DNA of 64,000 nucleotides from assembly GCA_039189765.1 (NCBI GenBank), contig JBCCYL010000029.1, positions 6,494 to 70,493 on the forward strand, read 5' to 3'. Below are positions 1 through 64,000 of the stretch, in pieces. The stretch's first letter is position 1. Each line of letters begins with the position of its first letter. Below the pieces are notes generated by a model that worked only from the letters and a program-made list of their open reading frames with translations, was not told the DNA's origin and made no database searches. The DNA comes from Cyanobacteria bacterium P01_F01_bin.150 (GTDB taxonomy: Bacteria > Cyanobacteriota > Cyanobacteriia > CAKZMO01). The position numbers were made by a program, and so were the translations under genes.

Positions 1-188
1 AGGCTCAGACTATTATAGATAAAACTGCATCTTTTAATAAGAAGCGAGAAAACTATTTTTCCGATTCTAGATGTAGGTGCTATTTTATATGAATTTTTAT
101 TTAAGTAATCCTAGTTAAGGAGATGGCCTGCATATCTATTTTTCTTTTATTGCGATAAAAATGGATAGAGCAACCACGCAGAGGTAAG

Positions 189-2231
189 GTGGTGGATCAA
201 TATAATTGGGAACAACTCACATCTCAGCAAACTTTAGCAGCTATTGCCCAGGCTGCAATGGAAAAGTCTCCTGCCTCTCGAAAAAAAATTGAAGAAGTCT
301 TGCAGGTATTATCAAGTACGTTAGCCAACCTACAGGGCACGACGGATGAGTTGCGTGAACAGCATGACGTGTTGATTGATTCATATCGTAATATTGCTGA
401 ATATTCTCATCATTATCAGCATGTCTTTGCGCAGGCCCCTCAAAGTCTTGTCATTACTGATGAAGAGGGCAAAATTCAAGATTTGAATTTTGCGGCCATT
501 CAATTATTGGGCGATCCGTTAGGGAAAAACGGAGAAAATGCAGGAACATCTTGTCATGTTGATCGAACCGCTTTACTTGAACAATCGCTCCAATCGTTTG
601 TTGCGCCGGAATCAGTTCAGGTATTTGCTCAATATTTAGAGGATGTTCGTCGGCTGTCCCCTATTAAACAGGCATCTTTGCCATCGATTCAAGTTTTAAT
701 TGACCCGATATTGGGACAACAGCAGTGGGTGCATATCTCGGCTCGATGTATCTCTGCTGTTTTGAATGAAGGTCGGGTGATCAGTTGGGCAATAACTGAC
801 ATAACGGATGTGTCGCAGACGGAGTTTGCTTTAAAGCGACAGATCCAAGAGATTCACCAAAATTATGCGGATATCCAGAGGGCTAATCAAGCTCTAGAGA
901 AGACGGTTCAGGCTAAAAGCTCGCAGGTTTTGAAGGCCACTGAATTTGAATCCACGCTGAAACGAATTACAGATAAGGTTCGAGACTCCCTAGACGAAAG
1001 TAAAATTCTACAAACAGTGGTAAGAGAGCTGTCTATCGTTTTGCGTTTAGGCGGTTGTAATACTGCTTTATATGATCTAGACAAAGGAATTTCAACCATT
1101 TCCTATGAGTACACCAACTTCATTTCTGCTTATCGTGGGAAAGTTGCTCAGATGGATAAGTTTCCTGAAATCTATAATCAATTAAAGCAGGGAAACTATT
1201 TTCAGTTTTGTTCCCTGATTCCCAATCCAGAACGGGGGCATGTGTCGCTACTAGCCTGTCCGATTTTTGTAGATTCTGAAACAGAAGAAGCCATCGCAGA
1301 AGCGCATGAATCTGACTCAAAAGAACCGCCCAACAATGGGATGAGTCGGGAAAAAGTGCTGGGTGATCTTTGGCTTATTGATCGTAAAGAGCATGTATTT
1401 AATGAATTTGAAATTCGTTTGGTGCAGCAGGTCGCTAACCAGTGTGCGATCGCGATTCGACAAGCTCGCCTCTATAAGGCAGCACAAGCACAAGTTCATG
1501 AGCTAGAAAAATTGAACCGTCTTAAAGATGAATTTCTGAGTACCGTTTCTCATGAGTTGCGGACCCCCATCTCAAATGTAAAAATGGCCATTCATATGTT
1601 GAAGAATGCTCCTACTGAAGAAAAACGGCAGCAGTATCTGAAAATTTTAGAGGCAGAGTCTCAGCGAGAAGCAGATCTAATAGACGATCTGTTAGATCTA
1701 CAGAAATTGGAGGTTTCTACATATTCAATTTCAGCTAGAACTCTTCAAATTGGTCCTTGGTTAGAAAGTATCACTCAACCTTTTAAATCGCGGATGGAGT
1801 CTCAGCAGCAGCATATGAGCATAGGGTATTCAACGCCCAGGCGAACCTTAAGAACCGACTTTGGTGTTTTGGAACGTATCCTGGTTGAACTGTTGAATAA
1901 TGCCTGTAAATATACTCCATCCGGTCACAAAATCCAGGTCCAAGTCTATGATGAAGGCGATGAGGAAAAGAACGGCGCTGATTTGAACTTGCTAGTGTCT
2001 TCATCTACAGTCTTCAAAGTCAGTAATCAAGCAGAAATTACGGAAGATGAACTGCCGCATATTTTCGATAAATTTTATCGTATTCCCCATTCAGACCCTT
2101 GGAAGCAGGGGGGCACAGGGTTAGGGTTGGCTCTGGTTCAAAAGCTGGTGGAACAAATTCAGGGCAAGATAGAGGTTAGTAGCCTGGATGGATGGACTCA
2201 TTTTACAGTGAGCATTATCCATCACGATTAG
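189..2231 (+). CDS. PAS/GAF sensor histidine kinase
   Basis: PAS-like N-terminus; GAF ending VQQVANQCAIAIRQARLY; H-box FLSTVSHELRTP; N-box ELLNNACKY; G2 box GGTGLGL. Confidence 0.92.
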   Translation: MVDQYNWEQLTSQQTLAAIAQAAMEKSPASRKKIEEVLQVLSSTLANLQGTTDELREQHDVLIDSYRNIAEYSHHYQHVFAQAPQSLVITDEEGKIQDLNFAAIQLLGDPLGKNGENAGTSCHVDRTALLEQSLQSFVAPESVQVFAQYLEDVRRLSPIKQASLPSIQVLIDPILGQQQWVHISARCISAVLNEGRVISWAITDITDVSQTEFALKRQIQEIHQNYADIQRANQALEKTVQAKSSQVLKATEFESTLKRITDKVRDSLDESKILQTVVRELSIVLRLGGCNTALYDLDKGISTISYEYTNFISAYRGKVAQMDKFPEIYNQLKQGNYFQFCSLIPNPERGHVSLLACPIFVDSETEEAIAEAHESDSKEPPNNGMSREKVLGDLWLIDRKEHVFNEFEIRLVQQVANQCAIAIRQARLYKAAQAQVHELEKLNRLKDEFLSTVSHELRTPISNVKMAIHMLKNAPTEEKRQQYLKILEAESQREADLIDDLLDLQKLEVSTYSISARTLQIGPWLESITQPFKSRMESQQQHMSIGYSTPRRTLRTDFGVLERILVELLNNACKYTPSGHKIQVQVYDEGDEEKNGADLNLLVSSSTVFKVSNQAEITEDELPHIFDKFYRIPHSDPWKQGGTGLGLALVQKLVEQIQGKIEVSSLDGWTHFTVSIIHHD

Positions 2232-2305
2232 AGAATTGCCAGAGGTGGAGGCGAGAGAATTCCGTTCCCACATTTAGGACTCCAACCGAATCGCCATCAT
2301 GGTTC

Positions 2306-2385
2306 GGGTTTCGTTTTAAGGCGAAACAACATCAAAGGTCGTGTGGGCGTGGAGCGGCCACACGATCTGCCTAAAGTTAATACCC
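2306..2385 (-). mobile_element. About 80-bp MITE/REP-like element, family B, copy 1
   Basis: Reverse-complement similarity to 33940-34019, 41664-41742 and 44423-44501; two internal hairpins; lies between convergent genes. Confidence 0.7.
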
Positions 2386-2387
2386 AA

Positions 2388-3320
2388 CTAGTCCAATCCC
2401 TCAAATCTCCAGGGAACGGGATCAACTGCAGTACCATTCACATACAGTCCCCAGTGAAGGTGGGGACCCGTTGAAGCACCAGTGGAACCGATCGCTCCGA
2501 TTACTTGACCTGCTTCGACAAAATCACCATCTTGGACATCAATGCGGCTGAGATGAATCATAATACTGAGTACACCTTGACCGTGATCAATGCCAATAGT
2601 GTTGCCATGCAGCTCAAATCCTTCGCTAACGGTCCCTACCAGGCGAATATAACCTGAGGCCGGAGCCACCACTGGAGCTCCGGTTCCTGCGGCATAATCG
2701 ACACCTCTGTGGTAATAGTTTTGGGCAAATTCTCCGTTGTAATAGCGGCGGTTTCCATATTCAGAGCTGACTCGGCCACCGCTGGGCCGGAGCATGGGGC
2801 CATCCCAAAATTTCTCAGGACTGAGGATTTTCTTAAATTCAGCGACACGAGCAAATTCATGATCCGTGCCTAAGTTTGAATTTCCAGGGGAAAGTCGGAT
2901 CCATTGGGTATGGAAGGAGCGATCGCTCAAATTGACTGACCTTGACTCAGACCCTTCATCGCCATCAATTTGAATGGTTTTTTGACCAGGTGTATCCAAA
3001 GGACTCGTTGGCACCATAGCTCGAAATCGGCCATCAGGAAGGGGAAAGCTTTGGTAAGTATTTTCGCCCATCGTAACCAAAGGAGGATTGACTGTGCCTT
3101 GGTTGGGACTGATAAAGACAGAAATGGTGTCGCCTAAACGGGGATTTCCAGGCAAAATATCCACGCTGTAAGCATATACACCTGACCCTACCGTAAGAAC
3201 CAACGCCAATGTACCAGCTAGAATAGCCATCAAACGGCGACTATGGCGTGCCAAGAGTTGCCGAAATTCAGACTCAAAAGACCAATATCTTGTTCTGGCA
3301 GTATGCTTCGTTTGATTCAT
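2388..3320 (-). CDS. M23 family metallopeptidase (peptidoglycan hydrolase)
   Basis: HRGVD (HxxxD) and HLH motifs, STGPHLHW, N-terminal hydrophobic/signal segment. Confidence 0.92.
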   Translation of the reverse strand: MNQTKHTARTRYWSFESEFRQLLARHSRRLMAILAGTLALVLTVGSGVYAYSVDILPGNPRLGDTISVFISPNQGTVNPPLVTMGENTYQSFPLPDGRFRAMVPTSPLDTPGQKTIQIDGDEGSESRSVNLSDRSFHTQWIRLSPGNSNLGTDHEFARVAEFKKILSPEKFWDGPMLRPSGGRVSSEYGNRRYYNGEFAQNYYHRGVDYAAGTGAPVVAPASGYIRLVGTVSEGFELHGNTIGIDHGQGVLSIMIHLSRIDVQDGDFVEAGQVIGAIGSTGASTGPHLHWGLYVNGTAVDPVPWRFEGLD

Positions 3321-3544
3321 CAGTTTATCCTTGGCTACAACAATGTGCTGGCCTAATGTGGAGGCACAATACGGGCATCTCCTTATGCAGCCAGCGCACC
3401 AAATATTTTACTCATTATGGTCGCGTGGCATCAGGATGAAATAAGGTATTGCTTTAAACTAGCTTAGGGCGCATTCCCCCACCCTAGAGAGGATGGGGGA
3501 GGTTTCATTTGCTGGTTGAAGGAATCCAAGGGACAAACCATACG

Positions 3545-4708
3545 ATGAGTCAGGTCGTTATTATTGGATGCGGATTAGTGGGGGCAGCGATCGCCTATGA
3601 ACTAAGCGCAATCACTAACTTAAAAATTACGGTTCTGGATCGACAACTTCCAGCCCAGGGTTCTACAGGCGCAGCTTTAGGGGTGTTGATGGGGGCGATT
3701 AGTCAAAAGAAAAAAGGGCGGGCTTGGAAACTAAGGGAACATAGTCTTCGTACCTATGAAATGTGGGTACCTGAATTAGAAAAAGTGACTGCTCAGTCTA
3801 TTCGCTTTAACCGAGATGGGTTGGTTCGTTTAATCTTTGGTGATGATAATTTAGAGAAATGGGAAGCACTCCGAACGATTCGGCATGACCAGGGCTGGCC
3901 GTTGGAAATTTGGCCTCGTAGTGAGCTGGATCAGCGATACCCAGGTATTGGTGAATATGTGGGCGATCGTATGATTACTGGGGCGATCTATTCGGGGGGC
4001 GATCGCCAAATTGATCCCAAAGCCTTGACCTACGCTTTGATTGCTGCCTGCAAACAGCGCGGTGTAACCTTTCACTTTGAGACAGAAGTCTGTGGCCTGG
4101 ATTTGAGTAGCGACGCTGCTTTCTCAACACATCCCCATCTGATTTTGACCCCATCAACTTCTTTGCAGGCGGATTGGGTGATTATTTCGGCAGGGCTGGA
4201 GACGACGGGACTGACAGAGGGGGTTCAGCATCCTGTGGATATTCGGCCTGTGCTGGGGCAAGCAATGAGAGTGAGGTTACCGTTATCGGTCGTTGCTGAG
4301 GCGATGTCCAGCCAAGTGGCTAATGATATGTCAACGTTTCAACCCGTGCTGACTGGAAACGATGTTCATGTGATTCCGCTGGGCGTAAAGGATGTCCATC
4401 AAGAGTATTGGGTTGGAGCGACGGTGGAATTTCCAGATGATCACGGTTCTGTGATGGCCGATGAGGCTTTATTCCAGCAGATGTGGGCAGGGGCGATCGC
4501 GTTTTACCCAGTCCTTGCAAACGCTGATATTTTAGAACGATGGTCTGGTAACCGGCCCCGACCCTTTGGGCGTCCAGCCCCGATAGTGGAACCTTTGGCA
4601 GGATCTTCTCAAGTAATTGTGGCAGCGGGACATTATCGCAATGGTGTTCTTCTTGCTCCTGCAACTGCTCACCTTGTCAAAGAATTCATGGGGTATGGGG
4701 ATAGCTGA
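3545..4708 (+). CDS. FAD-dependent oxidoreductase, DAO/glycine oxidase family
   Basis: GCGLVG dinucleotide-binding motif right after the ATG at 3545; GxRP and GHYRNGVLLAP motifs. Confidence 0.88.
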   Translation: MSQVVIIGCGLVGAAIAYELSAITNLKITVLDRQLPAQGSTGAALGVLMGAISQKKKGRAWKLREHSLRTYEMWVPELEKVTAQSIRFNRDGLVRLIFGDDNLEKWEALRTIRHDQGWPLEIWPRSELDQRYPGIGEYVGDRMITGAIYSGGDRQIDPKALTYALIAACKQRGVTFHFETEVCGLDLSSDAAFSTHPHLILTPSTSLQADWVIISAGLETTGLTEGVQHPVDIRPVLGQAMRVRLPLSVVAEAMSSQVANDMSTFQPVLTGNDVHVIPLGVKDVHQEYWVGATVEFPDDHGSVMADEALFQQMWAGAIAFYPVLANADILERWSGNRPRPFGRPAPIVEPLAGSSQVIVAAGHYRNGVLLAPATAHLVKEFMGYGDS

Positions 4709-4844
4709 TGCAATTTTGGATGAGATGCATAGGATTGAGGTATGCGACTCGGCAGGGCGACTACCTCAATGTCTTTTTAAAGAATTGGACACAATGACTT
4801 ATCGCGATTGTTGACTTTATGATTCAGTGAAACGTAAACCTTAC

Positions 4845-4860
4845 TGTAGCCCTGATTACA
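4845..4860. promoter_or_regulatory. Candidate NtcA box (TGTA-N8-TACA) upstream of the NTRC gene
   Basis: tgta-gccctgat-taca is an exact match to the consensus; CATAAT at 4884-4889; about 170 bp upstream of the ATG at 5029. Confidence 0.4.
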
Positions 4861-5028
4861 AAACTTTACGTTAAACTGTTAAGCATAATCGTTATGAGTT
4901 TGCCTTGCTGAACAGGCATGCAGTTTAATCTGTAAATGAAATGCTCGGTCAAGTGTTAAGACTCTGTCGTAAAATTCCTGGCAATATATTATCCCCAAAT
5001 TACAGAACCAATAACGGAGGCAAGACAT

Positions 5029-6405
5029 ATGACACTTACAGATGCCCAAAAGGTAGAAAATTTGGTGGTAATTGGATCTGGACCGGCGGGCTATACAGCG
5101 GCCATTTACGCTGCACGGGCAAACCTAAAGCCATTTATGTTCGAGGGCTATCAAGTGGGTGGTCTCCCTGGCGGTCAGTTGATGACAACGACGGAAGTGG
5201 AGAATTTTCCTGGGTTTCCCGACGGTATCACGGGACCTGAGCTGATGGATCGAATGAAGGCCCAGGCAAAGCGATGGGGAACGGAAATGGTGACTGAAGA
5301 TGTTACCGGGGTGGATTTTAGGCAGCGGCCATTTGTGATTCGGTCTGAAGAACGTGAAGTGTTTGCCCACAGTATTGTCATTGCCACAGGGGCAACGGCT
5401 CGTCGTTTAAATTTGCCGAGTGAAACCGAGTATTGGAGTAAAGGAATTTCTGCCTGTGCGATTTGTGATGGGGCAACACCTATCTTCAGTAATGAGGAGC
5501 TGGCGGTAATTGGTGGTGGTGATTCGGCGGCGGAAGAAGCCGTTTATCTGACTAAATATGGCTCCCACGTCCATCTACTGGTGCGTCGGGATCAAATGAG
5601 AGCTAGTAAGGCTATGCAGGATCGGGTGTTAGCCAATGACAAGATTACGGTGCATTGGAATACGGAAGCTGTGGATGTATTTGGCAATGATGATCGCATG
5701 GAAGGGATCAAAATTCGCGATCGCACCTCTGGAGTTGAGCGAGATTTAGCCGTTCGGGGCTTATTCTATGCCATTGGCCACACGCCCAACACTAAGCTAT
5801 TTGATGGTCAGATTAATTTAGATGCGGCTGGCTATATTGCCACCCGACATCATTCGGTTGAAACCAGTGTGGAAGGCATCTTTGCGGCCGGAGATGTTCA
5901 GGATCATGAATATCGCCAAGCGATTACGGCAGCCGGTACGGGCTGTATGGCAGCGCTTTTAGCAGAGAGATGGCTGACAGCGAACGATTTGGCTCAAGAA
6001 TTCCATCAAACTGAGGCGTCGGAAAAAGCGGAGGAAGAGGGGAAAAAGGCTGAGTATCAGCTAGCGGCAGAGTTTGACCCGGATACGACTCGTCATCAGG
6101 GTAGTTACGCTCTGCGAAAGCTATACCATGAAAGCGATCGCCTGATCGTCGTCAAGTATGCTGCACCTACCTGTGGACCATGTCATACCCTTAAGCCCAT
6201 TCTGAGTAAGGTTGTGGACGAATTTGAGGGCAAAATTCACTACATTGAAATAGACATCACAGAGGATGAAGATATTGCTGAGAACGCTGGCATTACGGGT
6301 ACACCCACAGTGCAATTTTTCAAAGATAAAGCCCTAGTGCATCAGATGATGGGGATGAAGCAAAAAAGCCAATATCGTGAAATGATTCAACAGCATGTAG
6401 GCTAG
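5029..6405 (+). CDS. trxB: NADPH thioredoxin reductase with fused thioredoxin domain (NTRC type)
   Basis: GSGPAG, redox CAIC, GGGDSA motifs; C-terminal Trx domain with CGPC. Confidence 0.95.
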
Positions 6406-6424
6406 TTCTCTGTCAGGAAATAAA

Positions 6425-6457
6425 TGAGGGGAAAATCCCGTAGGGATTTTCCCCTCA
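6425..6457. terminator. Hairpin between convergent genes, probably a bidirectional terminator
   Basis: Perfect 15-bp stem tgaggggaaaatccc / gggattttcccctca with a 3-nt loop. Confidence 0.75.
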
Positions 6458-6508
6458 AAATAAAGCTGACGCGTTACTAGTCCTCTGAACTCAGGCTGCA
6501 TTAATGTG

Positions 6509-7516
6509 TCATCGTCGAGTTGTCTGATGTTCGTCACTGCGAGTGTGGGTATTGATAGGGTTCCGGGATCGATAAAAATCAATGTCCGCTCGACGTAAGC
6601 GGAGTTGAATATCTTCCAGCATTTTACGATTTACGGACAGGACATCGGCTACTAACCCCAATACCCATAACTGAACTCCCACTAAGATTAGGATTGCAGC
6701 CAAAATCAAGCTAGGAGCGCGTACCCGTGTGGGATCATCAAACCAGTAGAGCAGGAGCCAGCGTAAGCACAGTGCCATGCCTACTCCAAAGGGTACGCCT
6801 CCAAAAACAGTAAAAAACCGCATCGGTCTGTACACCATAAAAATGCGGAAAATGGTGAGAATAGACCGTTGAATATAAGTGGGAATACTTTTTACCAAGC
6901 GAGACGGACGCAAATCCCCATTTGTCCGTATGGGCACTGATGTAATCACCATCCCTTTTTGTCCTGCTTGAATAATCGTCTCCAGTGTGTATGTATATTC
7001 ATTAAACACATTTAATTGGATCGCTGCGTGACGGCTCATCGCTCGGAATCCACTGGGAGCATCAGGAATATCCGTACTGCTGGCTAGGCGAACAACCCAG
7101 CTACCCAAGCCCTGTAAAAATTTTTTGGTCGGAGAAAAGTGAGGAATGGATTGAATAGGTCGTTCCCCCACCACAATTTCAGCATCTCCCTGAAGAATGG
7201 GAGCGACTAACTTTGGAATATCTGCTGCACAGTACTGATTATCAGCATCAGTATTGACAATAATGTCTGCTCCAGCTTTCAATGCGGCATCTATTCCAGC
7301 CATAAACCCGGCTGCTAAACCCTGATTATGTTCAAAGCTCACTATATGGTCGACCCCCCACTCTTGAGCGACTTTAGCCGTGCGATCGCTACTACCATCA
7401 TCAATAACCAGCCACTCTACCGTATCGACTTCTGGTAAGTGGCGAGGTAGCTCAGCCAAAGTAATGCCAAGAGTTGCCTCTTCGTTGTAGCAGGGAATTT
7501 GAATAATTAACTTCAC
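6509..7516 (-). CDS. Glycosyltransferase family 2 (DPM/GtrB-like) with C-terminal TM helices
   Basis: IPCYNEE, DDGSSD, DAD motifs; two C-terminal hydrophobic helices. Confidence 0.92.
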   Translation of the reverse strand: MKLIIQIPCYNEEATLGITLAELPRHLPEVDTVEWLVIDDGSSDRTAKVAQEWGVDHIVSFEHNQGLAAGFMAGIDAALKAGADIIVNTDADNQYCAADIPKLVAPILQGDAEIVVGERPIQSIPHFSPTKKFLQGLGSWVVRLASSTDIPDAPSGFRAMSRHAAIQLNVFNEYTYTLETIIQAGQKGMVITSVPIRTNGDLRPSRLVKSIPTYIQRSILTIFRIFMVYRPMRFFTVFGGVPFGVGMALCLRWLLLYWFDDPTRVRAPSLILAAILILVGVQLWVLGLVADVLSVNRKMLEDIQLRLRRADIDFYRSRNPINTHTRSDEHQTTRR

Positions 7517-7889
7517 AATATTTCGCAGGTCTACCGTTTATGTTGTCGCATTAAAGCGAAATCTAAGCCCTGGATGACAAGATATAGATGTTAAGACTAT
7601 CTCCGATCAGGGGAGCAAAGACAAGAAATGGAGTCGTTGGTAAAGCTATTGCTGATCCTATCCCTGATAAAAATACTTGGGGATCGCTGAATCCGTATAA
7701 GAGTTTCTTACTTAAACAGAAAAAACGTAATCTTGATTACATCCAAACTCTAATCTTTTTTTTAGAATTTGGCATGATGCATTGGGCAGACATGGGCCAT
7801 AATGCCTGTTAAACCAGCTTATACAAAATATGATGGCTCTTTGACTCTACAGCCTGATCAACTTTTAAGATAAGGACAACGCATTTGTA

Positions 7890-8399
7890 ATGGAAAATAT
7901 TGCTGATAGTTTCGCTAACCTATGTGATTCCTACATCACACTGGCAGACCGGTTTAATCAACTTGATGTGGAACACATGACTTTGAAAGAAAAAGTGGTG
8001 CCTTTGCTAAAGACCTTGAAAAGTTATCAGCAGGCAATAGTAACCCTTCAATCTGAAAAGCAGGTTTTACAACAGAAATTGCAAGGAACTCAAGAAGAAT
8101 GTAAAGTTTTGGCTGCTAAAAATGATTCTCTTAAAGTATTAGAGCCATTGTTAAAGGATGAAGTCATCACTTTGTTAGCAGATGCCACAGAGCAAGCCGC
8201 TTTAGTGAAGGAAACAATCAGTGAGATGGATAGCAATCATGCTCCTGATCTAAATGAAGATGAAAAAAGCTTGCTTTCTATATTCTATAGCGATCCCGAA
8301 CGGTTTTCAGCGATTCACCACCAGCCATCGTCTCCTGGTTCCGATTCAACCTTTGCAAGCAAGTTTGCTGCACCCTCTCCGGACCCGGCACTTGTGTAA
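7890..8399 (+). CDS. Hypothetical coiled-coil protein
   Basis: 169-aa ORF with heptad-rich sequence and an upstream AAGGA. Confidence 0.75.
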   Translation: MENIADSFANLCDSYITLADRFNQLDVEHMTLKEKVVPLLKTLKSYQQAIVTLQSEKQVLQQKLQGTQEECKVLAAKNDSLKVLEPLLKDEVITLLADATEQAALVKETISEMDSNHAPDLNEDEKSLLSIFYSDPERFSAIHHQPSSPGSDSTFASKFAAPSPDPALV

Positions 8400-8606
8400 G
8401 GCTCAGAAGCGCTCCCCCTCTTTTGTTCTTGAAAAGGTTTTGAAACGTAAGTGGGGGAGTCAAAACGCATAAAATTTTTGCTCCAGCGCCTGAGTTTAAT
8501 GCTGGTTTGAACCAACCAAAAATTTTTCTTCTTAGCGTCCCCTGCTTAATGGTTTTAATGTCGTTACAATTTCGGGGCAGGTGAATAAAGCGTAGAAGGG
8601 AAATCT

Positions 8607-9176
8607 TTGGAAATGCAGGTTGAGTTATTACAAGCTACTTTAGTTGAGCTTTTCGGCGACGGTCTGGGGGGAAATGCGGTTGATGGTTGGGTAATTAGTG
8701 ATAGTGGTAGCCAATTACTCATTTTATTGTCAGCCGATCAGACTTGGTTACGAGTAATGATTTCAATTGCAACCGAAGATGAAGCGCAGCCTTATCTTCA
8801 GCAGCTCCTGAAAGCTAATTTTGATGATACCCAAGAGGTGCGATACGCTATTTCAAATAAGGTGTTGTGGGGTATTTATCAACATGATTTAGAGGGGTTA
8901 GGCGTCGCGACGCTGAAAGCAGCTATTGCTCGTCTGATTGACCTTAAACAAGATGGTTTGAGTAATTGTTTTCAGCAGGTTGTGGAAGGCCAGATCCGCC
9001 AAATAATTTGGGTATCAAAGCAACAGGGACAAACGTTGGAAGCAACTATCCAAACGTTAGAACGCTTTTATGCTGAGGGAATGTTGGGTGGACTGGAACA
9101 ACCCAAAGAAGATAAAGAATCGTTTCTGAATGCATGGCGTTATCAATTGAATAGACTATGGGATGAGGTTGAGTAG
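8607..9176 (+). CDS. Hypothetical protein, YbjN/CesT chaperone-like N-terminal domain
   Basis: LLKANFDDTQEVRYA..LWG pattern recalled from a conserved cyanobacterial family. Confidence 0.7.
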   Translation: MEMQVELLQATLVELFGDGLGGNAVDGWVISDSGSQLLILLSADQTWLRVMISIATEDEAQPYLQQLLKANFDDTQEVRYAISNKVLWGIYQHDLEGLGVATLKAAIARLIDLKQDGLSNCFQQVVEGQIRQIIWVSKQQGQTLEATIQTLERFYAEGMLGGLEQPKEDKESFLNAWRYQLNRLWDEVE

Positions 9177-9332
9177 GGTAGTGTCTCGATTCAGGAGCGT
9201 TTTCCTGTCAAATCTGCTTATTTCTGGTGTGTATGTGAGCTTAGCTTGTTTTCATTTAGCCATTAATACGGGTGAAAGCGTAGCAAGATCCAGTAAAATC
9301 GACTAGTATGCACTACCTGATTCCTCCTTTAT

Positions 9333-9962
9333 ATGGAATGGCACACCACTGATGCTAAAAGCTTACGCCTGATTGATCAGGAAATTGGTGATCATGCGTT
9401 TTCGCCTGCTGAATACGAAATTGTTCGCAGAGCAATTTACGCTACCGCAGATTTTGAGTACAAAAATCTGATTCGATTTTCGGATCATGCTCTGCAATCC
9501 GGGGCAGCTGCTCTTGCTGCTCGTAGCACTGTTGTGGTTGATGCTCCTATGGTACAGGTGGGTATTTCGGCGGTTATTCAACGCACATTTGCTAATCCGG
9601 TTTACTGTAGTACCGATACTTTGACGCGGCCTCAACGCACTAAAACGCGTTCAGCATGGGGAATCGAAACATTATCTGCTCGATATCCAGAGGCCATTTT
9701 TATCGTAGGGCAGTCTCAAACTGCTCTCCTTTCGCTGATTGAGCTAATCGAAGCAGATAAAATTCGGCCCGCATTAGTGATCGGCTCACCCGCAAATTTT
9801 CTGGGAGTTGATGCCCTTGGGGATCGATTTCGCAGCACCTCCGTGCCACATATTCGTATCAAAGGTCGTAAAGGCAGTGTGGTGGTTGCGGTTGCTTTAA
9901 TGAATGGTTTGGTAGATTTAGCTTGGCAGGCCTATGGTCGAGAGACCAATGGCTTAAGTTAA
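9333..9962 (+). CDS. cobH: Precorrin-8X methylmutase-like protein (CobH/CbiC family)
   Basis: EYEIVRRAIYATADF, PALVIG and GRKGS motifs; several catalytic motifs are divergent. Confidence 0.82.
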   Translation: MEWHTTDAKSLRLIDQEIGDHAFSPAEYEIVRRAIYATADFEYKNLIRFSDHALQSGAAALAARSTVVVDAPMVQVGISAVIQRTFANPVYCSTDTLTRPQRTKTRSAWGIETLSARYPEAIFIVGQSQTALLSLIELIEADKIRPALVIGSPANFLGVDALGDRFRSTSVPHIRIKGRKGSVVVAVALMNGLVDLAWQAYGRETNGLS

Positions 9963-10114
9963 AGATCCTCTATGAGTTTTTTCATCAAAAAGAAACATTG
10001 CACAATTCCGTTGAAGCAATCAGCTTGATTTATGATGAGTGGACGCAACATGTCTTCGAGCTGTGCCCATAAATGTTGCGATGCCCTGATGTTCGCCCCC
10101 TGGAGTATTCATCT

Positions 10115-11443
10115 ATGGATGATCGAGAGTTCCTACGATTTTTTGATGCCTGTGATCCGAGCCGCACTTTAATTCCCACTGAAGCAGAGGATCAAAAGTA
10201 TTATGTTGATTTTGCCTCGGTGCGAGGTGGCCGGATTATTAAGACGTTAGAGCGCACAATTTTAATGCAGGCTCGTCTAAATAAGCCCACCTGTCAACTC
10301 TTCACTGGACATATTGGCTGTGGTAAGTCAACAGAACTGAGGAAACTCCAAGCGGATTTAGAAGAACAAAATTTCCATGTCGTATATTTTGAATCCACTG
10401 AAGATTTGGACATGGCCGATGTGGATGTAACAGACGTTCTGTTAGCGATTACTCGACAAATCAGTGTCAGCTTAGGAGAGATCGGCATTCAATTAAGTCC
10501 TGGTTATTTTGAAAATCTCTTCGGTGAAATGGTTGATTTCCTGGGTGCCCCCATTGAGTTATCAGCACAGGCTAAGTTCTCGTTGCCGTTGGGGTTAGGT
10601 GAGATTTTAGCCAAAACGCGAGAGAGTCCGACGCTACGGCAGCGCCTACGGCAATATTTAGAACCCCAGACTGAAAAAATTCTGACAACGCTCAATAAGC
10701 ATGTTTTAAAGATTGCAAACAAGAAGTTAAGGAACCATAATAAGCGAGGCTTAGTGGTTCTGGTGGATAACTTGGATCGGGTGGATAATCGCAAGTTGGA
10801 GGGGGCAGAGCGATCGCAGCCCGAGTATCTTTTCGTTGACCGGGGTGATCAACTGCGAAAACTAGACTGCCACGTGGTGTACACCATTCCTCTATCGCTG
10901 ATTTTTTCCAACGATTACCAAGCGTTACTGAATCGTTTTGGTGGGGGTATTGCGCCCAAAACGTTGCCTATGGTGCCTGTAATTCAGCGTAATGGGAATG
11001 ACCATACGGAAGGGTTGACCTTACTCAAAACAATGGTGATGGCTCGGGCCTTCCCAGGTGTTGATATGGCAATCGTATGTCAGATCAGTTACGTTGAACA
11101 AATATTTGAGTCAGAGGCGACGCTCGATCGACTTTGTACTATGAGCGGCGGTCATGTTCGCACCCTCTTAGGAATGCTTTATCGCTGCTTGCAAGAGGCT
11201 GATCCTCCCATCGATTTGGAGCTACTGAACCGTGTCATCCAAGAATATTCAGATCGGGCCTGTTTGGCGGTGACCCCTGATGAAAAAGAAATGCTAGAAA
11301 TCGTGCATCAAACCAAAAAAGTGACGGGAGAAGAGGGACATGAAACATTATTACGGAGCTTGTTTGTTTTTGAATATCCTGGTGATCAGAATGGAGGTTG
11401 GTTTGACGTTAACCCACTTCTAATGTCATTGATTAACGTTTAA
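10115..11443 (+). CDS. P-loop ATPase (AAA-like), partner of the downstream STAND protein
   Basis: Walker A GHIGCGKST, Walker B VVLVDNLD, SGGHVR, C-terminal WFDVNPL. The ORF track starts at 10073. Confidence 0.88.
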   Translation: MDDREFLRFFDACDPSRTLIPTEAEDQKYYVDFASVRGGRIIKTLERTILMQARLNKPTCQLFTGHIGCGKSTELRKLQADLEEQNFHVVYFESTEDLDMADVDVTDVLLAITRQISVSLGEIGIQLSPGYFENLFGEMVDFLGAPIELSAQAKFSLPLGLGEILAKTRESPTLRQRLRQYLEPQTEKILTTLNKHVLKIANKKLRNHNKRGLVVLVDNLDRVDNRKLEGAERSQPEYLFVDRGDQLRKLDCHVVYTIPLSLIFSNDYQALLNRFGGGIAPKTLPMVPVIQRNGNDHTEGLTLLKTMVMARAFPGVDMAIVCQISYVEQIFESEATLDRLCTMSGGHVRTLLGMLYRCLQEADPPIDLELLNRVIQEYSDRACLAVTPDEKEMLEIVHQTKKVTGEEGHETLLRSLFVFEYPGDQNGGWFDVNPLLMSLINV

Positions 11444-11567
11444 TGAGTCTCTATTCACACTGCTATAGAGGCTAAGTATCAGTTTTTCTCAATATTGCTT
11501 TATTCCTGATTCTCGTTTGCTATGATTTATTACATTTATTTATGTCGTATTATTTGGACGTTAGATC

Positions 11568-14500
11568 ATGTCCCAAAGTGTAGCCTCCGAAAACGAACGA
11601 ACTCTGAAAACACTCTGCCGCACAATTCGTTTAACTAGTCAACGCAGATTTGAACTCATCATTGTACGGTGTAACTATCAAAAACTACAGAAAAGACTGT
11701 TATTCCAGTTGCACAAAAATTGCCCCATTCCTTTTGAGGAATTGGCACTACCAAGAACATCCCAAACCCTATATACGTTAATTGAGACCTCTTATACAGA
11801 AAAATGGCCAGAGGCTCTTTGTGTTTGGGGGTTTGAGGAAGTAGACGATTTAGAGACTCTATTATTAGCGACTAATCAAGTTAGGGAAGAATTTAGAAAA
11901 AACTTCAAATTTCCATTAGTCCTATGGTTAAATGATCAGATTCTAACTGAATTAATTCGGCTTGTTCCTGATTTTTATAGTTGGGCAACGCCGCTATCTT
12001 TTAATCTGTCTAATCAAGAATTAGTGGATTTGATCAAAAGTAGTTCTGATACCTTATTTGAACATGCTTTTAACGCCAGCGATCAGTATCCAGTCAGAAA
12101 AACTGTTTTGGAACTAGCCGTTAATGCCCCTAAGTTGCAAGAGCTTAAAATTGCTAAAAATGAGTTAGAAAATCGAAATTATCCCCTAGAGGCTGAACTA
12201 CAAGCGAGTATTAACTTAGCATTAGGGCGTGATTTCTATCGTCGAGATCAATTGGGTAAAGCTGAGGAAAAATACCAACAAAGCCTTGCCTATTGGGCAG
12301 ATACTCAACAAACTCAACGATCGGCTATGGTTTTATTCCACCTCGGTCTTTGTTATTGGCGTAAAGCCTATCTTGAACGATTAGCGCCGGAAATGTGTTG
12401 GAAATTAGCTAAAAAGTGCTTTGCAGATTGCTTAGAGAGTTTAGAGAGTTTAGACGCAGATCAATCGCAACGGCTTGTTGCTAATTTTATTGGCCAACTC
12501 GGTGAGGTATTGCAGCAGCTTGGCGAATGGGATGCACTCCAAACGTTAGCAGAAAATTCTTTAAGGTTACACCAAAAATTTTCCCATCCAGCAAGATTAG
12601 CCAGAGATTGGGGATTTCTGGCATCGATTGCTCTGCATCACTCTGACTGGGACAAAACGTATCTCAATGCCCAAAAAGCGCTGCAAGCTTTGGAGGACTC
12701 AAGAGAAGGCGATCGTCAACGTAAAGGACTATATTTATGGCTCTTGGCCCAGGCTCAGAAACAGCTTGGGGCAATTGATGGGGCGATCGATAGCTTGGAA
12801 GCTGCAAAGAAAACGGGCCAGTTCCAAAATGATCCGCTCATTTATATTCAAATTTTAAAGGCATTACGTGATCTTTATTTTCAACAAGGTCGCTATATCG
12901 AGGCGTTTGATGTTAAACAAGAACAACAAGCGGTTGAAAGCCAGTATGGGTACCGGGCTTTTATTGGAGCTAGTCGCTTACGGCCATTACGGGACGTTGG
13001 ATTAGCCTTACTAGCGAGTGAACCATCGGAGGCGATCGCCCAAGAATTATCGGTTTCAGTCCGCCATCAGGACATCAGCAGTTTGTTGGAACGACTGGCA
13101 CGCCCTAATTATAAATTGACCATTATTCACGGTCAGTCTGGAGTTGGCAAAAGTTCTATGATGAGCGCGGGTTTGGTGCCTACGCTCAAGCACAAAATTA
13201 TGAATAGTCGTGACGTTGTCCCCGTTTATTGCCAGTTTTATGGCAATTGGGAAGAGCACCTATGCCAATGTATGAATATAAGCCTAGAACCCTATCCAGA
13301 TGCACGGAGAAAAGAATTAAAATCGTCGCTTGATATTCTCCACCAAATCCGTCGTAATGATACTCAAAACCTCTTGACAGTATTAATTTTTGATCAGTTT
13401 GAAGAATTTTTTATCAACTGCGAGACACCAAATAAGCGTAGACCTTTCTTTGATTTTTTAAACCAGTGCTTTCAACTTCCTTTTATCAAAGTTTTACTAG
13501 TCCTTCGAGAAGACTACTTACACTATCTACTAGAATATGAACGGCTTCCTAGCAATAGCTATATTACTCAAAATATTCTCAAGCAAACAAATCGTTTTGA
13601 ACTGATCAATTTTTCTGAAGAAGATACAAAAGAGATTATCACTAGATTAACGGAACGATCAAGTATTACTTGGGAACCTCAACTCGTTGATGCTGTTGTT
13701 CATGATTTAGCTCAAGAGCAAGGAAGTATCCGCCCTATTGAATTACAAATTGTTGGTGCTCAACTTCAAGCTGAAAATATTAATACTCTCTCTGCCTATG
13801 AAGACAAGGGAACAAAAGATAAATTAGTTCAGCGCTATTTAGAAACAGTTGTTGAAGACTGTGGCCCTGAAAACAGGAAAGCGGCTAATTTAATATTATA
13901 TCTCCTGTTAGTAGATAAGGATACACGTCCACAACGAACAAAAGAAGAAATTGGAATAGAGCTAAAAAGATTAGCTATTGACTTGATTGAAGAATCAAAT
14001 CGTCTAGATTTAGTGCTCCAAATATTTGTCAAATCAGGTTTAGTTTTCCTTCTTCCAGAGACTCCTTCCAGTAGATATCAACTTGTTCATGATTATCTAG
14101 CTACCTTTATTCGGCGTCAGCAGCAACCTGATATCAATGCACGGATTGCACATTTAGAACGTGAGAAGAAAAATCTTAAACAGGTTATCACTGCATTAGA
14201 ACAAGAACAGGAACAACGTTTTAAGACGGAAGAAGAACTTAATGCAACTGCTAAAGAACTTACTGTAACAGCACAAGAACTGAAGAAAACGGCACATACT
14301 AATAAAGAGACTAAGAAGAGGCTAGCAGTTTGGTCAGGAGTTTTGGGAGTGGCTTTTTTAGTTGTATCAGCTCTAGGATTAACGGCCTACTTTAGGTTGC
14401 AACAAACACGTACGGAGTTTGATCTAGAACAAAAAAGTTGGGAAGCTTTACAACAGTTTCACACTCAACCACTACAAGGCTTAATTGCAGCCATGAATGT

Positions 14501-16508
14501 GGGTATTCAATTTCAAGAATTTAAAGACAAAAATAGTGAAACGACCCTTACGACTCCCATCTTTGCGCTACACAAAATGCTGAGCAATATCCGGTTACAG
14601 AACACGCTCGCTGCACATGATGCTGAAATCTATGCAGTAGCTTTCAATGACAGTAGCAATCATTATCTTGTAACAGGTTCACAAGATACAACAGCTCGAC
14701 TGTGGAATTTAAAGACAGGTGATAGTATTCCTTTAGAGGGGCACGAGAAAGCAGTTCTTGATGTGAGCTTTAGCCCTCAGGGTCAGCATATTGCGACGGC
14801 ATCCGCAGATGGAACGGTTAAATTTTGGAACTATGATGGCACAATCCATCATGAGTGCTCAATGCAGGATGATGTTTTGAGTATTGATTTCAAAAAAAAT
14901 GGAGACTTTATAGCTGCTATTGGAAACGGGAAACTCCAACTTCGAAAACCAGAATGTGAACTAATTTCTGAAGGCATCACAGAGTCAAAAACACCTGTCT
15001 TTAGTATAGACTTTAGTGATGACGAAAGCATGCTTGTAGCAGGCGATGAAAAAGGCAGTGTTAGTATCTGGCAAGTGAGTCAAAATGCTCTTAGCCAACT
15101 CAAAAGTTTAAACCTCCATAATCAGTCGGTGGAAGATGTAGCATTCAGTCCTGGCGACAGCAGTGTTGTAACAGTTTCCTCTGACGGTACAGGTAATATT
15201 TGGCGTCTTCAAGATGATGACATTTTGAACTTTGAGGCAAAAGGTGCCCCAATAAGAAGTATTACTTCAATATCTTCTCAGCGTAGCCGAGAAGATATTG
15301 TAACTTCTTCAGATGACAACATGGCTAGGCTATGGGATCTTCAAGGACAAGAAAAATTTAGCTTTAAAGGTCATAGGAATGTCGTTAGAGATGTTGCCTT
15401 TGATTCAACAACACAAACTTTAGCAACAGTTTCTGATGATAGATCGGTTAAACTGTGGAACTTAAATAATAATCTATTTAGACCTAGAAGAATCAACCTT
15501 CTTCACGAGTCCATTGATGCTTCTAATATTAATGTTTCTAGTGTCAGCTATGATAATAATCTGTTGGCAGCATCTTCTGGGCACGGTACTATTTATATTT
15601 TAGATTTCAGAAGCAATACTATTCTAGCTAGTTTTTCACCTTATATAAATCAAAACAGAGATGAAAAACACCACATACTTGACCTTAAGTTTCATCCAAG
15701 AAATTACACACTTGTGACTGCTTCAAATTATGGTCAAGTGATTCTATGGTCACAACATGGGGAAAAAATTAAGGAACTCCAAAAATCTTATTACCCTAAT
15801 TTTCAAGATACAAAGTTAGCATTTGATTCTACTGGTACTCAGGTAGCAATTGCAAATTCAGAAGGTACAGTTCGTATTGTAAACCTTGAGGGTGAAAGCC
15901 TTGACCAACAGAAGCTCCATAATGAGAAAATCACAGATATTAAATTCAACAATGATGGTGGTATTATCGTTACAGCATCCGTAGATCAAACAGCCTGTTT
16001 TTGGCAACTGGATACATTACCTGTCTGCAGTGAAAAATATGGAAGTCAGCTTGTTAGTGTTGCTATTAATCCAGAAAATACTTTGGTTATTTCTGATTTA
16101 GAAGGGACAATTAATATTTGGCACCCGACTAAACAGCAGTCATCAAATACCGATGATATTGTGTCCTCCAGCACCCGCTCTATCAACGACATTATTTTCG
16201 ATAAAAGCGGTAGATTTGCAACTGCCTCAGCCGATGGTTCCGCAGCTCTATGGTCAGGAGAGGGTAAACCTCTAGCAGAATTTCAAGGACATCGGACACC
16301 CGTCCAGAACATCTTTTTTACTAATGATGCTCAAGAACTATTGACGATTTCTAGTGATGGTCAAATTCGTCAATGGGAAATTCAAAGTCTTGATGATCTT
16401 TTAAACGAAGGATGTGAGTGGCTCTCCAATTACTTAAGATTTAGGAAAAATAGCAAGCCTACAGAGGAGCAAAAAATAGTTAATTTTTGCTCCTCCATCT
16501 CAGATTAA
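11568..16508 (+). CDS. TPR + nSTAND1-type NTPase + coiled coil + TM + WD40 repeat protein
   Basis: TPR-like helices; Walker A GQSGVGKSS; Walker B LIFDQFEE; YQLVHDYL; TM LAVWSGVLGVAFLVVSALGLTAYF; about 14 WD40 repeats. Confidence 0.9.
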   Translation: MSQSVASENERTLKTLCRTIRLTSQRRFELIIVRCNYQKLQKRLLFQLHKNCPIPFEELALPRTSQTLYTLIETSYTEKWPEALCVWGFEEVDDLETLLLATNQVREEFRKNFKFPLVLWLNDQILTELIRLVPDFYSWATPLSFNLSNQELVDLIKSSSDTLFEHAFNASDQYPVRKTVLELAVNAPKLQELKIAKNELENRNYPLEAELQASINLALGRDFYRRDQLGKAEEKYQQSLAYWADTQQTQRSAMVLFHLGLCYWRKAYLERLAPEMCWKLAKKCFADCLESLESLDADQSQRLVANFIGQLGEVLQQLGEWDALQTLAENSLRLHQKFSHPARLARDWGFLASIALHHSDWDKTYLNAQKALQALEDSREGDRQRKGLYLWLLAQAQKQLGAIDGAIDSLEAAKKTGQFQNDPLIYIQILKALRDLYFQQGRYIEAFDVKQEQQAVESQYGYRAFIGASRLRPLRDVGLALLASEPSEAIAQELSVSVRHQDISSLLERLARPNYKLTIIHGQSGVGKSSMMSAGLVPTLKHKIMNSRDVVPVYCQFYGNWEEHLCQCMNISLEPYPDARRKELKSSLDILHQIRRNDTQNLLTVLIFDQFEEFFINCETPNKRRPFFDFLNQCFQLPFIKVLLVLREDYLHYLLEYERLPSNSYITQNILKQTNRFELINFSEEDTKEIITRLTERSSITWEPQLVDAVVHDLAQEQGSIRPIELQIVGAQLQAENINTLSAYEDKGTKDKLVQRYLETVVEDCGPENRKAANLILYLLLVDKDTRPQRTKEEIGIELKRLAIDLIEESNRLDLVLQIFVKSGLVFLLPETPSSRYQLVHDYLATFIRRQQQPDINARIAHLEREKKNLKQVITALEQEQEQRFKTEEELNATAKELTVTAQELKKTAHTNKETKKRLAVWSGVLGVAFLVVSALGLTAYFRLQQTRTEFDLEQKSWEALQQFHTQPLQGLIAAMNVGIQFQEFKDKNSETTLTTPIFALHKMLSNIRLQNTLAAHDAEIYAVAFNDSSNHYLVTGSQDTTARLWNLKTGDSIPLEGHEKAVLDVSFSPQGQHIATASADGTVKFWNYDGTIHHECSMQDDVLSIDFKKNGDFIAAIGNGKLQLRKPECELISEGITESKTPVFSIDFSDDESMLVAGDEKGSVSIWQVSQNALSQLKSLNLHNQSVEDVAFSPGDSSVVTVSSDGTGNIWRLQDDDILNFEAKGAPIRSITSISSQRSREDIVTSSDDNMARLWDLQGQEKFSFKGHRNVVRDVAFDSTTQTLATVSDDRSVKLWNLNNNLFRPRRINLLHESIDASNINVSSVSYDNNLLAASSGHGTIYILDFRSNTILASFSPYINQNRDEKHHILDLKFHPRNYTLVTASNYGQVILWSQHGEKIKELQKSYYPNFQDTKLAFDSTGTQVAIANSEGTVRIVNLEGESLDQQKLHNEKITDIKFNNDGGIIVTASVDQTACFWQLDTLPVCSEKYGSQLVSVAINPENTLVISDLEGTINIWHPTKQQSSNTDDIVSSSTRSINDIIFDKSGRFATASADGSAALWSGEGKPLAEFQGHRTPVQNIFFTNDAQELLTISSDGQIRQWEIQSLDDLLNEGCEWLSNYLRFRKNSKPTEEQKIVNFCSSISD

Positions 16509-16525
16509 ATGTAGCGTTATAATCT

Positions 16526-16819
16526 CTACCAATTAGACCAATTGTTCCAATTAGACCAGTTTCCCCAGTCAAACCTTCGAGATTGAGGTAGCACTTTACC
16601 CTTGACATAATCTAAATCCCAACCATAGCCTAATGATTGTTTTCTTACAGTCTCGACCCTTTCTCTAACCGAAGTATTTGATTTGACTGTGGCACTTTCT
16701 GCCCTAGAATTGAAGATATTAGTAATAGGGTAAAGTACAATTTGCGAAATTAAAATGGTGCTAAGGAGTCTGTAAATTTTATTGATTCTAATCATGGGGG
16801 ACAGTTTGAATAACGACAA
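16526..16819 (-). CDS. RiPP precursor 2 (GrrA/OscA-like triceptide precursor), core WGNWSNWNNWSNW
   Basis: Hydrophobic N-terminus, leader motif SVRERVETVRK, four tandem WxN plus terminal W; same strand as and downstream of the rSAM gene. Alternative ATG at 16795. Confidence 0.85.
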   Translation of the reverse strand: MSLFKLSPMIRINKIYRLLSTILISQIVLYPITNIFNSRAESATVKSNTSVRERVETVRKQSLGYGWDLDYVKGKVLPQSRRFDWGNWSNWNNWSNW

Positions 16820-17279
16820 TATTGATTGCGATACATTTTAATTATCCATATAATACAGTTAGTACAAGACGTGAATGTGACACTAGAGCAAACTGCCTAA
16901 ATTTTCTCTAGAGTTAGCCTGAAGGCTATTGATTGAAGGAAAACATTGGCTATCTTACAGTAGTCAAAACTAAAATTGTCACACAAACAGAACATAGAGC
17001 TTGTCAAGTTGAAATTAACCAACAAGGCCATCAAAATGTCATCCTGAATCTAGTATTGGATAATTCTCATATACACATATACGAAAATCTACTAGCCTTA
17101 CAGGAAATTACTCTAACTTTTCATGAACTCCCTCATTCTTTTATTAGTTCGCAAGAACTATTTATGGATTTGGATAGTAGCCCCTAGGAAAAAACTTGTA
17201 AAATACTAAGAATTTTCTACCAATATCAAACACCTTTATCATTACATACTAAATAGCTTTCATCGCTTATTTGCCCCTG

Positions 17280-17333
17280 AAAAATAGAAGAAACGCCAGC
17301 CTCTTCAAAAATGTACTCAAAGCTGACGTTTCT
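17280..17333 (-). terminator. Possible terminator downstream of precursor 1
   Basis: agaaacgccagc...gctgacgtttct imperfect stem with an A-run on its left; the loop is long (about 21 nt). Confidence 0.3.
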
Positions 17334-17556
17334 AATAAATTTGGTAGCTCAGCCTGGAAAAAAGTAATAATACCTTGTCTCAGTCAAGAGCTTTGACAAC
17401 TTGATGGATTGCCTCAAGTGCGATCGCTTTTCACCTAAATTAGTTCGCATAAACAGATTTAGGCACAAACAAAACTAAAACGGTCCACACAATATCAGAG
17501 TTCTAGTGCTAATCTGAGCAATCAATTAATGGTTTATTTGTTCTAGTGAAATAGAA

Positions 17557-17895
17557 TTACCAATTATCCCAGTTGCTCCAGTTAGCCCAGTTAGCCCAGT
17601 TGTTCCATGCGGCTTTAACTATTCGCTCTGAGTTCAGCGCTAGTGAGTAGTTTTCTGATGCAGGAATATGGTGTCCCTGCGATAAATCGTTGGCCTTATT
17701 AAACTGAGAGCTATCATTATTTTTACGAACTCGGTTAATACGTGATTTCAACTCCTGTTCTTGATGTTCTAGAGAATATTCGCTTCGGCTATAGGCAAGT
17801 GTAGCAACATTGTCAGTCAGTATCAGAGATACAGCGGCCACGCAAACAGTTAAAAACGGTGCGAAAAGTCCTGTTAGAGAAGCTTTTTGGTTCAT
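17557..17895 (-). CDS. RiPP precursor 1 (GrrA/OscA-like triceptide precursor), core WNNWANWANWSNWDNW
   Basis: Signal-peptide-like N-terminus, leader motif LKSRINRVRK, five tandem WxN plus terminal W. Confidence 0.88.
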   Translation of the reverse strand: MNQKASLTGLFAPFLTVCVAAVSLILTDNVATLAYSRSEYSLEHQEQELKSRINRVRKNNDSSQFNKANDLSQGHHIPASENYSLALNSERIVKAAWNNWANWANWSNWDNW

Positions 17896-17947
17896 GAGAA
17901 ATCAATGGGGGACGAAATGGTTACTATTGCTCTTTCAACCTTAGGAA

Positions 17948-17977
17948 TTGTGGTAAATCCTCAAGGATTTACCACAA
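17948..17977. promoter_or_regulatory. Perfect 13-bp inverted repeat upstream of precursor 1
   Basis: ttgtggtaaatcc-tcaa-ggatttaccacaa, with no U-tract on either side. Confidence 0.5.
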
Positions 17978-18090
17978 ACTTAAAACTTGAAGGAGCACTA
18001 CATTAATATTCGCTTATGCAATTATAGTTGCGAACGAAAGTACCGCCCTCAGTGACTTGTCTCACACGTAAGCGGTTCGAGTATTTAAGG

Positions 18091-18987
18091 TTACAGTTTA
18101 AAGTGTCCCCTGATTGTTAGCTGAACATCGGAGTGATTTTGGTCTAAGGTAGACCCCTCGTGAAGAATATTCTCTGTGGGAGCAATGTAGGCTTCTCCGG
18201 GAGAAATGCGTACTTTTATTACTGGATAGTTTGGGTAACGTTTTGCGAAGGCATTCTTCAACGTCAGCGGAGAGACTTTGCTTAAACTGAGGCGATTTTT
18301 ATAGAACAGATTGCGTCCTTTCCACTGCACTTGTCTCGATATTTTTAAACTATTTTCTGGGAGGAACTCTGGATGACGCAACACTATTAACATGTCTATT
18401 AGGGTGAGGTTGATGAAGAGGAAGTGGCGATCGCTCTCCCCCAAATTAATGCAAATCCGATTGGTTGATTGATGACGATATTGCAGAGGTAACCGATCCC
18501 AACTGTCCAGATGCAGGCCAATGTAGTGGCCTGCTGTCGGATTGATTGTAACAGTTGGTAAATTGGGCCAGCTAATGCCAATACCCGCTAGAGTTGGCTC
18601 TCCTTTATTGCAGTGGGATTTGAAAAACGTCAAGATCGGTTCAGTTGCTTTCCCATACTCCGGTGTGCTGAGCTGGTGATTATCGTCGGGAGTCAGTTGA
18701 CTGATATTCAATTGACGTAGAGGAGCCAAAATATGGTCTGGAACCGAGAAGATTCCGACAGTCCGACTGTAATCACTGGCTTGACGATGGGTGATTAACG
18801 TTTTGGATTGTTCTGATGATAATTCTTGCCATGTATCTTGTGGAATATAGGCATCTTTGGAAAAGGCGAGATTAGGGAAGTGGTCGGCAGTAGGTTGTTG
18901 GATGCCTGAATTAATCCATACACGAGATTTAGATACGTCCAACGTGGAATCAAGGTACAGTTGAACGCTATCCAGAAGCTGAGTCAT
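18091..18987 (-). CDS. Uncharacterised protein with HxD...H triad (putative Fe(II)/2OG-like oxygenase) in the RiPP locus
   Basis: GLHLDSWD, NRICINLG, GEAYIAPTENILHEG and TIRGHF motifs. The ATG at 18987 removes the overlap with the rSAM gene (ORF track start 19092). Confidence 0.7.
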   Translation of the reverse strand: MTQLLDSVQLYLDSTLDVSKSRVWINSGIQQPTADHFPNLAFSKDAYIPQDTWQELSSEQSKTLITHRQASDYSRTVGIFSVPDHILAPLRQLNISQLTPDDNHQLSTPEYGKATEPILTFFKSHCNKGEPTLAGIGISWPNLPTVTINPTAGHYIGLHLDSWDRLPLQYRHQSTNRICINLGESDRHFLFINLTLIDMLIVLRHPEFLPENSLKISRQVQWKGRNLFYKNRLSLSKVSPLTLKNAFAKRYPNYPVIKVRISPGEAYIAPTENILHEGSTLDQNHSDVQLTIRGHFKL

Positions 18988-19033
18988 AATGCAACCATTA
19001 ACGAAGGGGACTAGCACTACATTCTTTGCCCCA

Positions 19034-20254
19034 TCAGACTGTTGCTTTACTCTTTTCCATTGATGGGGCTGACGAAGGTACCTGAATTGCAAAGGTTTCT
19101 TCTAAATCCGCAAGAACAATGTCCGTGAGGATTTTCTTCGTATATTTACAATACATTGTTTCGGAAGAATTAAAGGAGCCGTTTTCAAAATACTTATTGG
19201 ACGGTGCGCCTCCGCCACACACGGAGAAGTACTCACATGTTTTTTTACACAACGACACTCCAGCCTGGATATCTCGGTTCATGTGCTTGAATTTTGGAGT
19301 TTGACACACCTTATCAAAGGATTGATTTACGATATTTCCTAAAATAAAATCGCCATAGACCTCACTGTCCATAGATAGAAGTTCAGGCGAAAATGTTGAA
19401 AAATCACCATTATAAGCAATATTAAGCATGGTGAAGGGCGTAAACTGGCCTCGTTGAATATTGGTTTTGCCCAAAATGGATTGTTTGGTTTCCTCTAGTT
19501 CTCTAATTTGCAGTACGCCAGGGTTTTCTTTGGTGAGGGCCAACATGCGTATCATAAACGCCTTATATTTTTGTGCGCTATCGTCTGACGACAACGAAGA
19601 TGCTTGGTGTGTGCCTTCCATTTCATCGATATTGAAGCCCACTTGCTGAATATTTTGATCTACAAAGAACTGAAACAGCTCATCAGGATAATCAAGACCA
19701 TCACGAGTTAGGACGGCAATAACGTGGAAAGGGATATTGTGCTGTTGCAGTAAACGAACCCCGCGCATGGTGTACTTATAACTGCCCAATCCTCTGCGGG
19801 TTAAGCGATAGGCATCATGTAAAAATTCTGGACCATCTAGACTCACACCAATACGGATGCCGTAGGTTTTGATTAAATCACACCATTGATCATTGATGAG
19901 TGTTGCATTTGTTTGGATCGCGTGGGTAATGAGGCGTAACCCCATTGGAGAGTTCTGATTCAGTTGTTCGATCTTTTCAAACGTTGTTTGGTAGAACTTG
20001 ACAGGCATGGTTAAGGGTTCCCCTGCGTGCCAAACCACTGTAAATTCTGAATCTAAAAACTGACTCTGAAACAGATGGGTAAAGATAGGTTCAAGCAAGT
20101 CTAGAGAAAATTCGTGCTTGAGATGGCGATCGGGTAAATAACAATAACTACAGTTCAGGTTACAAAAGGTGGTGGGTTGAATGATAACCAGTTGGATTGG
20201 ACCATAGTTTTTGCGACCATGAAACCATGTGGAGACGGTATCAAGCAAACTCAT
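19034..20254 (-). CDS. grrM: Cyclophane-forming radical SAM/SPASM peptide maturase, GrrM/OscB family
   Basis: IIQPTTFCNLNCSYCYLP (CxxxCxxC), WHAGEP, STFSPELL, and CKKTCEYFSVCGGGAPSNKYFENG...ETMYC. The ORF track starts at 20335. Confidence 0.92.
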   Translation of the reverse strand: MSLLDTVSTWFHGRKNYGPIQLVIIQPTTFCNLNCSYCYLPDRHLKHEFSLDLLEPIFTHLFQSQFLDSEFTVVWHAGEPLTMPVKFYQTTFEKIEQLNQNSPMGLRLITHAIQTNATLINDQWCDLIKTYGIRIGVSLDGPEFLHDAYRLTRRGLGSYKYTMRGVRLLQQHNIPFHVIAVLTRDGLDYPDELFQFFVDQNIQQVGFNIDEMEGTHQASSLSSDDSAQKYKAFMIRMLALTKENPGVLQIRELEETKQSILGKTNIQRGQFTPFTMLNIAYNGDFSTFSPELLSMDSEVYGDFILGNIVNQSFDKVCQTPKFKHMNRDIQAGVSLCKKTCEYFSVCGGGAPSNKYFENGSFNSSETMYCKYTKKILTDIVLADLEETFAIQVPSSAPSMEKSKATV

Positions 20255-20376
20255 AGGATTGGGGCGGTGTAAAGGACAACAAGGTAATATGTTATTCCTC
20301 TCTACAGTGTCATAGTTCTGTCCTCCTGAACACAAAACTATGACAGTTATTATCTTTATAATAGTATGCGAGCTTT

Positions 20377-20886
20377 TTACAGATTAAGACGTTTTGTCAT
20401 CCAAAGGGATTGGGGTTTGTAATCGAGCTGATGATACATGCTGAGGGCGATGTAATTATCTGTGAAGACTTGTAGGCTAATTTTGCGATCGCCCCTTTTC
20501 ATCGCCCATTGTTCAGCTTTGTCCATCAACGCAGTGCCGATCCCTTGTCGGCGATACTTAGGATAGACGTATAGCAGAAAAATGTAAGCGTGGCGATCGC
20601 CTTCAATCTGATCAATCGCATCCCCCAACCACAAACAGCCTACTGCCGTTTGACATGAGGACCGCGCAGATAATGAAAGAGTCGGTATTGGTGAAGGTGA
20701 CTGGATGTACACCCACCATAGAGGCGTATCACTAGATAAGTACTGATCGACCGTTTGGACAAGATGAGTGACGGGTTGTTTAGGATGAAGCTCTTGATAG
20801 GTCTTCTGCATGACTTTTACCAGAGACGCCCGATCCAAACTAGAGCCTCTGGTAATCTCATAACCTGGACATAATTCGTTAGCCAT
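20377..20886 (-). CDS. GNAT family N-acetyltransferase
   Basis: YVYPKYRRQGIGTALM acetyl-CoA motif; probable ATG at 20886 overlaps the stop of the upstream gene. Confidence 0.88.
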   Translation of the reverse strand: MANELCPGYEITRGSSLDRASLVKVMQKTYQELHPKQPVTHLVQTVDQYLSSDTPLWWVYIQSPSPIPTLSLSARSSCQTAVGCLWLGDAIDQIEGDRHAYIFLLYVYPKYRRQGIGTALMDKAEQWAMKRGDRKISLQVFTDNYIALSMYHQLDYKPQSLWMTKRLNL

Positions 20887-21136
20887 TCTGAACTGCGTCT
20901 TTGTCCGATGCGGGTGGAAAAGAGGAAAACTGAGCAATGGCCGTAGAGAAGGGAATGCTTGCCTGGGTAACACCAGAATTTGAATCACTACCATGCTTCA
21001 TGGTCGTTGGTTCTTCTATCGGTGCGGGCGCAGCTAAATCACTGGGTAAAAAGATTCGAGCACTCACTGCAATCATCGCAACCAAGAAAATTAATACAAT
21101 AAAGAATGGCGCGACGTACTGACGAATAAAGGACAT
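20879..21136 (-). CDS. Small single-TM conserved cyanobacterial protein
   Basis: RQYVAP + TM + SARIFLPSDLAAPAP. Confidence 0.75.
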   Translation of the reverse strand: MSFIRQYVAPFFIVLIFLVAMIAVSARIFLPSDLAAPAPIEEPTTMKHGSDSNSGVTQASIPFSTAIAQFSSFPPASDKDAVQNG

Positions 21137-21384
21137 ATCTCTAACCTACTAGTTGAACAACCAAAAAAGTGGGCTATTGCTCGAAGCCTGAATATCAGCG
21201 CTGTTGCTGAATACACCCTGATTATAGTACCAAGAAACTGCCCTATATTTTCTGGTTAGGCTCAAATATACTAGCTGTCTGGAGTTTTGCTGAAAGGTGA
21301 GTTGTAACTCAATGGTCGTTCAAAATTCAGAGCGCTATAAAATGCTAGAGGGCGATCGCGTTTATATAGCCCTGATACCTGGTT

Positions 21385-22965
21385 ATGGGACAAAGAGAAA
21401 AAACATTGGCGAAGAAGAAAAGGCACAATAAAACGGCTTTAAGCAATATGACTGTTCAGGCCTATTCAACTCCCTCTGCTTCAAAACAGGAAAAATTTAA
21501 CCGGGGACTATGGCGACAGGGTGACATCATTGAAGTAACAGTTGATGCGCTGAGTAACCGTGGTGATGGGGTTGGTCGCTGGATTGACTCAAATGCTCAA
21601 GCCAGTGTTGGGACTGATGCCGATGCTGATGGACAGAAAGGTCATCGAGTCGTCTTTATTCCTGATGCCGTACCGGGCGATCGCCTGCGTGTTCGGCTAG
21701 TCCGCGTTAAGCCATCCTACGCCCACGGCAAATTAGTGAATATTGTCAAACCTTCGTCCGAACGGATTAAGCCGAGCTGTATTGTGGCGGACAAATGTGG
21801 TGGATGTCAGTGGCAGTCCGTGAATTACGAGCGGCAGCTTCTGGCCAAATATCATGAGGTTTGTCAGTGCCTAGAACGGATTGGTGGATTTGATGCATCG
21901 TTAGTAGAACCTGTGGAAGCGTCTACCCATCTTGGCTATCGGAATAAAGTCTCCTATCCGTTAAGGCAAGCGGAGTCCAAGGCCAAGGTCCAGGCCGGAT
22001 ATTATCAAAAAGGCAGTCATAAACTCGTTAACCTTAACCAGTGCCCTGTCCAAGATCAGCGGTTGAATACATTTCTGACCGATCTAAAAGAAGATATTCA
22101 CACCCGCAACTGGTCTATTTACGATGAAAAACGTCATCAATATTCCCTGCGTCACTTGTCTTTAAGGGTCGGGAGACGCACTGGAGAAGTCTTGCTGACC
22201 CTCGTTTCCCGTGATAAATGCCTCAATGGTCTTGAAGAACAGGCTAAGCGGTGGCTGCAAATCTACCCTAACCTGGCAGGTGTCTGTCTGAACATAAATG
22301 ATCAGCGTACAAATGCCATCTTTGGTCAGAAGACATCTACGATTGCAGGACGGGGCTATATCGAGGAAATTTTTGCAGATATCTCGTTTCAGATCCATTC
22401 CACCACCTTTTTTCAAGTTAATACGGAGCAAGCGGAGAAACTACTGCGGCTTGTACAAAAAAAACTCGCGCTGACTGGAACCGAAAAAATTGTTGATGCC
22501 TACTGCGGCATTGGGACAATGACGCTTCCTCTAGCTCATCAAACCGGGCGGATGATAGGCATTGAATTTCACCCCGCTTCGATTACTCAAGCCTTAAAAA
22601 ATGCCGCATCTAATAACATTCATAACGTTGGTTTTCATGTGGGGAAAACAGAATTACTGTTGCCTCGGCTCAGGGACTTAGCTCCAGGATTTGGTATTCC
22701 CGATGTGGTGATGCTTGATCCGCCTCGCAAGGGCTGCGATCGCGCTGTGTTAGAGACGTTGCGATCGCTCCGTCCCTCCCGTATTGTTTACATTAGCTGT
22801 AATCCAGCGACCTTGGCCCGCGATCTGAAAATTCTATGTGCTCAGGAATCGATGGGTTCAGAATCTCCGTCCCAAGCTTACTATCAGTTAGAGTCGGTAT
22901 ACCCCTTTGATTTCTTTCCCCAAACGTCCCACGTTGAATCCGTTGCGTTTCTTGCTTTGGCATAA
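21385..22965 (+). CDS. rlmD: 23S rRNA (uracil-1939-C5)-methyltransferase
   Basis: TRAM domain, C..CGGC Fe-S motif, FFQVN, DAYCGIG, DPPRKG, YISCNPATLARD, FFPQTSHVE. Confidence 0.95.
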   Translation: MGQREKTLAKKKRHNKTALSNMTVQAYSTPSASKQEKFNRGLWRQGDIIEVTVDALSNRGDGVGRWIDSNAQASVGTDADADGQKGHRVVFIPDAVPGDRLRVRLVRVKPSYAHGKLVNIVKPSSERIKPSCIVADKCGGCQWQSVNYERQLLAKYHEVCQCLERIGGFDASLVEPVEASTHLGYRNKVSYPLRQAESKAKVQAGYYQKGSHKLVNLNQCPVQDQRLNTFLTDLKEDIHTRNWSIYDEKRHQYSLRHLSLRVGRRTGEVLLTLVSRDKCLNGLEEQAKRWLQIYPNLAGVCLNINDQRTNAIFGQKTSTIAGRGYIEEIFADISFQIHSTTFFQVNTEQAEKLLRLVQKKLALTGTEKIVDAYCGIGTMTLPLAHQTGRMIGIEFHPASITQALKNAASNNIHNVGFHVGKTELLLPRLRDLAPGFGIPDVVMLDPPRKGCDRAVLETLRSLRPSRIVYISCNPATLARDLKILCAQESMGSESPSQAYYQLESVYPFDFFPQTSHVESVAFLALA

Positions 22966-22966
22966 C

Positions 22967-23680
22967 TTAACGCATGCCGAGATAAAGTTCGCCGACTTTT
23001 GGATGATTTAATAGCTCGGGTCCCGGACCTTCAAAGCGATCGCGTCCCGTATCTAGTACCACTCCCCGATGAGCCATGGCCAGAGCTTTGCGAGCATTTT
23101 GCTCCACTAGCATAATCGCAGTTCCTGTTTGATTAATGTGTTGGATATGCTCCAATGTTTGGGTGACTAATGTAGGAGAAAGGGCTGCTGAGGGTTCATC
23201 CAAAATAAGCAAATCTGGATCGAGCATCAGCGCTCGGCCCATCGCTAACATTTGTCTTTCGCCCCCGGATAAGGTGCCTGCCTGTTGTCTTCGCCGTTCC
23301 AATAGCACTGGAAACACATCAAAAATTGTTTGTTTAAGAGAGTTGAGGGGCTGGTTGAGGATAAACGCACCCATTTCCAAATTTTCTTCCACCGATAGGG
23401 ATGGGAAAACATTGGAAATTTGAGGAACGTAGCATAGGCCCAGGGGCACGATTTGATTGGGTTTAAGACCTGCGATCGCCCTGCCTTTGAACAAAATATC
23501 CCCTGTATGTGGTGTTAGCAACCCAAAAATTGTTTTGGCTAAGGTTGACTTCCCTGCTCCGTTGGGACCGATCACTGCGACGAGCTCGCCTGGTCCTATG
23601 CAAAAGTTGATGCCCTGTAAAATATCTAATCCAGGCACATATCCGGCTTGGACATCAACAACTTCTAACAAAGGTTCCAT
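22967..23680 (-). CDS. Branched-chain/neutral amino acid ABC transporter ATP-binding subunit (LivF/NatE-like)
   Basis: GPNGAGKST, LSGGERQ, LDEPS, VEQNA motifs. Confidence 0.92.
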   Translation of the reverse strand: MEPLLEVVDVQAGYVPGLDILQGINFCIGPGELVAVIGPNGAGKSTLAKTIFGLLTPHTGDILFKGRAIAGLKPNQIVPLGLCYVPQISNVFPSLSVEENLEMGAFILNQPLNSLKQTIFDVFPVLLERRRQQAGTLSGGERQMLAMGRALMLDPDLLILDEPSAALSPTLVTQTLEHIQHINQTGTAIMLVEQNARKALAMAHRGVVLDTGRDRFEGPGPELLNHPKVGELYLGMR

Positions 23681-23730
23681 TGTTTTTCTAGGGTACGGAT
23701 TTTCCTGAGGCTTGCTAGAGTATGGCTTTT

Positions 23731-24960
23731 TTATGTCACGGCTTCAATTTCGGGAGTGCCATCCGCATCGATCCATGCCAACTGCTTGATTCCGCAGATT
23801 TTGGCATAGGTATGGGTGTCTACAGAGGATGTATGACCGTCAACCGCCACTTCAACTCGAACCAGGTTGGTGGATTCTCGAATGCGTTGGGCATGGGTAA
23901 AAGCAGCAGCGGCGGCATCGGCTGACTTGGGAATGACTAGCCAATCACTCTTGGGTGTGCTTTGGGGTAGATGGCCTTTAGAGCCTAATAGTTTTTGAAT
24001 TGGATCCATATTAACAACAAAGCCGATGCCTGGAACTCCATCGCCTTGTGGATGATAGGTTGCTAAAAGCTCGTCATAGCGACCTCCTTGACCCAGGAGA
24101 TCATAGCCAGTTTCGGTTTGGTTAATCACTTCAAACACAATACCCGTGTAGTAGTTAAACGGTCGGATTAAGCTAAGGTCCAAAATAAAAGACGGCAGTT
24201 TGGTGTTGGGATGCTCGGTGGACTCTAATAAATCCACCAACGTCTTTAGGTTGTTAACAATGGCCTGTTCGTCTGGCGTTAATTGGAGAGTGAACACTCT
24301 CTGTAAAACATCTTGGGGGGTTCCTCGCAGATCAAAGAGGGTTAAGGCCCGCTGTTTGAGGTCATCCGTCAACGGCATGGTTTCTAGAGCCAAACGATCA
24401 AGATTTGCGATCGCTGTACGAACCTTCTCTTGGTAGGCATCTGGGAAGGGAGATAGGAGCGATCGCGTTAACTTAGCTTCTCCTAGAACAAAGTGCCATT
24501 TTTTAAGTCCAAGGGCATTCAAGCAATCTGCTAACAAAAAGATAATTTCACCATCAGCAATAATCCCTCCTGCCCCCAGCAGTTCCACGCCGGACTGAAA
24601 TAGCTCCTGCTGACGGTGATTACTGCCTTGAGTAATGCGACGAAATACATTCGCACTATAGAATAATCGCTGTGGTAGCGAAACTCCTTCCATTCTAGTA
24701 ATGGCTGCCCGTGCAATCGACGCGGTCAACTCAGGGCGGAGACCCAGTACTTCATTCTCAGTATCGTGTAGTTGTACCACGGTCGATGGCTCCACTGCGC
24801 CACCCGCCACCAGAGTCTCTAAACGTTCCAAAGTGGGCGTGATGATTTGATGATAGCTCCAGCGTTGAAAAACCTGCTGTAGCCGTTCTTCAATCCATTG
24901 CTTTTGAGCCACATCTAACGGAAATAGATCCCTCGCACCTGTGGGTGGTTGATACACCAT
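23731..24960 (-). CDS. hisZ: ATP phosphoribosyltransferase regulatory subunit
   Basis: P.GARD, LRPELTASIAR, QSGVEL, YYTGIVF, GGRYD: HisRS-like fold without aminoacylation features. Confidence 0.92.
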   Translation of the reverse strand: MVYQPPTGARDLFPLDVAQKQWIEERLQQVFQRWSYHQIITPTLERLETLVAGGAVEPSTVVQLHDTENEVLGLRPELTASIARAAITRMEGVSLPQRLFYSANVFRRITQGSNHRQQELFQSGVELLGAGGIIADGEIIFLLADCLNALGLKKWHFVLGEAKLTRSLLSPFPDAYQEKVRTAIANLDRLALETMPLTDDLKQRALTLFDLRGTPQDVLQRVFTLQLTPDEQAIVNNLKTLVDLLESTEHPNTKLPSFILDLSLIRPFNYYTGIVFEVINQTETGYDLLGQGGRYDELLATYHPQGDGVPGIGFVVNMDPIQKLLGSKGHLPQSTPKSDWLVIPKSADAAAAAFTHAQRIRESTNLVRVEVAVDGHTSSVDTHTYAKICGIKQLAWIDADGTPEIEAVT

Positions 24961-25161
24961 ACCTTGACAGCCTATATTTTGAACATCGATAGCTTATATG
25001 TTTATAGCCCCATGGGCTTTAGATTTGACTAATGGTGTCGTCCATCCCATTAGAGGAGACACCTGCCTACCATCCTAAGCTTTGCAAGTAGACATTAAAG
25101 AGGGGCGTTTACCGCCCCGTATTACTCTATTCAGTTTTACGCTAATTGCCAAATGCCTGGG

Positions 25162-26172
25162 CTACTTTTTTTTGCCTCCAAAAAGACCAAACAATCCTCC
25201 ACCCGATTTATCCTTGCCTTTTGCTTTGACTGCTTTTTTCCCAGACGATGCTTTGTCTGAACGTTTAGCAGAACCTTTCTTCCCTTGAGCATTGATGACT
25301 GTATTAGAGCCTAATCGACGTAGCCCTGCTTGGGCAATTTCATCTCGGGGGTTGAGTTTTAGGGCTTGATTAAAATGAACCTTCGCCATTGTAGGTTGCT
25401 TATTCCTAAGATATATCGCTCCTAGACGACTATGGCACTCACTACTCTTAGGCTCAAATTTCAGCGCCTCCCGCATTTCCCGAATGGCTTCTGGAAATTT
25501 ACCCAGTGACTCGTGGCTTCTCGCTCTTTCTAAATATCGATCGAGAATTTCTTGACGCGTTGGTTTTCTTCCTGGAGTGCGAATCGGAGGCGTCTTCTTT
25601 GCCGTTGCAGAAGTTGTAGAAGTTGCTGTAGATTCAGGCTCTTCATTGGGTTGAGAAGGCGGAGATGGAGTGGGGCGAGGTGCAGGCCCACCGTCCTGAG
25701 CCTGCTTCATTAGATAAACTAGATTTAATTCACTGATTTCTCCAATAATGTCAATAGTTTCAGCTAGTGAATCGTATTGCTTACCAGAGAGAGTGGTTAG
25801 TGATGAATTATAAGATGATGCAAAATTATTGGTTCCTGCTAGCTGACGGGCTCCATCAGTGGTTAAAGAAATAGTTTCTTGCTGTTGACATGCCTGCTTT
25901 CCTTTTAACTTTAGCAGTAACGCATACTCGGCTTGATCTTTCTCTTGCGTCAATTTTTCGTAGGCAGGATTGACGAGTTTAGAGAGCAGTTCGTTTGCTA
26001 GTTGGCGTTCAGCTTCAGTTTTAATAGCGGAACTATCAGGATGGAGTCGTCGGGCAATCTTGAGATATCGCTTACGGATATCTTTGGGCGATGCATCGAC
26101 TGCCACGCCCAAAACAGCGTGGTGGTCTGTGAAATCATTACTAAATAATCCGCGTTCAATCTTCAAAGCCAT
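25162..26172 (-). CDS. J-domain protein with C-terminal TPR
   Basis: HPD motif in an N-terminal J domain, Pro/Thr-rich linker, TPR repeats. Confidence 0.9.
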   Translation of the reverse strand: MALKIERGLFSNDFTDHHAVLGVAVDASPKDIRKRYLKIARRLHPDSSAIKTEAERQLANELLSKLVNPAYEKLTQEKDQAEYALLLKLKGKQACQQQETISLTTDGARQLAGTNNFASSYNSSLTTLSGKQYDSLAETIDIIGEISELNLVYLMKQAQDGGPAPRPTPSPPSQPNEEPESTATSTTSATAKKTPPIRTPGRKPTRQEILDRYLERARSHESLGKFPEAIREMREALKFEPKSSECHSRLGAIYLRNKQPTMAKVHFNQALKLNPRDEIAQAGLRRLGSNTVINAQGKKGSAKRSDKASSGKKAVKAKGKDKSGGGLFGLFGGKKK

Positions 26173-26484
26173 GCCAGCGTCCAGGTACTTCTACGCTTGA
26201 TTGTTTAATAGTGTACTGTGTTAAATTACCACCCGTCACCTTGCCTGTGATGAAAGTAGTAGATTTTTCCATTCTTTATAAAATGGCTTTTCTTCCTTTA
26301 CATTCTTGGGATGGTGAAGGCCGGACAAAATGACGGATCTATTCTGGAGTCTTATGCTTTTGTCAGATTCTCTTCTCAAGAGTAGATAGTGACTTCGAGG
26401 CCCAGCATTTTGGTCGATCGGTTAAGGACTTTGGGAACAAGAGCTTTGAATGCGAATGGAATAGGCTCACGTGTCTCCAATCCT

Positions 26485-27318
26485 TTAGGAAAATTCGCTT
26501 AATGGTTGAACTGTACCCAAGATTTCGCTCATTCTATTGTGAATCTGGCCATTAGTTGCCAGAATGCGCCCCGACATAATGTTGAACTCGCTTGAATTAT
26601 AGGCAGTGACTTGCCCGCCAGCTTCTTCCACAAGAATAGCTCCGGCCACTAAATCCCAAGGGGAAAGCCCCCTTTCCCAGTATCCATCTAGATAACCTCT
26701 GGCTACATGAGTTAAATCAATGGCTGCAGACCCGGAACGGCGAACACCTCGGGTGAGATGGGTTAAGTGACAAAATTCTGCGTAGTTATTGTCTTGAGTT
26801 TCTCGACGGTCATATGCAAATCCAGTAACCAATAGGCTGTCCTTTAGTTGCTGAGTGGTCGATACGCAAATAGGACGACGATTGCAGGTGGCACCTAATC
26901 CTTTGGCTGCTCGAAAAAGCTCATGATGTGATGGATCATAAATAACGCCTAAAGTGGGTTTTCCATTGATCAGCAGACCAATGGAAACTGCAAAGAAGGG
27001 ATACTGATGGGCATAGTTGGTTGTACCGTCTAAGGGATCAATTGCCCACTGATACTTACTATTAGAGTCACCATATAGTCCAGATTCTTCTGCCAAGACA
27101 GCGTGGTCTGGGACATGCCGATTGAGAATTTCTAAGATAGCAGCTTCAGATGTTTTATCTGCAACAGTGACTAAGTCACCCGGACGTCCCTTTTCTTCAA
27201 TACTGGTTAATTTACCCCGATAGTCTTGTAATATCGCACCTGCAGCCAGTGCCGCTTCTGAAGCAATGTCAAGCAATATATGAAGTTCTTTAGGCGAAGG
27301 CGTTGACTGGGTTGACAT
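26485..27318 (-). CDS. suhB: Inositol monophosphatase family protein
   Basis: DLVTVAD, EE, WAIDPLDGTTNYAH, GSAA, PWD motifs. Confidence 0.9.
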   Translation of the reverse strand: MSTQSTPSPKELHILLDIASEAALAAGAILQDYRGKLTSIEEKGRPGDLVTVADKTSEAAILEILNRHVPDHAVLAEESGLYGDSNSKYQWAIDPLDGTTNYAHQYPFFAVSIGLLINGKPTLGVIYDPSHHELFRAAKGLGATCNRRPICVSTTQQLKDSLLVTGFAYDRRETQDNNYAEFCHLTHLTRGVRRSGSAAIDLTHVARGYLDGYWERGLSPWDLVAGAILVEEAGGQVTAYNSSEFNIMSGRILATNGQIHNRMSEILGTVQPLSEFS

Positions 27319-27404
27319 GAAGCATTAATGGATAGGGTTGAAAATTTAACGCAAATAAAATGTGAGCGACAAGTGAGCATGATGCTAGCGAAGACCCTGA
27401 AATC

Positions 27405-28028
27405 TTACTTTTTCTGTTGCCAAAACTCATAGGGAGTTTGGCGTAGAGGCTGGTTTGGATTCCAAATGCCAAGGCCAAGAACACGGGCGCGGTGTTGGGC
27501 GTGGGCAAATTGCTGAGCGTAATCGATGTAAGGCGATTGCCCATCCTCCAAGACCACACCCTCTGCAATTAAAGTGAGATTGACTAACTGCCCATCTAAC
27601 CATACGTAAGCCCATTGACGTTCGTATGGGTCTGAGGAATCTACCTCTTTGCCATTATTTCTATGGCCTCGATCACTAAAACTAAGCTGTATCGTTTGAC
27701 CTAGCAATAGATCTTCCAAATAATTCTGTGCGTCAGCGCCCCAAGGTTCTTGCCCATAGGCAGGAGATTGAACGCCGATTAGTCGAATGGTCTGGTTGAG
27801 GGTTTGATTGCTCCCATGCAATTGAACCTCAATGCTTTGCCCACTGACCACACGGGTAACGCGGGCACTAACAATGGCCTCCCGATCGTTTTTGACATTA
27901 GAAACACGGGGGGTCCCATCGATAGCTCTGACAGGATGGATTGCTTGACAACTGGACGTGATCAATCCGAGCAGCATAAGCAAGGCCGCGGATTTAGCTT
28001 TTATCTTACGGTCTTGCCCATGCCTCAT
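27405..28028 (-). CDS. Thermonuclease (SNase-like) family lipoprotein
   Basis: Lipobox-like ITSSC, IRLIGV, AYVW...VNLTLIAEG, AR..GLGIW. Confidence 0.82.
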   Translation of the reverse strand: MRHGQDRKIKAKSAALLMLLGLITSSCQAIHPVRAIDGTPRVSNVKNDREAIVSARVTRVVSGQSIEVQLHGSNQTLNQTIRLIGVQSPAYGQEPWGADAQNYLEDLLLGQTIQLSFSDRGHRNNGKEVDSSDPYERQWAYVWLDGQLVNLTLIAEGVVLEDGQSPYIDYAQQFAHAQHRARVLGLGIWNPNQPLRQTPYEFWQQKK

Positions 28029-28078
28029 TTTCTGGCGCCTACCAGGTGATTATAGAACTAATGGCCTAATCTCTCAGC

Positions 28079-28444
28079 TTACTCTTCGTCTAGAGGTAAT
28101 CCTCGAGTTACCTTCCCTTTCCCAAAGTAGCGCCCAAATTGTAGCTCATAGACTTCATCTTCGTCTTGGGTCTCTACCTGGAGATCAGAACGCGCATAGC
28201 TGACACACAATAATGCATACCCTTGCGCTTGTAGTTCCTGTGAGAGCCCCATTGCTTCTGGCTGGACTAAATCACCAGACTTTACTCGTACTGCACAAGT
28301 GGTACAAGCACCGTTGCGACAGGAAAAGGGTAAGTCAACCCCTTCATGCTCAACGCTATGAAGAACATAGTTGTCGTCCGGAACATTTATGGAGTATTCA
28401 GTTTGTTTTTGGCGGTTGAGAATCTTAATTTTGTGGGATTTCAT
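28079..28444 (-). CDS. 2Fe-2S ferredoxin with C-terminal extension (Fed2/FdC2 type)
   Basis: CRNGACTTC...LLC cluster ligands; C-terminal EVYELQFGRYF. Confidence 0.92.
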   Translation of the reverse strand: MKSHKIKILNRQKQTEYSINVPDDNYVLHSVEHEGVDLPFSCRNGACTTCAVRVKSGDLVQPEAMGLSQELQAQGYALLCVSYARSDLQVETQDEDEVYELQFGRYFGKGKVTRGLPLDEE

Positions 28445-28829
28445 AGTGCTTTTAGTAGTGACAGACAGTCCACATTTCGTCTGCTGTTTTACCCTGAAAC
28501 AGGATGGAACAGTGAAGTGATAAATCTTAGTCTAAGGGGTTTCTAGCTTCAGAGATCCCTTAGTTAAGAATGACTACCAATTAGCATCATCCTTTACTAA
28601 GAAACATTTCGGTTTTAAGAATGATCTGTATTTCTAAATGTAGCTATAAGTCTTTTCCCTTAAGGCTTTAAGGCTGCTTAGCTAATTCCTAATGATATTT
28701 ATTACAGTGTGTTGCAAATTTTAGTAAAATTCGAATTATGATTTTTTCGAAATGTGTGTCTATCGTTCCCATAACCTGCTAATATACATAGGCGCTGAGA
28801 AGGCCATAATCAGTTGTCAAACATATATT

Positions 28830-28917
28830 GGAGAAGTGGCCGAGTGGTTGAAGGCGCAGCATTGGAAATGCTGTTTACTCTAACCGGGTAACGAGGGTTC
28901 GAATCCCTCCTTCTCCG
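28830..28917 (+). tRNA. tRNA-Ser(GGA)
   Basis: Acceptor GGAGAAG/CTTCTCC, anticodon arm CAGCA-TTGGAAA-TGCTG, long variable arm, GGTTCGAATCC; CCA not encoded. Confidence 0.96.
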
Positions 28918-29010
28918 TTGTCAAGATTAGTTAATCGATTTTTGGGGAACACTTTAGCACCCCAGAAATCGGACACGCTGCACTGGTTTGACTGGCAGCA
29001 TCAGTGCTGC

Positions 29011-30792
29011 TTATCCATCCGATGCTGTATTTGGCTGCTGGATAAACAGTCGTTCTAGGCTCAGAGATGCGACACAAACAGTGACTAAGATGATTCCCAT
29101 CCATTGAATTGGCTCCAAATGAAAACGAGGTGTATTGGGCATCATGATCCAGCCTAAAAAAGCAGTGAGAGCTGGACCACTAGATGCAATGATCGATGCG
29201 CGTGCAGCTCCCATGTAGCGAATCCCAAAATTGTTGAAAAGGTAGCCCAGTAAGGTTAGTGCGCCCAGAATTAATGCACCCAGAAATAGTCCTCCTGTAC
29301 TTGAAATCATTGTTTTTTCAGGCGCTGCAGGGCGAAGAATGAGGCTGAAACTGGTGAGTACGAAAATGGTAAAGAATTGAATAACGCTTACCGGAACTGG
29401 ATGTAGCTTTTGAAAGCTAAGCTGCATAGAAATGAGATAGAAAGCGAAAAATAGGCCAGAGAGTAAAGCAATTCCAATCCCCAGTAAACTGGCGCTGCCT
29501 TGGGTTTGGAAATTAGATAAGTCTAGATCGGCCGCCAGCACAATTCCGAAAAACACCCCAGTCAAGACAAACCAGCGCAGAGGAGTAGGCTGATCGTTAA
29601 AAAAGAACCAGGCCAAAGGAACCGTGACAATCGGATACATAAAAAGAAGTGTCACTGCGACGCCTGGACCCACATTGCCAATGGCAATGTAGATTAAAAT
29701 TTGCGATAGGAAAAGAAATCCTCCGCTACCAATGACTGTTCCTAACATCTTTGGGTCCCAGTTATGAAAGAACGATTTAATCTTGCTCCATGCTGGTGGA
29801 TACAAGAACCCTGCGATACCTGCCATTAGAGGGACAACGATTAGCATTCGTAACCATAGGAGGATGAGGGAACTGTCTAATGACATCAAGTTAATAACGC
29901 CACCAACTTCAGGCAACACACCAAACAATCGACTTTTTGCGCCAATAACGCCAACGGCAACATTGTGAAGTGAAAGCGCAAAGGTGGAAAACAGCACTAA
30001 CACTAGACCTAGCTGGAAATGAGAAAGATTTAGCTGCTCTGCTAAGCGCTGTACAAACGGAGTGGGCGGTTTACGTGGGGGAGTAGAGGGAGAGAGAGGA
30101 GGATTCTCTGTCAACGATGTAAACTCGCTTGCTGGGCTTGATTCTTGAGGTGGGTGTTCACCTGAATCGGGAAACTGAGTTCTTAGACGCGTCACTAGTT
30201 GGCCTAGAAGAACTTCCCCTTGAGATTCTGCACTTTTGGCTTGGCTGATTTGATAAATCAGAGGATTATTAGTTTGGCCTAAATCCTGTTGTAAAGAGCC
30301 TAAAGCTGTGTTGAGTTTGTTGTTGAGTACAGCTAACGCCGTTTGAGTAGCAGGATCAGAGTGGGAATATAAGGCATTTGGAACTGGGGATGTTTTGCCT
30401 ACGCCGAAATATGATGGGTTTGTTGGTAGGGGAACCCCATAAATGCTATTGCTCTGAACACTATTTTGATCAATTTTTTGGGCTAGTAGGACATAGAGGC
30501 GAGTGGCGAGTGCTTCGGCTAGCTGTTTGGCCCAAATTTTTTGTTGGGCTATTTGCTGCTGCGATAGTTCTAGCTGTTGCTGAGTTTGTAATGACTGCTG
30601 TTCGCGTTTGAGTTCGTTGATTGCGGTCAGTAGCTCTACTTTTTCAGCTTGAAGCCTCCCTACATCAGCGGTTAATTGACCTACCAAATCTTTCTGAAAG
30701 GTTTGAAGATTCTGTTTAATTTCTGCGAGTAGTTGGTCCGAAACCGTTTGATTGGATGTCGGAGGGTTAGGTAGATCATTTGATAACCCCAT
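29011..30792 (-). CDS. sepJ: SepJ (FraG)-like septal protein: coiled coil + linker + DMT/EamA permease
   Basis: N-terminal coiled coil (LTADVGRLQAEK...QQKIWAKQLAEALA), Pro/Ser-rich linker, about 10 TM EamA-like domain. Confidence 0.72.
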   Translation of the reverse strand: MGLSNDLPNPPTSNQTVSDQLLAEIKQNLQTFQKDLVGQLTADVGRLQAEKVELLTAINELKREQQSLQTQQQLELSQQQIAQQKIWAKQLAEALATRLYVLLAQKIDQNSVQSNSIYGVPLPTNPSYFGVGKTSPVPNALYSHSDPATQTALAVLNNKLNTALGSLQQDLGQTNNPLIYQISQAKSAESQGEVLLGQLVTRLRTQFPDSGEHPPQESSPASEFTSLTENPPLSPSTPPRKPPTPFVQRLAEQLNLSHFQLGLVLVLFSTFALSLHNVAVGVIGAKSRLFGVLPEVGGVINLMSLDSSLILLWLRMLIVVPLMAGIAGFLYPPAWSKIKSFFHNWDPKMLGTVIGSGGFLFLSQILIYIAIGNVGPGVAVTLLFMYPIVTVPLAWFFFNDQPTPLRWFVLTGVFFGIVLAADLDLSNFQTQGSASLLGIGIALLSGLFFAFYLISMQLSFQKLHPVPVSVIQFFTIFVLTSFSLILRPAAPEKTMISSTGGLFLGALILGALTLLGYLFNNFGIRYMGAARASIIASSGPALTAFLGWIMMPNTPRFHLEPIQWMGIILVTVCVASLSLERLFIQQPNTASDG

Positions 30793-31155
30793 GCTGCTGG
30801 CTCCTCAATCGTGTCAATAGTTATCACAGGTCCCAAAACCATTTTCTCTTCCCTGCATCAGAGAGAAAGGCAGAAAATTAGAGCACATTTATGTATTCGT
30901 CTCTGAATTATTGCTCGGTTTTACTTTCCTCTGAAAGAGGTTTTAAGGAATAAGGTCGTGGGAGACATTTATTTTAGCGATCGCTACCCGTCAATTAACC
31001 TTAGACTGGGCTTCAACACGACTAAATGTAATGAATCTATAGAGTAGGACTCCACAGACTGCGATCGCCACTGCCCAGAGTCTACCCACATACAAGTCTC
31101 AACCACCATCACCATAGAGAGTGGAGACCCTACATACAGGTTACTCAATGCAACG

Positions 31156-31248
31156 TATACGTTGCACGGCTAGGTGCTGGACTTTTTATGAGATGTGTCC
31201 TCCGCGCAGAGGGGGACACACCTCTAAATCTCAGCCGTTGGCAGTATA
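31156..31248 (+). mobile_element. About 90-bp TA-bounded MITE-like element, family A, copy 1
   Basis: tatacgttgcacggct...agccgttggcagtata; near-identical to 32031-32122 and 39351-39438. Confidence 0.78.
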
Positions 31249-31465
31249 TGCTATGGGGCAAAATGAAGGTAAAACCGAAGATTCATCAGAATGCAAGACA
31301 TGCGGATGTAATCCTCTTACTGCCTGTTGTGCTTGATCGCTGTCGGGAAAAAGATCAGGCTATGATGAAAATCTATAGGTCCCTGATAACATTGTCCCCG
31401 TCAGTGTTTATTCCGTTCTACTTTGCTGTAGAACTTATGGTTGATTGAATAATGGTTGGACAGTC

Positions 31466-32026
31466 ATGGGTCATCAGATTGAATCAAGCACTAATACGAG
31501 GATTCATGTTGATGTCGATTTTTTGTATCGCCAAGGCGAAAGCTTGGCAAATTTAGGGCGTCACGCAGATGCTTTAGCTGCTTTTGATCAGGCGATTGCA
31601 GTTTATCCAAAGATGACTCAGTCTGCTAATCCTCATAAACTAGCTGGCCTCTGGGTGTTTCGGGCTGTGGTCTTGCTTCATCTCCAATCCTATGATGATG
31701 CTTTAATCTCATGCGATCGCGCTCTGGATTTAGAACCTAGAAATATAGAAGCCTTAGTCTTTCGAGGCGTTGCTCTTAATTATTTGGGGCGTTACCAGGA
31801 TAGTTATGCCAGTTATGCCAACGCAATGGGCTTAGCAAATCCGCAGAAAACCTATGACGAATATTCGTTGCTTAGTGTTTTATCTGGCACAAAAATTAAG
31901 GCACAGATAGGAGCATTATCAAGAGCTGCTCTGCCCTTCTTTCAACGATTCCTGTTGCAGAATCAATTTAGATTTAGACTGCGTAGATTTTGGTGCCGCC
32001 TTAAACAATTAAAGTTTCGTCATTAA
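31466..32026 (+). CDS. Tetratricopeptide repeat protein
   Basis: About three TPR motifs (ALAAFDQAI, ALISCDRAL, ALVFRGVAL). Confidence 0.85.
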   Translation: MGHQIESSTNTRIHVDVDFLYRQGESLANLGRHADALAAFDQAIAVYPKMTQSANPHKLAGLWVFRAVVLLHLQSYDDALISCDRALDLEPRNIEALVFRGVALNYLGRYQDSYASYANAMGLANPQKTYDEYSLLSVLSGTKIKAQIGALSRAALPFFQRFLLQNQFRFRLRRFWCRLKQLKFRH

Positions 32027-32030
32027 CGCT

Positions 32031-32122
32031 TATATTCTGCACGGCTAGGTGCTGGATTTTTATGAGGTATGTCCCCCGCGCAGAGGGGGACATACCTCCA
32101 AATCTCAGCCGTTGGCAGTATA
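32031..32122 (+). mobile_element. MITE-like element, family A, copy 2 (overlaps the panC/cmk 3' end)
   Basis: Same ends as copy 1; perfect internal stem gaggtatgtccccc / gggggacatacctc. Confidence 0.8.
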
Positions 32123-33829
32123 AGTCTCTTCTTGTAAGCATTGACGGTAAAGCTCGGCGATCCGATGAGTCACGTCTTCAATTGTCATCTCATCGGTCTG
32201 AATTTCGATTGCATCTATCGCTCTTCTCAGTGGAGCGATAGCCCTTGTACTATCTTGATAATCCCGCTGGCGAATGGCTTGTTCCAGCTCTTGCAAGTTA
32301 ATGTCAGTGTAGCCTTGATGTTCTAAATCTCGTTGACGACGACGTGCTCGCTCTGTTGGTGTTGCCGTTAGGAAGACTTTTAATTCGGCGTCTGGGAACA
32401 CATGGGTACCGATATCACGGCCATCTAAAATAATGCCCCCTCTTCGTCCTTGGGCCTGTTGCTGCTTGACTAATGCTTGGCGCACAGCGCCCTGAGCGGC
32501 CACGGCAGATACGTTTGCCGTTACTTCTGGAGTTCGAATTGCCTGAGTAACGTCTTGATTATTGACCCAAACCTGACATGGAATCGCTTGAGTCGGATCG
32601 GCTGGTTGCTGCTGGTCAGCCAGCAACTTAATTCGACACTGGCTGGTTAATTCAGCAATGGCTGGCTGATCCTGTAGATCGACCTTTGATTGCAGTACCA
32701 GCCAGGTTACCGCCCGATACATTGCGCCAGTGTCTAGATATAGAAGGTCGAGCATTCGAGACACTTGGCGAGCCACAGTGGATTTTCCTGCCCCGGCGGG
32801 TCCATCTAAAGCAATAATCGGACGGCGACTCTGAAGCAAACAATTGTCGATTAAGCGAGTGTCGCCTATGCGAGCAGCGATCGCCAATAGTCCACTGGTA
32901 TCAATGCTCTCTAACGGCTTGAGAGTATGTGGATGGACCAGTTCCACATATTCTAATTCCACTTCTGGTATGGTGGCGACAACTGTTGTCACTGTGTTAA
33001 TTAAGGCATAACCATTATGTTCCCCTTGCAGAAAGAGCGATTCCGCTTGTTTTAAGCTGCGGTGAAGAATAGTGGCCTTTTCTTTTTGGTCGGCAGAAAG
33101 GTATTGATTTCGAGAACTCAGAGCTAAACCATTCTCTGCTCTCACAATTGGACACCCGATTACTTCTACGGGTAACTTTAAGTCTTGAACCAGCCGTTTA
33201 AGAATGGCGATCTGCTGAGCATCTTTATTGCCGAAATAAGCTCGATTAGGCTGGACTAAATTCAGTAAACGGGTAACAACAGTGGCCACACCTTCAAAAT
33301 GGCCCGGTCGAGTACGACCACACATGACTGCCATCATTGCTGTGGGCGGCAATACTTGCGTTACATCATTCGCATCCGGTAAAACGCCCGATGTATGATA
33401 CAGCTCCCGAATTGAAGGCGCAAAGATTGCATCTACCCCCGCTGCTTGGCACAGGTCGCGATCGCGTTCCAGGGTGCGAGGATATTCATGCAGGTCTTCA
33501 TTGGGACCAAATTGCAAGGGATTGACAAAAATACTAACAACCACCAGCTCATTTTCTTGCCGTGCGCGCTGAATTAAGCTCAGATGTCCGTCATGCAGCG
33601 CACCCATTGTGGGTACTAGGCCAATGGTAAATCTTGCATGCTCCGAGCGATCGCCTGATGAATCGTCAGATGATTGCCTATCTTCTATCCGGTCTTGACT
33701 CGCAATGTCTTCATCTGATTCTTGCGGTGATTGAGTCTGCGGTAATGGCAAATGAAAGGGCTGCTTTTGGGTTCGACTGAGGGAGAGATACTGATGAAGC
33801 CCTGCGACTGTGGTGAACAAATAAACCAA
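32105..33829 (-). CDS. panC/cmk: Bifunctional pantoate--beta-alanine ligase / cytidylate kinase
   Basis: VPTMGALHDGH, RPGHFEGV, LALSSRN, RLIDN; then DGPAGAGKST, DTGAMYRA, DGRDIGT. Confidence 0.96.
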   Translation of the reverse strand: MVYLFTTVAGLHQYLSLSRTQKQPFHLPLPQTQSPQESDEDIASQDRIEDRQSSDDSSGDRSEHARFTIGLVPTMGALHDGHLSLIQRARQENELVVVSIFVNPLQFGPNEDLHEYPRTLERDRDLCQAAGVDAIFAPSIRELYHTSGVLPDANDVTQVLPPTAMMAVMCGRTRPGHFEGVATVVTRLLNLVQPNRAYFGNKDAQQIAILKRLVQDLKLPVEVIGCPIVRAENGLALSSRNQYLSADQKEKATILHRSLKQAESLFLQGEHNGYALINTVTTVVATIPEVELEYVELVHPHTLKPLESIDTSGLLAIAARIGDTRLIDNCLLQSRRPIIALDGPAGAGKSTVARQVSRMLDLLYLDTGAMYRAVTWLVLQSKVDLQDQPAIAELTSQCRIKLLADQQQPADPTQAIPCQVWVNNQDVTQAIRTPEVTANVSAVAAQGAVRQALVKQQQAQGRRGGIILDGRDIGTHVFPDAELKVFLTATPTERARRRQRDLEHQGYTDINLQELEQAIRQRDYQDSTRAIAPLRRAIDAIEIQTDEMTIEDVTHRIAELYRQCLQEETYTANG

Positions 33830-33939
33830 ATTTGTGCTGCTCCCTTACTGTACTCTTCATTTACTTGAGTTTGGCTGAATCACGCAATCTCGCCATTAAT
33901 CAAAGCTTAGTTTACAAAATTCTGACCAGCCTTGTGTAT

Positions 33940-34019
33940 GGGTATCAACTTGAGGCGGGTAGTGTGGGCGTGGAGCGCCCACACTACCGTTGATTTGGTT
34001 TCGCCTTAACACGAAACCC
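33940..34019 (+). mobile_element. MITE/REP-like element, family B, copy 2, with 8-bp target-site duplication
   Basis: GGGTATC...GAAACCC ends; flanked by ttgtgtat at 33932-33939 and 34020-34027. Confidence 0.82.
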
Positions 34020-34246
34020 TTGTGTATTAACTTAGTCCTACGAAGGTCCTACTATCTGTGGTCATATTGGCTTACAAAATGCTGTCAGGAAAATGGTACG
34101 AAGAAAAGTATGACTCATCCGGAAGTGGTCCTTCGTCGATTGAAAAAAGTGTGGAGTTCTAGATTCATTATTCAGACTCCTCCAGAAACTCAGTCGTTAA
34201 TCAGGGAACTACCAGCCCAAACTTATATGGACAGGTATTAATACTG

Positions 34247-36619
34247 ATGGTCATGGAAACTACCTTCCGCGCAAAAAAGATTGATAAAGATGCACTCCAG
34301 ACCCTTGGAACCCAGATTTATACGTTACTTGGCGAAACATCTTTTGGTATAAAATGCACTCTTAAAAATAATCGGCTTGTGGTTTTAGGAGAACATCCCG
34401 CTGATGCTTCTCCCCTAGATGCCAGCATGGTTTTAGATCGTTTAGAGAGCACTATTCAAGCATTACAGCTCCAATTTACTCAACAGGTCCGTTTATATCT
34501 GAGACATTTGGGCCAGCAAAAACCCTATGCATATCGTCAATTTGTGTTGCTCCCTCCTCCCCCCTCTTTACTGAGCGTGATGCCTGCTGAGCAATCCTCC
34601 TCTTCAACTGATGAAAAACCATGGATTGTTGGTGATGCAGAGCTAGATGCTTTAGTAAATCAACTAACAGCATTAGACCCATTAGATAATTGGGATATTG
34701 TCCCCCAAGAAGAACTAGAGCAAGAGGCATCCCTAGATGAGGATACGTCTGAGCACTTTCGTTCTGAACAACAGATTAACGACAGGGCAGACTCGGAGCA
34801 AATCTCCTATGGTCCTCAAGCGGATTCTTCTGCCAATGAAGTCCAATCCGCGATCGCCTCACCAATGGTCGCGAAGGACAATCGTTCAAACAATATGTTG
34901 GCTTCTGAACATCATGATCTTCTGGAAGATGGTCTGATTCCTGATGCTGAAGAGCTAAAGGGTATCAAAGAATCCTCAGAGCGATCGCCAGAACAGGGAG
35001 CACCTGCTGTTCATGACCGGTCTGATTCTACTCTACAGTTGTTAGAACTAGACACACAAAATATCCCGACCCCCCAATCTGAAAAAGACGCTGCTTGTAA
35101 CCAAGCTATTCTCTCTAGCACTGATTCAGACCTCTCTAAATCCTTTCTTAAACAATCTCAATCAGCTATTATCGTCTCAGATGTGGCCTCAAAGGAAAAA
35201 TCCCTTTTAAACCCTAGGTTCTCCTCATTTACCTATGAGACATCCCAGCGGTTAAAGGAATTATCTCAATCTCTGCTGCATTCCAAGACTAAAGAGAGTA
35301 TTGAAAAACTAAACCCTCAACAGTCTGACGCCACAGCCCATCTGGAAAAACCAGGATATCGTAGGGTAGCGATCGCTACAATGGGGATAGCTTCTTTGGG
35401 GCTGGCAACGGGTCTTTACGGGGTTACAAGGCCTTGTGTCATTGGTAGTTGTAGCGCGTTGCTTGAAGCGGATCGTCTGGGGCAAAAATCTCAGCGAGTG
35501 ATGCAGCAAGCTCAAAATTGGGTTGATATTGAAGCCGCTATTCCTCCTTTAAATCAAGCCCTGGAAATTTTGGAGCCTATTCCTGTTTGGTCGTCTCATA
35601 TCTCCTCGGCCAAAACGCAGAGGGAACACTATACTCTTCATCTCAGCCAAATTAATCAGTTGCTTGAAGTCGAACAAGCTGCTAAACATGCGAATCAATT
35701 GTCTAGTCAAACGGTCTACTCTTTTGAGGACTTACAAACAGTGCGATCGCTATGGAAATCAGCGATTGATGATTTGGAACTGTTGCCCATTGATAGCCCC
35801 CTGCATGAGTTTGCCCAGACTTATTTAGCTGATTATCAGCCCCAATTAGTGACGGCAGAGCAACAGCTCCAGAAAGAGCAAACGGCCATAAACGCTCTAG
35901 AAACGGCCCAAGAAGCCGCTCAATTAGCACAGGTGAGACAAGGTGTGGCCCAAAGTTTAGAAAATTGGCAATTTGCCCGTGTGACTTGGTTAGTGGCTTT
36001 GAATCGCCTCAAGCAAGTGACAACAGATACGTTAGCTGGAGAAGAGGCTCAACGGCTGATGGCTTTTTATCAAACCTCTTTAGATGAGGTAAATGCTCAA
36101 GTGAGCAGTGAAAAAGTGGCTTCAACGTCTCTGGTGAAAGCAAAGCAGCATGCTCAAATTGCTGCTGCTGCTGAGCAACGTCATGATTGGCAACGGGCAA
36201 TTGCTGATTGGAATAGTGCGATTCAGTCCGCTCAAGAAATTGACAACGGCAGCACATACTATCTAAAAGCAGAAAAACTGTTGACTCAATATCAAGATTC
36301 TGTGGCCCGTGTGCAAGATCAACTTAAGGCTAAAACGTTAATTGAAGGCGAACTAAAGCAGTCTTGTGTGGGAGAGCTGCGGCTTTGTCATATCGTGTCT
36401 ATTGACCAAAGTATCAAGATAGAGCTTGATGAATCTTACATGGATGCCATTAGTACGGCACGGGGAAATGGAAATTACAATTTGCAAGCGGTAGTAACTG
36501 ACCATCAGTTAATGGTGCGTCAAAGTCTAGATCGGATTGCTAATAACTTTGATCTACCTATTGAAGTCTATAACCCTGAGGGAGGTTTGCTTGAGCGCCA
36601 TCTTCCTAAGCCTCACTGA
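34247..36619 (+). CDS. Hypothetical membrane-anchored protein with acidic disordered linker and helical-repeat C-terminus
   Basis: 790-aa ORF; one TM followed by TRPCVIGSC; repeated W..A(I/L)..L helices. Confidence 0.82.
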   Translation: MVMETTFRAKKIDKDALQTLGTQIYTLLGETSFGIKCTLKNNRLVVLGEHPADASPLDASMVLDRLESTIQALQLQFTQQVRLYLRHLGQQKPYAYRQFVLLPPPPSLLSVMPAEQSSSSTDEKPWIVGDAELDALVNQLTALDPLDNWDIVPQEELEQEASLDEDTSEHFRSEQQINDRADSEQISYGPQADSSANEVQSAIASPMVAKDNRSNNMLASEHHDLLEDGLIPDAEELKGIKESSERSPEQGAPAVHDRSDSTLQLLELDTQNIPTPQSEKDAACNQAILSSTDSDLSKSFLKQSQSAIIVSDVASKEKSLLNPRFSSFTYETSQRLKELSQSLLHSKTKESIEKLNPQQSDATAHLEKPGYRRVAIATMGIASLGLATGLYGVTRPCVIGSCSALLEADRLGQKSQRVMQQAQNWVDIEAAIPPLNQALEILEPIPVWSSHISSAKTQREHYTLHLSQINQLLEVEQAAKHANQLSSQTVYSFEDLQTVRSLWKSAIDDLELLPIDSPLHEFAQTYLADYQPQLVTAEQQLQKEQTAINALETAQEAAQLAQVRQGVAQSLENWQFARVTWLVALNRLKQVTTDTLAGEEAQRLMAFYQTSLDEVNAQVSSEKVASTSLVKAKQHAQIAAAAEQRHDWQRAIADWNSAIQSAQEIDNGSTYYLKAEKLLTQYQDSVARVQDQLKAKTLIEGELKQSCVGELRLCHIVSIDQSIKIELDESYMDAISTARGNGNYNLQAVVTDHQLMVRQSLDRIANNFDLPIEVYNPEGGLLERHLPKPH

Positions 36620-36640
36620 TCAAGAGTGGGATAATCAAGG

Positions 36641-36680
36641 GTGGGACATTGAGGAGTGACGGATTCCAACAATGTCCCAC
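36641..36680 (+). terminator. Hairpin after the 790-aa gene
   Basis: 11-bp stem gtgggacattg / caatgtcccac about 20 nt after the stop codon. Confidence 0.6.
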
Positions 36681-36874
36681 AAGATTGTTTTGCCTTATGG
36701 TGGAGCTGTTTATTCAAGGAATAAAAAATATATCCGTATAAAACCAATATTTTTTACTGAGCCTTTAGGTTTAACGGGTAATTAATAAGCCCCTCTAAAG
36801 AGCGCTTATGCTGTCGAGACCCAAGAGTAGTTATGGGGAACGCTGACTACTGAAGTGTTTGGTCAAAATTACTC

Positions 36875-37036
36875 ATGAATAAAATCAAAGTATCAATATT
36901 TACCACTCGAATGTTCATCGCCATAATGTTGATAGGGTTTGTTTCGGGCATTGTTTCAATTTCCCTCAACCATTCCCGTTTGTACGCAAAAAATGAGTGT
37001 CATGACACTAGGACTGAATGCCAACTAGCAAACTAG
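36875..37036 (+). CDS. Putative 53-aa small secreted/membrane protein (not in the ORF track)
   Basis: Manual translation: MNKIKVSIFTTRMFIAIMLIGFVSGIVSISLNHSRLYAKNECHDTRTECQLAN*; basic n-region, hydrophobic helix, two Cys. Confidence 0.45.
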   Translation: MNKIKVSIFTTRMFIAIMLIGFVSGIVSISLNHSRLYAKNECHDTRTECQLAN

Positions 37037-37258
37037 TACAGACAATCGATTTTACATACCGTTGTTCCCTACAATTTTTGCTTTGCTAGAATAAAAAAGG
37101 CCATATGTAAATGGCTGATACAATGGCCAATCCTAAGGGAGTCAAGCTGAGCAACACCAATGGAATCCACTTTTGGTTGGTCATTCGCTTGGTAGTCATT
37201 CGCTTGTGACTTATTAACCTATGGCTGATTAGATTATGTGGCATTACCAATGACTTGT

Positions 37259-37286
37259 ATGTGATGACGCTGAAACGTTATCACAT
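37259..37286 (-). terminator. Hairpin directly after the alpha/beta hydrolase stop
   Basis: atgtgatgacg-ctgaaa-cgttatcacat stem with one imperfect pair. Confidence 0.5.
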
Positions 37287-37290
37287 GTTC

Positions 37291-38181
37291 CTAAGTTGAA
37301 GAATGGCATAAAAACTTTATCAACTCTCGATTGACAGTTTGGGGAACTTCCTGTTGAATCCAGTGACCGCATTGGGGTATGCGTTTGAGACGAAAGGGCG
37401 CAGCAATAATTTTCTCTAAGCCTTCCGTAAATCGATGACTCAAGAGTTTATCGTCATCTCCCCATAACACCAAGGTAGGAGCGGTAACGGGTAGATTTTG
37501 GGTCAGGTGTCGTCCCCAATTTTGGGGTAATAGAAGATGACGATAATGGGCAATTGCTGATGACAAGGCTCCTGGTTTAGCCAGAGCTGCTTGGTAAATG
37601 GCGGTGTCTTCGCGGGTAAACGCTCCTTTGCGGATGGCCTGATCCTGCAACATATTTTTAAGAAAATTTTGTAAGTTAGAGCGCAGTAACCACTCTGGTA
37701 GTGTCGGCACTTGAAAGGCTAAAACGTACCAGCTGCGCCTTAGTTGATCCAGGTTGCCGAGGATTTCTTGCATAAACCGTTGGGGATGGGGCGCATTGAG
37801 AATGGCCAGCCGTTGGACCGATTGAGGAAACGTTTGAGCCAGGTGCCATGCGATCGCGCCTCCCCAATCATGACCCACCACATGGGCCTTGGCGTATCCT
37901 AAACTTTTCATCAGTCCCTTAATGTCATGGCTCAAAGTGTCCAGGTCATACCCACTTAATGGCTTGTCTGAATCGTTGTATCCTCTTAAATCTGGCACAA
38001 CAACTTTGAAATGTCGGGCTAAAACAGGTATTTGATGTCGCCAGGAATACCAAAATTCTGGAAATCCGTGTAGAAGAATAACGAGTTCTCCTTCTCCTTG
38101 GGTTACACAATGGAGTCGAATACGATTCGTCTCAACAAAAAGATGCTGCCAACCGGCACAAAATGCAGTCATATACCTCAA
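37291..38181 (-). CDS. Alpha/beta hydrolase, epoxide hydrolase-like
   Basis: HGFPEFWYSW, DLRGY, GHDWGG nucleophile elbow, GHW. Alternative ATG at 38172. Confidence 0.92.
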   Translation of the reverse strand: MRYMTAFCAGWQHLFVETNRIRLHCVTQGEGELVILLHGFPEFWYSWRHQIPVLARHFKVVVPDLRGYNDSDKPLSGYDLDTLSHDIKGLMKSLGYAKAHVVGHDWGGAIAWHLAQTFPQSVQRLAILNAPHPQRFMQEILGNLDQLRRSWYVLAFQVPTLPEWLLRSNLQNFLKNMLQDQAIRKGAFTREDTAIYQAALAKPGALSSAIAHYRHLLLPQNWGRHLTQNLPVTAPTLVLWGDDDKLLSHRFTEGLEKIIAAPFRLKRIPQCGHWIQQEVPQTVNRELIKFLCHSST

Positions 38182-38714
38182 GTTTTCCGCTGAACAATGC
38201 TGATTAAAACAGCCGAAAGAACTCAGTCAAGGAAGCGATGAATCACAGTTTTTGGCAGCTAGACATTTGGGGTCAGAGCTGTAGCCTGGCGATCGCTCTA
38301 GCTTGTCCTGTTTAGAGAGTTCTGAAGCTAGTTTCAATCCTTATTTTTTCGAGAGTGTCTAATAGTAAGAAATAGGAGTATAAAAAAGATGGTTAAATGA
38401 GTGAATTTAATGATTTGAACGGCTTCAATAAACGATTGATAAAGTTCTTAGATGTCTTTCAGTATAAGAATAATCGGATTTGTATAAGAACAAATAAAAA
38501 CAGGTTCCCGTTCTAAATTTTACATTGATTTGGAGGGCTTACACTGAGACTTTTGTAGCTTTACCGCTTTAGGGATTGGAACCGTGGATTTTCGGTTTCT
38601 CAACGTTTACGTATTAATTCCCCAAAACAAAGCTACCCGATGTGGCCACTCTCGTATTTTAACGGATGACGGGCGTGGTTGAGGGCAAGGCGAAGGCTCA
38701 TGGCTCCTTCGCGT

Positions 38715-39299
38715 CTATTGCTCTGATAGCTGAAAATCTCTTTGGCTATACCATTGGTATCCATCATAAATCAGCAGAGTAAAGTAATCATTTACATAAT
38801 TCAACTCAACGGAATGCTGCTTTAAATCCTGCCAAGCATGGTCAAACGTTTGAGGTTTTAATTTTCGTGATGCGACTGTTATGTGTGGTGAAAACGATCT
38901 CTGTTGTGTTTTTGGATCAACAATGAGAAAGGTTTGAGCCAAATAATCAGCTAATGATGCTTGGAATGCCATTAATTCCTGCGAGCGTTGGACCTGAATA
39001 TATAAGACCTTTTTGCCAAATGCTCCAAAGCCTGACAAATGAATGGGAATAGGCGCATGATGTTGCTTAAATTGGGTTAATGCTTTTTCTAACGCTGAAA
39101 TTTCACCCTTAGGCCAATGGAATGGTGCCTGTAGGGTAATGTGAGGGGCTACTCTAGCGGTCCGGGTGCGATAGCGATCGCTCAAGTCTTGAATAATTTG
39201 GTAGGCAAAACGGCTGACACTGGGTGGAGTCATTAATGCGATTAACAGCCGAGGTCTATCCACAATAGGAATTTTGCGTTGAGATATATATGGCACCAT
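38715..39299 (-). CDS. 2H phosphoesterase (2'-5' RNA ligase family)
   Basis: Two HxT motifs (PHITL, PHITV). The start is uncertain; the ORF-track start at 39362 lies inside a MITE. Confidence 0.85.
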   Translation of the reverse strand: MVPYISQRKIPIVDRPRLLIALMTPPSVSRFAYQIIQDLSDRYRTRTARVAPHITLQAPFHWPKGEISALEKALTQFKQHHAPIPIHLSGFGAFGKKVLYIQVQRSQELMAFQASLADYLAQTFLIVDPKTQQRSFSPHITVASRKLKPQTFDHAWQDLKQHSVELNYVNDYFTLLIYDGYQWYSQRDFQLSEQ

Positions 39300-39350
39300 T
39301 AGAATGCTTCCTTGTTTTAGTCTGTGGCGTATAGTAGTAATACTGTCGTC

Positions 39351-39438
39351 TATACTCTGCACGGCTAAGTGCTGGACTTTTTATGAGATTGTGTTCCCCT
39401 GGAGGACACACCTCCAAATCTCAGCCGTTGGCAGTATA
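39351..39438 (+). mobile_element. MITE-like element, family A, copy 3
   Basis: tatactctgcacggct...tcagccgttggcagtata with a shortened internal hairpin; lies between divergent genes. Confidence 0.78.
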
Positions 39439-39508
39439 CCTACCGAGTATCTATTGGCTGGCCAATGGATGTATGGCATGTAGAAAGCCTAATTAGAGGG
39501 ATAAGTGT

Positions 39509-40159
39509 ATGGTTTCGATTGCGGTAATTGATTATGACATGGGTAACTTGCACTCTGTGTGTAAAGGGCTGGAATATGCAGGTGCGGTTCCAACAATTGT
39601 CGATACGTTTGCAGAAATGAATGCAGCAGATGCGGTCATCCTGCCTGGCGTAGGTTCTTTTGACCCAGCGATGCGGCATTTGCGCTCCCGTGATCTAATC
39701 CATCCGATTCAAGATATCGTAGCTAATGACAAACCGTTTCTGGGTATCTGTTTAGGCTTGCAGATTCTACTAGAAGGTAGTGAAGAAGGCGAAGAGCCTG
39801 GCTTAGGAATTGTGCCAGGGCGTGTTCGTCGCTTTCAACCGGAGTCTGGAATCACCATTCCACAGATGGGTTGGAATCAACTGCAATTTGCACAAACAGA
39901 ACTGGCAATCTGGGCAGATTTACCCCTGAACCCCTGGCTGTATTTTGTTCATTCTTTTTATGCAGATCCCGCTAACGCATCTGATATTGCGGCAACTGTC
40001 AGCCACGGTAGTCAGACCGTGACAGCGGCGATTGCCCGTAATAACCTAGTAGCTGCTCAGTTCCACCCTGAAAAGTCATCTGCAACGGGGCTAAAGATTT
40101 TGTCTAATTTTGTCCGATCTGTAGAGCAATCCCAATGCATTCCTGAATTAGTTGCTTAA
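39509..40159 (+). CDS. hisH: Imidazole glycerol phosphate synthase, glutaminase subunit
   Basis: DYDMGNLHSV, LPGVGSF, GICLGLQ, YFVHS, QFHPEKS. Confidence 0.97.
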   Translation: MVSIAVIDYDMGNLHSVCKGLEYAGAVPTIVDTFAEMNAADAVILPGVGSFDPAMRHLRSRDLIHPIQDIVANDKPFLGICLGLQILLEGSEEGEEPGLGIVPGRVRRFQPESGITIPQMGWNQLQFAQTELAIWADLPLNPWLYFVHSFYADPANASDIAATVSHGSQTVTAAIARNNLVAAQFHPEKSSATGLKILSNFVRSVEQSQCIPELVA

Positions 40160-40161
40160 AC

Positions 40162-40740
40162 ATGGCGCTGCGAATTTATGGGAATCGCTCCCTTAAAACG
40201 TTGCCGGGTAAAAATACACGGCCTACTCCTGCCAGAGTGCGGGAGGCTCTTTTTAATATCTGGCAGGGCAACATTGTTGACTGCCGCTGGCTTGACTTAT
40301 GTGCGGGCAGTGGTGCGATGGGGGCGGAGGCTCTTTGTCGTGGAGCGCAGTCGGTAACAGGGATTGAACAAGCCAGCCGAGCTTGTGGAGTGATTCAACA
40401 GAATTGGCAGCAGGTAAGGCGTCCAGACCAGCAGATTAGGGTTGTTAAAGGCCATATTCTGCGGCAATTACCGCAGCTCAAAGGTGAACAGTTTGACCGA
40501 ATTTATTTCGATCCCCCTTACGACAGTGATCTGTATGAGCCTGTGTTGGATGCGATCGCGTCCCTACAGCTTCTAGTAAACGGTGGTGAAGTGGCAGTAG
40601 AGCATAACACCAATCGGTCTCTGCCGGAGAGGATAGAGGCTAAAGGTGCGAATGCTGTGCTGGGACATTCGTTAATTGCGTATCGCTGCAAGTCTTATGG
40701 GTTGACTTCGGTAACGTTTTATTCGGGTGAAGAACGTTAG
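40162..40740 (+). CDS. rsmD: 16S rRNA (guanine-966-N2)-methyltransferase
   Basis: TRPT..RVREALFNI, LDLCAGSGAMG, DPPY. Confidence 0.95.
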   Translation: MALRIYGNRSLKTLPGKNTRPTPARVREALFNIWQGNIVDCRWLDLCAGSGAMGAEALCRGAQSVTGIEQASRACGVIQQNWQQVRRPDQQIRVVKGHILRQLPQLKGEQFDRIYFDPPYDSDLYEPVLDAIASLQLLVNGGEVAVEHNTNRSLPERIEAKGANAVLGHSLIAYRCKSYGLTSVTFYSGEER

Positions 40741-40762
40741 GAATATTTCAACAAGGTGTAGA

Positions 40763-40802
40763 GTTTGGGGGTTTGGGAGTTTGGGGGTTTGGGGGTTTGA
40801 GA
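40763..40802. repeat. Short tandem repeat, 5 copies of the octamer GTTTG(G/A)G(G/A)
   Basis: gtttgggg gtttggga gtttgggg gtttgggg gtttgaga between convergent stop codons. Confidence 0.9.
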
Positions 40803-40805
40803 ATT

Positions 40806-41621
40806 TTAAGGACGGAGAATGTCTATGACTTCAGAGTGGAGGGGATCACCACAGGAGGTAATCAGGCTTCCGCCAAATACAATATTATTGCGTTCGCCAG
40901 CTAGATTTGTGACAGTCCCTCCTGCTTCTTCTACACAAGGGACAAGGGCTGCGATATCCCAAGGATTCATCGCTGTATCAATGGCCACATGAAGTTTGCC
41001 TCGGGCCACGAGGGCATGTTGATTACAGTCAGAACAAAAGCGAAATTTCTGGACTCGCTGCATTAATGCCGTCATCTTGTAGTGGGTTTCGTTGGGATTG
41101 TGAGTCACATCAGTGCAGTGAAGGCCGGTCGTGGATGCGATCGCTTTTTCAACGGTAACGGGCGATCGCACGTCTACCTTGATCGGTGACTGATGACGGT
41201 TTTGGAACCAACATCCCATTCCCTTGGCTGCGTAGACGGTTTCTCCAAGGCCGGGTAAATGAATGACGCCCACAATGGGTTCATTGTTGTCCAACAGCGC
41301 AACCAAAGTGCCAAATAAGGGTACTCCCAATGTAAACCAAGCGGTGCCGTCAATTGGATCAAGCACCCATCGATAGCGACTAGACGATTCACTGTTGTGA
41401 TGATTAGTTTCTCCAAACTCTTCGCCCAAAATGTCATGGTCAGGAAACATCTCGGTAATCAGATCACGCATTGCTGACTCCCCTTGCTTGTCAGCAATGG
41501 TGACTTCCGTTCCATCTGATTTGAAGTTCACCGTATGATTTTGAAAGTGGGGTAAAATCCGGGCTTCTGCGGTTGCCGCTAATCGTCGGGCAAAGTTGAG
41601 AAATTGTTGGGTGGTTGTCAT
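40806..41621 (-). CDS. Inositol monophosphatase family, histidinol-phosphatase (HisN)-like
   Basis: K.DGT.VT.AD, GEEFG, WVLDPIDGT, G.PLFGTLVAL, PWDIAA. The ORF-track extension to 41717 runs into a MITE. Confidence 0.85.
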   Translation of the reverse strand: MTTTQQFLNFARRLAATAEARILPHFQNHTVNFKSDGTEVTIADKQGESAMRDLITEMFPDHDILGEEFGETNHHNSESSSRYRWVLDPIDGTAWFTLGVPLFGTLVALLDNNEPIVGVIHLPGLGETVYAAKGMGCWFQNRHQSPIKVDVRSPVTVEKAIASTTGLHCTDVTHNPNETHYKMTALMQRVQKFRFCSDCNQHALVARGKLHVAIDTAMNPWDIAALVPCVEEAGGTVTNLAGERNNIVFGGSLITSCGDPLHSEVIDILRP

Positions 41622-41663
41622 GGATTTTGCCCCCACTAATGATCTAGTTTCTGTACAAAAAAA

Positions 41664-41742
41664 GGGTATCAACTTTAGCGGGTAGTGGGGGCGCGACGTG
41701 CCCCCACTACCGTTCATTTTGTTCCGCTTTGCGTTGGAACCC
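41664..41742 (+). mobile_element. MITE/REP-like element, family B, copy 3
   Basis: gggtatcaact...ggtagtgggggc/gcccccactacc...ggaaccc; flanks caaaaaaa / taaaaaaa (7 of 8 identical). Confidence 0.75.
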
Positions 41743-41743
41743 T

Positions 41744-41780
41744 AAAAAAAGAAGGAGACACAGGCTAAACCATGTCTCCT
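41744..41780 (-). terminator. Intrinsic terminator downstream of tRNA-Arg
   Basis: Stem aggagaca / tgtctcct with A7 on its left, which reads as a U-tract on the minus strand. Confidence 0.65.
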
Positions 41781-41795
41781 CTTTCAAATTTGCAA

Positions 41796-41869
41796 CGGGC
41801 CAGAAGGGATTCGAACCCCTGACACCCTGGTCCGTAGCCAGGTGCTCTAGTCCACTGAGCTACAGGCCC
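41796..41869 (-). tRNA. tRNA-Arg(ACG)
   Basis: Reverse complement GGGCCTGTAGCTCAGTGGACTAGAGCA-CCTGG-CTACGGA-CCAGG-GTGTC-AGGGGTTCGAATCCCT-TCTGGCCCG. Confidence 0.96.
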
Positions 41870-41960
41870 GCGCCTCGTTTAAAGATAATAACATGATTAA
41901 TGCATAATACAACGGTCGATTAAATTCGTTGAGTACAATTCACCAGGAAAAAGTCCGACC

Positions 41961-42503
41961 ATGCCAAATGAACTGAATCCATCCACCATGCCAGATACTG
42001 CCCAAGTGATTGAACCGCATGATTCTCAAGCTACGTTGACCCATCTTGATCGCAGCGGAGAAGCACAAATGGTGGATGTATCTCAAAAACCTGTGACTGC
42101 TCGAACCGCGATCGCCCTTGGCCATATCCGCATGTTGCCAGAAACCCTGGCAAAGATTGAGACCGGAAACGCACCTAAAGGAGATGTCTTAGGAACGGCA
42201 AGGCTAGCGGGGATAATGGCTGCCAAGCAGACGGCCAACTTAATTCCATTGTGTCATCCGCTACCTATCAAAAAAGTCAATATCCAGATTACAGCGGATG
42301 ACTCGTTGCCCGGCTATAAAATTCAAGCTGAGGTTAAAACCAGCTCTGAAACGGGGGTGGAAATGGAAGCATTAACCGCTGTATCAGTTGCTGCATTAAC
42401 ACTCTACGATATGGCTAAAGCCTTAGAAAAATCGATGGAGATAGGCGGCATTTGCCTAATGAGTAAAACAGGCGGCAAATCTGGGCCTTACTCCCGTGTC
42501 TGA
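41961..42503 (+). CDS. moaC: Cyclic pyranopterin monophosphate synthase
   Basis: [41 protein letters not shown]. Confidence 0.97.
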
Positions 42504-42568
42504 GTGCAGCGGAACTCAGACCAAAAGAGCTGGGGCAACTATTTCGATGCTAATGGGGGAACTCTGAA

Positions 42569-43363
42569 TTAGAGCTGCATCAATTGGCGACGGCGTAAGC
42601 GGACTCGGTCGGGAGCCATGGTGACCATTAGTTCGCCAAGGGGGAGCGATCGCACTTCGTGGCTAAAGACGTTTACTTGGTAAACAGTTTGCTTGGCCAA
42701 CAGGGAATCCGTTAGCGTTTCTTTTGTATCTATGCTAAGGGCAGTGAGCCATCCACTTTTAGGGTGGTATGCGCCTGTATCTAAATCGAGCCAACCATTG
42801 CCTTTTACCAGCTCTCCTGCAGCCACTCCTGGAAAAGTAAAGGTAATCGTATGGCCAATCAGGATGAGCTTATCGGGAAAGTAAGGTTGAATGCTGCTGT
42901 GGAATTTATCGCGAATCCAACAAAATTCTTGATTCGTTTGCTCCTCTAACTCTATGTCTGGATTAACTCCTGCATGGACGAGCCAAATATTACCGAGATC
43001 AAGGTAGGTGGGCAGTGCACCGATCCAATCTAACTGGTCCAAAAGTGCACTGGGATTTTCGAAACTTGTCAGTGTTGATTGACCACCACTGTATAGCCAG
43101 GCTTGCAGTTCTGGCGCAGAGGCTTGACCATTGGGAAAAGCTTCTAAAAGCAATTGCTCATGGTTTCCCAGTAAGCTTGTATAGCCACTTTGTTGGACAA
43201 ATTGGAGAACTTGGGCACTGTTAGGACCTCTGTCAATTAAGTCACCTAGAAAATAAACTTGATCGGTTTCTTCGGGAGAGACAGCATCCAATAGCTCCAT
43301 TAGACCATCGTAATGACCATGAATGTCCCCAATAATAATTCGACGCTCAGTCACCTTAAACAA
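42569..43363 (-). CDS. PPP-family Ser/Thr protein phosphatase (metallophosphoesterase)
   Basis: GDIHG, GDLIDRG, GNHE, HAG, GHT, DTGA motifs. Confidence 0.92.
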   Translation of the reverse strand: MFKVTERRIIIGDIHGHYDGLMELLDAVSPEETDQVYFLGDLIDRGPNSAQVLQFVQQSGYTSLLGNHEQLLLEAFPNGQASAPELQAWLYSGGQSTLTSFENPSALLDQLDWIGALPTYLDLGNIWLVHAGVNPDIELEEQTNQEFCWIRDKFHSSIQPYFPDKLILIGHTITFTFPGVAAGELVKGNGWLDLDTGAYHPKSGWLTALSIDTKETLTDSLLAKQTVYQVNVFSHEVRSLPLGELMVTMAPDRVRLRRRQLMQL

Positions 43364-43556
43364 CCCTTCTACTAATGGGCTTATTCTTTATTATGCCCAT
43401 GGGCCGGGACCGAACGATGAATTTTTTGAGAATCCTTGCGAAACTTTCATCAAATTAGTCGATATTCCCGGAATTTGGTATCAGCGTTGAGCTAATCTCA
43501 TGAGCATGAGGGCCTTATCCTAATTTTGCTTGGCCTTAAAAAGAACTCCCAAAGGT

Positions 43557-44288
43557 TCACTGGCTCAATGCTTTTAAGAAGCTTTGGAGCTGCCCTATGA
43601 TCCCTTTTTTTCGAGACGTATCTGATGGTTTGTTTGCATCCTGGGCTGCATTTGGATCCGGTTCTGGCATAAAGAGTTCTTCTAGCTCTTCTCCAACGGG
43701 ACGGTGGTCCAGTTCTGCTAGCAGCTCATAATCATCCTCTGTTTCACGCCAGACCTGCCAGGGATATGGATAGCAGCGAAAAATCAATGCTCCTTCCAAC
43801 GGACAAATGTAGTAGCAAGAATCAAATAATCCTAAAAATCGTTCCCGCAATTGTCTGGCGGCATAGCCAATGCCAATTGTGGCAATGTCTTCCAAACGAG
43901 GATTAAGAAATACAACGGGGCGATCGCCCGCTTCGGTGCATAACTTTTCCACATCTTGCACTTCGATGGAAGATGGCTCTACGAATAGAAAAAGTTCTTC
44001 CTCTGCCTGCATTTCTGCTTTTAAATCATTAATGCCTCGAATTGGATAGGGTTTGTCTCCCCAGTCTCGTCGGGCCAGAGCGGCTGCACCTGGGTCGGGA
44101 AAAAACACTCGCAGTTTCTCTCCCCGCTCCTCCAGGGCTGGTAGAAATTGTTCTGCCACAGGCATAATTTTCAACTCTGGAATCACCAACTCGACTTGGA
44201 TACGGGTGAAGCCATCATTTAGAGCTGCGTTCGTGGCTACTTTTGCTTGGGCGATCGCATCATCAAGCCCATCAGGCAGTTTAATCAT
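43557..44288 (-). CDS. DUF1995 family protein
   Basis: FPDPGAAALARRDW, LNPRLED..IGIG, RCYP.PWQ recalled from this family. Confidence 0.8.
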   Translation of the reverse strand: MIKLPDGLDDAIAQAKVATNAALNDGFTRIQVELVIPELKIMPVAEQFLPALEERGEKLRVFFPDPGAAALARRDWGDKPYPIRGINDLKAEMQAEEELFLFVEPSSIEVQDVEKLCTEAGDRPVVFLNPRLEDIATIGIGYAARQLRERFLGLFDSCYYICPLEGALIFRCYPYPWQVWRETEDDYELLAELDHRPVGEELEELFMPEPDPNAAQDANKPSDTSRKKGIIGQLQSFLKALSQ

Positions 44289-44422
44289 TGGGAAAAGAAT
44301 TACTTTAACAAGGGTAAGAATCCGACACAACGGCATACGTCTGTCAGTAATGCTCTATGGTAAATAAGTATATTAGCTTAAGGGCATCTCTCCCAAATTC
44401 ATCTTTAATGGTTGTCTGGGCT

Positions 44423-44501
44423 GGGGATCAATTTTAGGTGGGCGGTGTGGGCGTGTCGCGCCCACACCACCGTTATCCTGTTTCGCCTTAAACCGAAACC
44501 C
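44423..44501 (+). mobile_element. MITE/REP-like element, family B, copy 4
   Basis: ggggatcaatt...ggtgtgggcg/cgcccacacc...gtttcgccttaaaccgaaaccc. Confidence 0.72.
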
Positions 44502-45126
44502 CGCAAAAGGCAAATGAGAGTCAATTGTAAATTCACCCAGGCTTTATCAAACCTTTACCAGAGTATCTATGGCAAATGCTAACCTGAGAATAGCAACTGC
44601 TAAGTAGTATTAACTAGAAACTGATGAATATCTAGGCTACTCTCGGCAGAAATCGGGTTGTCATCACCACCATCTACCAGGTTGGCATCGATTTTTTCAA
44701 TCTATTTAAATAGTACTTTTGAAGGCTACTGTTTGTCGTAATGCGGTAGCCAAGAATATTAGAGCACTCCTTTCAATGTTCGGCAGTGTTTATGGGGTAT
44801 TACGCGGTTGACATTTATCTGTCTGGCAGCAGATCAACTATGATTTGTCGCAAGTGGCACCCATATGTTTAATTCTATCGACGGTATTGATTATGCCAGA
44901 AGCATGATCGACGTTACGGCTTTTTCACACGCAAAATAGTTTGGATATTGCTCTTCTCATAGCGATTAGGGCGCTTAGGAATAAGCAAGCTATTTAGACA
45001 GGGTTTGCGGAAGATCTACCAAATATATTTATTACCTCATTAGTGCATTGCAAAGTGTAGGGCTGATTAGCTCTGGTGTATCATCGCCAGGGCTAACTCT
45101 CACTTTTAACGTGTGGCTAATTTGGC

Positions 45127-48100
45127 ATGTCTATCTTCATGGCGACTTCTGCCCACTTTCGGAGCATTTTCATGTTTAAGCATCCATTCGTCAACGGAAT
45201 AAAGGGGATACTACAGGCTCTTACAAAGCCAATCCAACGTTTTGCCAATCAACTAGTCGCGGCGTTGTTAAGGCTGCTATTCTCTCTTAGCCAACACAGC
45301 TATCGGCCCCAAGGCGGTTTTATTTTACCCACTACCGTTTTACTGGTCCTTGTTGTTTCCTTAGCCGTAGGCACCATCAGCTTGCGCACTTATCAACGAA
45401 CTCAGCAGGTGATTGGGGATCGAGAACAACGGGTTATTTACAATATCGCAACTCCAGCCCTAGATCGGGCTCGGGCTAAGTTTGAATACCTCTTTCAAGG
45501 TGATCCCCGCTTTCCCTCTGGCGTGCCCTCCGAAGGGGTGATGAATAGTCTGCTGCTGGACGGTAGTAATCTACTGCCAGGAGTCGCCGATGCTTACGTG
45601 CTCAGTGACGAAACTAAGCTAGACATTAATGAAGATGGCACCACCGATGCCGCCTGGAGCTATCGTACCGATACTGACGAGGATGGCGTAGACGACGCAA
45701 CCGTTGCCTACGCAATTATTTTGCAGACGCCTCGCCCTGGGGACCCTTATCAAATGTCTGACTCCAGTGATGCTGCCCTAGTTGGACGAGCCGATGAGCT
45801 CCAGGTGCGTAATGCACCCCTGAGTGGTTCGCGCCAGTTGGTCGATGCCTGCCAGTTAAATGATATTGAGGTGCCGTTGGAGCAGGGATGGTTTAGGGAT
45901 GAGGCCAGCAGTGCAGTACTGCGAAAAAATTTACAGGTTGATGTTTATGTCCAGCCGGACGACCCCGCCCAAACCTTAGCTACCTTGGAATTCCAGCAGG
46001 ACCGACAGCTAGACCAGGGAAATAAATGGGGGGCATGGTTTCGAGGCGATATTGATATTAGCCCAGGCCCTGAATTTAACTGGAATGGGGCGATGCATAC
46101 CGAAGGCAGTCTGATGGTGGCGCGGACCGGGTCTTCTTCGGAAAATCGTAAGTTTACCGGCTATTTGGTCAGTGCACCCAACTCCTGTATTTACACCGCT
46201 GATGCCTCTGAAATCACTGTGGCGGATACCGATGCTGACCCCGGCAACGGCATTCCTGAGTTTCGGGGCCAGGTGATTGGTGCAAAGGCCTACGATACCA
46301 ACTTTGATGATGATGACGAGTCTATTTTTCACCTGTTTGATACACCTGCGGTCACCACAGGCGATGACAAGGTGCTGCTAGATAAAAGTGGGGACTCGGT
46401 CAAAAACAATCAGGGCTATGGCCCTGCAGACTTTAGTTTGGACCCACTATTGCTAGCCACCCAGGGGATTTCCCAAGCCCGAGACGCAGCGATTGACTTC
46501 AACACTGTGTATGACCAGACGACCTGGGAAAGCAACCCGATTAATCAGCAACATCGGATTTACTCGCAGTCGGAAGACCCGCCCTACCTGGATGATTTCT
46601 TTCGCGCGGACGACCGTTTTGGCCCCAATCCTCGCTATGGTGATGTCGCCATTCCTGCTAGTCGGACTATTGGTGATGAGATTACGGGGAATTTGCTCAG
46701 CTCCGAGGGCCTTTCAGATCAGGTTTTAACCCGAGAAGATGCAAGCTCGGATGATGCGGACAGTGTTGGCTTAGATGGCTATTGGGAGCGTCGTGCTCGG
46801 CAGAATGGCCTACGGTTAATTACTGGCCAGCGGCTGGAGCTGGGCGATGCATTTGGTTGGGGTGGTTTGGATCAAGCGGGGCAGCGTCGCAGTGGGGATG
46901 AAGAGCCATTAAAACCCTGGGATGGCTGTGTGGGCAGCAACAATACCGGGCGCTGCAACGAGGCTCGCCATCGGCTGACCCTGCGGGATAATTTAGCCGC
47001 AGTGCAGGCTACAGCAGTTTATCACTCCAGCTCAGGCACGCCGGATGACGATACGCCAGCGGCATGTTGGTCCAGCACCGTTCATCCAGGAACACCATCA
47101 ACGTTGCGAGACAGCTCTACTTTTCGAGATTTATCCGCTGGATTAGGTAGTTTTTGGCCCGCAGGAAACTGGTTTGCAGGTAAACCGCTGATTAGTAATT
47201 TCTTCCTCGGGGAAGGCACTAATGGTTGGGAGTATGGTGTGCATCCCAATGCGGCGATTGACGGCAACTCCGATGCAACGGTTCAGGCATTACAAAATCT
47301 GGCCTACTATGCTGGAGATCCCAACGGTGGAGCACCATCATTTCCCCCTGTACAGGACAACGTAGTTCATCCCTATCCCGATATGGCGATGTGGGGAGAT
47401 TTCTCTGTGCTACGTCGAATTTTTGATGAGTTATGGTCTGGTGGTTATGTGTCTTTGAGTATTGCCGATAAGGCTACCCTGCGTTCAGCAGCCTGTACGG
47501 TGGGTATGTTGGCCTACAACGTTGGGTATTTAGAGAATTTGGATGATGATCCAGCAAATGATCCAACTGGATTGATTCCAGATCTGGACGATCGACTGGG
47601 TCTGTTATCTCAAGCATCAGGTACGACAACGGATGGGCAAGCCCGACCAAATACAACTGCTTTGCCGCAACTTAGTTCTCTAGATCCGCCAGAAGCTTAT
47701 ATTGAGGGCTTGGAGGAATGGAACATCTTGGATAGTGCAGCAGTTTCCAGCCCAATGGTGAACTTAGCAAAGCTACTTATGTTTAGGGAGCAGTTGGAGC
47801 GCGATCGCCTCTTTGGCTTCCAAGACGGTCTCCAAGGTGCCGAAGATGATTTTAGCGGTGGATTTAGTGGTGGTACGAATTGGACCAATAATTGGACAAT
47901 CACACCCACCAATAATGGAGATACATCAGATGTAACGACTCCCGGTGGTGCATTACAAATTCGGGACGATGGCCTACAGGTTAGTCGAACTGTTGATCTA
48001 TCAGGGATAGCGGATCCAGTGCTGAGTTTTGATTACCGTCGAGATTCACTGGACAGTACTTCTGAAACGGTCACCCTAGAAATATCAACCGATGGCATTA

Positions 48101-50142
48101 ACTTTTCACAACTAGATGTATTTAGAGGTTCTGCAACAGATGCCACATATCAATCTTTTTCCATTGATATTTCAACCTATATCTCTCCCACAACCACTAT
48201 TCGTTTTGTATCATCCAATAACTTAAGTGATGGAGACCGATTTTGGGTGGATAATGTGAATGTCGGTAGACCTTATGCTTCTAGTGCTTGCTTTGGCTGG
48301 TCTACTGACCTCACGATTCAAGGCTTAGAGCAGTTATGTACGGATTATCCAAAGTATCCAATTCTCAATGCTCTATTTCCCTTCTCTGACCATGATGAAG
48401 TGGCAAAACAGGCCACAAGTGCAATGGCTACTCGAGATGGGGCAATTCCTGCTTATATTCAAACGGAAAATGCCAATACAGCTATCCAGTATCGCTCTAT
48501 TGACCTAACGAGCGATACGATTCTCAATGCGATCGCCCTTGAACCAACTGACTTTGATCAGTGGGTCTTGCCCCACGGTTCCCTAAATAACGGCAGTAAC
48601 CCCAATTCCAATCAGGAACAAACCGTTGTTTGCGTTGATGCGGTTTGTGGTTCAGGAACGGGCAATAGAGAATTCGTGGTGCCATTTAAAGACACCGCGT
48701 TGATGAATGGACGAGAACGCATGGCTGTGAGGGTGCTTAATATGGATGTAGATCTACTTCGCAGTAGCGGTAGCAATCTCTCTAATGATTTCTGGCTTCC
48801 CAATAGCGGATTAATGTACGCGTTCCGAGAAGATGCCGTGCGGGAGGATGAAATTGTTCGACCCAGAAGTGATACTTGGGCAAACTGTAATGTCAATGGT
48901 AAGTATGAAACTGACTCTACTTGCCGGATGGCGATTGATGCTAATGCCTACGACAGTACCGATCCACCATTAAATCCAGATAATCTGATTAGTCCTAAGG
49001 TCGTGGATTACTATGCCGACCCCGATCGACGGCCCTACGGTTTCCGGTTGGTTAACGGGCAAAAAATTAATCGGGGGAATAATCCTCGCGGTATGTCGCT
49101 GATATCTGATAGCCCTGTCTATATTCAAGGCGATTTTAATCTGCATCAAACAACCAGTTGCAATGGCACCGATAATTGTCGGGTAGAAGAATTTACTGAC
49201 AAGCTAAATGCCTCAGACTTTAGTAATTTCTATACTCGAAGCACGCTAGATACCGACTTCGCACGGTCGAATACGGATCTGTGGCGACCTGCTGAAATTC
49301 TCACCGATGCGGTGACGATTCTATCTGACAACTTCTGTGATGGCAGCTATATCGATGGTTGGTTGACTGCGGGAGAAGGCGTTGGTCTGACCCTGACCAG
49401 CGGCGATGAGGGAGTTGGTTCTAGTGACTATGGTTGTGCGGGCAATGGCGATCGCACTTCTTTCCTCAACTTTATGCGGCCAGAGGCCTCCATTGCCACA
49501 ACTGCCTGGCATCATGAAGATCCCTTTGACAATAGCTCGCCTGTTGCCATAACTCGCCATGGCGATCCTTTATTCATAAGCAGTGGCACGCTTACCGAAT
49601 ATGGCAATGGCACCAACGATTACTTCGAAGCGGCGTCTGACTTTACGGCTGCCTCTAATAATAATCTTGCGGCTGGTATTAGAGAGAAGGACACCCGAGT
49701 TAATGCCGTAATGATCAGTGGAGTCGTGCCCATGCGGTACAACCAAAGCTACGGTGGTCTCCATAATTTCCCTCGATTTATTTCGGAATGGGTTTCGTCT
49801 AGCGGGACCCAACAAGCCCTAAATATTGCCGGAGCCTTCTTCCAGCTTAACTACAGCAACTACGCTACTGGCCCCTTTGACCAGGACGCCTTTGAAACGA
49901 ATCAAGATCCCAGCGTCAATCTTAGTATTCCTTACTACGTTCCTCCAAAACGGCTTTGGGGTTACGATGTAGGGCTGCAATACGCTAAAGCGGGGCCAAT
50001 TTCCCAGCGTTTTGTGTCAGCGTCTGCGCTTCGTAGCGAGTTCTACAGTGAACCCGCAGCTAGCGATCCCTATATGGTGAATCTCTGTCGGGCCATGATT
50101 AAGGCCGATTCAGGGGACCCGGATGTGAGCTGTGCTTCGTAG
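45127..50142 (+). CDS. hpsA: Hormogonium polysaccharide biosynthesis protein HpsA-like large pilin-type protein
   Basis: Prepilin-like GFILPTTVLL helix; NKWGAWFRGD, GYWERRAR, GGLHNFPRF, PPKRLWGYDVGL motifs. Confidence 0.85.
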   Translation: MSIFMATSAHFRSIFMFKHPFVNGIKGILQALTKPIQRFANQLVAALLRLLFSLSQHSYRPQGGFILPTTVLLVLVVSLAVGTISLRTYQRTQQVIGDREQRVIYNIATPALDRARAKFEYLFQGDPRFPSGVPSEGVMNSLLLDGSNLLPGVADAYVLSDETKLDINEDGTTDAAWSYRTDTDEDGVDDATVAYAIILQTPRPGDPYQMSDSSDAALVGRADELQVRNAPLSGSRQLVDACQLNDIEVPLEQGWFRDEASSAVLRKNLQVDVYVQPDDPAQTLATLEFQQDRQLDQGNKWGAWFRGDIDISPGPEFNWNGAMHTEGSLMVARTGSSSENRKFTGYLVSAPNSCIYTADASEITVADTDADPGNGIPEFRGQVIGAKAYDTNFDDDDESIFHLFDTPAVTTGDDKVLLDKSGDSVKNNQGYGPADFSLDPLLLATQGISQARDAAIDFNTVYDQTTWESNPINQQHRIYSQSEDPPYLDDFFRADDRFGPNPRYGDVAIPASRTIGDEITGNLLSSEGLSDQVLTREDASSDDADSVGLDGYWERRARQNGLRLITGQRLELGDAFGWGGLDQAGQRRSGDEEPLKPWDGCVGSNNTGRCNEARHRLTLRDNLAAVQATAVYHSSSGTPDDDTPAACWSSTVHPGTPSTLRDSSTFRDLSAGLGSFWPAGNWFAGKPLISNFFLGEGTNGWEYGVHPNAAIDGNSDATVQALQNLAYYAGDPNGGAPSFPPVQDNVVHPYPDMAMWGDFSVLRRIFDELWSGGYVSLSIADKATLRSAACTVGMLAYNVGYLENLDDDPANDPTGLIPDLDDRLGLLSQASGTTTDGQARPNTTALPQLSSLDPPEAYIEGLEEWNILDSAAVSSPMVNLAKLLMFREQLERDRLFGFQDGLQGAEDDFSGGFSGGTNWTNNWTITPTNNGDTSDVTTPGGALQIRDDGLQVSRTVDLSGIADPVLSFDYRRDSLDSTSETVTLEISTDGINFSQLDVFRGSATDATYQSFSIDISTYISPTTTIRFVSSNNLSDGDRFWVDNVNVGRPYASSACFGWSTDLTIQGLEQLCTDYPKYPILNALFPFSDHDEVAKQATSAMATRDGAIPAYIQTENANTAIQYRSIDLTSDTILNAIALEPTDFDQWVLPHGSLNNGSNPNSNQEQTVVCVDAVCGSGTGNREFVVPFKDTALMNGRERMAVRVLNMDVDLLRSSGSNLSNDFWLPNSGLMYAFREDAVREDEIVRPRSDTWANCNVNGKYETDSTCRMAIDANAYDSTDPPLNPDNLISPKVVDYYADPDRRPYGFRLVNGQKINRGNNPRGMSLISDSPVYIQGDFNLHQTTSCNGTDNCRVEEFTDKLNASDFSNFYTRSTLDTDFARSNTDLWRPAEILTDAVTILSDNFCDGSYIDGWLTAGEGVGLTLTSGDEGVGSSDYGCAGNGDRTSFLNFMRPEASIATTAWHHEDPFDNSSPVAITRHGDPLFISSGTLTEYGNGTNDYFEAASDFTAASNNNLAAGIREKDTRVNAVMISGVVPMRYNQSYGGLHNFPRFISEWVSSSGTQQALNIAGAFFQLNYSNYATGPFDQDAFETNQDPSVNLSIPYYVPPKRLWGYDVGLQYAKAGPISQRFVSASALRSEFYSEPAASDPYMVNLCRAMIKADSGDPDVSCAS

Positions 50143-50153
50143 GATAGCGACTC

Positions 50154-50188
50154 TAGATCCCAGGGGTCTAAAAGAACCCTGGGATCTA
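50154..50188. terminator. Hairpin after hpsA, between convergent genes
   Basis: 12-bp stem tagatcccaggg / ccctgggatcta. Confidence 0.7.
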
Positions 50189-50254
50189 AACCTTTGCAAG
50201 CGATTGTGAATGCACCATTTTAGAGTTGTCGTGCTACTACGCCTTATGTTCCGG

Positions 50255-50560
50255 TCACGATTCTGGTTCTGCCCAGGTGGCCACGGGTTTAAGAATCGGC
50301 GGAATCAAGTCATCCGGATGAAATTCGATTATTGTCTCACTCAATCCCAGATATCCCGATTCCGTAAATGACAACAACATACGCTGAAGTGCTAGCCAAA
50401 CCTCTTCTTCATATTCCCAATCGGTTCCAAAGCGCGATCGCCCTGCGATTGATTTCAGGGCCCAAAAGTAAGAATTTCGAACCACAGAGCCTTTTTTCTT
50501 ATATTGAGGCACATCATCTTGATGTAAGAACAATACTTGATCTTCAACTCGCCCACGCAT
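50255..50560 (-). CDS. Conserved cyanobacterial hypothetical protein
   Basis: 101 aa; VRNSYFWAL.SIA, WEY..EVW.AL.RML.SF.ESGYL. Confidence 0.8.
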   Translation of the reverse strand: MRGRVEDQVLFLHQDDVPQYKKKGSVVRNSYFWALKSIAGRSRFGTDWEYEEEVWLALQRMLLSFTESGYLGLSETIIEFHPDDLIPPILKPVATWAEPES

Positions 50561-50783
50561 ACCGTAACCCCATGCAATTCATGTTCTCAAACATTAATTT
50601 AATTTGACCAATGCCCGTGTGATTGGTCACAATTCTAGTGGAAGTCAAAGAAAGATATCCTTGCGCTGGATATGTTTGCTCAAACATCCGATCGCACAAT
50701 TCCGTCAACGAGCCTGAGGGGCAAAGAATTAATATAGCTCTTTGTCCCTCTTCTCTTATGTGTGATTTCTTTAAGCTTCTACA

Positions 50784-52361
50784 GTGGCGACCCGAAAGGG
50801 AATTAGATATTACAAGGAGGCGAAGGCGAGCGCCATGCGTGAGATGATTTCAAGTGATATTAACAATATGGTGAAGTTTGCCGAGCAGCTCATTTTTGAT
50901 CAAACTAAAATTTATTGCAGCGAACTACAGCAAAATCTTCTGGTTTCAGTGCTCCAGGGAGAACGCAAGAATTATGATCAGATTGCTGAAGAATGTGGTT
51001 ATTCTGTCACCTATATTCGTCAAGACATTGCTCCTAAGCTTTGGCAAACCTTTTCTCAAGCCTTGGATCAACGGGTCACTAAAGCAAATGTCAAAATCAT
51101 TCTTGAAAAAGAACTCCGGCGTCAGCAATTAACCATACCCGTCTCAAAATCTCCTCCTCAATCGATCCCAGATCTTTCTATTCGTCAAACAGAGCCAGAT
51201 TCTACTGCAAACGAATTTCAGTTTACGACGCCTACCATGCCTGAGGCTGTAGTTAAATCGTTGAAGTTGACGGATATGTCTACGTTGGGACTGGCAACTG
51301 CTGGAGAAGATTCCTCAATATTACAAAAGTCTTCGCCTGCTAACATTCTCTTAGTTGATGATCAGCCCCAAAATTTGAGGCTTTTAGCGGATTTACTGGA
51401 AGAGCAGGGGTACGAAGTGCAGGAAGCCATCAATGGGCCAATTGCCCTTCAAGCCGTTTCTGTTGAATTACCAGACTTGATTCTGCTGGATATTCATATG
51501 CCTGAAATGGATGGCTATACAGTGTGTCAAAGCTTAAAGGCCAACCCTAAAACGAAAGATATTCCCGTCATTTTTGTCAGTGCAGTTGATGAAGTTTGGG
51601 ATAAAGTGAAAGCCTTTTCTGTCGGAGGGGTGGACTACATTACCAAGCCTTTTAAGGTGGTGGAAGTGTTGGCTCGGGTTAAAAATCAGCTCATGGTACA
51701 GCAGCTTCAAAAGTCCCTGATGATTCAAAATGCGCAGTTAATGGCTCTCCAAGCAGAATTAAAGGCTCAAAATGCGCAGCTACAGCAGGCGGGGCAAGAG
51801 TTACAGCGCCTGGCGGTTATTGACCATATTACCCGAGTGGCTAGTCGATACCGATTTGACCAATATTTGCAATCAGCATGGCAAAAGGCCATGCAGTCTG
51901 ATAGCGCTCTATCTCTGATGCTGTGTCATTTGGATGATTTTGAGACCTATAATCAGCGCTATGGCTATCAGGCAGGGGACCATTGTTTACAACAAGTCGC
52001 TCAGACGATTAAGCGTGTGGCTCAACGTCCTGAAGATCTGGTGTGTCGCTATGGTGGGGAAATTTTCGCCATTATTTTACCTAATCTGGAAGAATCTGCT
52101 TGTGAAACAGTGGCCCGCACAATTTTGGCGAATATTTCTTCCCTACGGATCTATCAGTCCGACTCTGCGACCGATAAATCTACAGAATCGTCTGTTAGTT
52201 CTCTGAAATATTCGTCCTTAACCACAAGCATTGGTTTAGCTAGCGTATCTCCTACGCCGGGTATGGGATTAGAGGGGCTGGTGGAAAAATGCGATCGCGC
52301 TCTTCAAAAGGCAAAAATTCAAGGTGGAAATACGCTTGTTCGAGCTAGCACACTATCGTGA
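50784..52361 (+). CDS. HTH-REC-GGDEF response regulator with degenerate cyclase site
   Basis: N-terminal HTH-like YDQIAEECGYS; REC (LLVDD, LLDIHMP, KPF); coiled coil; RPED + RYGGEIF. Confidence 0.88.
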   Translation: MATRKGIRYYKEAKASAMREMISSDINNMVKFAEQLIFDQTKIYCSELQQNLLVSVLQGERKNYDQIAEECGYSVTYIRQDIAPKLWQTFSQALDQRVTKANVKIILEKELRRQQLTIPVSKSPPQSIPDLSIRQTEPDSTANEFQFTTPTMPEAVVKSLKLTDMSTLGLATAGEDSSILQKSSPANILLVDDQPQNLRLLADLLEEQGYEVQEAINGPIALQAVSVELPDLILLDIHMPEMDGYTVCQSLKANPKTKDIPVIFVSAVDEVWDKVKAFSVGGVDYITKPFKVVEVLARVKNQLMVQQLQKSLMIQNAQLMALQAELKAQNAQLQQAGQELQRLAVIDHITRVASRYRFDQYLQSAWQKAMQSDSALSLMLCHLDDFETYNQRYGYQAGDHCLQQVAQTIKRVAQRPEDLVCRYGGEIFAIILPNLEESACETVARTILANISSLRIYQSDSATDKSTESSVSSLKYSSLTTSIGLASVSPTPGMGLEGLVEKCDRALQKAKIQGGNTLVRASTLS

Positions 52362-53566
52362 ATCTCATAAAATCGCTCCAAACAGCGGACAAAGATTTCT
52401 ACGCCCGTACTGAGGACCGTTTCATCAAAATCAAAGCGAGGATGGTGATGGGGATAATCTAATCCTTTTTCCGCATTGGCAGAACCAAGGAAAAAATAGC
52501 ATCCTGGAACGCGCTGTAGAAAAAACGACATATCTTCAGCCCCCATTGTTTGGCAATCATGGACTACATTGTCAGGGGTTTCCACGACGGTTTCTACGAC
52601 AGACCGAACAAGCTCTGCCATGCCATCGTGATTAATCGTCGGTGGGTAAAGCTTCTTGTAGTCCAGTTCATAGGTTGCGCCATAGCTTTGACAAATGCCT
52701 GCAATATGTTGTTCAATACGCTCCGAGAAAAAGTCACGTAGACTCGGTTCAAAATATCGTACAGTGCCAGCAAAGGATGCTGAGTCAGGGATAACGTTGT
52801 AAGCGTGTCCAGCATGGAATTGCCCAATCGTCACTACTCCCGGTTCTAGGGGGTTGAGCTGGCGAGCGACAACCGACTGCAGAGATGAAATGATATGAGC
52901 TCCTACAACGATTGGATCAACCGCTTGTTGGGGAATCGCACCATGGCCGCCTTTGCCATAAATCGTACAGTCAAATATTTCAACTGCTGCCATTAGGGGA
53001 CCACTACGAACTCCAATGGTGCCAATGGGTAAGTTGTTCCAGATGTGCAGTCCAACAATAGCATCCACATCTGGGTTGGCTAACGCTCCTTCTGCAATCA
53101 TGGGTGCGGCTCCACCTGGAAATTCTTCGGCGGGTTGGAAGATAATCTTGACGGTCCCTTGAATTAAGTGGCGATTTTGGGATAAATAATAGGCCGTACC
53201 GAGGGCGATCGCTGTATGACCATCGTGACCACAAGCATGCATTAGCCCGTCTTTTTGAGAACGATAAGAGACTTGATTTTCTTCTTGAACCGGCAGTGCA
53301 TCAATATCTGCACGAATTGCAAACACTGGTCCTGGTTGCGTACCTTGAATGAGCGCAACCACTCCGGTGTGGGCAATGCCAGTCTTGTGTTCAATCTGCC
53401 AATCGGTTAATTTGTCGGCAATAAAAGCTGCCGTAACCTGTTCTTGAAACCCTAACTCAGGGTGTTGATGCAATTGCCGTCGCCACTGCACAAGGTTTGG
53501 CTGAAGATCCGCAATTCTGGGTCGAATGGTCGCAGGATGAATATCCTCGGTAATGAGCGTTTGCAT
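52319..53566 (-). CDS. M20D amidohydrolase
   Basis: HQHPELGFQE, RADIDAL, MHACGHDGH, FQPAEE, GAEDMS, HHHPRFDFDE. Confidence 0.94.
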   Translation of the reverse strand: MQTLITEDIHPATIRPRIADLQPNLVQWRRQLHQHPELGFQEQVTAAFIADKLTDWQIEHKTGIAHTGVVALIQGTQPGPVFAIRADIDALPVQEENQVSYRSQKDGLMHACGHDGHTAIALGTAYYLSQNRHLIQGTVKIIFQPAEEFPGGAAPMIAEGALANPDVDAIVGLHIWNNLPIGTIGVRSGPLMAAVEIFDCTIYGKGGHGAIPQQAVDPIVVGAHIISSLQSVVARQLNPLEPGVVTIGQFHAGHAYNVIPDSASFAGTVRYFEPSLRDFFSERIEQHIAGICQSYGATYELDYKKLYPPTINHDGMAELVRSVVETVVETPDNVVHDCQTMGAEDMSFFLQRVPGCYFFLGSANAEKGLDYPHHHPRFDFDETVLSTGVEIFVRCLERFYEIHDSVLARTSVFPP

Positions 53567-53621
53567 ATTTATAGAGGCAGGCGTTAGTTATAGCAAATAT
53601 CCTAACGTGTTAAGAGCCAGG

Positions 53622-55889
53622 CTACTGTTCAGAGGCCAAGGCTGGATGAGGAAGACTATTGGGTAATCTGTCGTCCGCAGGCTCATCTGATAACTCTTCT
53701 TCAGCTCTGTCTGTAGGCTTTGGTACAGTCTCTACAGACTCCTGTAGCGGTTGGTTTGCCGCGGATGGTTCAGCTATTTCATTCAACGCCTGGATCGTTT
53801 CTCCAGAGGTTGAGGGCATAAGACTCTGATCTTGAACGGTGTCTGTAAGAGCTAGTGTCTCTTCTTCTGGTTTGGCTGCTAGTTCGACCTTGGTGGGTTC
53901 GAGCTCTAGAATCTGAATAACAGGTAAGGCGACTTTGACCGTTGTTCCTTTTTCTAAACCTTCGCTGTAAAGAGTAATCCATCCATCCATTAATTCAATC
54001 AGATTTCTCGAAATTGCCAGCCCCAGCCCCGTGCCGCCGTATTTACGAGTTTTACTCCCGTCTGCCATGGCAAACGGTTTGAATAATTTATGCTGCTGGT
54101 TTGGGTCAATGCCTATTCCTGTATCTGAGATGGAGATAACGGCCCATTGCTGCCCTTCATCTTCATCTTGATCAGAAAGGAGACTGTCGCTGAAGTCTTC
54201 CAGACTATCTTTAATTTCGGTCTTAATCGTAATTCCGCCTTGCTCAGTAAACTTAATTGCGTTGTAGACTAAATTCAAAAATATCTGCTTAAGCTTTGCT
54301 GGATCTGCATAAACAGTGACACTAGGACCCGGCGTAGACGCTAATGATAATCCCTTTTGATGGGCTTCTACTGCCTGTAACGCAATGACTTCACGAATCG
54401 TTTGGGCTAAATTGACATCCTCACGGGAGATTGTAGAGGTTCCTGACTCAATTTTGGCAATATCCAAAATGTCATTAATGATCTTCAGCAAATGAATCGC
54501 AGCTTCATCCGCTTTTTCTAACAAATCAATTTCTTCTTCTGGGCTATCACATAAATCATCTTTGACCAGGCGAACGCATCCAATAATAGCGTTCAAAGGC
54601 GTTCGCAATTCATGGGAGGTATTCGCTAGAAATTCATTTTTTAACTGATTAGCTGCCTGTGCCTCTTGCCAGGCTGTTTCCAGTTCTTTGGCCCGATCTT
54701 CCAGTCGTTTGACCATATTATCTAGAACCCGAGAGAGCTGGTTGAGTTCTCGAATCTGAAAATTCTTGGGCACTGCATGATTTGGGCGACGATCGTGAAT
54801 ACGACGGGCATACTCTTCCAATTGTTCAATGGGACGGGCTAAATCGCGTGCCATGTAGAGCATTGCCAACAAGTGGGCAAGGGTCAATCCGCCGGTCAAG
54901 ATTAGCAAAATTCGCTTAATGTTATTGAGGCCATACAAAGCCGTATTTAATTTGGCTACGGCCAGAACCACCCAGGTCTCATCTTCAGTTGGACTGATCG
55001 CCACTTGCGCAGAGCTGTATCCTGCCAGCCACTTAACATTGTTCCCAGAAAAATTGCGTAATGGAAACGCATCTTGATCGCCCTGTAATGCTTTACGAAG
55101 AATGATATTGAAGCGACTAGAATCTAAGCTATCGGAAATGTTTTGGCCTACCTCATTGGGCAATGGATGGGCCAAAATTGTACCTGTTTCCTCGATGACT
55201 ACAGTGTAACCCAGTAAAGAGCCAGGTGCCCCGCTTTCGGTCTGGGTGAGGTTCCCTTGGGCTAATAAAACATAACGTAGCTGTTCGTCGGTATCGTAGA
55301 CCGGTGTACTCACCACTAAATTTAGCTGAGGACGTTTTCGCTCCTGAATATTCGCAGCATCATCGGTTTTTACATCCAAGGAATGGATATAGAATCGGTC
55401 GGACGTAAGAGAACGACGGGTTTGGGGCCATGGCCGATTAATTTCACCTAAATCGGAAGTGGCTTGAGCGTTTTGTCCAAATAGTGGGATGTTACACGTC
55501 CCCGCCAACGGTTGACCTGTTGGCTCAGCTAACTGTAAACAACTGACTTCCAACGGTAGTTGGGTGGTGAGGTTCGCCAAGAACACCTCTGCTTCATCCA
55601 GGGTGCCACTACGGAGTGTCAATGTCTCGCTGGCTGTTACCAGATTAGTTTGTAAAGCCTGAATGGTATTCTCAATCGTCTTAGCTTTACGGCTGGCGCT
55701 TTCCGTTAGGTTTTGACGAGCCGTATCCAATAACGTATCCCTCGCCCGGCGAAATGCAAAGGCAACGCCAATCATTAATACGGGAATACTGACTACGATA
55801 ATCCGCAGTATGAGTATACGGCGGAATGATGGTTGTCTTGTCATATGTACAACTTTGAGCGAGGGAGCAACCGTCGGCCCTACGTTCAC
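53622..55889 (-). CDS. Membrane sensor histidine kinase (Cache-like + HAMP + HisKA + HATPase)
   Basis: Two TMs flanking a periplasmic domain, HAMP, SHELRTPL, NLVYNAIKFT, DTGIG, GGTGLGL. Confidence 0.93.
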   Translation of the reverse strand: MNVGPTVAPSLKVVHMTRQPSFRRILILRIIVVSIPVLMIGVAFAFRRARDTLLDTARQNLTESASRKAKTIENTIQALQTNLVTASETLTLRSGTLDEAEVFLANLTTQLPLEVSCLQLAEPTGQPLAGTCNIPLFGQNAQATSDLGEINRPWPQTRRSLTSDRFYIHSLDVKTDDAANIQERKRPQLNLVVSTPVYDTDEQLRYVLLAQGNLTQTESGAPGSLLGYTVVIEETGTILAHPLPNEVGQNISDSLDSSRFNIILRKALQGDQDAFPLRNFSGNNVKWLAGYSSAQVAISPTEDETWVVLAVAKLNTALYGLNNIKRILLILTGGLTLAHLLAMLYMARDLARPIEQLEEYARRIHDRRPNHAVPKNFQIRELNQLSRVLDNMVKRLEDRAKELETAWQEAQAANQLKNEFLANTSHELRTPLNAIIGCVRLVKDDLCDSPEEEIDLLEKADEAAIHLLKIINDILDIAKIESGTSTISREDVNLAQTIREVIALQAVEAHQKGLSLASTPGPSVTVYADPAKLKQIFLNLVYNAIKFTEQGGITIKTEIKDSLEDFSDSLLSDQDEDEGQQWAVISISDTGIGIDPNQQHKLFKPFAMADGSKTRKYGGTGLGLAISRNLIELMDGWITLYSEGLEKGTTVKVALPVIQILELEPTKVELAAKPEEETLALTDTVQDQSLMPSTSGETIQALNEIAEPSAANQPLQESVETVPKPTDRAEEELSDEPADDRLPNSLPHPALASEQ

Positions 55890-56180
55890 CCTCTAGACTA
55901 GTCTTTTACTGTCAGAATCAATCAGGGCACCCTTAGCAAAACCAACTTAATTTAGAATCTCTTCATGTATCCACTATGGCAGATAAAGATGAATAATACT
56001 TTCCCCTCAAGGTAGCATGCACTCGACGCTTATGTGGAATTTGGCTGTCTTTTCAAGAAGGTGGCTTAACTTGAAAAATACTTGCACAATGTATGATAAC
56101 AAACGCCAAGAGAATCCTATCCCAGTTCTCCAGCGCCGAACTAAAATCGACCAGTGTTAACTTAGCTTCGTTTACATTTT

Positions 56181-57374
56181 ATGGAAACTCCAACCAAGCC
56201 TCAGTATCGTTTGGAATGGACCAGTACTATTGCTGATATTCCCCAACAACAGTGGAATGCTTTGGCAGCCCCACTCAAAACGCCTTTTTTTGAGTGGGAA
56301 TGGTTACATGCTATGGAGTTATCCGGTAGCGTGAAGGCCGAAACCGGTTGGCAACCGAATCATCTTGTGATTTGGTCAGAGAATGAGTTGGTTGCTGCTG
56401 CTCCACTATATCTGAAGGGGCACAGCTATGGTGAATTTGTCTTTGATCAGCAATGGGCTGACTTAGCCTATCGTTTAGGTATCGAGTATTATCCCAAGCT
56501 TTTGGGTATGTCACCGTTTACTCCTGTCGAGGGCTATCGGTTTTTAATCGTTCCAGGCCATGATGAAGATGCCCTGACCCGTGCGATGGTAGCAGCTATT
56601 GATCGCTTTTGTGTTCGTAATCAAATTGTGAGCTGTAATTTTCTTTATGCTGATCCTGAATGGCGATCGCGTATGGAAAACTTAGGCTTCTCTAGCTGGC
56701 TGCACCACAGTTATATTTGGAACAATCAAAACTACGATAATTTTGATCACTATCTAGGACAGTTCAATGCCAATCAACGGCGAAATATAAAAAGAGAACG
56801 AAAGGCGATGGCTAAGGCAGGGCTAACCTTGAAAATGTGGGCTGGCGATCAGATTCCCAGCCCTCTTTATTCTCAGATGTACACTTATTACAGCGATACC
56901 TGCGATAAGTTTGGCTGGTGGGGGAGTAAGTACCTGACCCGTGACTTTTTTGAGCATCTGGAAGATTGTTACCGACATCGAGTTTTGTTTGTCGCAGCCT
57001 ATGAGCATGAAAGCTCCTATTCTAAGCCTCAGTCACCTTTAGGCATGTCTTTTTGCTTGTATAAAGATAATCAGATGTATGGTCGATATTGGGGCTCGGC
57101 AAAAGAGATTAACTGTTTGCATTTTAATGCCTGCTACTACACTCCCATTGAGTGGGCGATCGCCAACGGCATCCAGACCTTCGATCCTGGTGCGGGAGGA
57201 CGTCATAAAAAGAGACGCGGCTTTCCTGCTACGCCTAACCACAGCTTGCACCGATTTTATGACGATCGACTTGGGACTGTCCTAGGCCGATATCTGAAAG
57301 AGGTGAATCGTTTAGAGGCTGAAGAAATAGAGGCAATTAATAGTGATTTACCCATGAAAAAAGCTGAGAGTTAG
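56181..57374 (+). CDS. FemAB-like GNAT family protein (DUF482-like)
   Basis: PLYLKGHSYGEFVFDQQWA, PFTP..G.R, YGRYWG, LHFNACYY, GAGG.HK.RRGF. Confidence 0.9.
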   Translation: METPTKPQYRLEWTSTIADIPQQQWNALAAPLKTPFFEWEWLHAMELSGSVKAETGWQPNHLVIWSENELVAAAPLYLKGHSYGEFVFDQQWADLAYRLGIEYYPKLLGMSPFTPVEGYRFLIVPGHDEDALTRAMVAAIDRFCVRNQIVSCNFLYADPEWRSRMENLGFSSWLHHSYIWNNQNYDNFDHYLGQFNANQRRNIKRERKAMAKAGLTLKMWAGDQIPSPLYSQMYTYYSDTCDKFGWWGSKYLTRDFFEHLEDCYRHRVLFVAAYEHESSYSKPQSPLGMSFCLYKDNQMYGRYWGSAKEINCLHFNACYYTPIEWAIANGIQTFDPGAGGRHKKRRGFPATPNHSLHRFYDDRLGTVLGRYLKEVNRLEAEEIEAINSDLPMKKAES

Positions 57375-57841
57375 AGCACAGATGGTTTGTTTTGGGTAGA
57401 AGGTTCAGAGGGAGAATCGTTCAAATATCGTTTGACAATATGTAGACAGTTGCGATGATCGGCTTCAGGCACGTATTCAATAACATCAGCGATCTGTTTA
57501 ATCAGGCCCAATCCACGTCCACCTTCGGCATGTTTGTCAACCATCTGTGACGCTCTATCCAAATATTCATCGAACTCGAAACCAGGACCATAATCCCAAA
57601 TTCGTAGATCTATCTGGTCTTCAGTTACCTGAGCCTTAATTTCGATCGGTGTCTCTTCGGACTTGTCGGAGTGGGCGTGACGAACCGCGTTTGTGAAGCC
57701 TTCCGCTAGAGCTAGCTGACATTCTAGCCATGTCATGTGAGGCATGACAGGCTCTTGAAACTGATCAAACCAGGCAAGGACATCAGCCAATGCCTTTAGA
57801 TCAGTTGTCACTCTAATATACGATTCTTGGGGACATTCCAA
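57371..57841 (-). CDS. Anti-sigma regulatory factor (RsbW-like Ser/Thr kinase)
   Basis: LALAEGFTNAVRHA, IWDYGPGF, GGRGL. Confidence 0.9.
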   Translation of the reverse strand: MECPQESYIRVTTDLKALADVLAWFDQFQEPVMPHMTWLECQLALAEGFTNAVRHAHSDKSEETPIEIKAQVTEDQIDLRIWDYGPGFEFDEYLDRASQMVDKHAEGGRGLGLIKQIADVIEYVPEADHRNCLHIVKRYLNDSPSEPSTQNKPSVL

Positions 57842-58188
57842 GGTGAAACACTTCCCTCATCAGTGAACATAAATACAGAATCACTACGGGTATGGAGCAC
57901 TGTAAAAATAAAAGCCAGGGGCGCAATCAATCAGGCTAAAAGGTCAGTGCCTAGCACATAATCCGCCGATTGCCAAAATAATTGTAAATCAAAAATCCCT
58001 AGAAAACTGATAGTGCAAAGTCCGCTCAGCACAAATCACAAACTTTAGTTAAGATCCTGTTAAGTGCTTTCAGTCGATGAATGTTAACCCAATAGTTGGG
58101 TTAAACGCAATAGTGAGGTTCACTATATGCAACTACATTGGTACGCGCTTATGATTTGAAGACATGGATATTGTAGTACCTTAATACA

Positions 58189-58839
58189 TTGACAGACTCT
58201 CATTTATCAACCCGTCCTATTATTCTTGGTATTACAGGAGCATCAGGATTAATTTATGCGGTTCGCGCCATCCATCATCTCCTTAATGCTAATTACACGG
58301 TCGAGTTAGTCGCTTCAAAGTCAACCTACATGGTGTGGCAGGCGGAGAAGAGCATTAGTATGCCGGGAAACCTTAACAAGCAGGAACAGTTTTGGCGATC
58401 GCAAGCTAACATTCCTGATGAGCAGCCTGGTAGAGGCATATTACGATGCCACCCATGGTCAGATGTGGGAGCAACCATCGCAAGTGGTTCCTACCGGACG
58501 TTGGGAATGATAGTGATGCCATGCAGTATGAGCACGGTAGGAAAATTAGCGTCGGGTTTAAGTGGTGATTTACTAGAGCGCGCAGCGGATGTCCAGCTTA
58601 AAGAAGGTCGAAAATTGGTGCTTGTCCCCCGTGAGACGCCTTTAAGTCTGATTCATTTACGAAATTTGACGACCTTGGCGGAAGCAGGAGCACGGATTGT
58701 TCCAGCGATTCCAGCTTGGTACCATAATCCTCAATCTGTCGAAGACTTGGTAGACTTTGTAGTTGCTCGGGCATTGGACCAATTGGATATTGATTGTGTG
58801 CCGTTGAATCGTTGGGCTGGCCATCGAAACCGTAGATGA
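58189..58839 (+). CDS. ubiX: Flavin prenyltransferase
   Basis: GITGASG, IASGS, PCSMST, RAADVQLKEGR, PRETP, PAWYHNP. Confidence 0.95.
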   Translation: MTDSHLSTRPIILGITGASGLIYAVRAIHHLLNANYTVELVASKSTYMVWQAEKSISMPGNLNKQEQFWRSQANIPDEQPGRGILRCHPWSDVGATIASGSYRTLGMIVMPCSMSTVGKLASGLSGDLLERAADVQLKEGRKLVLVPRETPLSLIHLRNLTTLAEAGARIVPAIPAWYHNPQSVEDLVDFVVARALDQLDIDCVPLNRWAGHRNRR

Positions 58840-60161
58840 AGATTCAAAAGCTATTACTGCCTACCCTTGTACTGGTTGGTTTAGTTATTTTTACCGCTGA
58901 AAACTGGTCTCCTGCTGTTCCACTGATCCTCTTTGGCGTAAAAACAGGTGCGTTACCTCTCTCCTTATGGGTAATTGTAGCTGGACTAATGGGAGTCTTA
59001 ACGACGCTAGTGATTGCTTTTTGTCTGCGCCTGTTAAGCAACGATGACGATCGCCTTCCTAAACGCTCATCTTCACAGACATCTCGGCCTCCTCATTCAC
59101 CACGACCACGACCGCCTCGCCAGCCAGATCGGCGTTCCAATGATGAACCGTTGGAGATGGAAGACTGGGAGGAATTTAGTCGGCCTCGTGAGGATTGGGA
59201 AGACTGGCGCAAGTCCAGATCTGTGGTGAAAGAAGTGGCCGCTGACCAACCGATTGCCTCTGGATCAAGGTTTGGGACGATCTTTGAAAATAAGGCTTCT
59301 GATGCGCATTCTGCTGACTCTGATGTATCCGCTCATCCACAGGTTGCGGAAGAATATGTTACGCCCCAAGACGATGTTGGCCGTTATGGTCGCGATGGCC
59401 AAGATGGATATGTCTCAAATAAATATGCATCCTCGAACAATGAGGGAATTGGTCTCGATACTGCTCAAGCCTATGAAGCTTATGACGATAGAGAGTATGA
59501 GCGCGATCGCAATGACTATGACCGTAATTACAGGTCACAAAGTGATTATGATACGGATGATTACAGGTCCGCTCGTTATTCGCAATCCAGATACGATACC
59601 TCAGGAGACAATCGGGACAATTATTTTGAGGCCGATGATAGGGGCGATCGTTATGAGCAGGATCGCTATGATCGGGACCGCTATGAGCAAGACCGCTACA
59701 ATCAGGCTCCCTACGATCCAGACGTCTATGAAAACAGTCCCTACGACCAATCCCCTTATGACCAAGGACGTTATCGGTCTGGCTATCAAGATACTTATCA
59801 GGACAGCTACCAAGACGACTATGGTCAAACTCCCTACGAGAGCGACGGTTCCTATGACAGGGGCAGTAGTTCGTACGCCTATGATTCATCATCAGATGGT
59901 CAATCAAATCAGCCAAGCAGTGAGCAATACATCATGGATTATGGTGATGAGGCTGCTCTAGATGCATTTGATGCAGAATTAGATGCACGGTCCAAGTCTT
60001 CTAAGAATGCATCGCAAACCAAAGCTGACTCTGGGGCTGAGCAAACATCTCGTGGAGGGCGTTATCGATGGAAGAATCCCTTTAATACTCAAGCTAAACG
60101 AAATCGAGATGTCGTGTCAGATGATTTAGATTTAAGCAGTTTAGATGACTGGGACGAGTAA
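58836..60161 (+). CDS. Two-TM (LapA-like) protein with long D/Y/R-rich low-complexity tail
   Basis: N-terminal TM-EN-TM pattern; ATGA overlap with ubiX; DRYEQ/YDQ repeats; ends DDWDE. Confidence 0.8.
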   Translation: MKIQKLLLPTLVLVGLVIFTAENWSPAVPLILFGVKTGALPLSLWVIVAGLMGVLTTLVIAFCLRLLSNDDDRLPKRSSSQTSRPPHSPRPRPPRQPDRRSNDEPLEMEDWEEFSRPREDWEDWRKSRSVVKEVAADQPIASGSRFGTIFENKASDAHSADSDVSAHPQVAEEYVTPQDDVGRYGRDGQDGYVSNKYASSNNEGIGLDTAQAYEAYDDREYERDRNDYDRNYRSQSDYDTDDYRSARYSQSRYDTSGDNRDNYFEADDRGDRYEQDRYDRDRYEQDRYNQAPYDPDVYENSPYDQSPYDQGRYRSGYQDTYQDSYQDDYGQTPYESDGSYDRGSSSYAYDSSSDGQSNQPSSEQYIMDYGDEAALDAFDAELDARSKSSKNASQTKADSGAEQTSRGGRYRWKNPFNTQAKRNRDVVSDDLDLSSLDDWDE

Positions 60162-60626
60162 ATGCCTAAAATCCTCTATCTTGCCAATCCTTATGGCTTT
60201 TCAGATCAACAGCAAAAACTGTTATTGCCTCCCATTATCAGGGTTCTAGAGAATTTGGGAGCAACTGTTTGGGAACCTTTTAGCCGTAATAATCAACTTG
60301 ATATGGCAAAATCCGGTTGGGCCTACCAAGTCGCCCAGGCTGATGTACAAGATGTACGGGATTGTGATGGCATATTTGCTGTGGTAAACGGGACGCCTCC
60401 TGATGAAGGGGTAATGATCGAAGTGGGCATGGCGATCGCCCTCCAAAAGCCTATTTTTCTATTTCGAGATGATTTTCGCCGCTGTTCCGATAGCGAACAA
60501 TATCCTCTGAATTTAATGGTGTTTGCTGGTTTGCCCGAAGCAGACTGGGAACAGTACTATTACACGTCTACGGCTGAAATTTTGTCGCCCTGTAAAGCCC
60601 TATATAAATGGTTGGGCAATGTATAG
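60162..60626 (+). CDS. Nucleoside 2-deoxyribosyltransferase family protein
   Basis: LYLANPYGF, D..DV..CD, PDEGVMIEVGMA, NLM. Confidence 0.88.
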   Translation: MPKILYLANPYGFSDQQQKLLLPPIIRVLENLGATVWEPFSRNNQLDMAKSGWAYQVAQADVQDVRDCDGIFAVVNGTPPDEGVMIEVGMAIALQKPIFLFRDDFRRCSDSEQYPLNLMVFAGLPEADWEQYYYTSTAEILSPCKALYKWLGNV

Positions 60627-60848
60627 GATGCAAATCGGACGTCATATGACGACCCTACAAGGATTGGTTAAAATTAACCGGCAGGGTTCTACATCGCAAC
60701 CATGTTTTTCAAACGTGTAGGCTAAAGATTTTTCGATAACATTTCGTGACCGTATTGGAGCGAGTGTTTTGCAATCCTTCAGATATGATGCATTCAAAGT
60801 TAGTTCAAAAGAACTTATGATTAAATCTGTGACGTTACAGGTAACGGT

Positions 60849-62231
60849 ATGATAGTTACGTGGACGACGGAACAAGTGTTGGCTCTAGCTCCCGATTCGG
60901 GTTCGATAAAGCGCGGGAAGTCATTGGCGATCGCCTCCAAATGGCCCCTTTTGGGGCGGTCGGATATAGCCGTGTGGGGAGAATGTAAGGGCAGTGGCAA
61001 AAAGCCTTATCGCACCCAGATTGATTTAAGTGATGCTGCCACTCCAGCATTTCGCTGTAGCTGTCCGAGCCGTAAGTTTCCCTGTAAGCATTCTCTCGGC
61101 CTGTTTCTACTTTTCGTAGAACAAGAGGCGTCGTTTCAATCCGTTTCTGAGTCAGGTGATCCGCCAGACTGGGTTGCTGAATGGTTGGCAAAGCGATCGC
61201 AGTCCGCTGCCCAAAAACAAGAAAAACGCAAGAAAGCGGCCGCGGATCCGGTGGCTCAGGCAAAGCGTGCTGACCAACGAGCTGCCAAAATCGAAGCGGG
61301 CTTAATTGATTTGAACCAGTGGCTAGAAGATATCATTCGCCAAGGCTTAGCGACCCTGCCTCAACAGCCTTACAGCTTTTGGGACCAGGCTGCTGCTCGA
61401 TTAGTGGATGCTCAAGCCCCAGGACTCGCCACTCGAGTGCGAAAGTTAGCCGGTATTCCCCATTCAGGGCACGGTTGGCCGGAACGAATGCTGAAAGCAT
61501 TAGGCAAAATTCATCTTTTGGTCCAGGGCTATCAGCATCAGCAGTCTTTACCGCCTGCCCTAAGAGCGGAAGTGCGATCGCAACTGGGCTGGTCTCCCAC
61601 CCAAGCTGAATTGCGATCGCGGCTAGAGCAGTCTAACCCGTTAGTGTCTTGTATTACTGATGACTGGTACGTTCTTGGCAAATACGTGATCGAAGAAGAC
61701 AATCTAAAAACTCAGCGGGTTTGGCTTTGGGGAGAAACCAGTCAAACCTCTGCCCTTGTCTTGACTTTTGCCCATGGTCGTCAGCCTTTAGATATTTCCT
61801 TATCTCCTGGAACCTGTGTTCAAGGGAATTTGATATTTTATCCAGGCACTGGCATCCAACGGGCAGTTGTTGAGTCTCTCCAAGAGGCTAAACCATTTTC
61901 CCGATTGCCGTCTAAGGCATTCCATCCCTCCATAGATCGAGCCATCTCCCATTACGCAACGATGGTGGGCCAGAATCCATGGGGCGATCGCCTGCCTTTA
62001 AGCGTGGCCTCTGTTATCCCTCGCGATCAAGACAACCAATGGTGGTTAATTGACCATCAGCAAAATGTGCTACCAATTGCCTCCAATTTCTCCCAGGGTT
62101 GGACTTTATTGGCAATCAGCGGTGGGTATCCTTGTACCGTTTTTGGCGAATGGGATGGAGCCGCATTTCTTCCCTTGAGTGTATGGGCACATGAGCGAGG
62201 GAATGGCCCGCAATTTTTCTTATTTTCCTAA
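60849..62231 (+). CDS. SWIM zinc finger protein
   Basis: WGECKGSGKKPY, CSCPSRKFPCKH, RLVDAQAPGLA. Confidence 0.9.
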   Translation: MIVTWTTEQVLALAPDSGSIKRGKSLAIASKWPLLGRSDIAVWGECKGSGKKPYRTQIDLSDAATPAFRCSCPSRKFPCKHSLGLFLLFVEQEASFQSVSESGDPPDWVAEWLAKRSQSAAQKQEKRKKAAADPVAQAKRADQRAAKIEAGLIDLNQWLEDIIRQGLATLPQQPYSFWDQAAARLVDAQAPGLATRVRKLAGIPHSGHGWPERMLKALGKIHLLVQGYQHQQSLPPALRAEVRSQLGWSPTQAELRSRLEQSNPLVSCITDDWYVLGKYVIEEDNLKTQRVWLWGETSQTSALVLTFAHGRQPLDISLSPGTCVQGNLIFYPGTGIQRAVVESLQEAKPFSRLPSKAFHPSIDRAISHYATMVGQNPWGDRLPLSVASVIPRDQDNQWWLIDHQQNVLPIASNFSQGWTLLAISGGYPCTVFGEWDGAAFLPLSVWAHERGNGPQFFLFS

Positions 62232-62295
62232 AGATGTTGGGCTTCAGAATATCTGGTATCCCGTCTGAAAATACAAGTCAAAGAGGAGAATTCAA

Positions 62296-64000
62296 ATGGA
62301 GTGGTGGCAAACATTAGTTAGCACGGCATTGCTAGGAACAGACCGACAGCCACCAGACGTCGTCACCGTGCCAGAAAGGCCGACTGAAGACAAACCGTTA
62401 GTCACATCTATTCAAAACTTGCAATGGGATAAGCCTGCTCAAGCGCTGTTGGCGGCAGCAGGTGCTGTCACTGTCCATCATCAGGTAGGGCAACGACCTC
62501 AATCTAAGCCATGGGAAACACTCAAGCCCTGCCCCACAGACGATTTACCCTGCTGTACGGCTCAAATTGGCCGCTATGTGCAGCGATGTCAGGGGGAATA
62601 TGCTGAGGTCCTGCCAGAATTACTCACCCTAATTGCCCAACAGCAGCAGCGGGTGCCAGAGACCTTACTGCCGGAACTCCTGGAGATGGGGGCACGCAGT
62701 ACAGCCTTACGCCCCTTTATCCTAGAGGTATTAGGGGGTCGCGGTCAATGGCTTGCTGCTCAAAATCGAGTCTGGGAGTATGGTGCAGGAATTGCACTAA
62801 AGGGTGCCGATTTTTGCTCCGATGCTGTACAAGATCTGTGGAACCATGGAAATCGGCAAGAACGGGTTAGCTTGTTACGGCAATGGCGGGTGACAGATGC
62901 CTGTGAGGCGAGGGATGCACTGGTACAGACGTGGGCTGGAGCATTAGCCAAGGATCGGGAAGCATTTCTTCAGGCGTTAACTCCTCAGCTCTCCATGGCC
63001 GATGAACCTTTTTTGGAAACTGTCCTGGACGATCGGGCCAAAGGTGTGCGGCAATGTGCGATCGCCCTTCTCCACCAGCTTCCTGAGTCCCGACTGTGTC
63101 AGCGCATGGCCCAACGCATCAAACCGTATCTTCAGATTCACGATTATCCCCAGACAGGGGTCACGATTGAAGTTGAATTGCCAGATAACCATAAGTCTGA
63201 GTGGGAACGAGATGGCATTGTCCAACTCCAATCCAATCCGCATCAGTCTCAAAAGCGGCGTAGAAATCAGGCTAAAAAGCGGGGTAAACGAGCTGGATGG
63301 CTTTGCCAACTTCTTGCCGGTACACCCTTGAATACCTGGATGCATCTGGAGACTAACAATGCTGAACGTAAATCAGATATCAAAACTCTAGCTCTGATTA
63401 TGCAAGCCATTAAGGGGCATCAATGGCAGGATGTTTTAATTACAGGATTGGCGATCGCCACTCAACGCCAGCAAAATACCCTGTGGGCCAATGCCTTTGT
63501 AAAGCACTTTGGGCTACAGCAACTGAATGCTATGGATCCTCAACTTTATCCAAATCTGCGAGTACTGCTTGGCTTCCAGCAACAGGAAGAGCTGCTGCGC
63601 CAATGCTGTCCGTCTCTGGCTGAGGATTCGTTTTTGCTCTGGCTACAGCAAGTGGCCCATCGACCCATCCTGAATGTTGATATGGTTTCAGCCTCAGCGT
63701 TAGGCTCAGCGTCAGGGCCAATCCAGAGGTCATGGTCTTTGGACTTTAGCCATTTGATCTGGTCAAAAACAATGGAGCTAGCTCAATCTAAAGACAAACA
63801 GACGATTCAATTGCGACATATGCGATTTTATGAACTGTTCAGCGTTATCGAAGATATGGCACTGACCCTGCATCCAGCCATTACCCCCGATGTGGCGATC
63901 GCGCTGGAACATTTTGCAAATGATTTTCCTGGTCATCAGTGGGAGCGATCGCTAGCAAATTTTTATCGCTGTCTCAATTTTCGCCATGCTATTTATCAAG
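62296..64000 (+). CDS. DUF5691-like protein, truncated by the window end (not in the ORF track)
   Basis: GAGGAG RBS then ATG at 62296: MEWWQTLVSTALLGTDRQPP...LGGRGQWLAAQNRVW...DEPFLETVLDDRAKGVR; the frame appears open to the end; typical neighbour of this SWIM family. Confidence 0.85.
   Translation, partial: MEWWQTLVSTALLGTDRQPPDVVTVPERPTEDKPLVTSIQNLQWDKPAQALLAAAGAVTVHHQVGQRPQSKPWETLKPCPTDDLPCCTAQIGRYVQRCQGEYAEVLPELLTLIAQQQQRVPETLLPELLEMGARSTALRPFILEVLGGRGQWLAAQNRVWEYGAGIALKGADFCSDAVQDLWNHGNRQERVSLLRQWRVTDACEARDALVQTWAGALAKDREAFLQALTPQLSMADEPFLETVLDDRAKGVRQCAIALLHQLPESRLCQRMAQRIKPYLQIHDYPQTGVTIEVELPDNHKSEWERDGIVQLQSNPHQSQKRRRNQAKKRGKRAGWLCQLLAGTPLNTWMHLETNNAERKSDIKTLALIMQAIKGHQWQDVLITGLAIATQRQQNTLWANAFVKHFGLQQLNAMDPQLYPNLRVLLGFQQQEELLRQCCPSLAEDSFLLWLQQVAHRPILNVDMVSASALGSASGPIQRSWSLDFSHLIWSKTMELAQSKDKQTIQLRHMRFYELFSVIEDMALTLHPAITPDVAIALEHFANDFPGHQWERSLANFYRCLNFRHAIYQ

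Follow-up and report, generated by a model that had tools for sequence, protein, structure and literature searches.

A candidate triceptide locus with contiguous Trp-x-Asn cores, a radical SAM enzyme of the GrrM/OscB family, and a MicC-family oxygenase in a cyanobacterium

The window is a 64,000-nucleotide stretch of DNA from Cyanobacteria bacterium P01_F01_bin.150 (assembly GCA_039189765.1, contig JBCCYL010000029.1, positions 6,494 to 70,493 of the forward strand). Between positions 16526 and 20254 it carries four co-oriented genes, all on the minus strand, for a radical SAM (rSAM) enzyme, an oxygenase, and two small precursor-like proteins (Table 1), an arrangement that a first-pass annotation of the same DNA had described accurately. 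The longest open reading frames (ORFs) of the rSAM and oxygenase genes begin at TTG codons (20335 and 19092, respectively), and the ATG of the oxygenase lies 46 nt past the rSAM stop codon. Downstream of the oxygenase gene, and sharing its strand, come the two precursor genes, at distances of 195 nt and about 1.3 kb. A GNAT gene (20377-20994), the sole other ORF of at least 100 aa between 16526 and 20994, is situated directly upstream of the rSAM gene on the same strand; it probably lies outside the module, and none of 80 loci fetched through the oxygenase contains a homolog of it. Neither this gene nor the hydrophobic, signal-like N-terminus of both precursors had been mentioned in the annotation. 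No gene for GrrP, a peptidase, or an ABC exporter adjoins the operon, as had been noted, and no ADP-ribosyltransferase gene is present at the locus. The nearest ABC gene (22967-23680), the only one nearby, encodes a UrtE/LivF-like ATPase whose top matches fall below curated cut-offs.

Table 1. Genes and putative elements of the operon, numbered from the first nucleotide of the window
Feature	Positions	Strand	Remarks
rSAM/SPASM enzyme, putative GrrM/OscB-family cyclophane synthase	19034..20254	-	406 aa, ATG at 20254
Putative MicC-family alpha-ketoglutarate/Fe(II) oxygenase	18091..18987	-	298 aa, homology to MicC
Precursor 1	17557..17895	-	112 aa; signal-like N-terminus, leader, and core
Precursor 1 leader motif R-I-N-R-V	17728..17742	-	Fits family motif R[LIV]xx[IVL]
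Precursor 1 core WNNWANWANWSNWDNW	17560..17607	-	Translation and DNA; five contiguous W-x-N units and a terminal W
Precursor 2	16526..16819	-	97 aa from TTG or 89 aa from ATG at 16795
Precursor 2 leader motif R-V-E-T-V	16646..16660	-	Fits R[LIV]xx[IVL]
Precursor 2 core WGNWSNWNNWSNW	16529..16567	-	Translation and DNA; four contiguous W-x-N units and a terminal W

At the family level, the profile evidence identifies the rSAM enzyme as GrrM/OscB, in agreement with its initial description as a cyclophane synthase of this family. The protein scores 529.2 bits on TIGR04261 (GrrM/OscB), for which the cut-off is 310, with a match over model positions 1-363 of 363, and a whole-genome search with this model recovers it as a single copy (529.6 bits). 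It also matches PF04055 above the cut-off (58.7 bits) and, marginally, the SPASM model PF13186 (22.0 bits, cut-off 21.5). A CX3CX2C motif is formed by C31, C35, and C38, and further Cys residues lie toward the C-terminus at positions 317, 336, 340, 346, and 369. In the rSAM tree, the enzyme falls within a cyanobacterial group of 11 rows (SH-aLRT 88), the sister of which is a classical clade of 34 rows (SH-aLRT 99).

The DNA of the two cores consists of tgg-nnn-aay repeats with a 9-bp period, the array in precursor 1 amounting to 4.7 copies. Six-frame translation of the 10.6-Mb genome (21,279,666 residues) contains six runs of at least three W-x-[ND] units, of which two are the precursors and the remaining four belong to simple repeats of contigs C5 and C6; the motif runs in the precursors are beyond chance. 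The middle residue of the units is variable (N, A, S, D, or G). Both precursors carry a hydrophobic N-terminus, termed signal-like from hydropathy only, with a Kyte-Doolittle maximum of 2.8 near residue 14 in precursor 1 (12-residue window) and 2.3 in precursor 2, as well as a leader motif of the form R[LIV]xx[IVL]. The combination, derived here from 35 precursors adjoining classical GrrM genes, is found in 47 of 60 precursor-like ORFs versus 59 of 1432 other ORFs (70-170 aa, same loci). HMM comparison, which the first-pass annotation had proposed, gave a divided answer, since the rSAM matches its expected family while neither precursor matches the GrrA model TIGR04260 or, with E allowed up to 0.1, any other NCBIfam family. 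The last 45 residues of precursors 1 and 2 contain one and four Gly, respectively, Gly-rich spacers are absent, and no Gly directly follows a ring unit in either core. The description of the cores as Gly-free holds for precursor 1 and fails for precursor 2 because its first unit is WGN. At the family level, these features mark the two ORFs as divergent GrrA-type precursors, in which five and four back-to-back Trp-x-Asn units appear to replace the Gly-rich spacers, and both are likely substrates of the rSAM enzyme, as had been suggested.

The second enzyme had been regarded as an extra unknown enzyme, yet its family has a characterized and crystallized member, MicC. A phmmer search of PDB chains aligns residues 4-296 of the oxygenase with residues 22-293 of MicC (9vkm_A; E 3.3e-29). 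H159, D161, and H276, the first two within the sequence H159-L-D161, align with the MicC triad H160/D162/H253, and R187 aligns with the alpha-ketoglutarate (alpha-KG)-binding R188; the triad and this Arg are invariant across 26 homologs. K266 of MicC, a second essential basic residue, is not conserved and aligns with Gln289, and R293 sits four residues further along the same strand. The AlphaFold2 model (pLDDT 89.7, pTM 0.89) adopts a double-stranded beta-helix fold with KdoO (5y9x/6a2e) as the best Foldseek matches, followed by other alpha-KG oxygenases; 9vkm is absent among the matches listed. No Pfam or NCBIfam family matched the protein, and no signal peptide was found on it. On homology, the enzyme can be placed at the family level as a MicC-family alpha-KG/Fe(II) oxygenase. 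The family is large, counting 1577 cluster representatives with E no higher than 0.001, of which MicC is, to our knowledge, the sole member with a known reaction. MicC is the alpha-KG/Fe(II) oxygenase in the triceptide pathway to minviopeptin; it attacks the backbone C-alpha of the residue right after the ring, and oxidative N-C-alpha cleavage leaves an amide and an alpha-keto-acyl fragment (PNAS 2026; PMC12912966). The MicC paper reports KdoO as a fold neighbor, a requirement for a ring that is already ADP-ribosylated, and strict dependence on Gly, the G8A substrate remaining uncleaved (PMC12912966).

The locus is not a one-off; a neighborhood survey found the module of rSAM, oxygenase, and contiguous Trp-x-Asn to be widespread, with further examples among cyanobacteria as well as in Acidobacteriota, Bacteroidota, and Ignavibacteriota. 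Across 401 cyanobacterial genomes sampled without bias, GrrM/OscB is present in 42, the oxygenase in 12, and both in four, with the two genes adjacent in all four. An OscB-like rSAM lies within 7 kb of the oxygenase in 31 of the 80 loci fetched through the latter, and a small ORF with at least three contiguous Wx[NDSTA] units is present in 20 of these 31. Among 40 sampled GrrM loci, only two have an oxygenase gene. When ten long oxygenase-bearing proteins were scanned, GrrM/OscB was the best N-terminal family in five, above the cut-off in four, and two further proteins contained a different rSAM/SPASM domain. The natural fusions of GrrM/OscB with the oxygenase argue that both enzymes share one substrate. 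The recurrence of the module in at least four phyla and the occasional fusion of its two enzymes make it likely that the oxygenase step is a conserved and integral modification.

Among the 25 oxygenase-linked precursors, the Gly fraction is 0.06 and 8.3 units per precursor stand right before an aromatic residue, compared with a mean Gly fraction of 0.33 and 1.1 such units in oxygenase-free precursors (n = 35), though the comparison is confounded, as the linked set spans many phyla and was fetched through the oxygenase, the free set is cyanobacterial only, and relatives are not independent. The earlier statement about classical GrrA precursors, that they are rich in Gly and have spacers, is supported. 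Two cyanobacterial loci (L107 and L117) have contiguous cores and no oxygenase within 6 kb, and their genomes (G204 and G172) are outside the 12 oxygenase-positive genomes; thus, such cores can do without the oxygenase. A terminal aromatic residue is found in 24 of 35 oxygenase-free and 19 of 25 oxygenase-linked precursors and, being as common without the oxygenase, is no specific mark of terminal trimming.

The operon is, with good probability, a triceptide (three-residue cyclophane) RiPP locus of the GRRM/Osc type, with a core that is compact and a MicC-family oxygenase, working through the pathway outlined here. Judged from sequence, it most likely makes cyclophane peptides from the two precursors; the ring number, the linkage position, and any product of the oxygenase are what we infer. 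In the cytoplasm, the rSAM would bind the leader through R[LIV]xx[IVL] and join each Trp to C-beta of the Asn that closes the same unit, two positions further along, presumably at Trp-C7, as OscB is reported to join Trp-C7 to Asn/Asp-C-beta (PMC11002830). Five and four contiguous rings are predicted, each with a loss of 2 Da. The oxygenase would next oxidize the cyclized core, and the hydrophobic N-terminus would then carry the peptide through Sec, a route that would account for the missing exporter and peptidase genes.

For the site of oxidation, MicC-like C-alpha hydroxylation after the last ring is credible, if somewhat short of an even chance; the target would be the terminal Trp, whose loss would leave an Asn-amide. 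The oxygenase may instead be a side-chain hydroxylase that places OH on Trp, Asn, or the middle ring residue and leaves the backbone untouched, a reading that is tentative and possible rather than probable. Its precedent within triceptide tailoring is YhhC of the YhhA/YhhB/YhhC pathway, described as an Fe(II)/2OG enzyme making beta-hydroxy-Asp (PMC12186529), a parallel in role. The strict Gly dependence of MicC also fits side-chain chemistry here, where rings are never followed by Gly and K266 is not kept, and the MicC authors expect homologs to diversify past oxidative peptide fragmentation (PMC12912966). Against it, the sole characterized relative acts on the backbone C-alpha, and the variable middle residue leaves just Trp and Asn as candidates for an invariant target. 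Some other reaction altogether is rather unlikely.

Cleavage of N-C-alpha at every Trp following a ring would break the poly-cyclophane into several three-residue cyclophane amides with no protease involved, and the position of the MicC cut, the absence of a peptidase gene, and the enrichment of units directly before an aromatic in oxygenase-linked precursors all point that way. However, that correlation is lineage-confounded, the G8A substrate of MicC stayed uncleaved, and cutting by an oxygenase that has no signal peptide would take place in the cytoplasm, so that the conserved signal-like N-terminus would export the first unit alone, which makes little sense; this reading is very improbable. 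It is also doubtful that backbone attack on the Trp after a ring, whether trimming the terminus to Asn-amide or cutting between rings to three-residue cyclophane amides, combines with the Sec-type N-terminus and the fusions to define a separate, multi-phylum, protease-free triceptide subclass.

TIGRFAM originally regarded the GRRM system as one that modifies a secreted protein with Gly-rich repeats. In keeping with this, the products, instead of being small and diffusible natural products, may be ring-stapled proteins about 55-80 residues long that are exported and kept in the periplasm, in the sheath, or at the cell surface with the leader retained after signal-peptidase cleavage. The conservation of the signal-like N-terminus across phyla and the lack of a dedicated leader peptidase or exporter gene at the window locus and at the related loci compared favor such products, but housekeeping proteases could remove the leader, and all characterized triceptides are, according to the MicC paper, proteolysed ahead of the first ring (PMC12912966). 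Retained proteins are considered unlikely.

The chemistry by which rings form on Trp-x-Asn is already known, and the locus is a variant of a known triceptide type and a good genome-mining target, not a new system. Its first description as the best candidate for an undescribed system stands insofar as no published characterization of an rSAM with an oxygenase and contiguous Trp-x-Asn was found in the literature covered, key subscription papers and supplements lying outside that coverage, and falls insofar as the ring chemistry and both enzyme families are known and the module is widespread. Among RiPP classes, triceptides are a young one, and chemical synthesis of their strained cyclophanes is difficult. 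As a minimal three-part module of synthase, oxygenase, and two short precursors, the locus could yield peptides with four to five contiguous rings, an architecture that no characterized triceptide in the literature covered was found to have. The reaction of the oxygenase on a ring-dense core with no Gly after its rings would reveal the reach of the family chemistry, and a Sec-type N-terminus, borne by precursors that an rSAM modifies, may offer an export route needing no dedicated transporter.

The OscA/OscB triceptide pathway of cyanobacteria is said to have been described by Nguyen et al. (Nat Chem, 2020) and Purushothaman et al. (ACS Chem Biol, 2024). The window locus shares with it the rSAM family TIGR04261 and the Trp-x-Asn target motif; the signal-like N-terminus with R[LIV]xx[IVL] also occurs in 38 oxygenase-free cyanobacterial GrrM loci, and a C-terminal aromatic residue is frequent in both. 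In contrast, the window cores are contiguous and Gly-poor, an oxygenase gene is added, and the GrrA model is missed. The Yhh pathway, reportedly the work of Sugiyama et al. (JACS, 2022), likewise pairs a triceptide rSAM with an Fe(II)/2OG tailoring enzyme, whereas YhhB belongs to a separate NCBIfam family, for which the window rSAM scores far under the cut-off (156.8 bits against 445). The mic cluster of Mucilaginibacter inviolabilis, comprising MicA, MicB, MicC, and MicD (PMC12912966), resembles the window locus in coupling an rSAM cyclophane synthase to a MicC-family oxygenase in one triceptide pathway, with the catalytic residues and KdoO fold neighbors in common. It differs in that MicB is PasB-like instead of GrrM/OscB, and the window locus has neither its ADP-ribosyltransferase nor Gly after the ring, with Gln in place of K266. 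At three Mucilaginibacter loci (L054, L072, and L074), the rSAMs are only 23-28% identical to the window enzyme, and the oxygenases occupy a separate part of the oxygenase tree.

Judged from its sequence, the minus-strand locus at 16526-20254 is a genuine triceptide operon: both of its enzymes come from known families, and its precursors are divergent members of a family that is likewise known. As the first-pass annotation had described, all four ORFs are present and co-oriented, namely a radical SAM/SPASM (rSAM) gene, a second enzyme gene, and two genes for W-x-N precursors. The same annotation named the locus as the window's best candidate for an undescribed system, a description that holds for the combination of enzymes and precursors and for the contiguous core of back-to-back Trp-x-Asn units, no characterisation of which was found in the literature searched, but not for the enzymes, as both belong to known families. 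The main question raised by the locus is the oxygenase step.

Positions of the operon genes and adjacent features in the window
Feature	Position	Strand	Remarks
rSAM gene	19034-20254	-	
Oxygenase gene, 298 aa	18091-18987	-	starts 46 nt past the rSAM stop
Precursor 1, 112 aa	17557-17895	-	ends in WNNWANWANWSNWDNW
Precursor 2, 89-97 aa	16526-16819	-	ends in WGNWSNWNNWSNW
Gap between precursor genes, 737 bp	16820-17556		AT-rich, GC about 0.35
GNAT acetyltransferase gene	20377-20994	-	about 120 nt upstream of the rSAM gene
KAP-type P-loop NTPase, 456 aa	10073-11440	+	downstream of the operon, convergent
nSTAND1-WD40 protein, 1646 aa	11568-16508	+	immediately downstream of the operon, convergent

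The rSAM enzyme scores 529 bits on TIGR04261, the model for the cyclophane-forming radical SAM/SPASM peptide maturase GrrM/OscB (cut-off 310), which bears out its earlier assignment to this family, and every runner-up family falls under its own cut-off. It clears the Pfam thresholds for Radical_SAM and SPASM, carries a CX3CX2C motif (C31/C35/C38) and five Cys near the C-terminus, and is the only GrrM/OscB gene copy in the window genome. A review describes OscB linkages from Trp-C7 to the Cβ of either Asn or Asp, and from Phe-C4 to Asn Cβ (PMC11002830). An rSAM tree was built from 67 rows, omitting the 5 of 31 OscB-type loci whose rSAM ORF was split or fell below 340 aa. It places 34 classical, oxygenase-free enzymes of cyanobacteria in one clade (support 99) and the window enzyme inside a sister group of 11 rows (88). 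This sister group has compact cores, and the oxygenase is present in seven of its 11 rows, two rows being an identical rSAM sequence.

The precursor core DNA consists of tgg-nnn-aay units with a 9-bp period. Runs of at least three W-x-[ND] units occur six times in the 10.6-Mb genome (21.3 million six-frame residues); two are precursors 1 and 2, and the others are simple repeats. On contigs C6 (about 750-1419 (-)) and C5 (about 73582 (-)) of this genome, long period-3 runs of W-[VI]-[DN] and one W-x-N run, in a single translation frame, look like simple 9-bp DNA repeats by a contig end rather than genes. The cores had been called Gly-free, which is correct for precursor 1, whereas precursor 2 holds a Gly (WGN).

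Neither window precursor matches the GrrA model, the comparison that had been suggested, though both possess the front end of the GrrA family. The window and 120 related loci together supplied 60 precursor-like ORFs, of which 54 show a hydrophobic stretch at the N-terminus, 51 carry R[LIV]xx[IVL] at residues 16-80, and 47 combine the two; both features occur in 59 of 1432 other 70-170-aa ORFs from the same DNA. The window precursors carry the leader motifs RINRV and RVETV. In classical GrrA peptides encoded beside oxygenase-free GrrM genes, the same front layout is followed by Gly-rich, spaced F/W-x-N repeats. The best reading of the window precursors is as GrrA-type peptides in which the core would have been compacted. 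Their N-termini begin with basic residues, followed by 12-20 hydrophobic residues and often by small ones, and look like Sec signal peptides, which they may be. In two Nostoc-type GrrM loci of the window's rSAM subclade (L119, 5649 (+), and L121, 5657 (+)), where the oxygenase is absent, precursors of about 90 aa keep the signal-like N-terminus and the leader motif and carry a single Trp-x-Lys-type unit. A third precursor in the gap between the precursor genes was rejected, as all three minus-strand frames there are full of stops, and for an RNA between the precursors, Rfam gave nothing at E up to 0.1 across 16300-21400. A borderline GrrA-model match elsewhere in the genome (locus L126, contig C172, 1879-2166 (+); 30.8 bits, cut-off 31) was also set aside; it contains two TAA stops and lies far from any GrrM or rSAM gene.

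The second enzyme has no family in Pfam or NCBIfam and had been described as an extra unknown enzyme, a label that no longer applies. In a PDB sequence search, it matches 9vkm, the α-ketoglutarate-dependent non-heme iron oxygenase MicC, over near full length (E 3.3e-29). MicC originates from the minviopeptin triceptide cluster, where it acts after rSAM cyclisation and ADP-ribosylation, hydroxylating the Cα of the Gly after the second ring and leaving a G8A substrate uncut (PMC12912966). In the alignment, the Fe triad of MicC (H160/D162/H253) corresponds to H159/D161/H276 of the window enzyme, the essential α-ketoglutarate Arg R188 to R187, and Y244, near α-ketoglutarate, to Y267, while the essential basic residue K266 is replaced by Gln289 with an Arg four residues on. 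Across 26 aligned homologues, H159, D161, R187, Y267, and H276 never vary. A confident AlphaFold2 model (pLDDT 89.7) has KdoO dioxygenase structures and other α-ketoglutarate oxygenases as its top fold matches, and the MicC authors name KdoO as a fold neighbour of MicC too (PMC12912966). Given the 9vkm match, the aligned residues, the model, and the shared KdoO fold neighbour, the second enzyme is a MicC-family oxygenase. Its substrate context differs, since no Gly follows any ring in the window cores, and, unlike the MicC pathway, the window locus lacks an ADP-ribosyltransferase gene.

A full HMMER scan recovers 1577 representatives of the oxygenase family at E up to 0.001, and several family members, of about 615-994 aa, carry the oxygenase domain C-terminally. 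When 10 long members were scanned, GrrM/OscB was the best N-terminal family in five, with four proteins above the cut-off (P0241, P0332, P0341, and P0342) and P0279 slightly below it at 307.9 bits; two of the remainder have a different rSAM/SPASM domain and three match no family (E up to 1e-10). Because such natural fusions exist, there is good evidence, at the level of protein architecture, that synthase and oxygenase would act on one peptide.

The Gly fraction of the last 45 residues is 0.06 in oxygenase-linked precursors (n=25) versus 0.33 in oxygenase-free precursors (n=35), and the number of ring units directly before the next aromatic is 8.3 versus 1.1 per precursor in the same two sets. 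The correlation of a Gly-poor, contiguous core with the oxygenase is striking, though both lineage and sampling confound it. If the oxygenase behaves like MicC, it would act on the residue that follows a ring; in the window cores this residue is the next Trp, and after the last ring it is the single Trp at the terminus. The analogy is limited because the terminal aromatic is unspecific, loci L107 and L117 have contiguous cores and no oxygenase (their genomes lie outside the 12 oxygenase-positive ones), MicC requires Gly, and the N-terminus is signal-like. As a mark of trimming, the terminal aromatic is weakened by its presence in 19 of 25 oxygenase-linked and 24 of 35 oxygenase-free precursors. 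With these limits in view, trimming of the terminal Trp to leave an amide ranks first, as a reading that we favour at somewhat less than even confidence. Side-chain hydroxylation, for which YhhC, the Fe(II)/2OG hydroxylase of another triceptide pathway, provides a precedent, comes second as a serious contender. Cleavage between rings is improbable, as cutting at every ring would make the conserved signal-like N-terminus pointless, and the Gly requirement of MicC counts against MicC-like cutting in the window cores. Other oxygenase reactions account for the rest.

A pattern scan with one genome per species identified 159 stretches encoding relatives of the oxygenase, of which 80 were kept as related loci. 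An OscB-like rSAM (scoring at least 200 bits against the window rSAM) lies within 7 kb in 31 of the 80 (window excluded); in another 28 the rSAM is a distant one, and the remaining 21 lack any. A small ORF with at least three contiguous Wx[NDSTA] units is found in 20 of the 31, and the neighbourhood survey proposed in the first-pass annotation thereby returns the whole combination in 20 of 80 loci. Among cyanobacteria, loci of this OscB-linked type with a contiguous core come from Elainellaceae MAGs, Adonisia turfae, Leptolyngbya sp. PCC 7375, and strain CCP2; others belong to Acidobacteriaceae, Saprospiraceae, Lewinellaceae, Chitinophagaceae, and one Ignavibacteriota MAG. In the oxygenase tree, the window enzyme groups with five other cyanobacterial OscB-linked oxygenases (SH-aLRT 89), and the mic-like Mucilaginibacter oxygenases are placed elsewhere. 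Since the 80 loci were fetched via the oxygenase, a separate unbiased sample of 401 cyanobacterial genomes was used, in which GrrM/OscB is found in 42 and the oxygenase in 12. Both genes occur in four (the window genome, G158, G182, and G306) and are adjacent in all four; among 40 GrrM loci fetched from this sample, two have the oxygenase within 6 kb. A literature search, outside which the key papers and supplements lay, found no paper describing a MicC-like enzyme together with contiguous Trp-x-Asn cores; SI Figs S52-S53 of PMC12912966 survey rSAM-MicC pairs and may already include the Bacteroidota clusters found here.

Other arrangements were also observed. The Nostoc-type locus L127 (genome G306, contig C6, 5983-9935) has the oxygenase, a divergent GrrM/OscB (437 bits), a 68-aa precursor with spaced W-x-N/D units and no hydrophobic N-terminus, and another 265-aa ORF upstream. 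In Nostoc loci L004 (5237-11121) and L009 (5206-10040), a MicC-like oxygenase, in two tandem copies in L004, accompanies a distant rSAM of about 22% identity, a 122-aa ORF with an N-terminus that by eye resembles a Nif11-type leader, and two 294-414-aa ORFs with a common N-terminal motif. Eighteen Microcoleus/Kamptonema-type oxygenases form a clade without an rSAM within 7 kb (L005, L006, L008, L011, L013, L014, L017, L019-L022, L024-L026, L028, L030, L031, and L065); in L006, a 220-aa ORF upstream (5658-6320) ends in Cys-Thr-His repeats.

The GNAT acetyltransferase, which is faintly similar to the cyclophane-RiPP acetyltransferase HaaN (18.9 bits, cut-off 250), was rejected as a cluster member, since the 80 related loci contain no homologue of it (tblastn, E up to 1e-3); an 85-aa ORF and a methyltransferase gave no match there at the same threshold. 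A promoter and terminator scan yields 17 and 5 sites, respectively, versus 12.6 and 3.7 in shuffles, and is therefore uninformative. No GrrP match exceeds the cut-off in the window genome, and a nearby ABC ATPase is UrtE/LivF-like, with its best matches below curated cut-offs. Full-length homologues of the NTPase and nSTAND1-WD40 genes hold the same position in L001 (about 6905-12467 and 313-2284; 43% identity over 1674 aa, partner 50-58%) and L107 (about 7118-13053; 28% over 1799 aa, partner 45%). The window genome contains seven such pairs, only one of them beside a triceptide operon, and its placement there may reflect conserved synteny or a functional connection.

Follow-up and report, generated by a model that had tools for sequence, protein, structure and literature searches.

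The open reading frame at positions 18091..18987 (minus strand, 298 aa) of a 64,000-nucleotide stretch of DNA from Cyanobacteria bacterium P01_F01_bin.150 (contig JBCCYL010000029.1; the whole stretch is called the window below) almost certainly encodes a soluble Fe(II)/2-oxoglutarate-dependent member of the MicC family. The protein belongs to a lineage of this family that is tied to the GrrM/OscB type of cyclophane-forming enzymes and that occurs in Cyanobacteria, Acidobacteria, Bacteroidota, Proteobacteria and others. The enzyme probably tailors both (Trp-x-Asn)n precursors of the cluster in which its gene is found.

The reading frame extends from the ATG at 18987 to the stop codon at 18091-18093, and this start agrees with the N-termini of the homologues in the alignment. 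A longer, TTG-started frame (to 19092) was rejected, as it overlaps the end of the upstream gene and the homologue N-termini favour the ATG; a chance frame is ruled out by 180 word-sharing homologues (E <= 0.001) and by the 1278 representative clusters of the MicC family found at the same threshold. No Pfam and no NCBIfam model matched the protein at E <= 1 and its relatives are labelled 'hypothetical protein' in public sources, so an earlier reading based on the letters of the DNA (the sequence-only reading) was correct in calling the gene unannotated. The motifs on which that reading was built, i.e. LHLDSWD (residues 158-164), LHEG (275-278) and TIRGHF (291-296), are all found in the translation where it had placed them, and the 298 residues contain no HExxH motif, as it had also stated. 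It had further proposed a double-stranded beta-helix (DSBH) enzyme of the Fe(II)/2OG type with an HxD...H facial triad, to be checked by structure prediction and Foldseek. The AF2 model (pLDDT 92.4, pTM 0.91) has the DSBH fold, its best Foldseek match in the PDB library is KdoO (E 1.2e-5), and the homology to MicC agrees with both. The alignment and the model also reveal an insertion of about 30 residues (about 205-237) that is specific to the subclade.

What did not survive is the suggestion of a new hydroxylase family, since the protein is clearly homologous to MicC. That protein is encoded in a triceptide cluster, and its characterisation as an alpha-KG non-heme iron enzyme appeared in PNAS in February 2026 (PDB 9VKM; PMC12912966). 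A phmmer search against PDB sequences matched residues 4-296 to residues 22-293 of the 9VKM chain (E 3.3e-29, identity about 30%), and a profile of 38 sequences matched the same protein with an E value of 4.3e-62. Foldseek did not return 9VKM from its PDB library for the oxygenase model, so the direct tie to MicC rests on sequence. According to the text of the paper, MicC comes from the minviopeptin pathway of Mucilaginibacter inviolabilis, and the clusters named there are from Actinomycetota and Bacteroidota; Cyanobacteria or GrrM-type clusters are not named in that text, and SI Figs S52/S53 and the homologue network may show them (PMC12912966). As for literature on MicC homologues, we found this paper and its correction, and nothing further.

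The active site can be followed residue by residue. The MicC triad H160/D162/H253, whose alanine mutants are all reported as inactive (PMC12912966), is aligned with His159 (18511-18513), Asp161 (18505-18507) and His276 (18160-18162, all on the minus strand), and Tyr267 is aligned with Y244. The conservation of His, Asp and His that the sequence-only reading expected is indeed seen: the three residues are invariant in 38/38 aligned homologues, the triad is present in 81 of the 84 homologues of a wider set (from 80 genomic loci plus the window; it is absent in the other 3), and it is intact in all 29 homologues adjoining a GrrM-like gene. The same reading assigned 2OG binding to the arginine of TIRGHF. 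This residue, Arg293 (18109-18111, minus), is there, but it is aligned with MicC Glu270 and is kept in 54/84 homologues, i.e. it is less conserved than Arg187 (18427-18429, minus), which is present in 84/84. Arg187 corresponds to MicC Arg188, described as making a bidentate contact to the C5 carboxylate of 2OG and as indispensable (R188A is inactive; PMC12912966); by homology, 2OG would thus be bound by Arg187 and not primarily by Arg293. The second essential basic residue of MicC, Lys266 (PMC12912966), has Gln289 at its position, which is Lys in only 18/84 homologues, and Arg293 is located four residues further on the same strand.

The genomic surroundings are those of a triceptide cluster of the GrrM/OscB type, just as the sequence-only reading held, with the oxygenase gene between maturase and precursors and all of them on the minus strand. 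The upstream gene (19034..20335, minus; longest ORF 433 aa) encodes the cyclophane-forming radical SAM/SPASM maturase, with Radical_SAM and SPASM domains in Pfam and a match of 529.2 bits to TIGR04261 (cut-off 310, E 4.9e-159, residues 52-413). Comparison with its homologue in locus L001 suggests the ATG at 20254 as the likely start, which would give a protein of 406 aa. Downstream, precursor peptide A (17557..17895, minus, 112 aa) ends in the core WNN-WAN-WAN-WSN-WDN-W, i.e. five contiguous Trp-x-Asn units and a terminal Trp, with no Gly. Precursor peptide B (16526..16819, minus, 97 aa, TTG start) follows 737 bp further downstream on the same strand, and its C-terminal core, WGN-WSN-WNN-WSN-W, has four contiguous units and a terminal Trp. 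Both peptides stop one residue past the last ring, in neither of them is a ring followed by Gly, and neither matched a Pfam or NCBIfam family. Cores like that of precursor A adjoin GrrM and oxygenase pairs in other phyla as well. The N-termini of the precursors, as read from the translations, are signal-peptide-like, which is compatible with a product that is kept whole until export. Directly upstream of the maturase gene there is a GNAT acetyltransferase (20377..20994, minus; Acetyltransf_1, E 1.2e-17) whose membership in the cluster is uncertain: it matches the model of the triceptide N-acetyltransferase HaaN weakly (18.9 bits, cut-off 250), and the gene is absent from L001, the closest related locus. 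The genes flanking the cluster are unrelated housekeeping or signalling genes, and neither the cluster nor the flanking genes include an ADP-ribosyltransferase gene. Between 16300 and 21300, 17 promoter-like sites (11.6 +/- 3.1 expected) and 5 terminator-like sites (4.0 +/- 2.0 expected) were counted, numbers that are no reliable guide to the operon structure.

The association with GrrM is not a peculiarity of this genome. A radical SAM/SPASM gene is found within 6 kb in 59 of 80 homologous loci, and in 28 of these 59 it is GrrM-like; the other 21 lack a radical SAM neighbour, which means that the family is not bound to cyclophane synthases alone. Among 41 other cyanobacterial genomes that carry GrrM, a MicC-family gene is present in 3 and missing from 38, and in all three cases it abuts GrrM. 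Homologues longer than 600 aa have an N-terminal Radical_SAM domain in 7 out of 8 occurrences, 4 out of 8 pass the GrrM/OscB cut-off, and on their predicted domain content these long proteins are natural GrrM-oxygenase fusions. The co-occurrence with GrrM homologs that the sequence-only reading called for is seen in neighbouring genes, abutting cyanobacterial genes and fusions. In a tree of GrrM proteins (FastTree only), 30 oxygenase-linked and 30 oxygenase-less sequences are split at one branch, with a support of 99.

It is useful to compare the general features of this cluster to those of the MicC system. The two oxygenases share full-length homology, the DSBH fold and the aligned triad, 2OG arginine and tyrosine; both are encoded beside a radical SAM enzyme forming three-residue cyclophanes and its precursor, and both have been annotated as hypothetical because no Pfam or NCBIfam model covers them. 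At the same time there are many differences. The cyanobacterial oxygenase falls into a separate clade of the family in a quick tree, it carries the extra insertion, and it has Gln289 for Lys266 and Arg293 where MicC has Glu270. Its partner maturase is of the GrrM/OscB type while that of MicC, MicB, is PasB-like, and the cores are contiguous Trp-x-Asn repeats as opposed to YSK/HAS/FTK in the MicC system. The reaction described for MicC is a C-alpha hydroxylation of Gly, placed directly after a ring (HAS-G), that leads to cleavage of the N-C-alpha backbone bond and leaves a C-terminal amide and no hydroxyl in the product; it is reported as strictly Gly-specific (the substrate variant G8A is uncleaved), and its substrate has a C-terminal follower and must first be ADP-ribosylated by a MicD-type enzyme (PMC12912966). 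The precursors of the window have neither a follower peptide nor a conserved Gly, and the cluster lacks a gene for an ADP-ribosyltransferase (MicD), so this reaction cannot apply unchanged here.

Other known systems are more distant in one respect or another. KdoO and the other Fe(II)/2OG dioxygenases that are its structural neighbours have only 12-16% identity to the oxygenase; the substrate of KdoO is a sugar. Among the 2OG oxygenase families in Pfam, none matched the protein at E <= 1. The maturase and the cores resemble OscA/OscB (GrrA/GrrM, TIGR04261), in as much as the maturase scores well above the family cut-off and the cores are made up of Trp-x-Asn units. Canonical cyanobacterial GrrA/GrrM loci are different in that their genomes mostly lack a MicC-family gene (38 of the 41 sampled) and their repeats are separated by Gly-rich spacers, whereas the repeats are back to back in the oxygenase-linked precursors (33% versus 6% Gly), and their GrrM proteins lie on the other side of the well-supported branch mentioned above. 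In functional terms the oxygenase is comparable to YhhC, CinX/DurX and SmaO, Fe/2OG enzymes that beta-hydroxylate Asp, and to the alpha-KG HExxH enzymes of triceptide and other clusters, as all of these tailor ribosomal peptides; no relation to any of them is detectable, as judged by the Pfam/NCBIfam scans and the absence of HExxH. Asp beta-hydroxylation by Fe/2OG enzymes is among the reported RiPP modifications, including that by YhhC in a triceptide pathway (PMC12186529, in its account of these enzymes), and YhhC, CinX/DurX and SmaO thus serve as a functional analogy for the reaction that we prefer.

From these comparisons we infer the substrate of the oxygenase, an order of steps, a site of modification and an outcome. 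GrrM/OscB would first connect C7 of Trp with C-beta of the Asn in the third position of the unit, in accordance with the chemistry described for OscB, which links Trp C7 to the C-beta of Asn or Asp in Trp-x-Asn-type motifs (as reviewed in PMC11002830), and the result would be a chain of back-to-back three-residue cyclophanes. With Fe(II) held by His159, Asp161 and His276, and 2OG by Arg187, possibly aided by Arg293, decarboxylation of 2OG would then give an Fe(IV)-oxo species able to remove a hydrogen atom from one of the residues in the cyclised core. We tentatively favour an outcome in which the hydroxyl is kept in the product (+16 Da per site), with the Asp or Asn at ring position 2, as in the units WNN and WDN, as the likeliest site; the modified peptide would then be exported with its signal-peptide-like N-terminus still attached. 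This preference is due to the strong enrichment of Asp/Asn inside the rings of oxygenase-linked precursors: 80 of the 184 aromatic-x-Asn/Asp motifs have one of these residues at position 2, and 23 of the 25 precursors contain such a motif (one without it, L075, is from Streptomyces), as opposed to 9 motifs out of 217 and 6 precursors out of 26 in the oxygenase-less GrrA group. The contrast is between precursor subfamilies that are unlike in many further respects, in which the 25 oxygenase-linked rows represent only about 12 lineages (six are near-identical Acidobacteria, five are Saprospiraceae/Lewinellaceae) and the sampling was unequal, the oxygenase-linked set being collected via the oxygenase from all phyla and the other from the 30 best-scoring cyanobacterial GrrM loci. 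The proposal of the sequence-only reading, a hydroxylase for Asn, Asp or Trp of the core, would be in keeping with this enrichment as far as Asp and Asn are concerned, but MicC hydroxylates a C-alpha and breaks the backbone, and no side chain is hydroxylated. Among the points against a retained hydroxyl are that MicC, the sole characterised relative, leaves none in the product described for it, that the two oxygenases share only about 30% identity, with Lys266 replaced by Gln289, and that 21 of the 80 loci lack a radical SAM neighbour.

An oxidative cleavage resembling that of MicC, in which hydroxylation at the C-alpha of the aromatic residue after the cyclophane would collapse through a hemiaminal and break the N-C-alpha bond, is in our opinion somewhat unlikely. 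In its mild version it would trim the terminal Trp, Tyr or Phe and leave a C-terminal Asn amide, and in its strong version it would cut between the repeats. The position fits, as MicC also acts directly after a ring, giving a C-terminal amide; an aromatic residue follows the ring in 153 of the 184 oxygenase-linked motifs, and a single aromatic residue directly past the last ring ends 18 of 25 oxygenase-linked precursors, including the two of the window. However, ending in an aromatic residue does not set oxygenase-linked precursors apart, because 16 of 26 oxygenase-less GrrA precursors also end in Trp. The reported requirements of MicC for Gly and for an ADP-ribosylated substrate weigh on the same side, given a core of precursor A without Gly and a cluster without the modifying enzyme. 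The strong version has the merit that ordinary protease sites appear to be absent between contiguous repeats, but cytoplasmic cuts of this kind would part the core from the signal-peptide-like N-terminus. In its extreme form the enzyme would work as an iterative oxidative 'protease' that hydroxylates the C-alpha after each Trp-x-Asn ring and releases many small amide-ended cyclophane units. We consider this most improbable; if true, it would widen the chemistry of MicC, described for Gly and a single cut, to bulky residues and iterative cuts, and would provide cuts between strained back-to-back rings that are beyond ordinary peptidases.

Retained hydroxylation also has to be weighed against other fates of the same substrate, such as oxidation of the Trp indole or the Trp beta-carbon, desaturation or further ring closure. 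Between Fe/2OG enzymes that are about 30% identical the type of reaction often varies, Trp dominates the cores, and the subclade insertion could reshape the substrate site; 'functional diversification' among the homologues is, moreover, considered likely in the MicC paper itself (PMC12912966, in its text). Nothing positive speaks for any particular one of these alternatives, the Trp option of the sequence-only reading is favoured by none of the comparisons made, and we consider such an outcome unlikely. It is also conceivable that the peptides are not chemically modified at all, the protein being either a partner of GrrM with a structural or substrate-presenting role or a neighbour with an unrelated substrate. 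The fusion proteins indicate that oxygenase and radical SAM enzyme are closely coupled in physical terms, the triad is missing in a few homologues and a quarter or so of the loci (21/80) have no radical SAM neighbour, all of which could be read in this way. We hold it to be very unlikely, as the triad and Arg187 are intact in the window and in every GrrM-linked homologue (29/29), as selection for catalysis would lead one to expect, and no other substrate is suggested by the flanking genes, given their unrelated functions.

The oxygenase is thus probably a peptide-tailoring enzyme of a known kind. The MicC family was recognised as a class of oxygenases only in 2026 and one member has been studied. 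Since the MicC reaction, in its published form, is not open to the substrates of the GrrM-linked lineage, knowing how the oxygenase acts on back-to-back Trp-x-Asn cyclophanes would give the family a second reaction or a second class of substrates, and it would complete the structure of a widespread and so far undescribed subtype of triceptides. For annotation, the gain is a name and a set of catalytic residues for more than 1000 clusters of proteins (1278 representatives at E <= 0.001) that now go by the label 'hypothetical protein'.

The oxygenase gene runs on the minus strand from an ATG at 18987 to a stop codon at 18091-18093 and encodes 298 residues, and the N-terminus given by this start (MTQLLDSVQLYL...) is in register with its homologues in the alignment. 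A longer, TTG-started frame was rejected as it would overlap the upstream gene. The motifs on which the sequence-only reading was built are all present (LHLDSWD at residues 158-164, LHEG at 275-278, TIRGHF at 291-296), and the 298 residues contain no HExxH, as that reading had said in setting the protein apart from HExxH-type oxygenases. The gene had also been called unannotated, and indeed Pfam and NCBIfam scans gave no match at E <= 1 while its relatives in public databases carry the name 'hypothetical protein'. The genome (10.6 Mb, 350 contigs) contains one copy. At E <= 0.001, a word-indexed search gave 180 homologues, mainly from cyanobacteria and all lacking a Pfam domain, and an exhaustive search matched 1278 cluster representatives, including 1018 at E <= 1e-10.

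The evidence on identity that we regard as decisive is the sequence search against the PDB. The oxygenase profile matched 9VKM_A, entitled 'Alpha-ketoglutarate-dependent non-heme iron oxygenase MicC', at E 4.3e-62, and the single sequence matched the same chain at E 3.3e-29 over residues 4-296. Since the AlphaFold2 model is also confident (pLDDT 92.4, pTM 0.91), the DSBH fold proposed from the motifs was right. The family, on the other hand, is not new: the protein is a homologue of MicC, a previously unannotated protein from a triceptide cluster of Mucilaginibacter inviolabilis described in PNAS in February 2026 (PMC12912966). The enzyme class, experimentally established only months before, had been recognised correctly from the sequence alone; no other published study on homologues of MicC turned up in our literature searches.

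MicC has a DSBH fold and the triad H160-D162-H253, of which each Ala variant is inactive; it requires 2OG and is stopped by EDTA, and in docking R188 (bidentate) and K266 bind 2OG, neither residue's Ala variant being active (PMC12912966). When the PDB-search alignments are read against the paper's MicC numbering (PDB chain index offset 20), oxygenase residues His159, Asp161, His276, Arg187 and Tyr267 correspond to H160, D162, H253, R188 and Y244, respectively, while Gln289 corresponds to K266 and Arg293 to E270. The three triad residues, together with Arg187, Tyr267, Asn176, Arg177, Asn181 and Glu265, are among those invariant when 38 diverse homologues are aligned, and the triad is intact in all 29 GrrM-linked homologues examined. 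The 2OG-binding arginine is, by its alignment with R188, predicted to be Arg187 (kept in 84/84 homologues) and not the TIRGHF arginine, Arg293, to which the role had been given and which is kept in 54/84, with Leu there in 24. Arg293 shares both its strand and its face with position 289, and therefore it might substitute for the missing Lys. In sequence, fold, triad, the Arg188 equivalent and gene context the oxygenase agrees with the MicC family, and it departs from it at Lys266 and in what the MicC reaction demands of its substrate. We conclude that it is a member of this experimentally established family, and that its reaction probably differs from that of MicC.

Directly upstream, on the same strand and after a 46 bp gap, lies a radical SAM/SPASM gene (19034-20335) whose product scores 529.2 bits (cut-off 310) on NCBIfam TIGR04261, 'cyclophane-forming radical SAM/SPASM peptide maturase GrrM/OscB'; it is the only gene of the genome above this cut-off. 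Downstream, again on the minus strand, are precursor A (17557-17895, 112 aa, ending WNNWANWANWSNWDNW) and precursor B (16526-16819, 97 aa, ending WGNWSNWNNWSNW), so that the oxygenase does stand between maturase and precursors, as had been noticed. The cores consist of back-to-back Trp-x-Asn units, five in A and four in B, and a final Trp; OscB joins Trp C7 to the beta-carbon of the Asn/Asp two residues on (PMC11002830). The 737-bp gap between the precursor genes (16820-17556) holds no convincing ORF, an 84-aa plus-strand frame in it having no Pfam match. On the minus strand a terminator-like hairpin is found at 17306-17287, followed closely downstream by promoter-like sites, and precursor B may be transcribed separately. 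A GNAT acetyltransferase gene upstream of the maturase is not counted in the system because the closest related locus, L001 from an Elainellaceae MAG, has no counterpart. At L001 the precursor, GrrM and oxygenase genes are flanked on the opposite strand by genes for a trypsin-like peptidase and an S8 subtilase (2372-3817 and 7387-9147), candidate maturation proteases with no counterpart in the window. No protease, transporter or ADP-ribosyltransferase is found among the genes near the window's cluster. The outer flanks are unrelated (an nSTAND1-WD40 protein, a tRNA U5-methyltransferase-family protein, an ABC ATPase, HisZ-like and DnaJ-TPR proteins); the 1646-aa nSTAND1 NTPase with many WD40 repeats (11568-16508, plus strand), convergent with the precursor genes, is probably unconnected.

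Both precursors begin with a basic and then a hydrophobic stretch that, read from the sequence, resembles a secretion signal, which suggests Sec export of a peptide already modified in the cytoplasm. Similar starts are seen in L001 (4116-4463, ...GVAKA/DTS) and in the Bacteroidota loci L033, L041, L042, L052, L053, L058 and L066, while the short proteobacterial precursors of L057, L061 and L069 have none.

It is useful to compare precursors that stand beside both GrrM and an oxygenase (25, the window's two and 23 others from Cyanobacteria, Acidobacteria, Bacteroidota, Proteobacteria, Elusimicrobia, Campylobacterota and Streptomyces) with 26 that stand beside GrrM in cyanobacterial genomes without the oxygenase. 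The former have contiguous aromatic-x-Asn repeats, whereas the latter, classical GrrA, are Gly-rich with spacers between motifs. Gly makes up 6% of the last 60 residues against 33%, an aromatic residue follows the ring in 153/184 against 14/217 motifs, and Asp/Asn occupies ring position 2 in 80/184 against 9/217 motifs and is found there in 23/25 against 6/26 precursors. The rows stem from roughly twelve lineages and are non-independent, and there is more than one difference between the two sets. Of the oxygenase-linked precursors, no more than 13/25 have a Gly at position 2.

What, then, could the enzyme do? MicC hydroxylates C-alpha of the Gly directly after a His-Ala-Ser cyclophane, upon which the N-C-alpha bond breaks and a seven-residue follower is released, leaving a product with a terminal amide. 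The enzyme requires a peptide that already has its ring and has been ADP-ribosylated by MicD, and a Gly-to-Ala substrate is not cleaved (PMC12912966). This reaction cannot apply here unchanged, because precursors A and B end one residue after the last ring and so have no follower, the core of A has no Gly, and there is no ADP-ribosyltransferase gene. In ribosomal peptides, hydroxylation is the usual task of Fe/2OG enzymes. One reported case from a triceptide pathway is YhhC, an enzyme of another family (PMC12186529). Our tentative first choice is a hydroxylation retained in the product, most plausibly of Asp/Asn inside the rings. A MicC-like C-alpha hydroxylation of the residue after the ring, followed by cleavage, is a possibility to which we give less weight; the mild variant would take off the last aromatic residue, so that the peptide ended in an Asn amide. 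The strict Gly requirement reported for MicC (PMC12912966), the Asp/Asn enrichment at ring position 2 and the secretion-signal-like N-termini, which argue against cytoplasmic cutting of the peptide, lead us to favour retained hydroxylation over cleavage. Other oxidative outcomes seem unlikely, and a non-catalytic or unrelated role more unlikely still.

The authors of the MicC study report that in Actinomycetota and Bacteroidota its homologues often adjoin radical SAM genes, and suggest functional diversification (PMC12912966). Outside the window, tblastn with the window's GrrM (radius 6 kb) found a radical SAM/SPASM homologue in 59 of 80 loci encoding oxygenase homologues, mostly immediately beside the oxygenase gene, and 28 of the 59 are GrrM-like. 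The other 21 belong mostly to a Microcoleus/Kamptonema clade with other neighbours. Conversely, GrrM was found at E <= 1e-60 in 42 of 401 sampled cyanobacterial genomes, and only 3 of the 41 other than ours have a MicC-family gene, abutting GrrM in all three. A quick maximum-likelihood tree built from 84 family members places the window's oxygenase with L001 and L002, cyanobacterial GrrM-linked homologues (SH-aLRT 90). On this tree the type of neighbouring maturase clusters strongly, changing 9 times where shuffling gives a mean of 38.9. A FastTree of 60 GrrM proteins splits 30 oxygenase-linked from 30 oxygenase-less ones by one branch (support 99), a separation that we take as supportive, not conclusive, the two sets being sampled differently and 8 oxygenase-less GrrM genomes without a locus being left out. 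The oxygenase represents a GrrM/OscB-linked lineage that goes unmentioned in the accessible parts of the MicC paper (PMC12912966).

The family also has members outside triceptide clusters. The Microcoleus/Kamptonema clade (18/84 rows: L003-L008, L010-L012, L015-L018, L020, L021, L025, L028, L051) has no radical SAM neighbour; at L003 (5168-8048) the oxygenase gene is preceded by one for a 220-aa protein that matches no Pfam model and has a Cys/His repeat at its end (CSHCSHCTHCTH), and is followed by a TPR-sulfotransferase gene; upstream, on the opposite strand, is a gene of the acetoacetate-decarboxylase family. Such loci may encode another, hitherto undescribed system for modifying peptides or proteins. 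L009 from Nostoc (4237-10121) encodes a Nif11-like leader peptide, a SPASM radical SAM protein of another type than GrrM and two tandem MicC-family proteins, followed on the same strand by two more large ORFs (413 and 305 aa); judging from this gene content, the MicC family also serves non-triceptide RiPP pathways in cyanobacteria. Finally, among the best 150 of the 1278 representatives 8 exceed 600 aa, of which 7 have an N-terminal Radical_SAM domain with the oxygenase part C-terminal; 4 pass the GrrM/OscB cut-off and a fifth falls short by 2 bits. GrrM/OscB-type radical SAM and MicC-family domains are joined in P0123 (994 aa, with about 320 extra residues between the two), P0149, P0192, P0203 and P0200. 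These five come from metagenome collections. The long proteins with both domains look like natural fusions, although some may be gene-calling errors of metagenomes; as fusions they would put oxygen-sensitive and oxygen-requiring catalysts on one chain.
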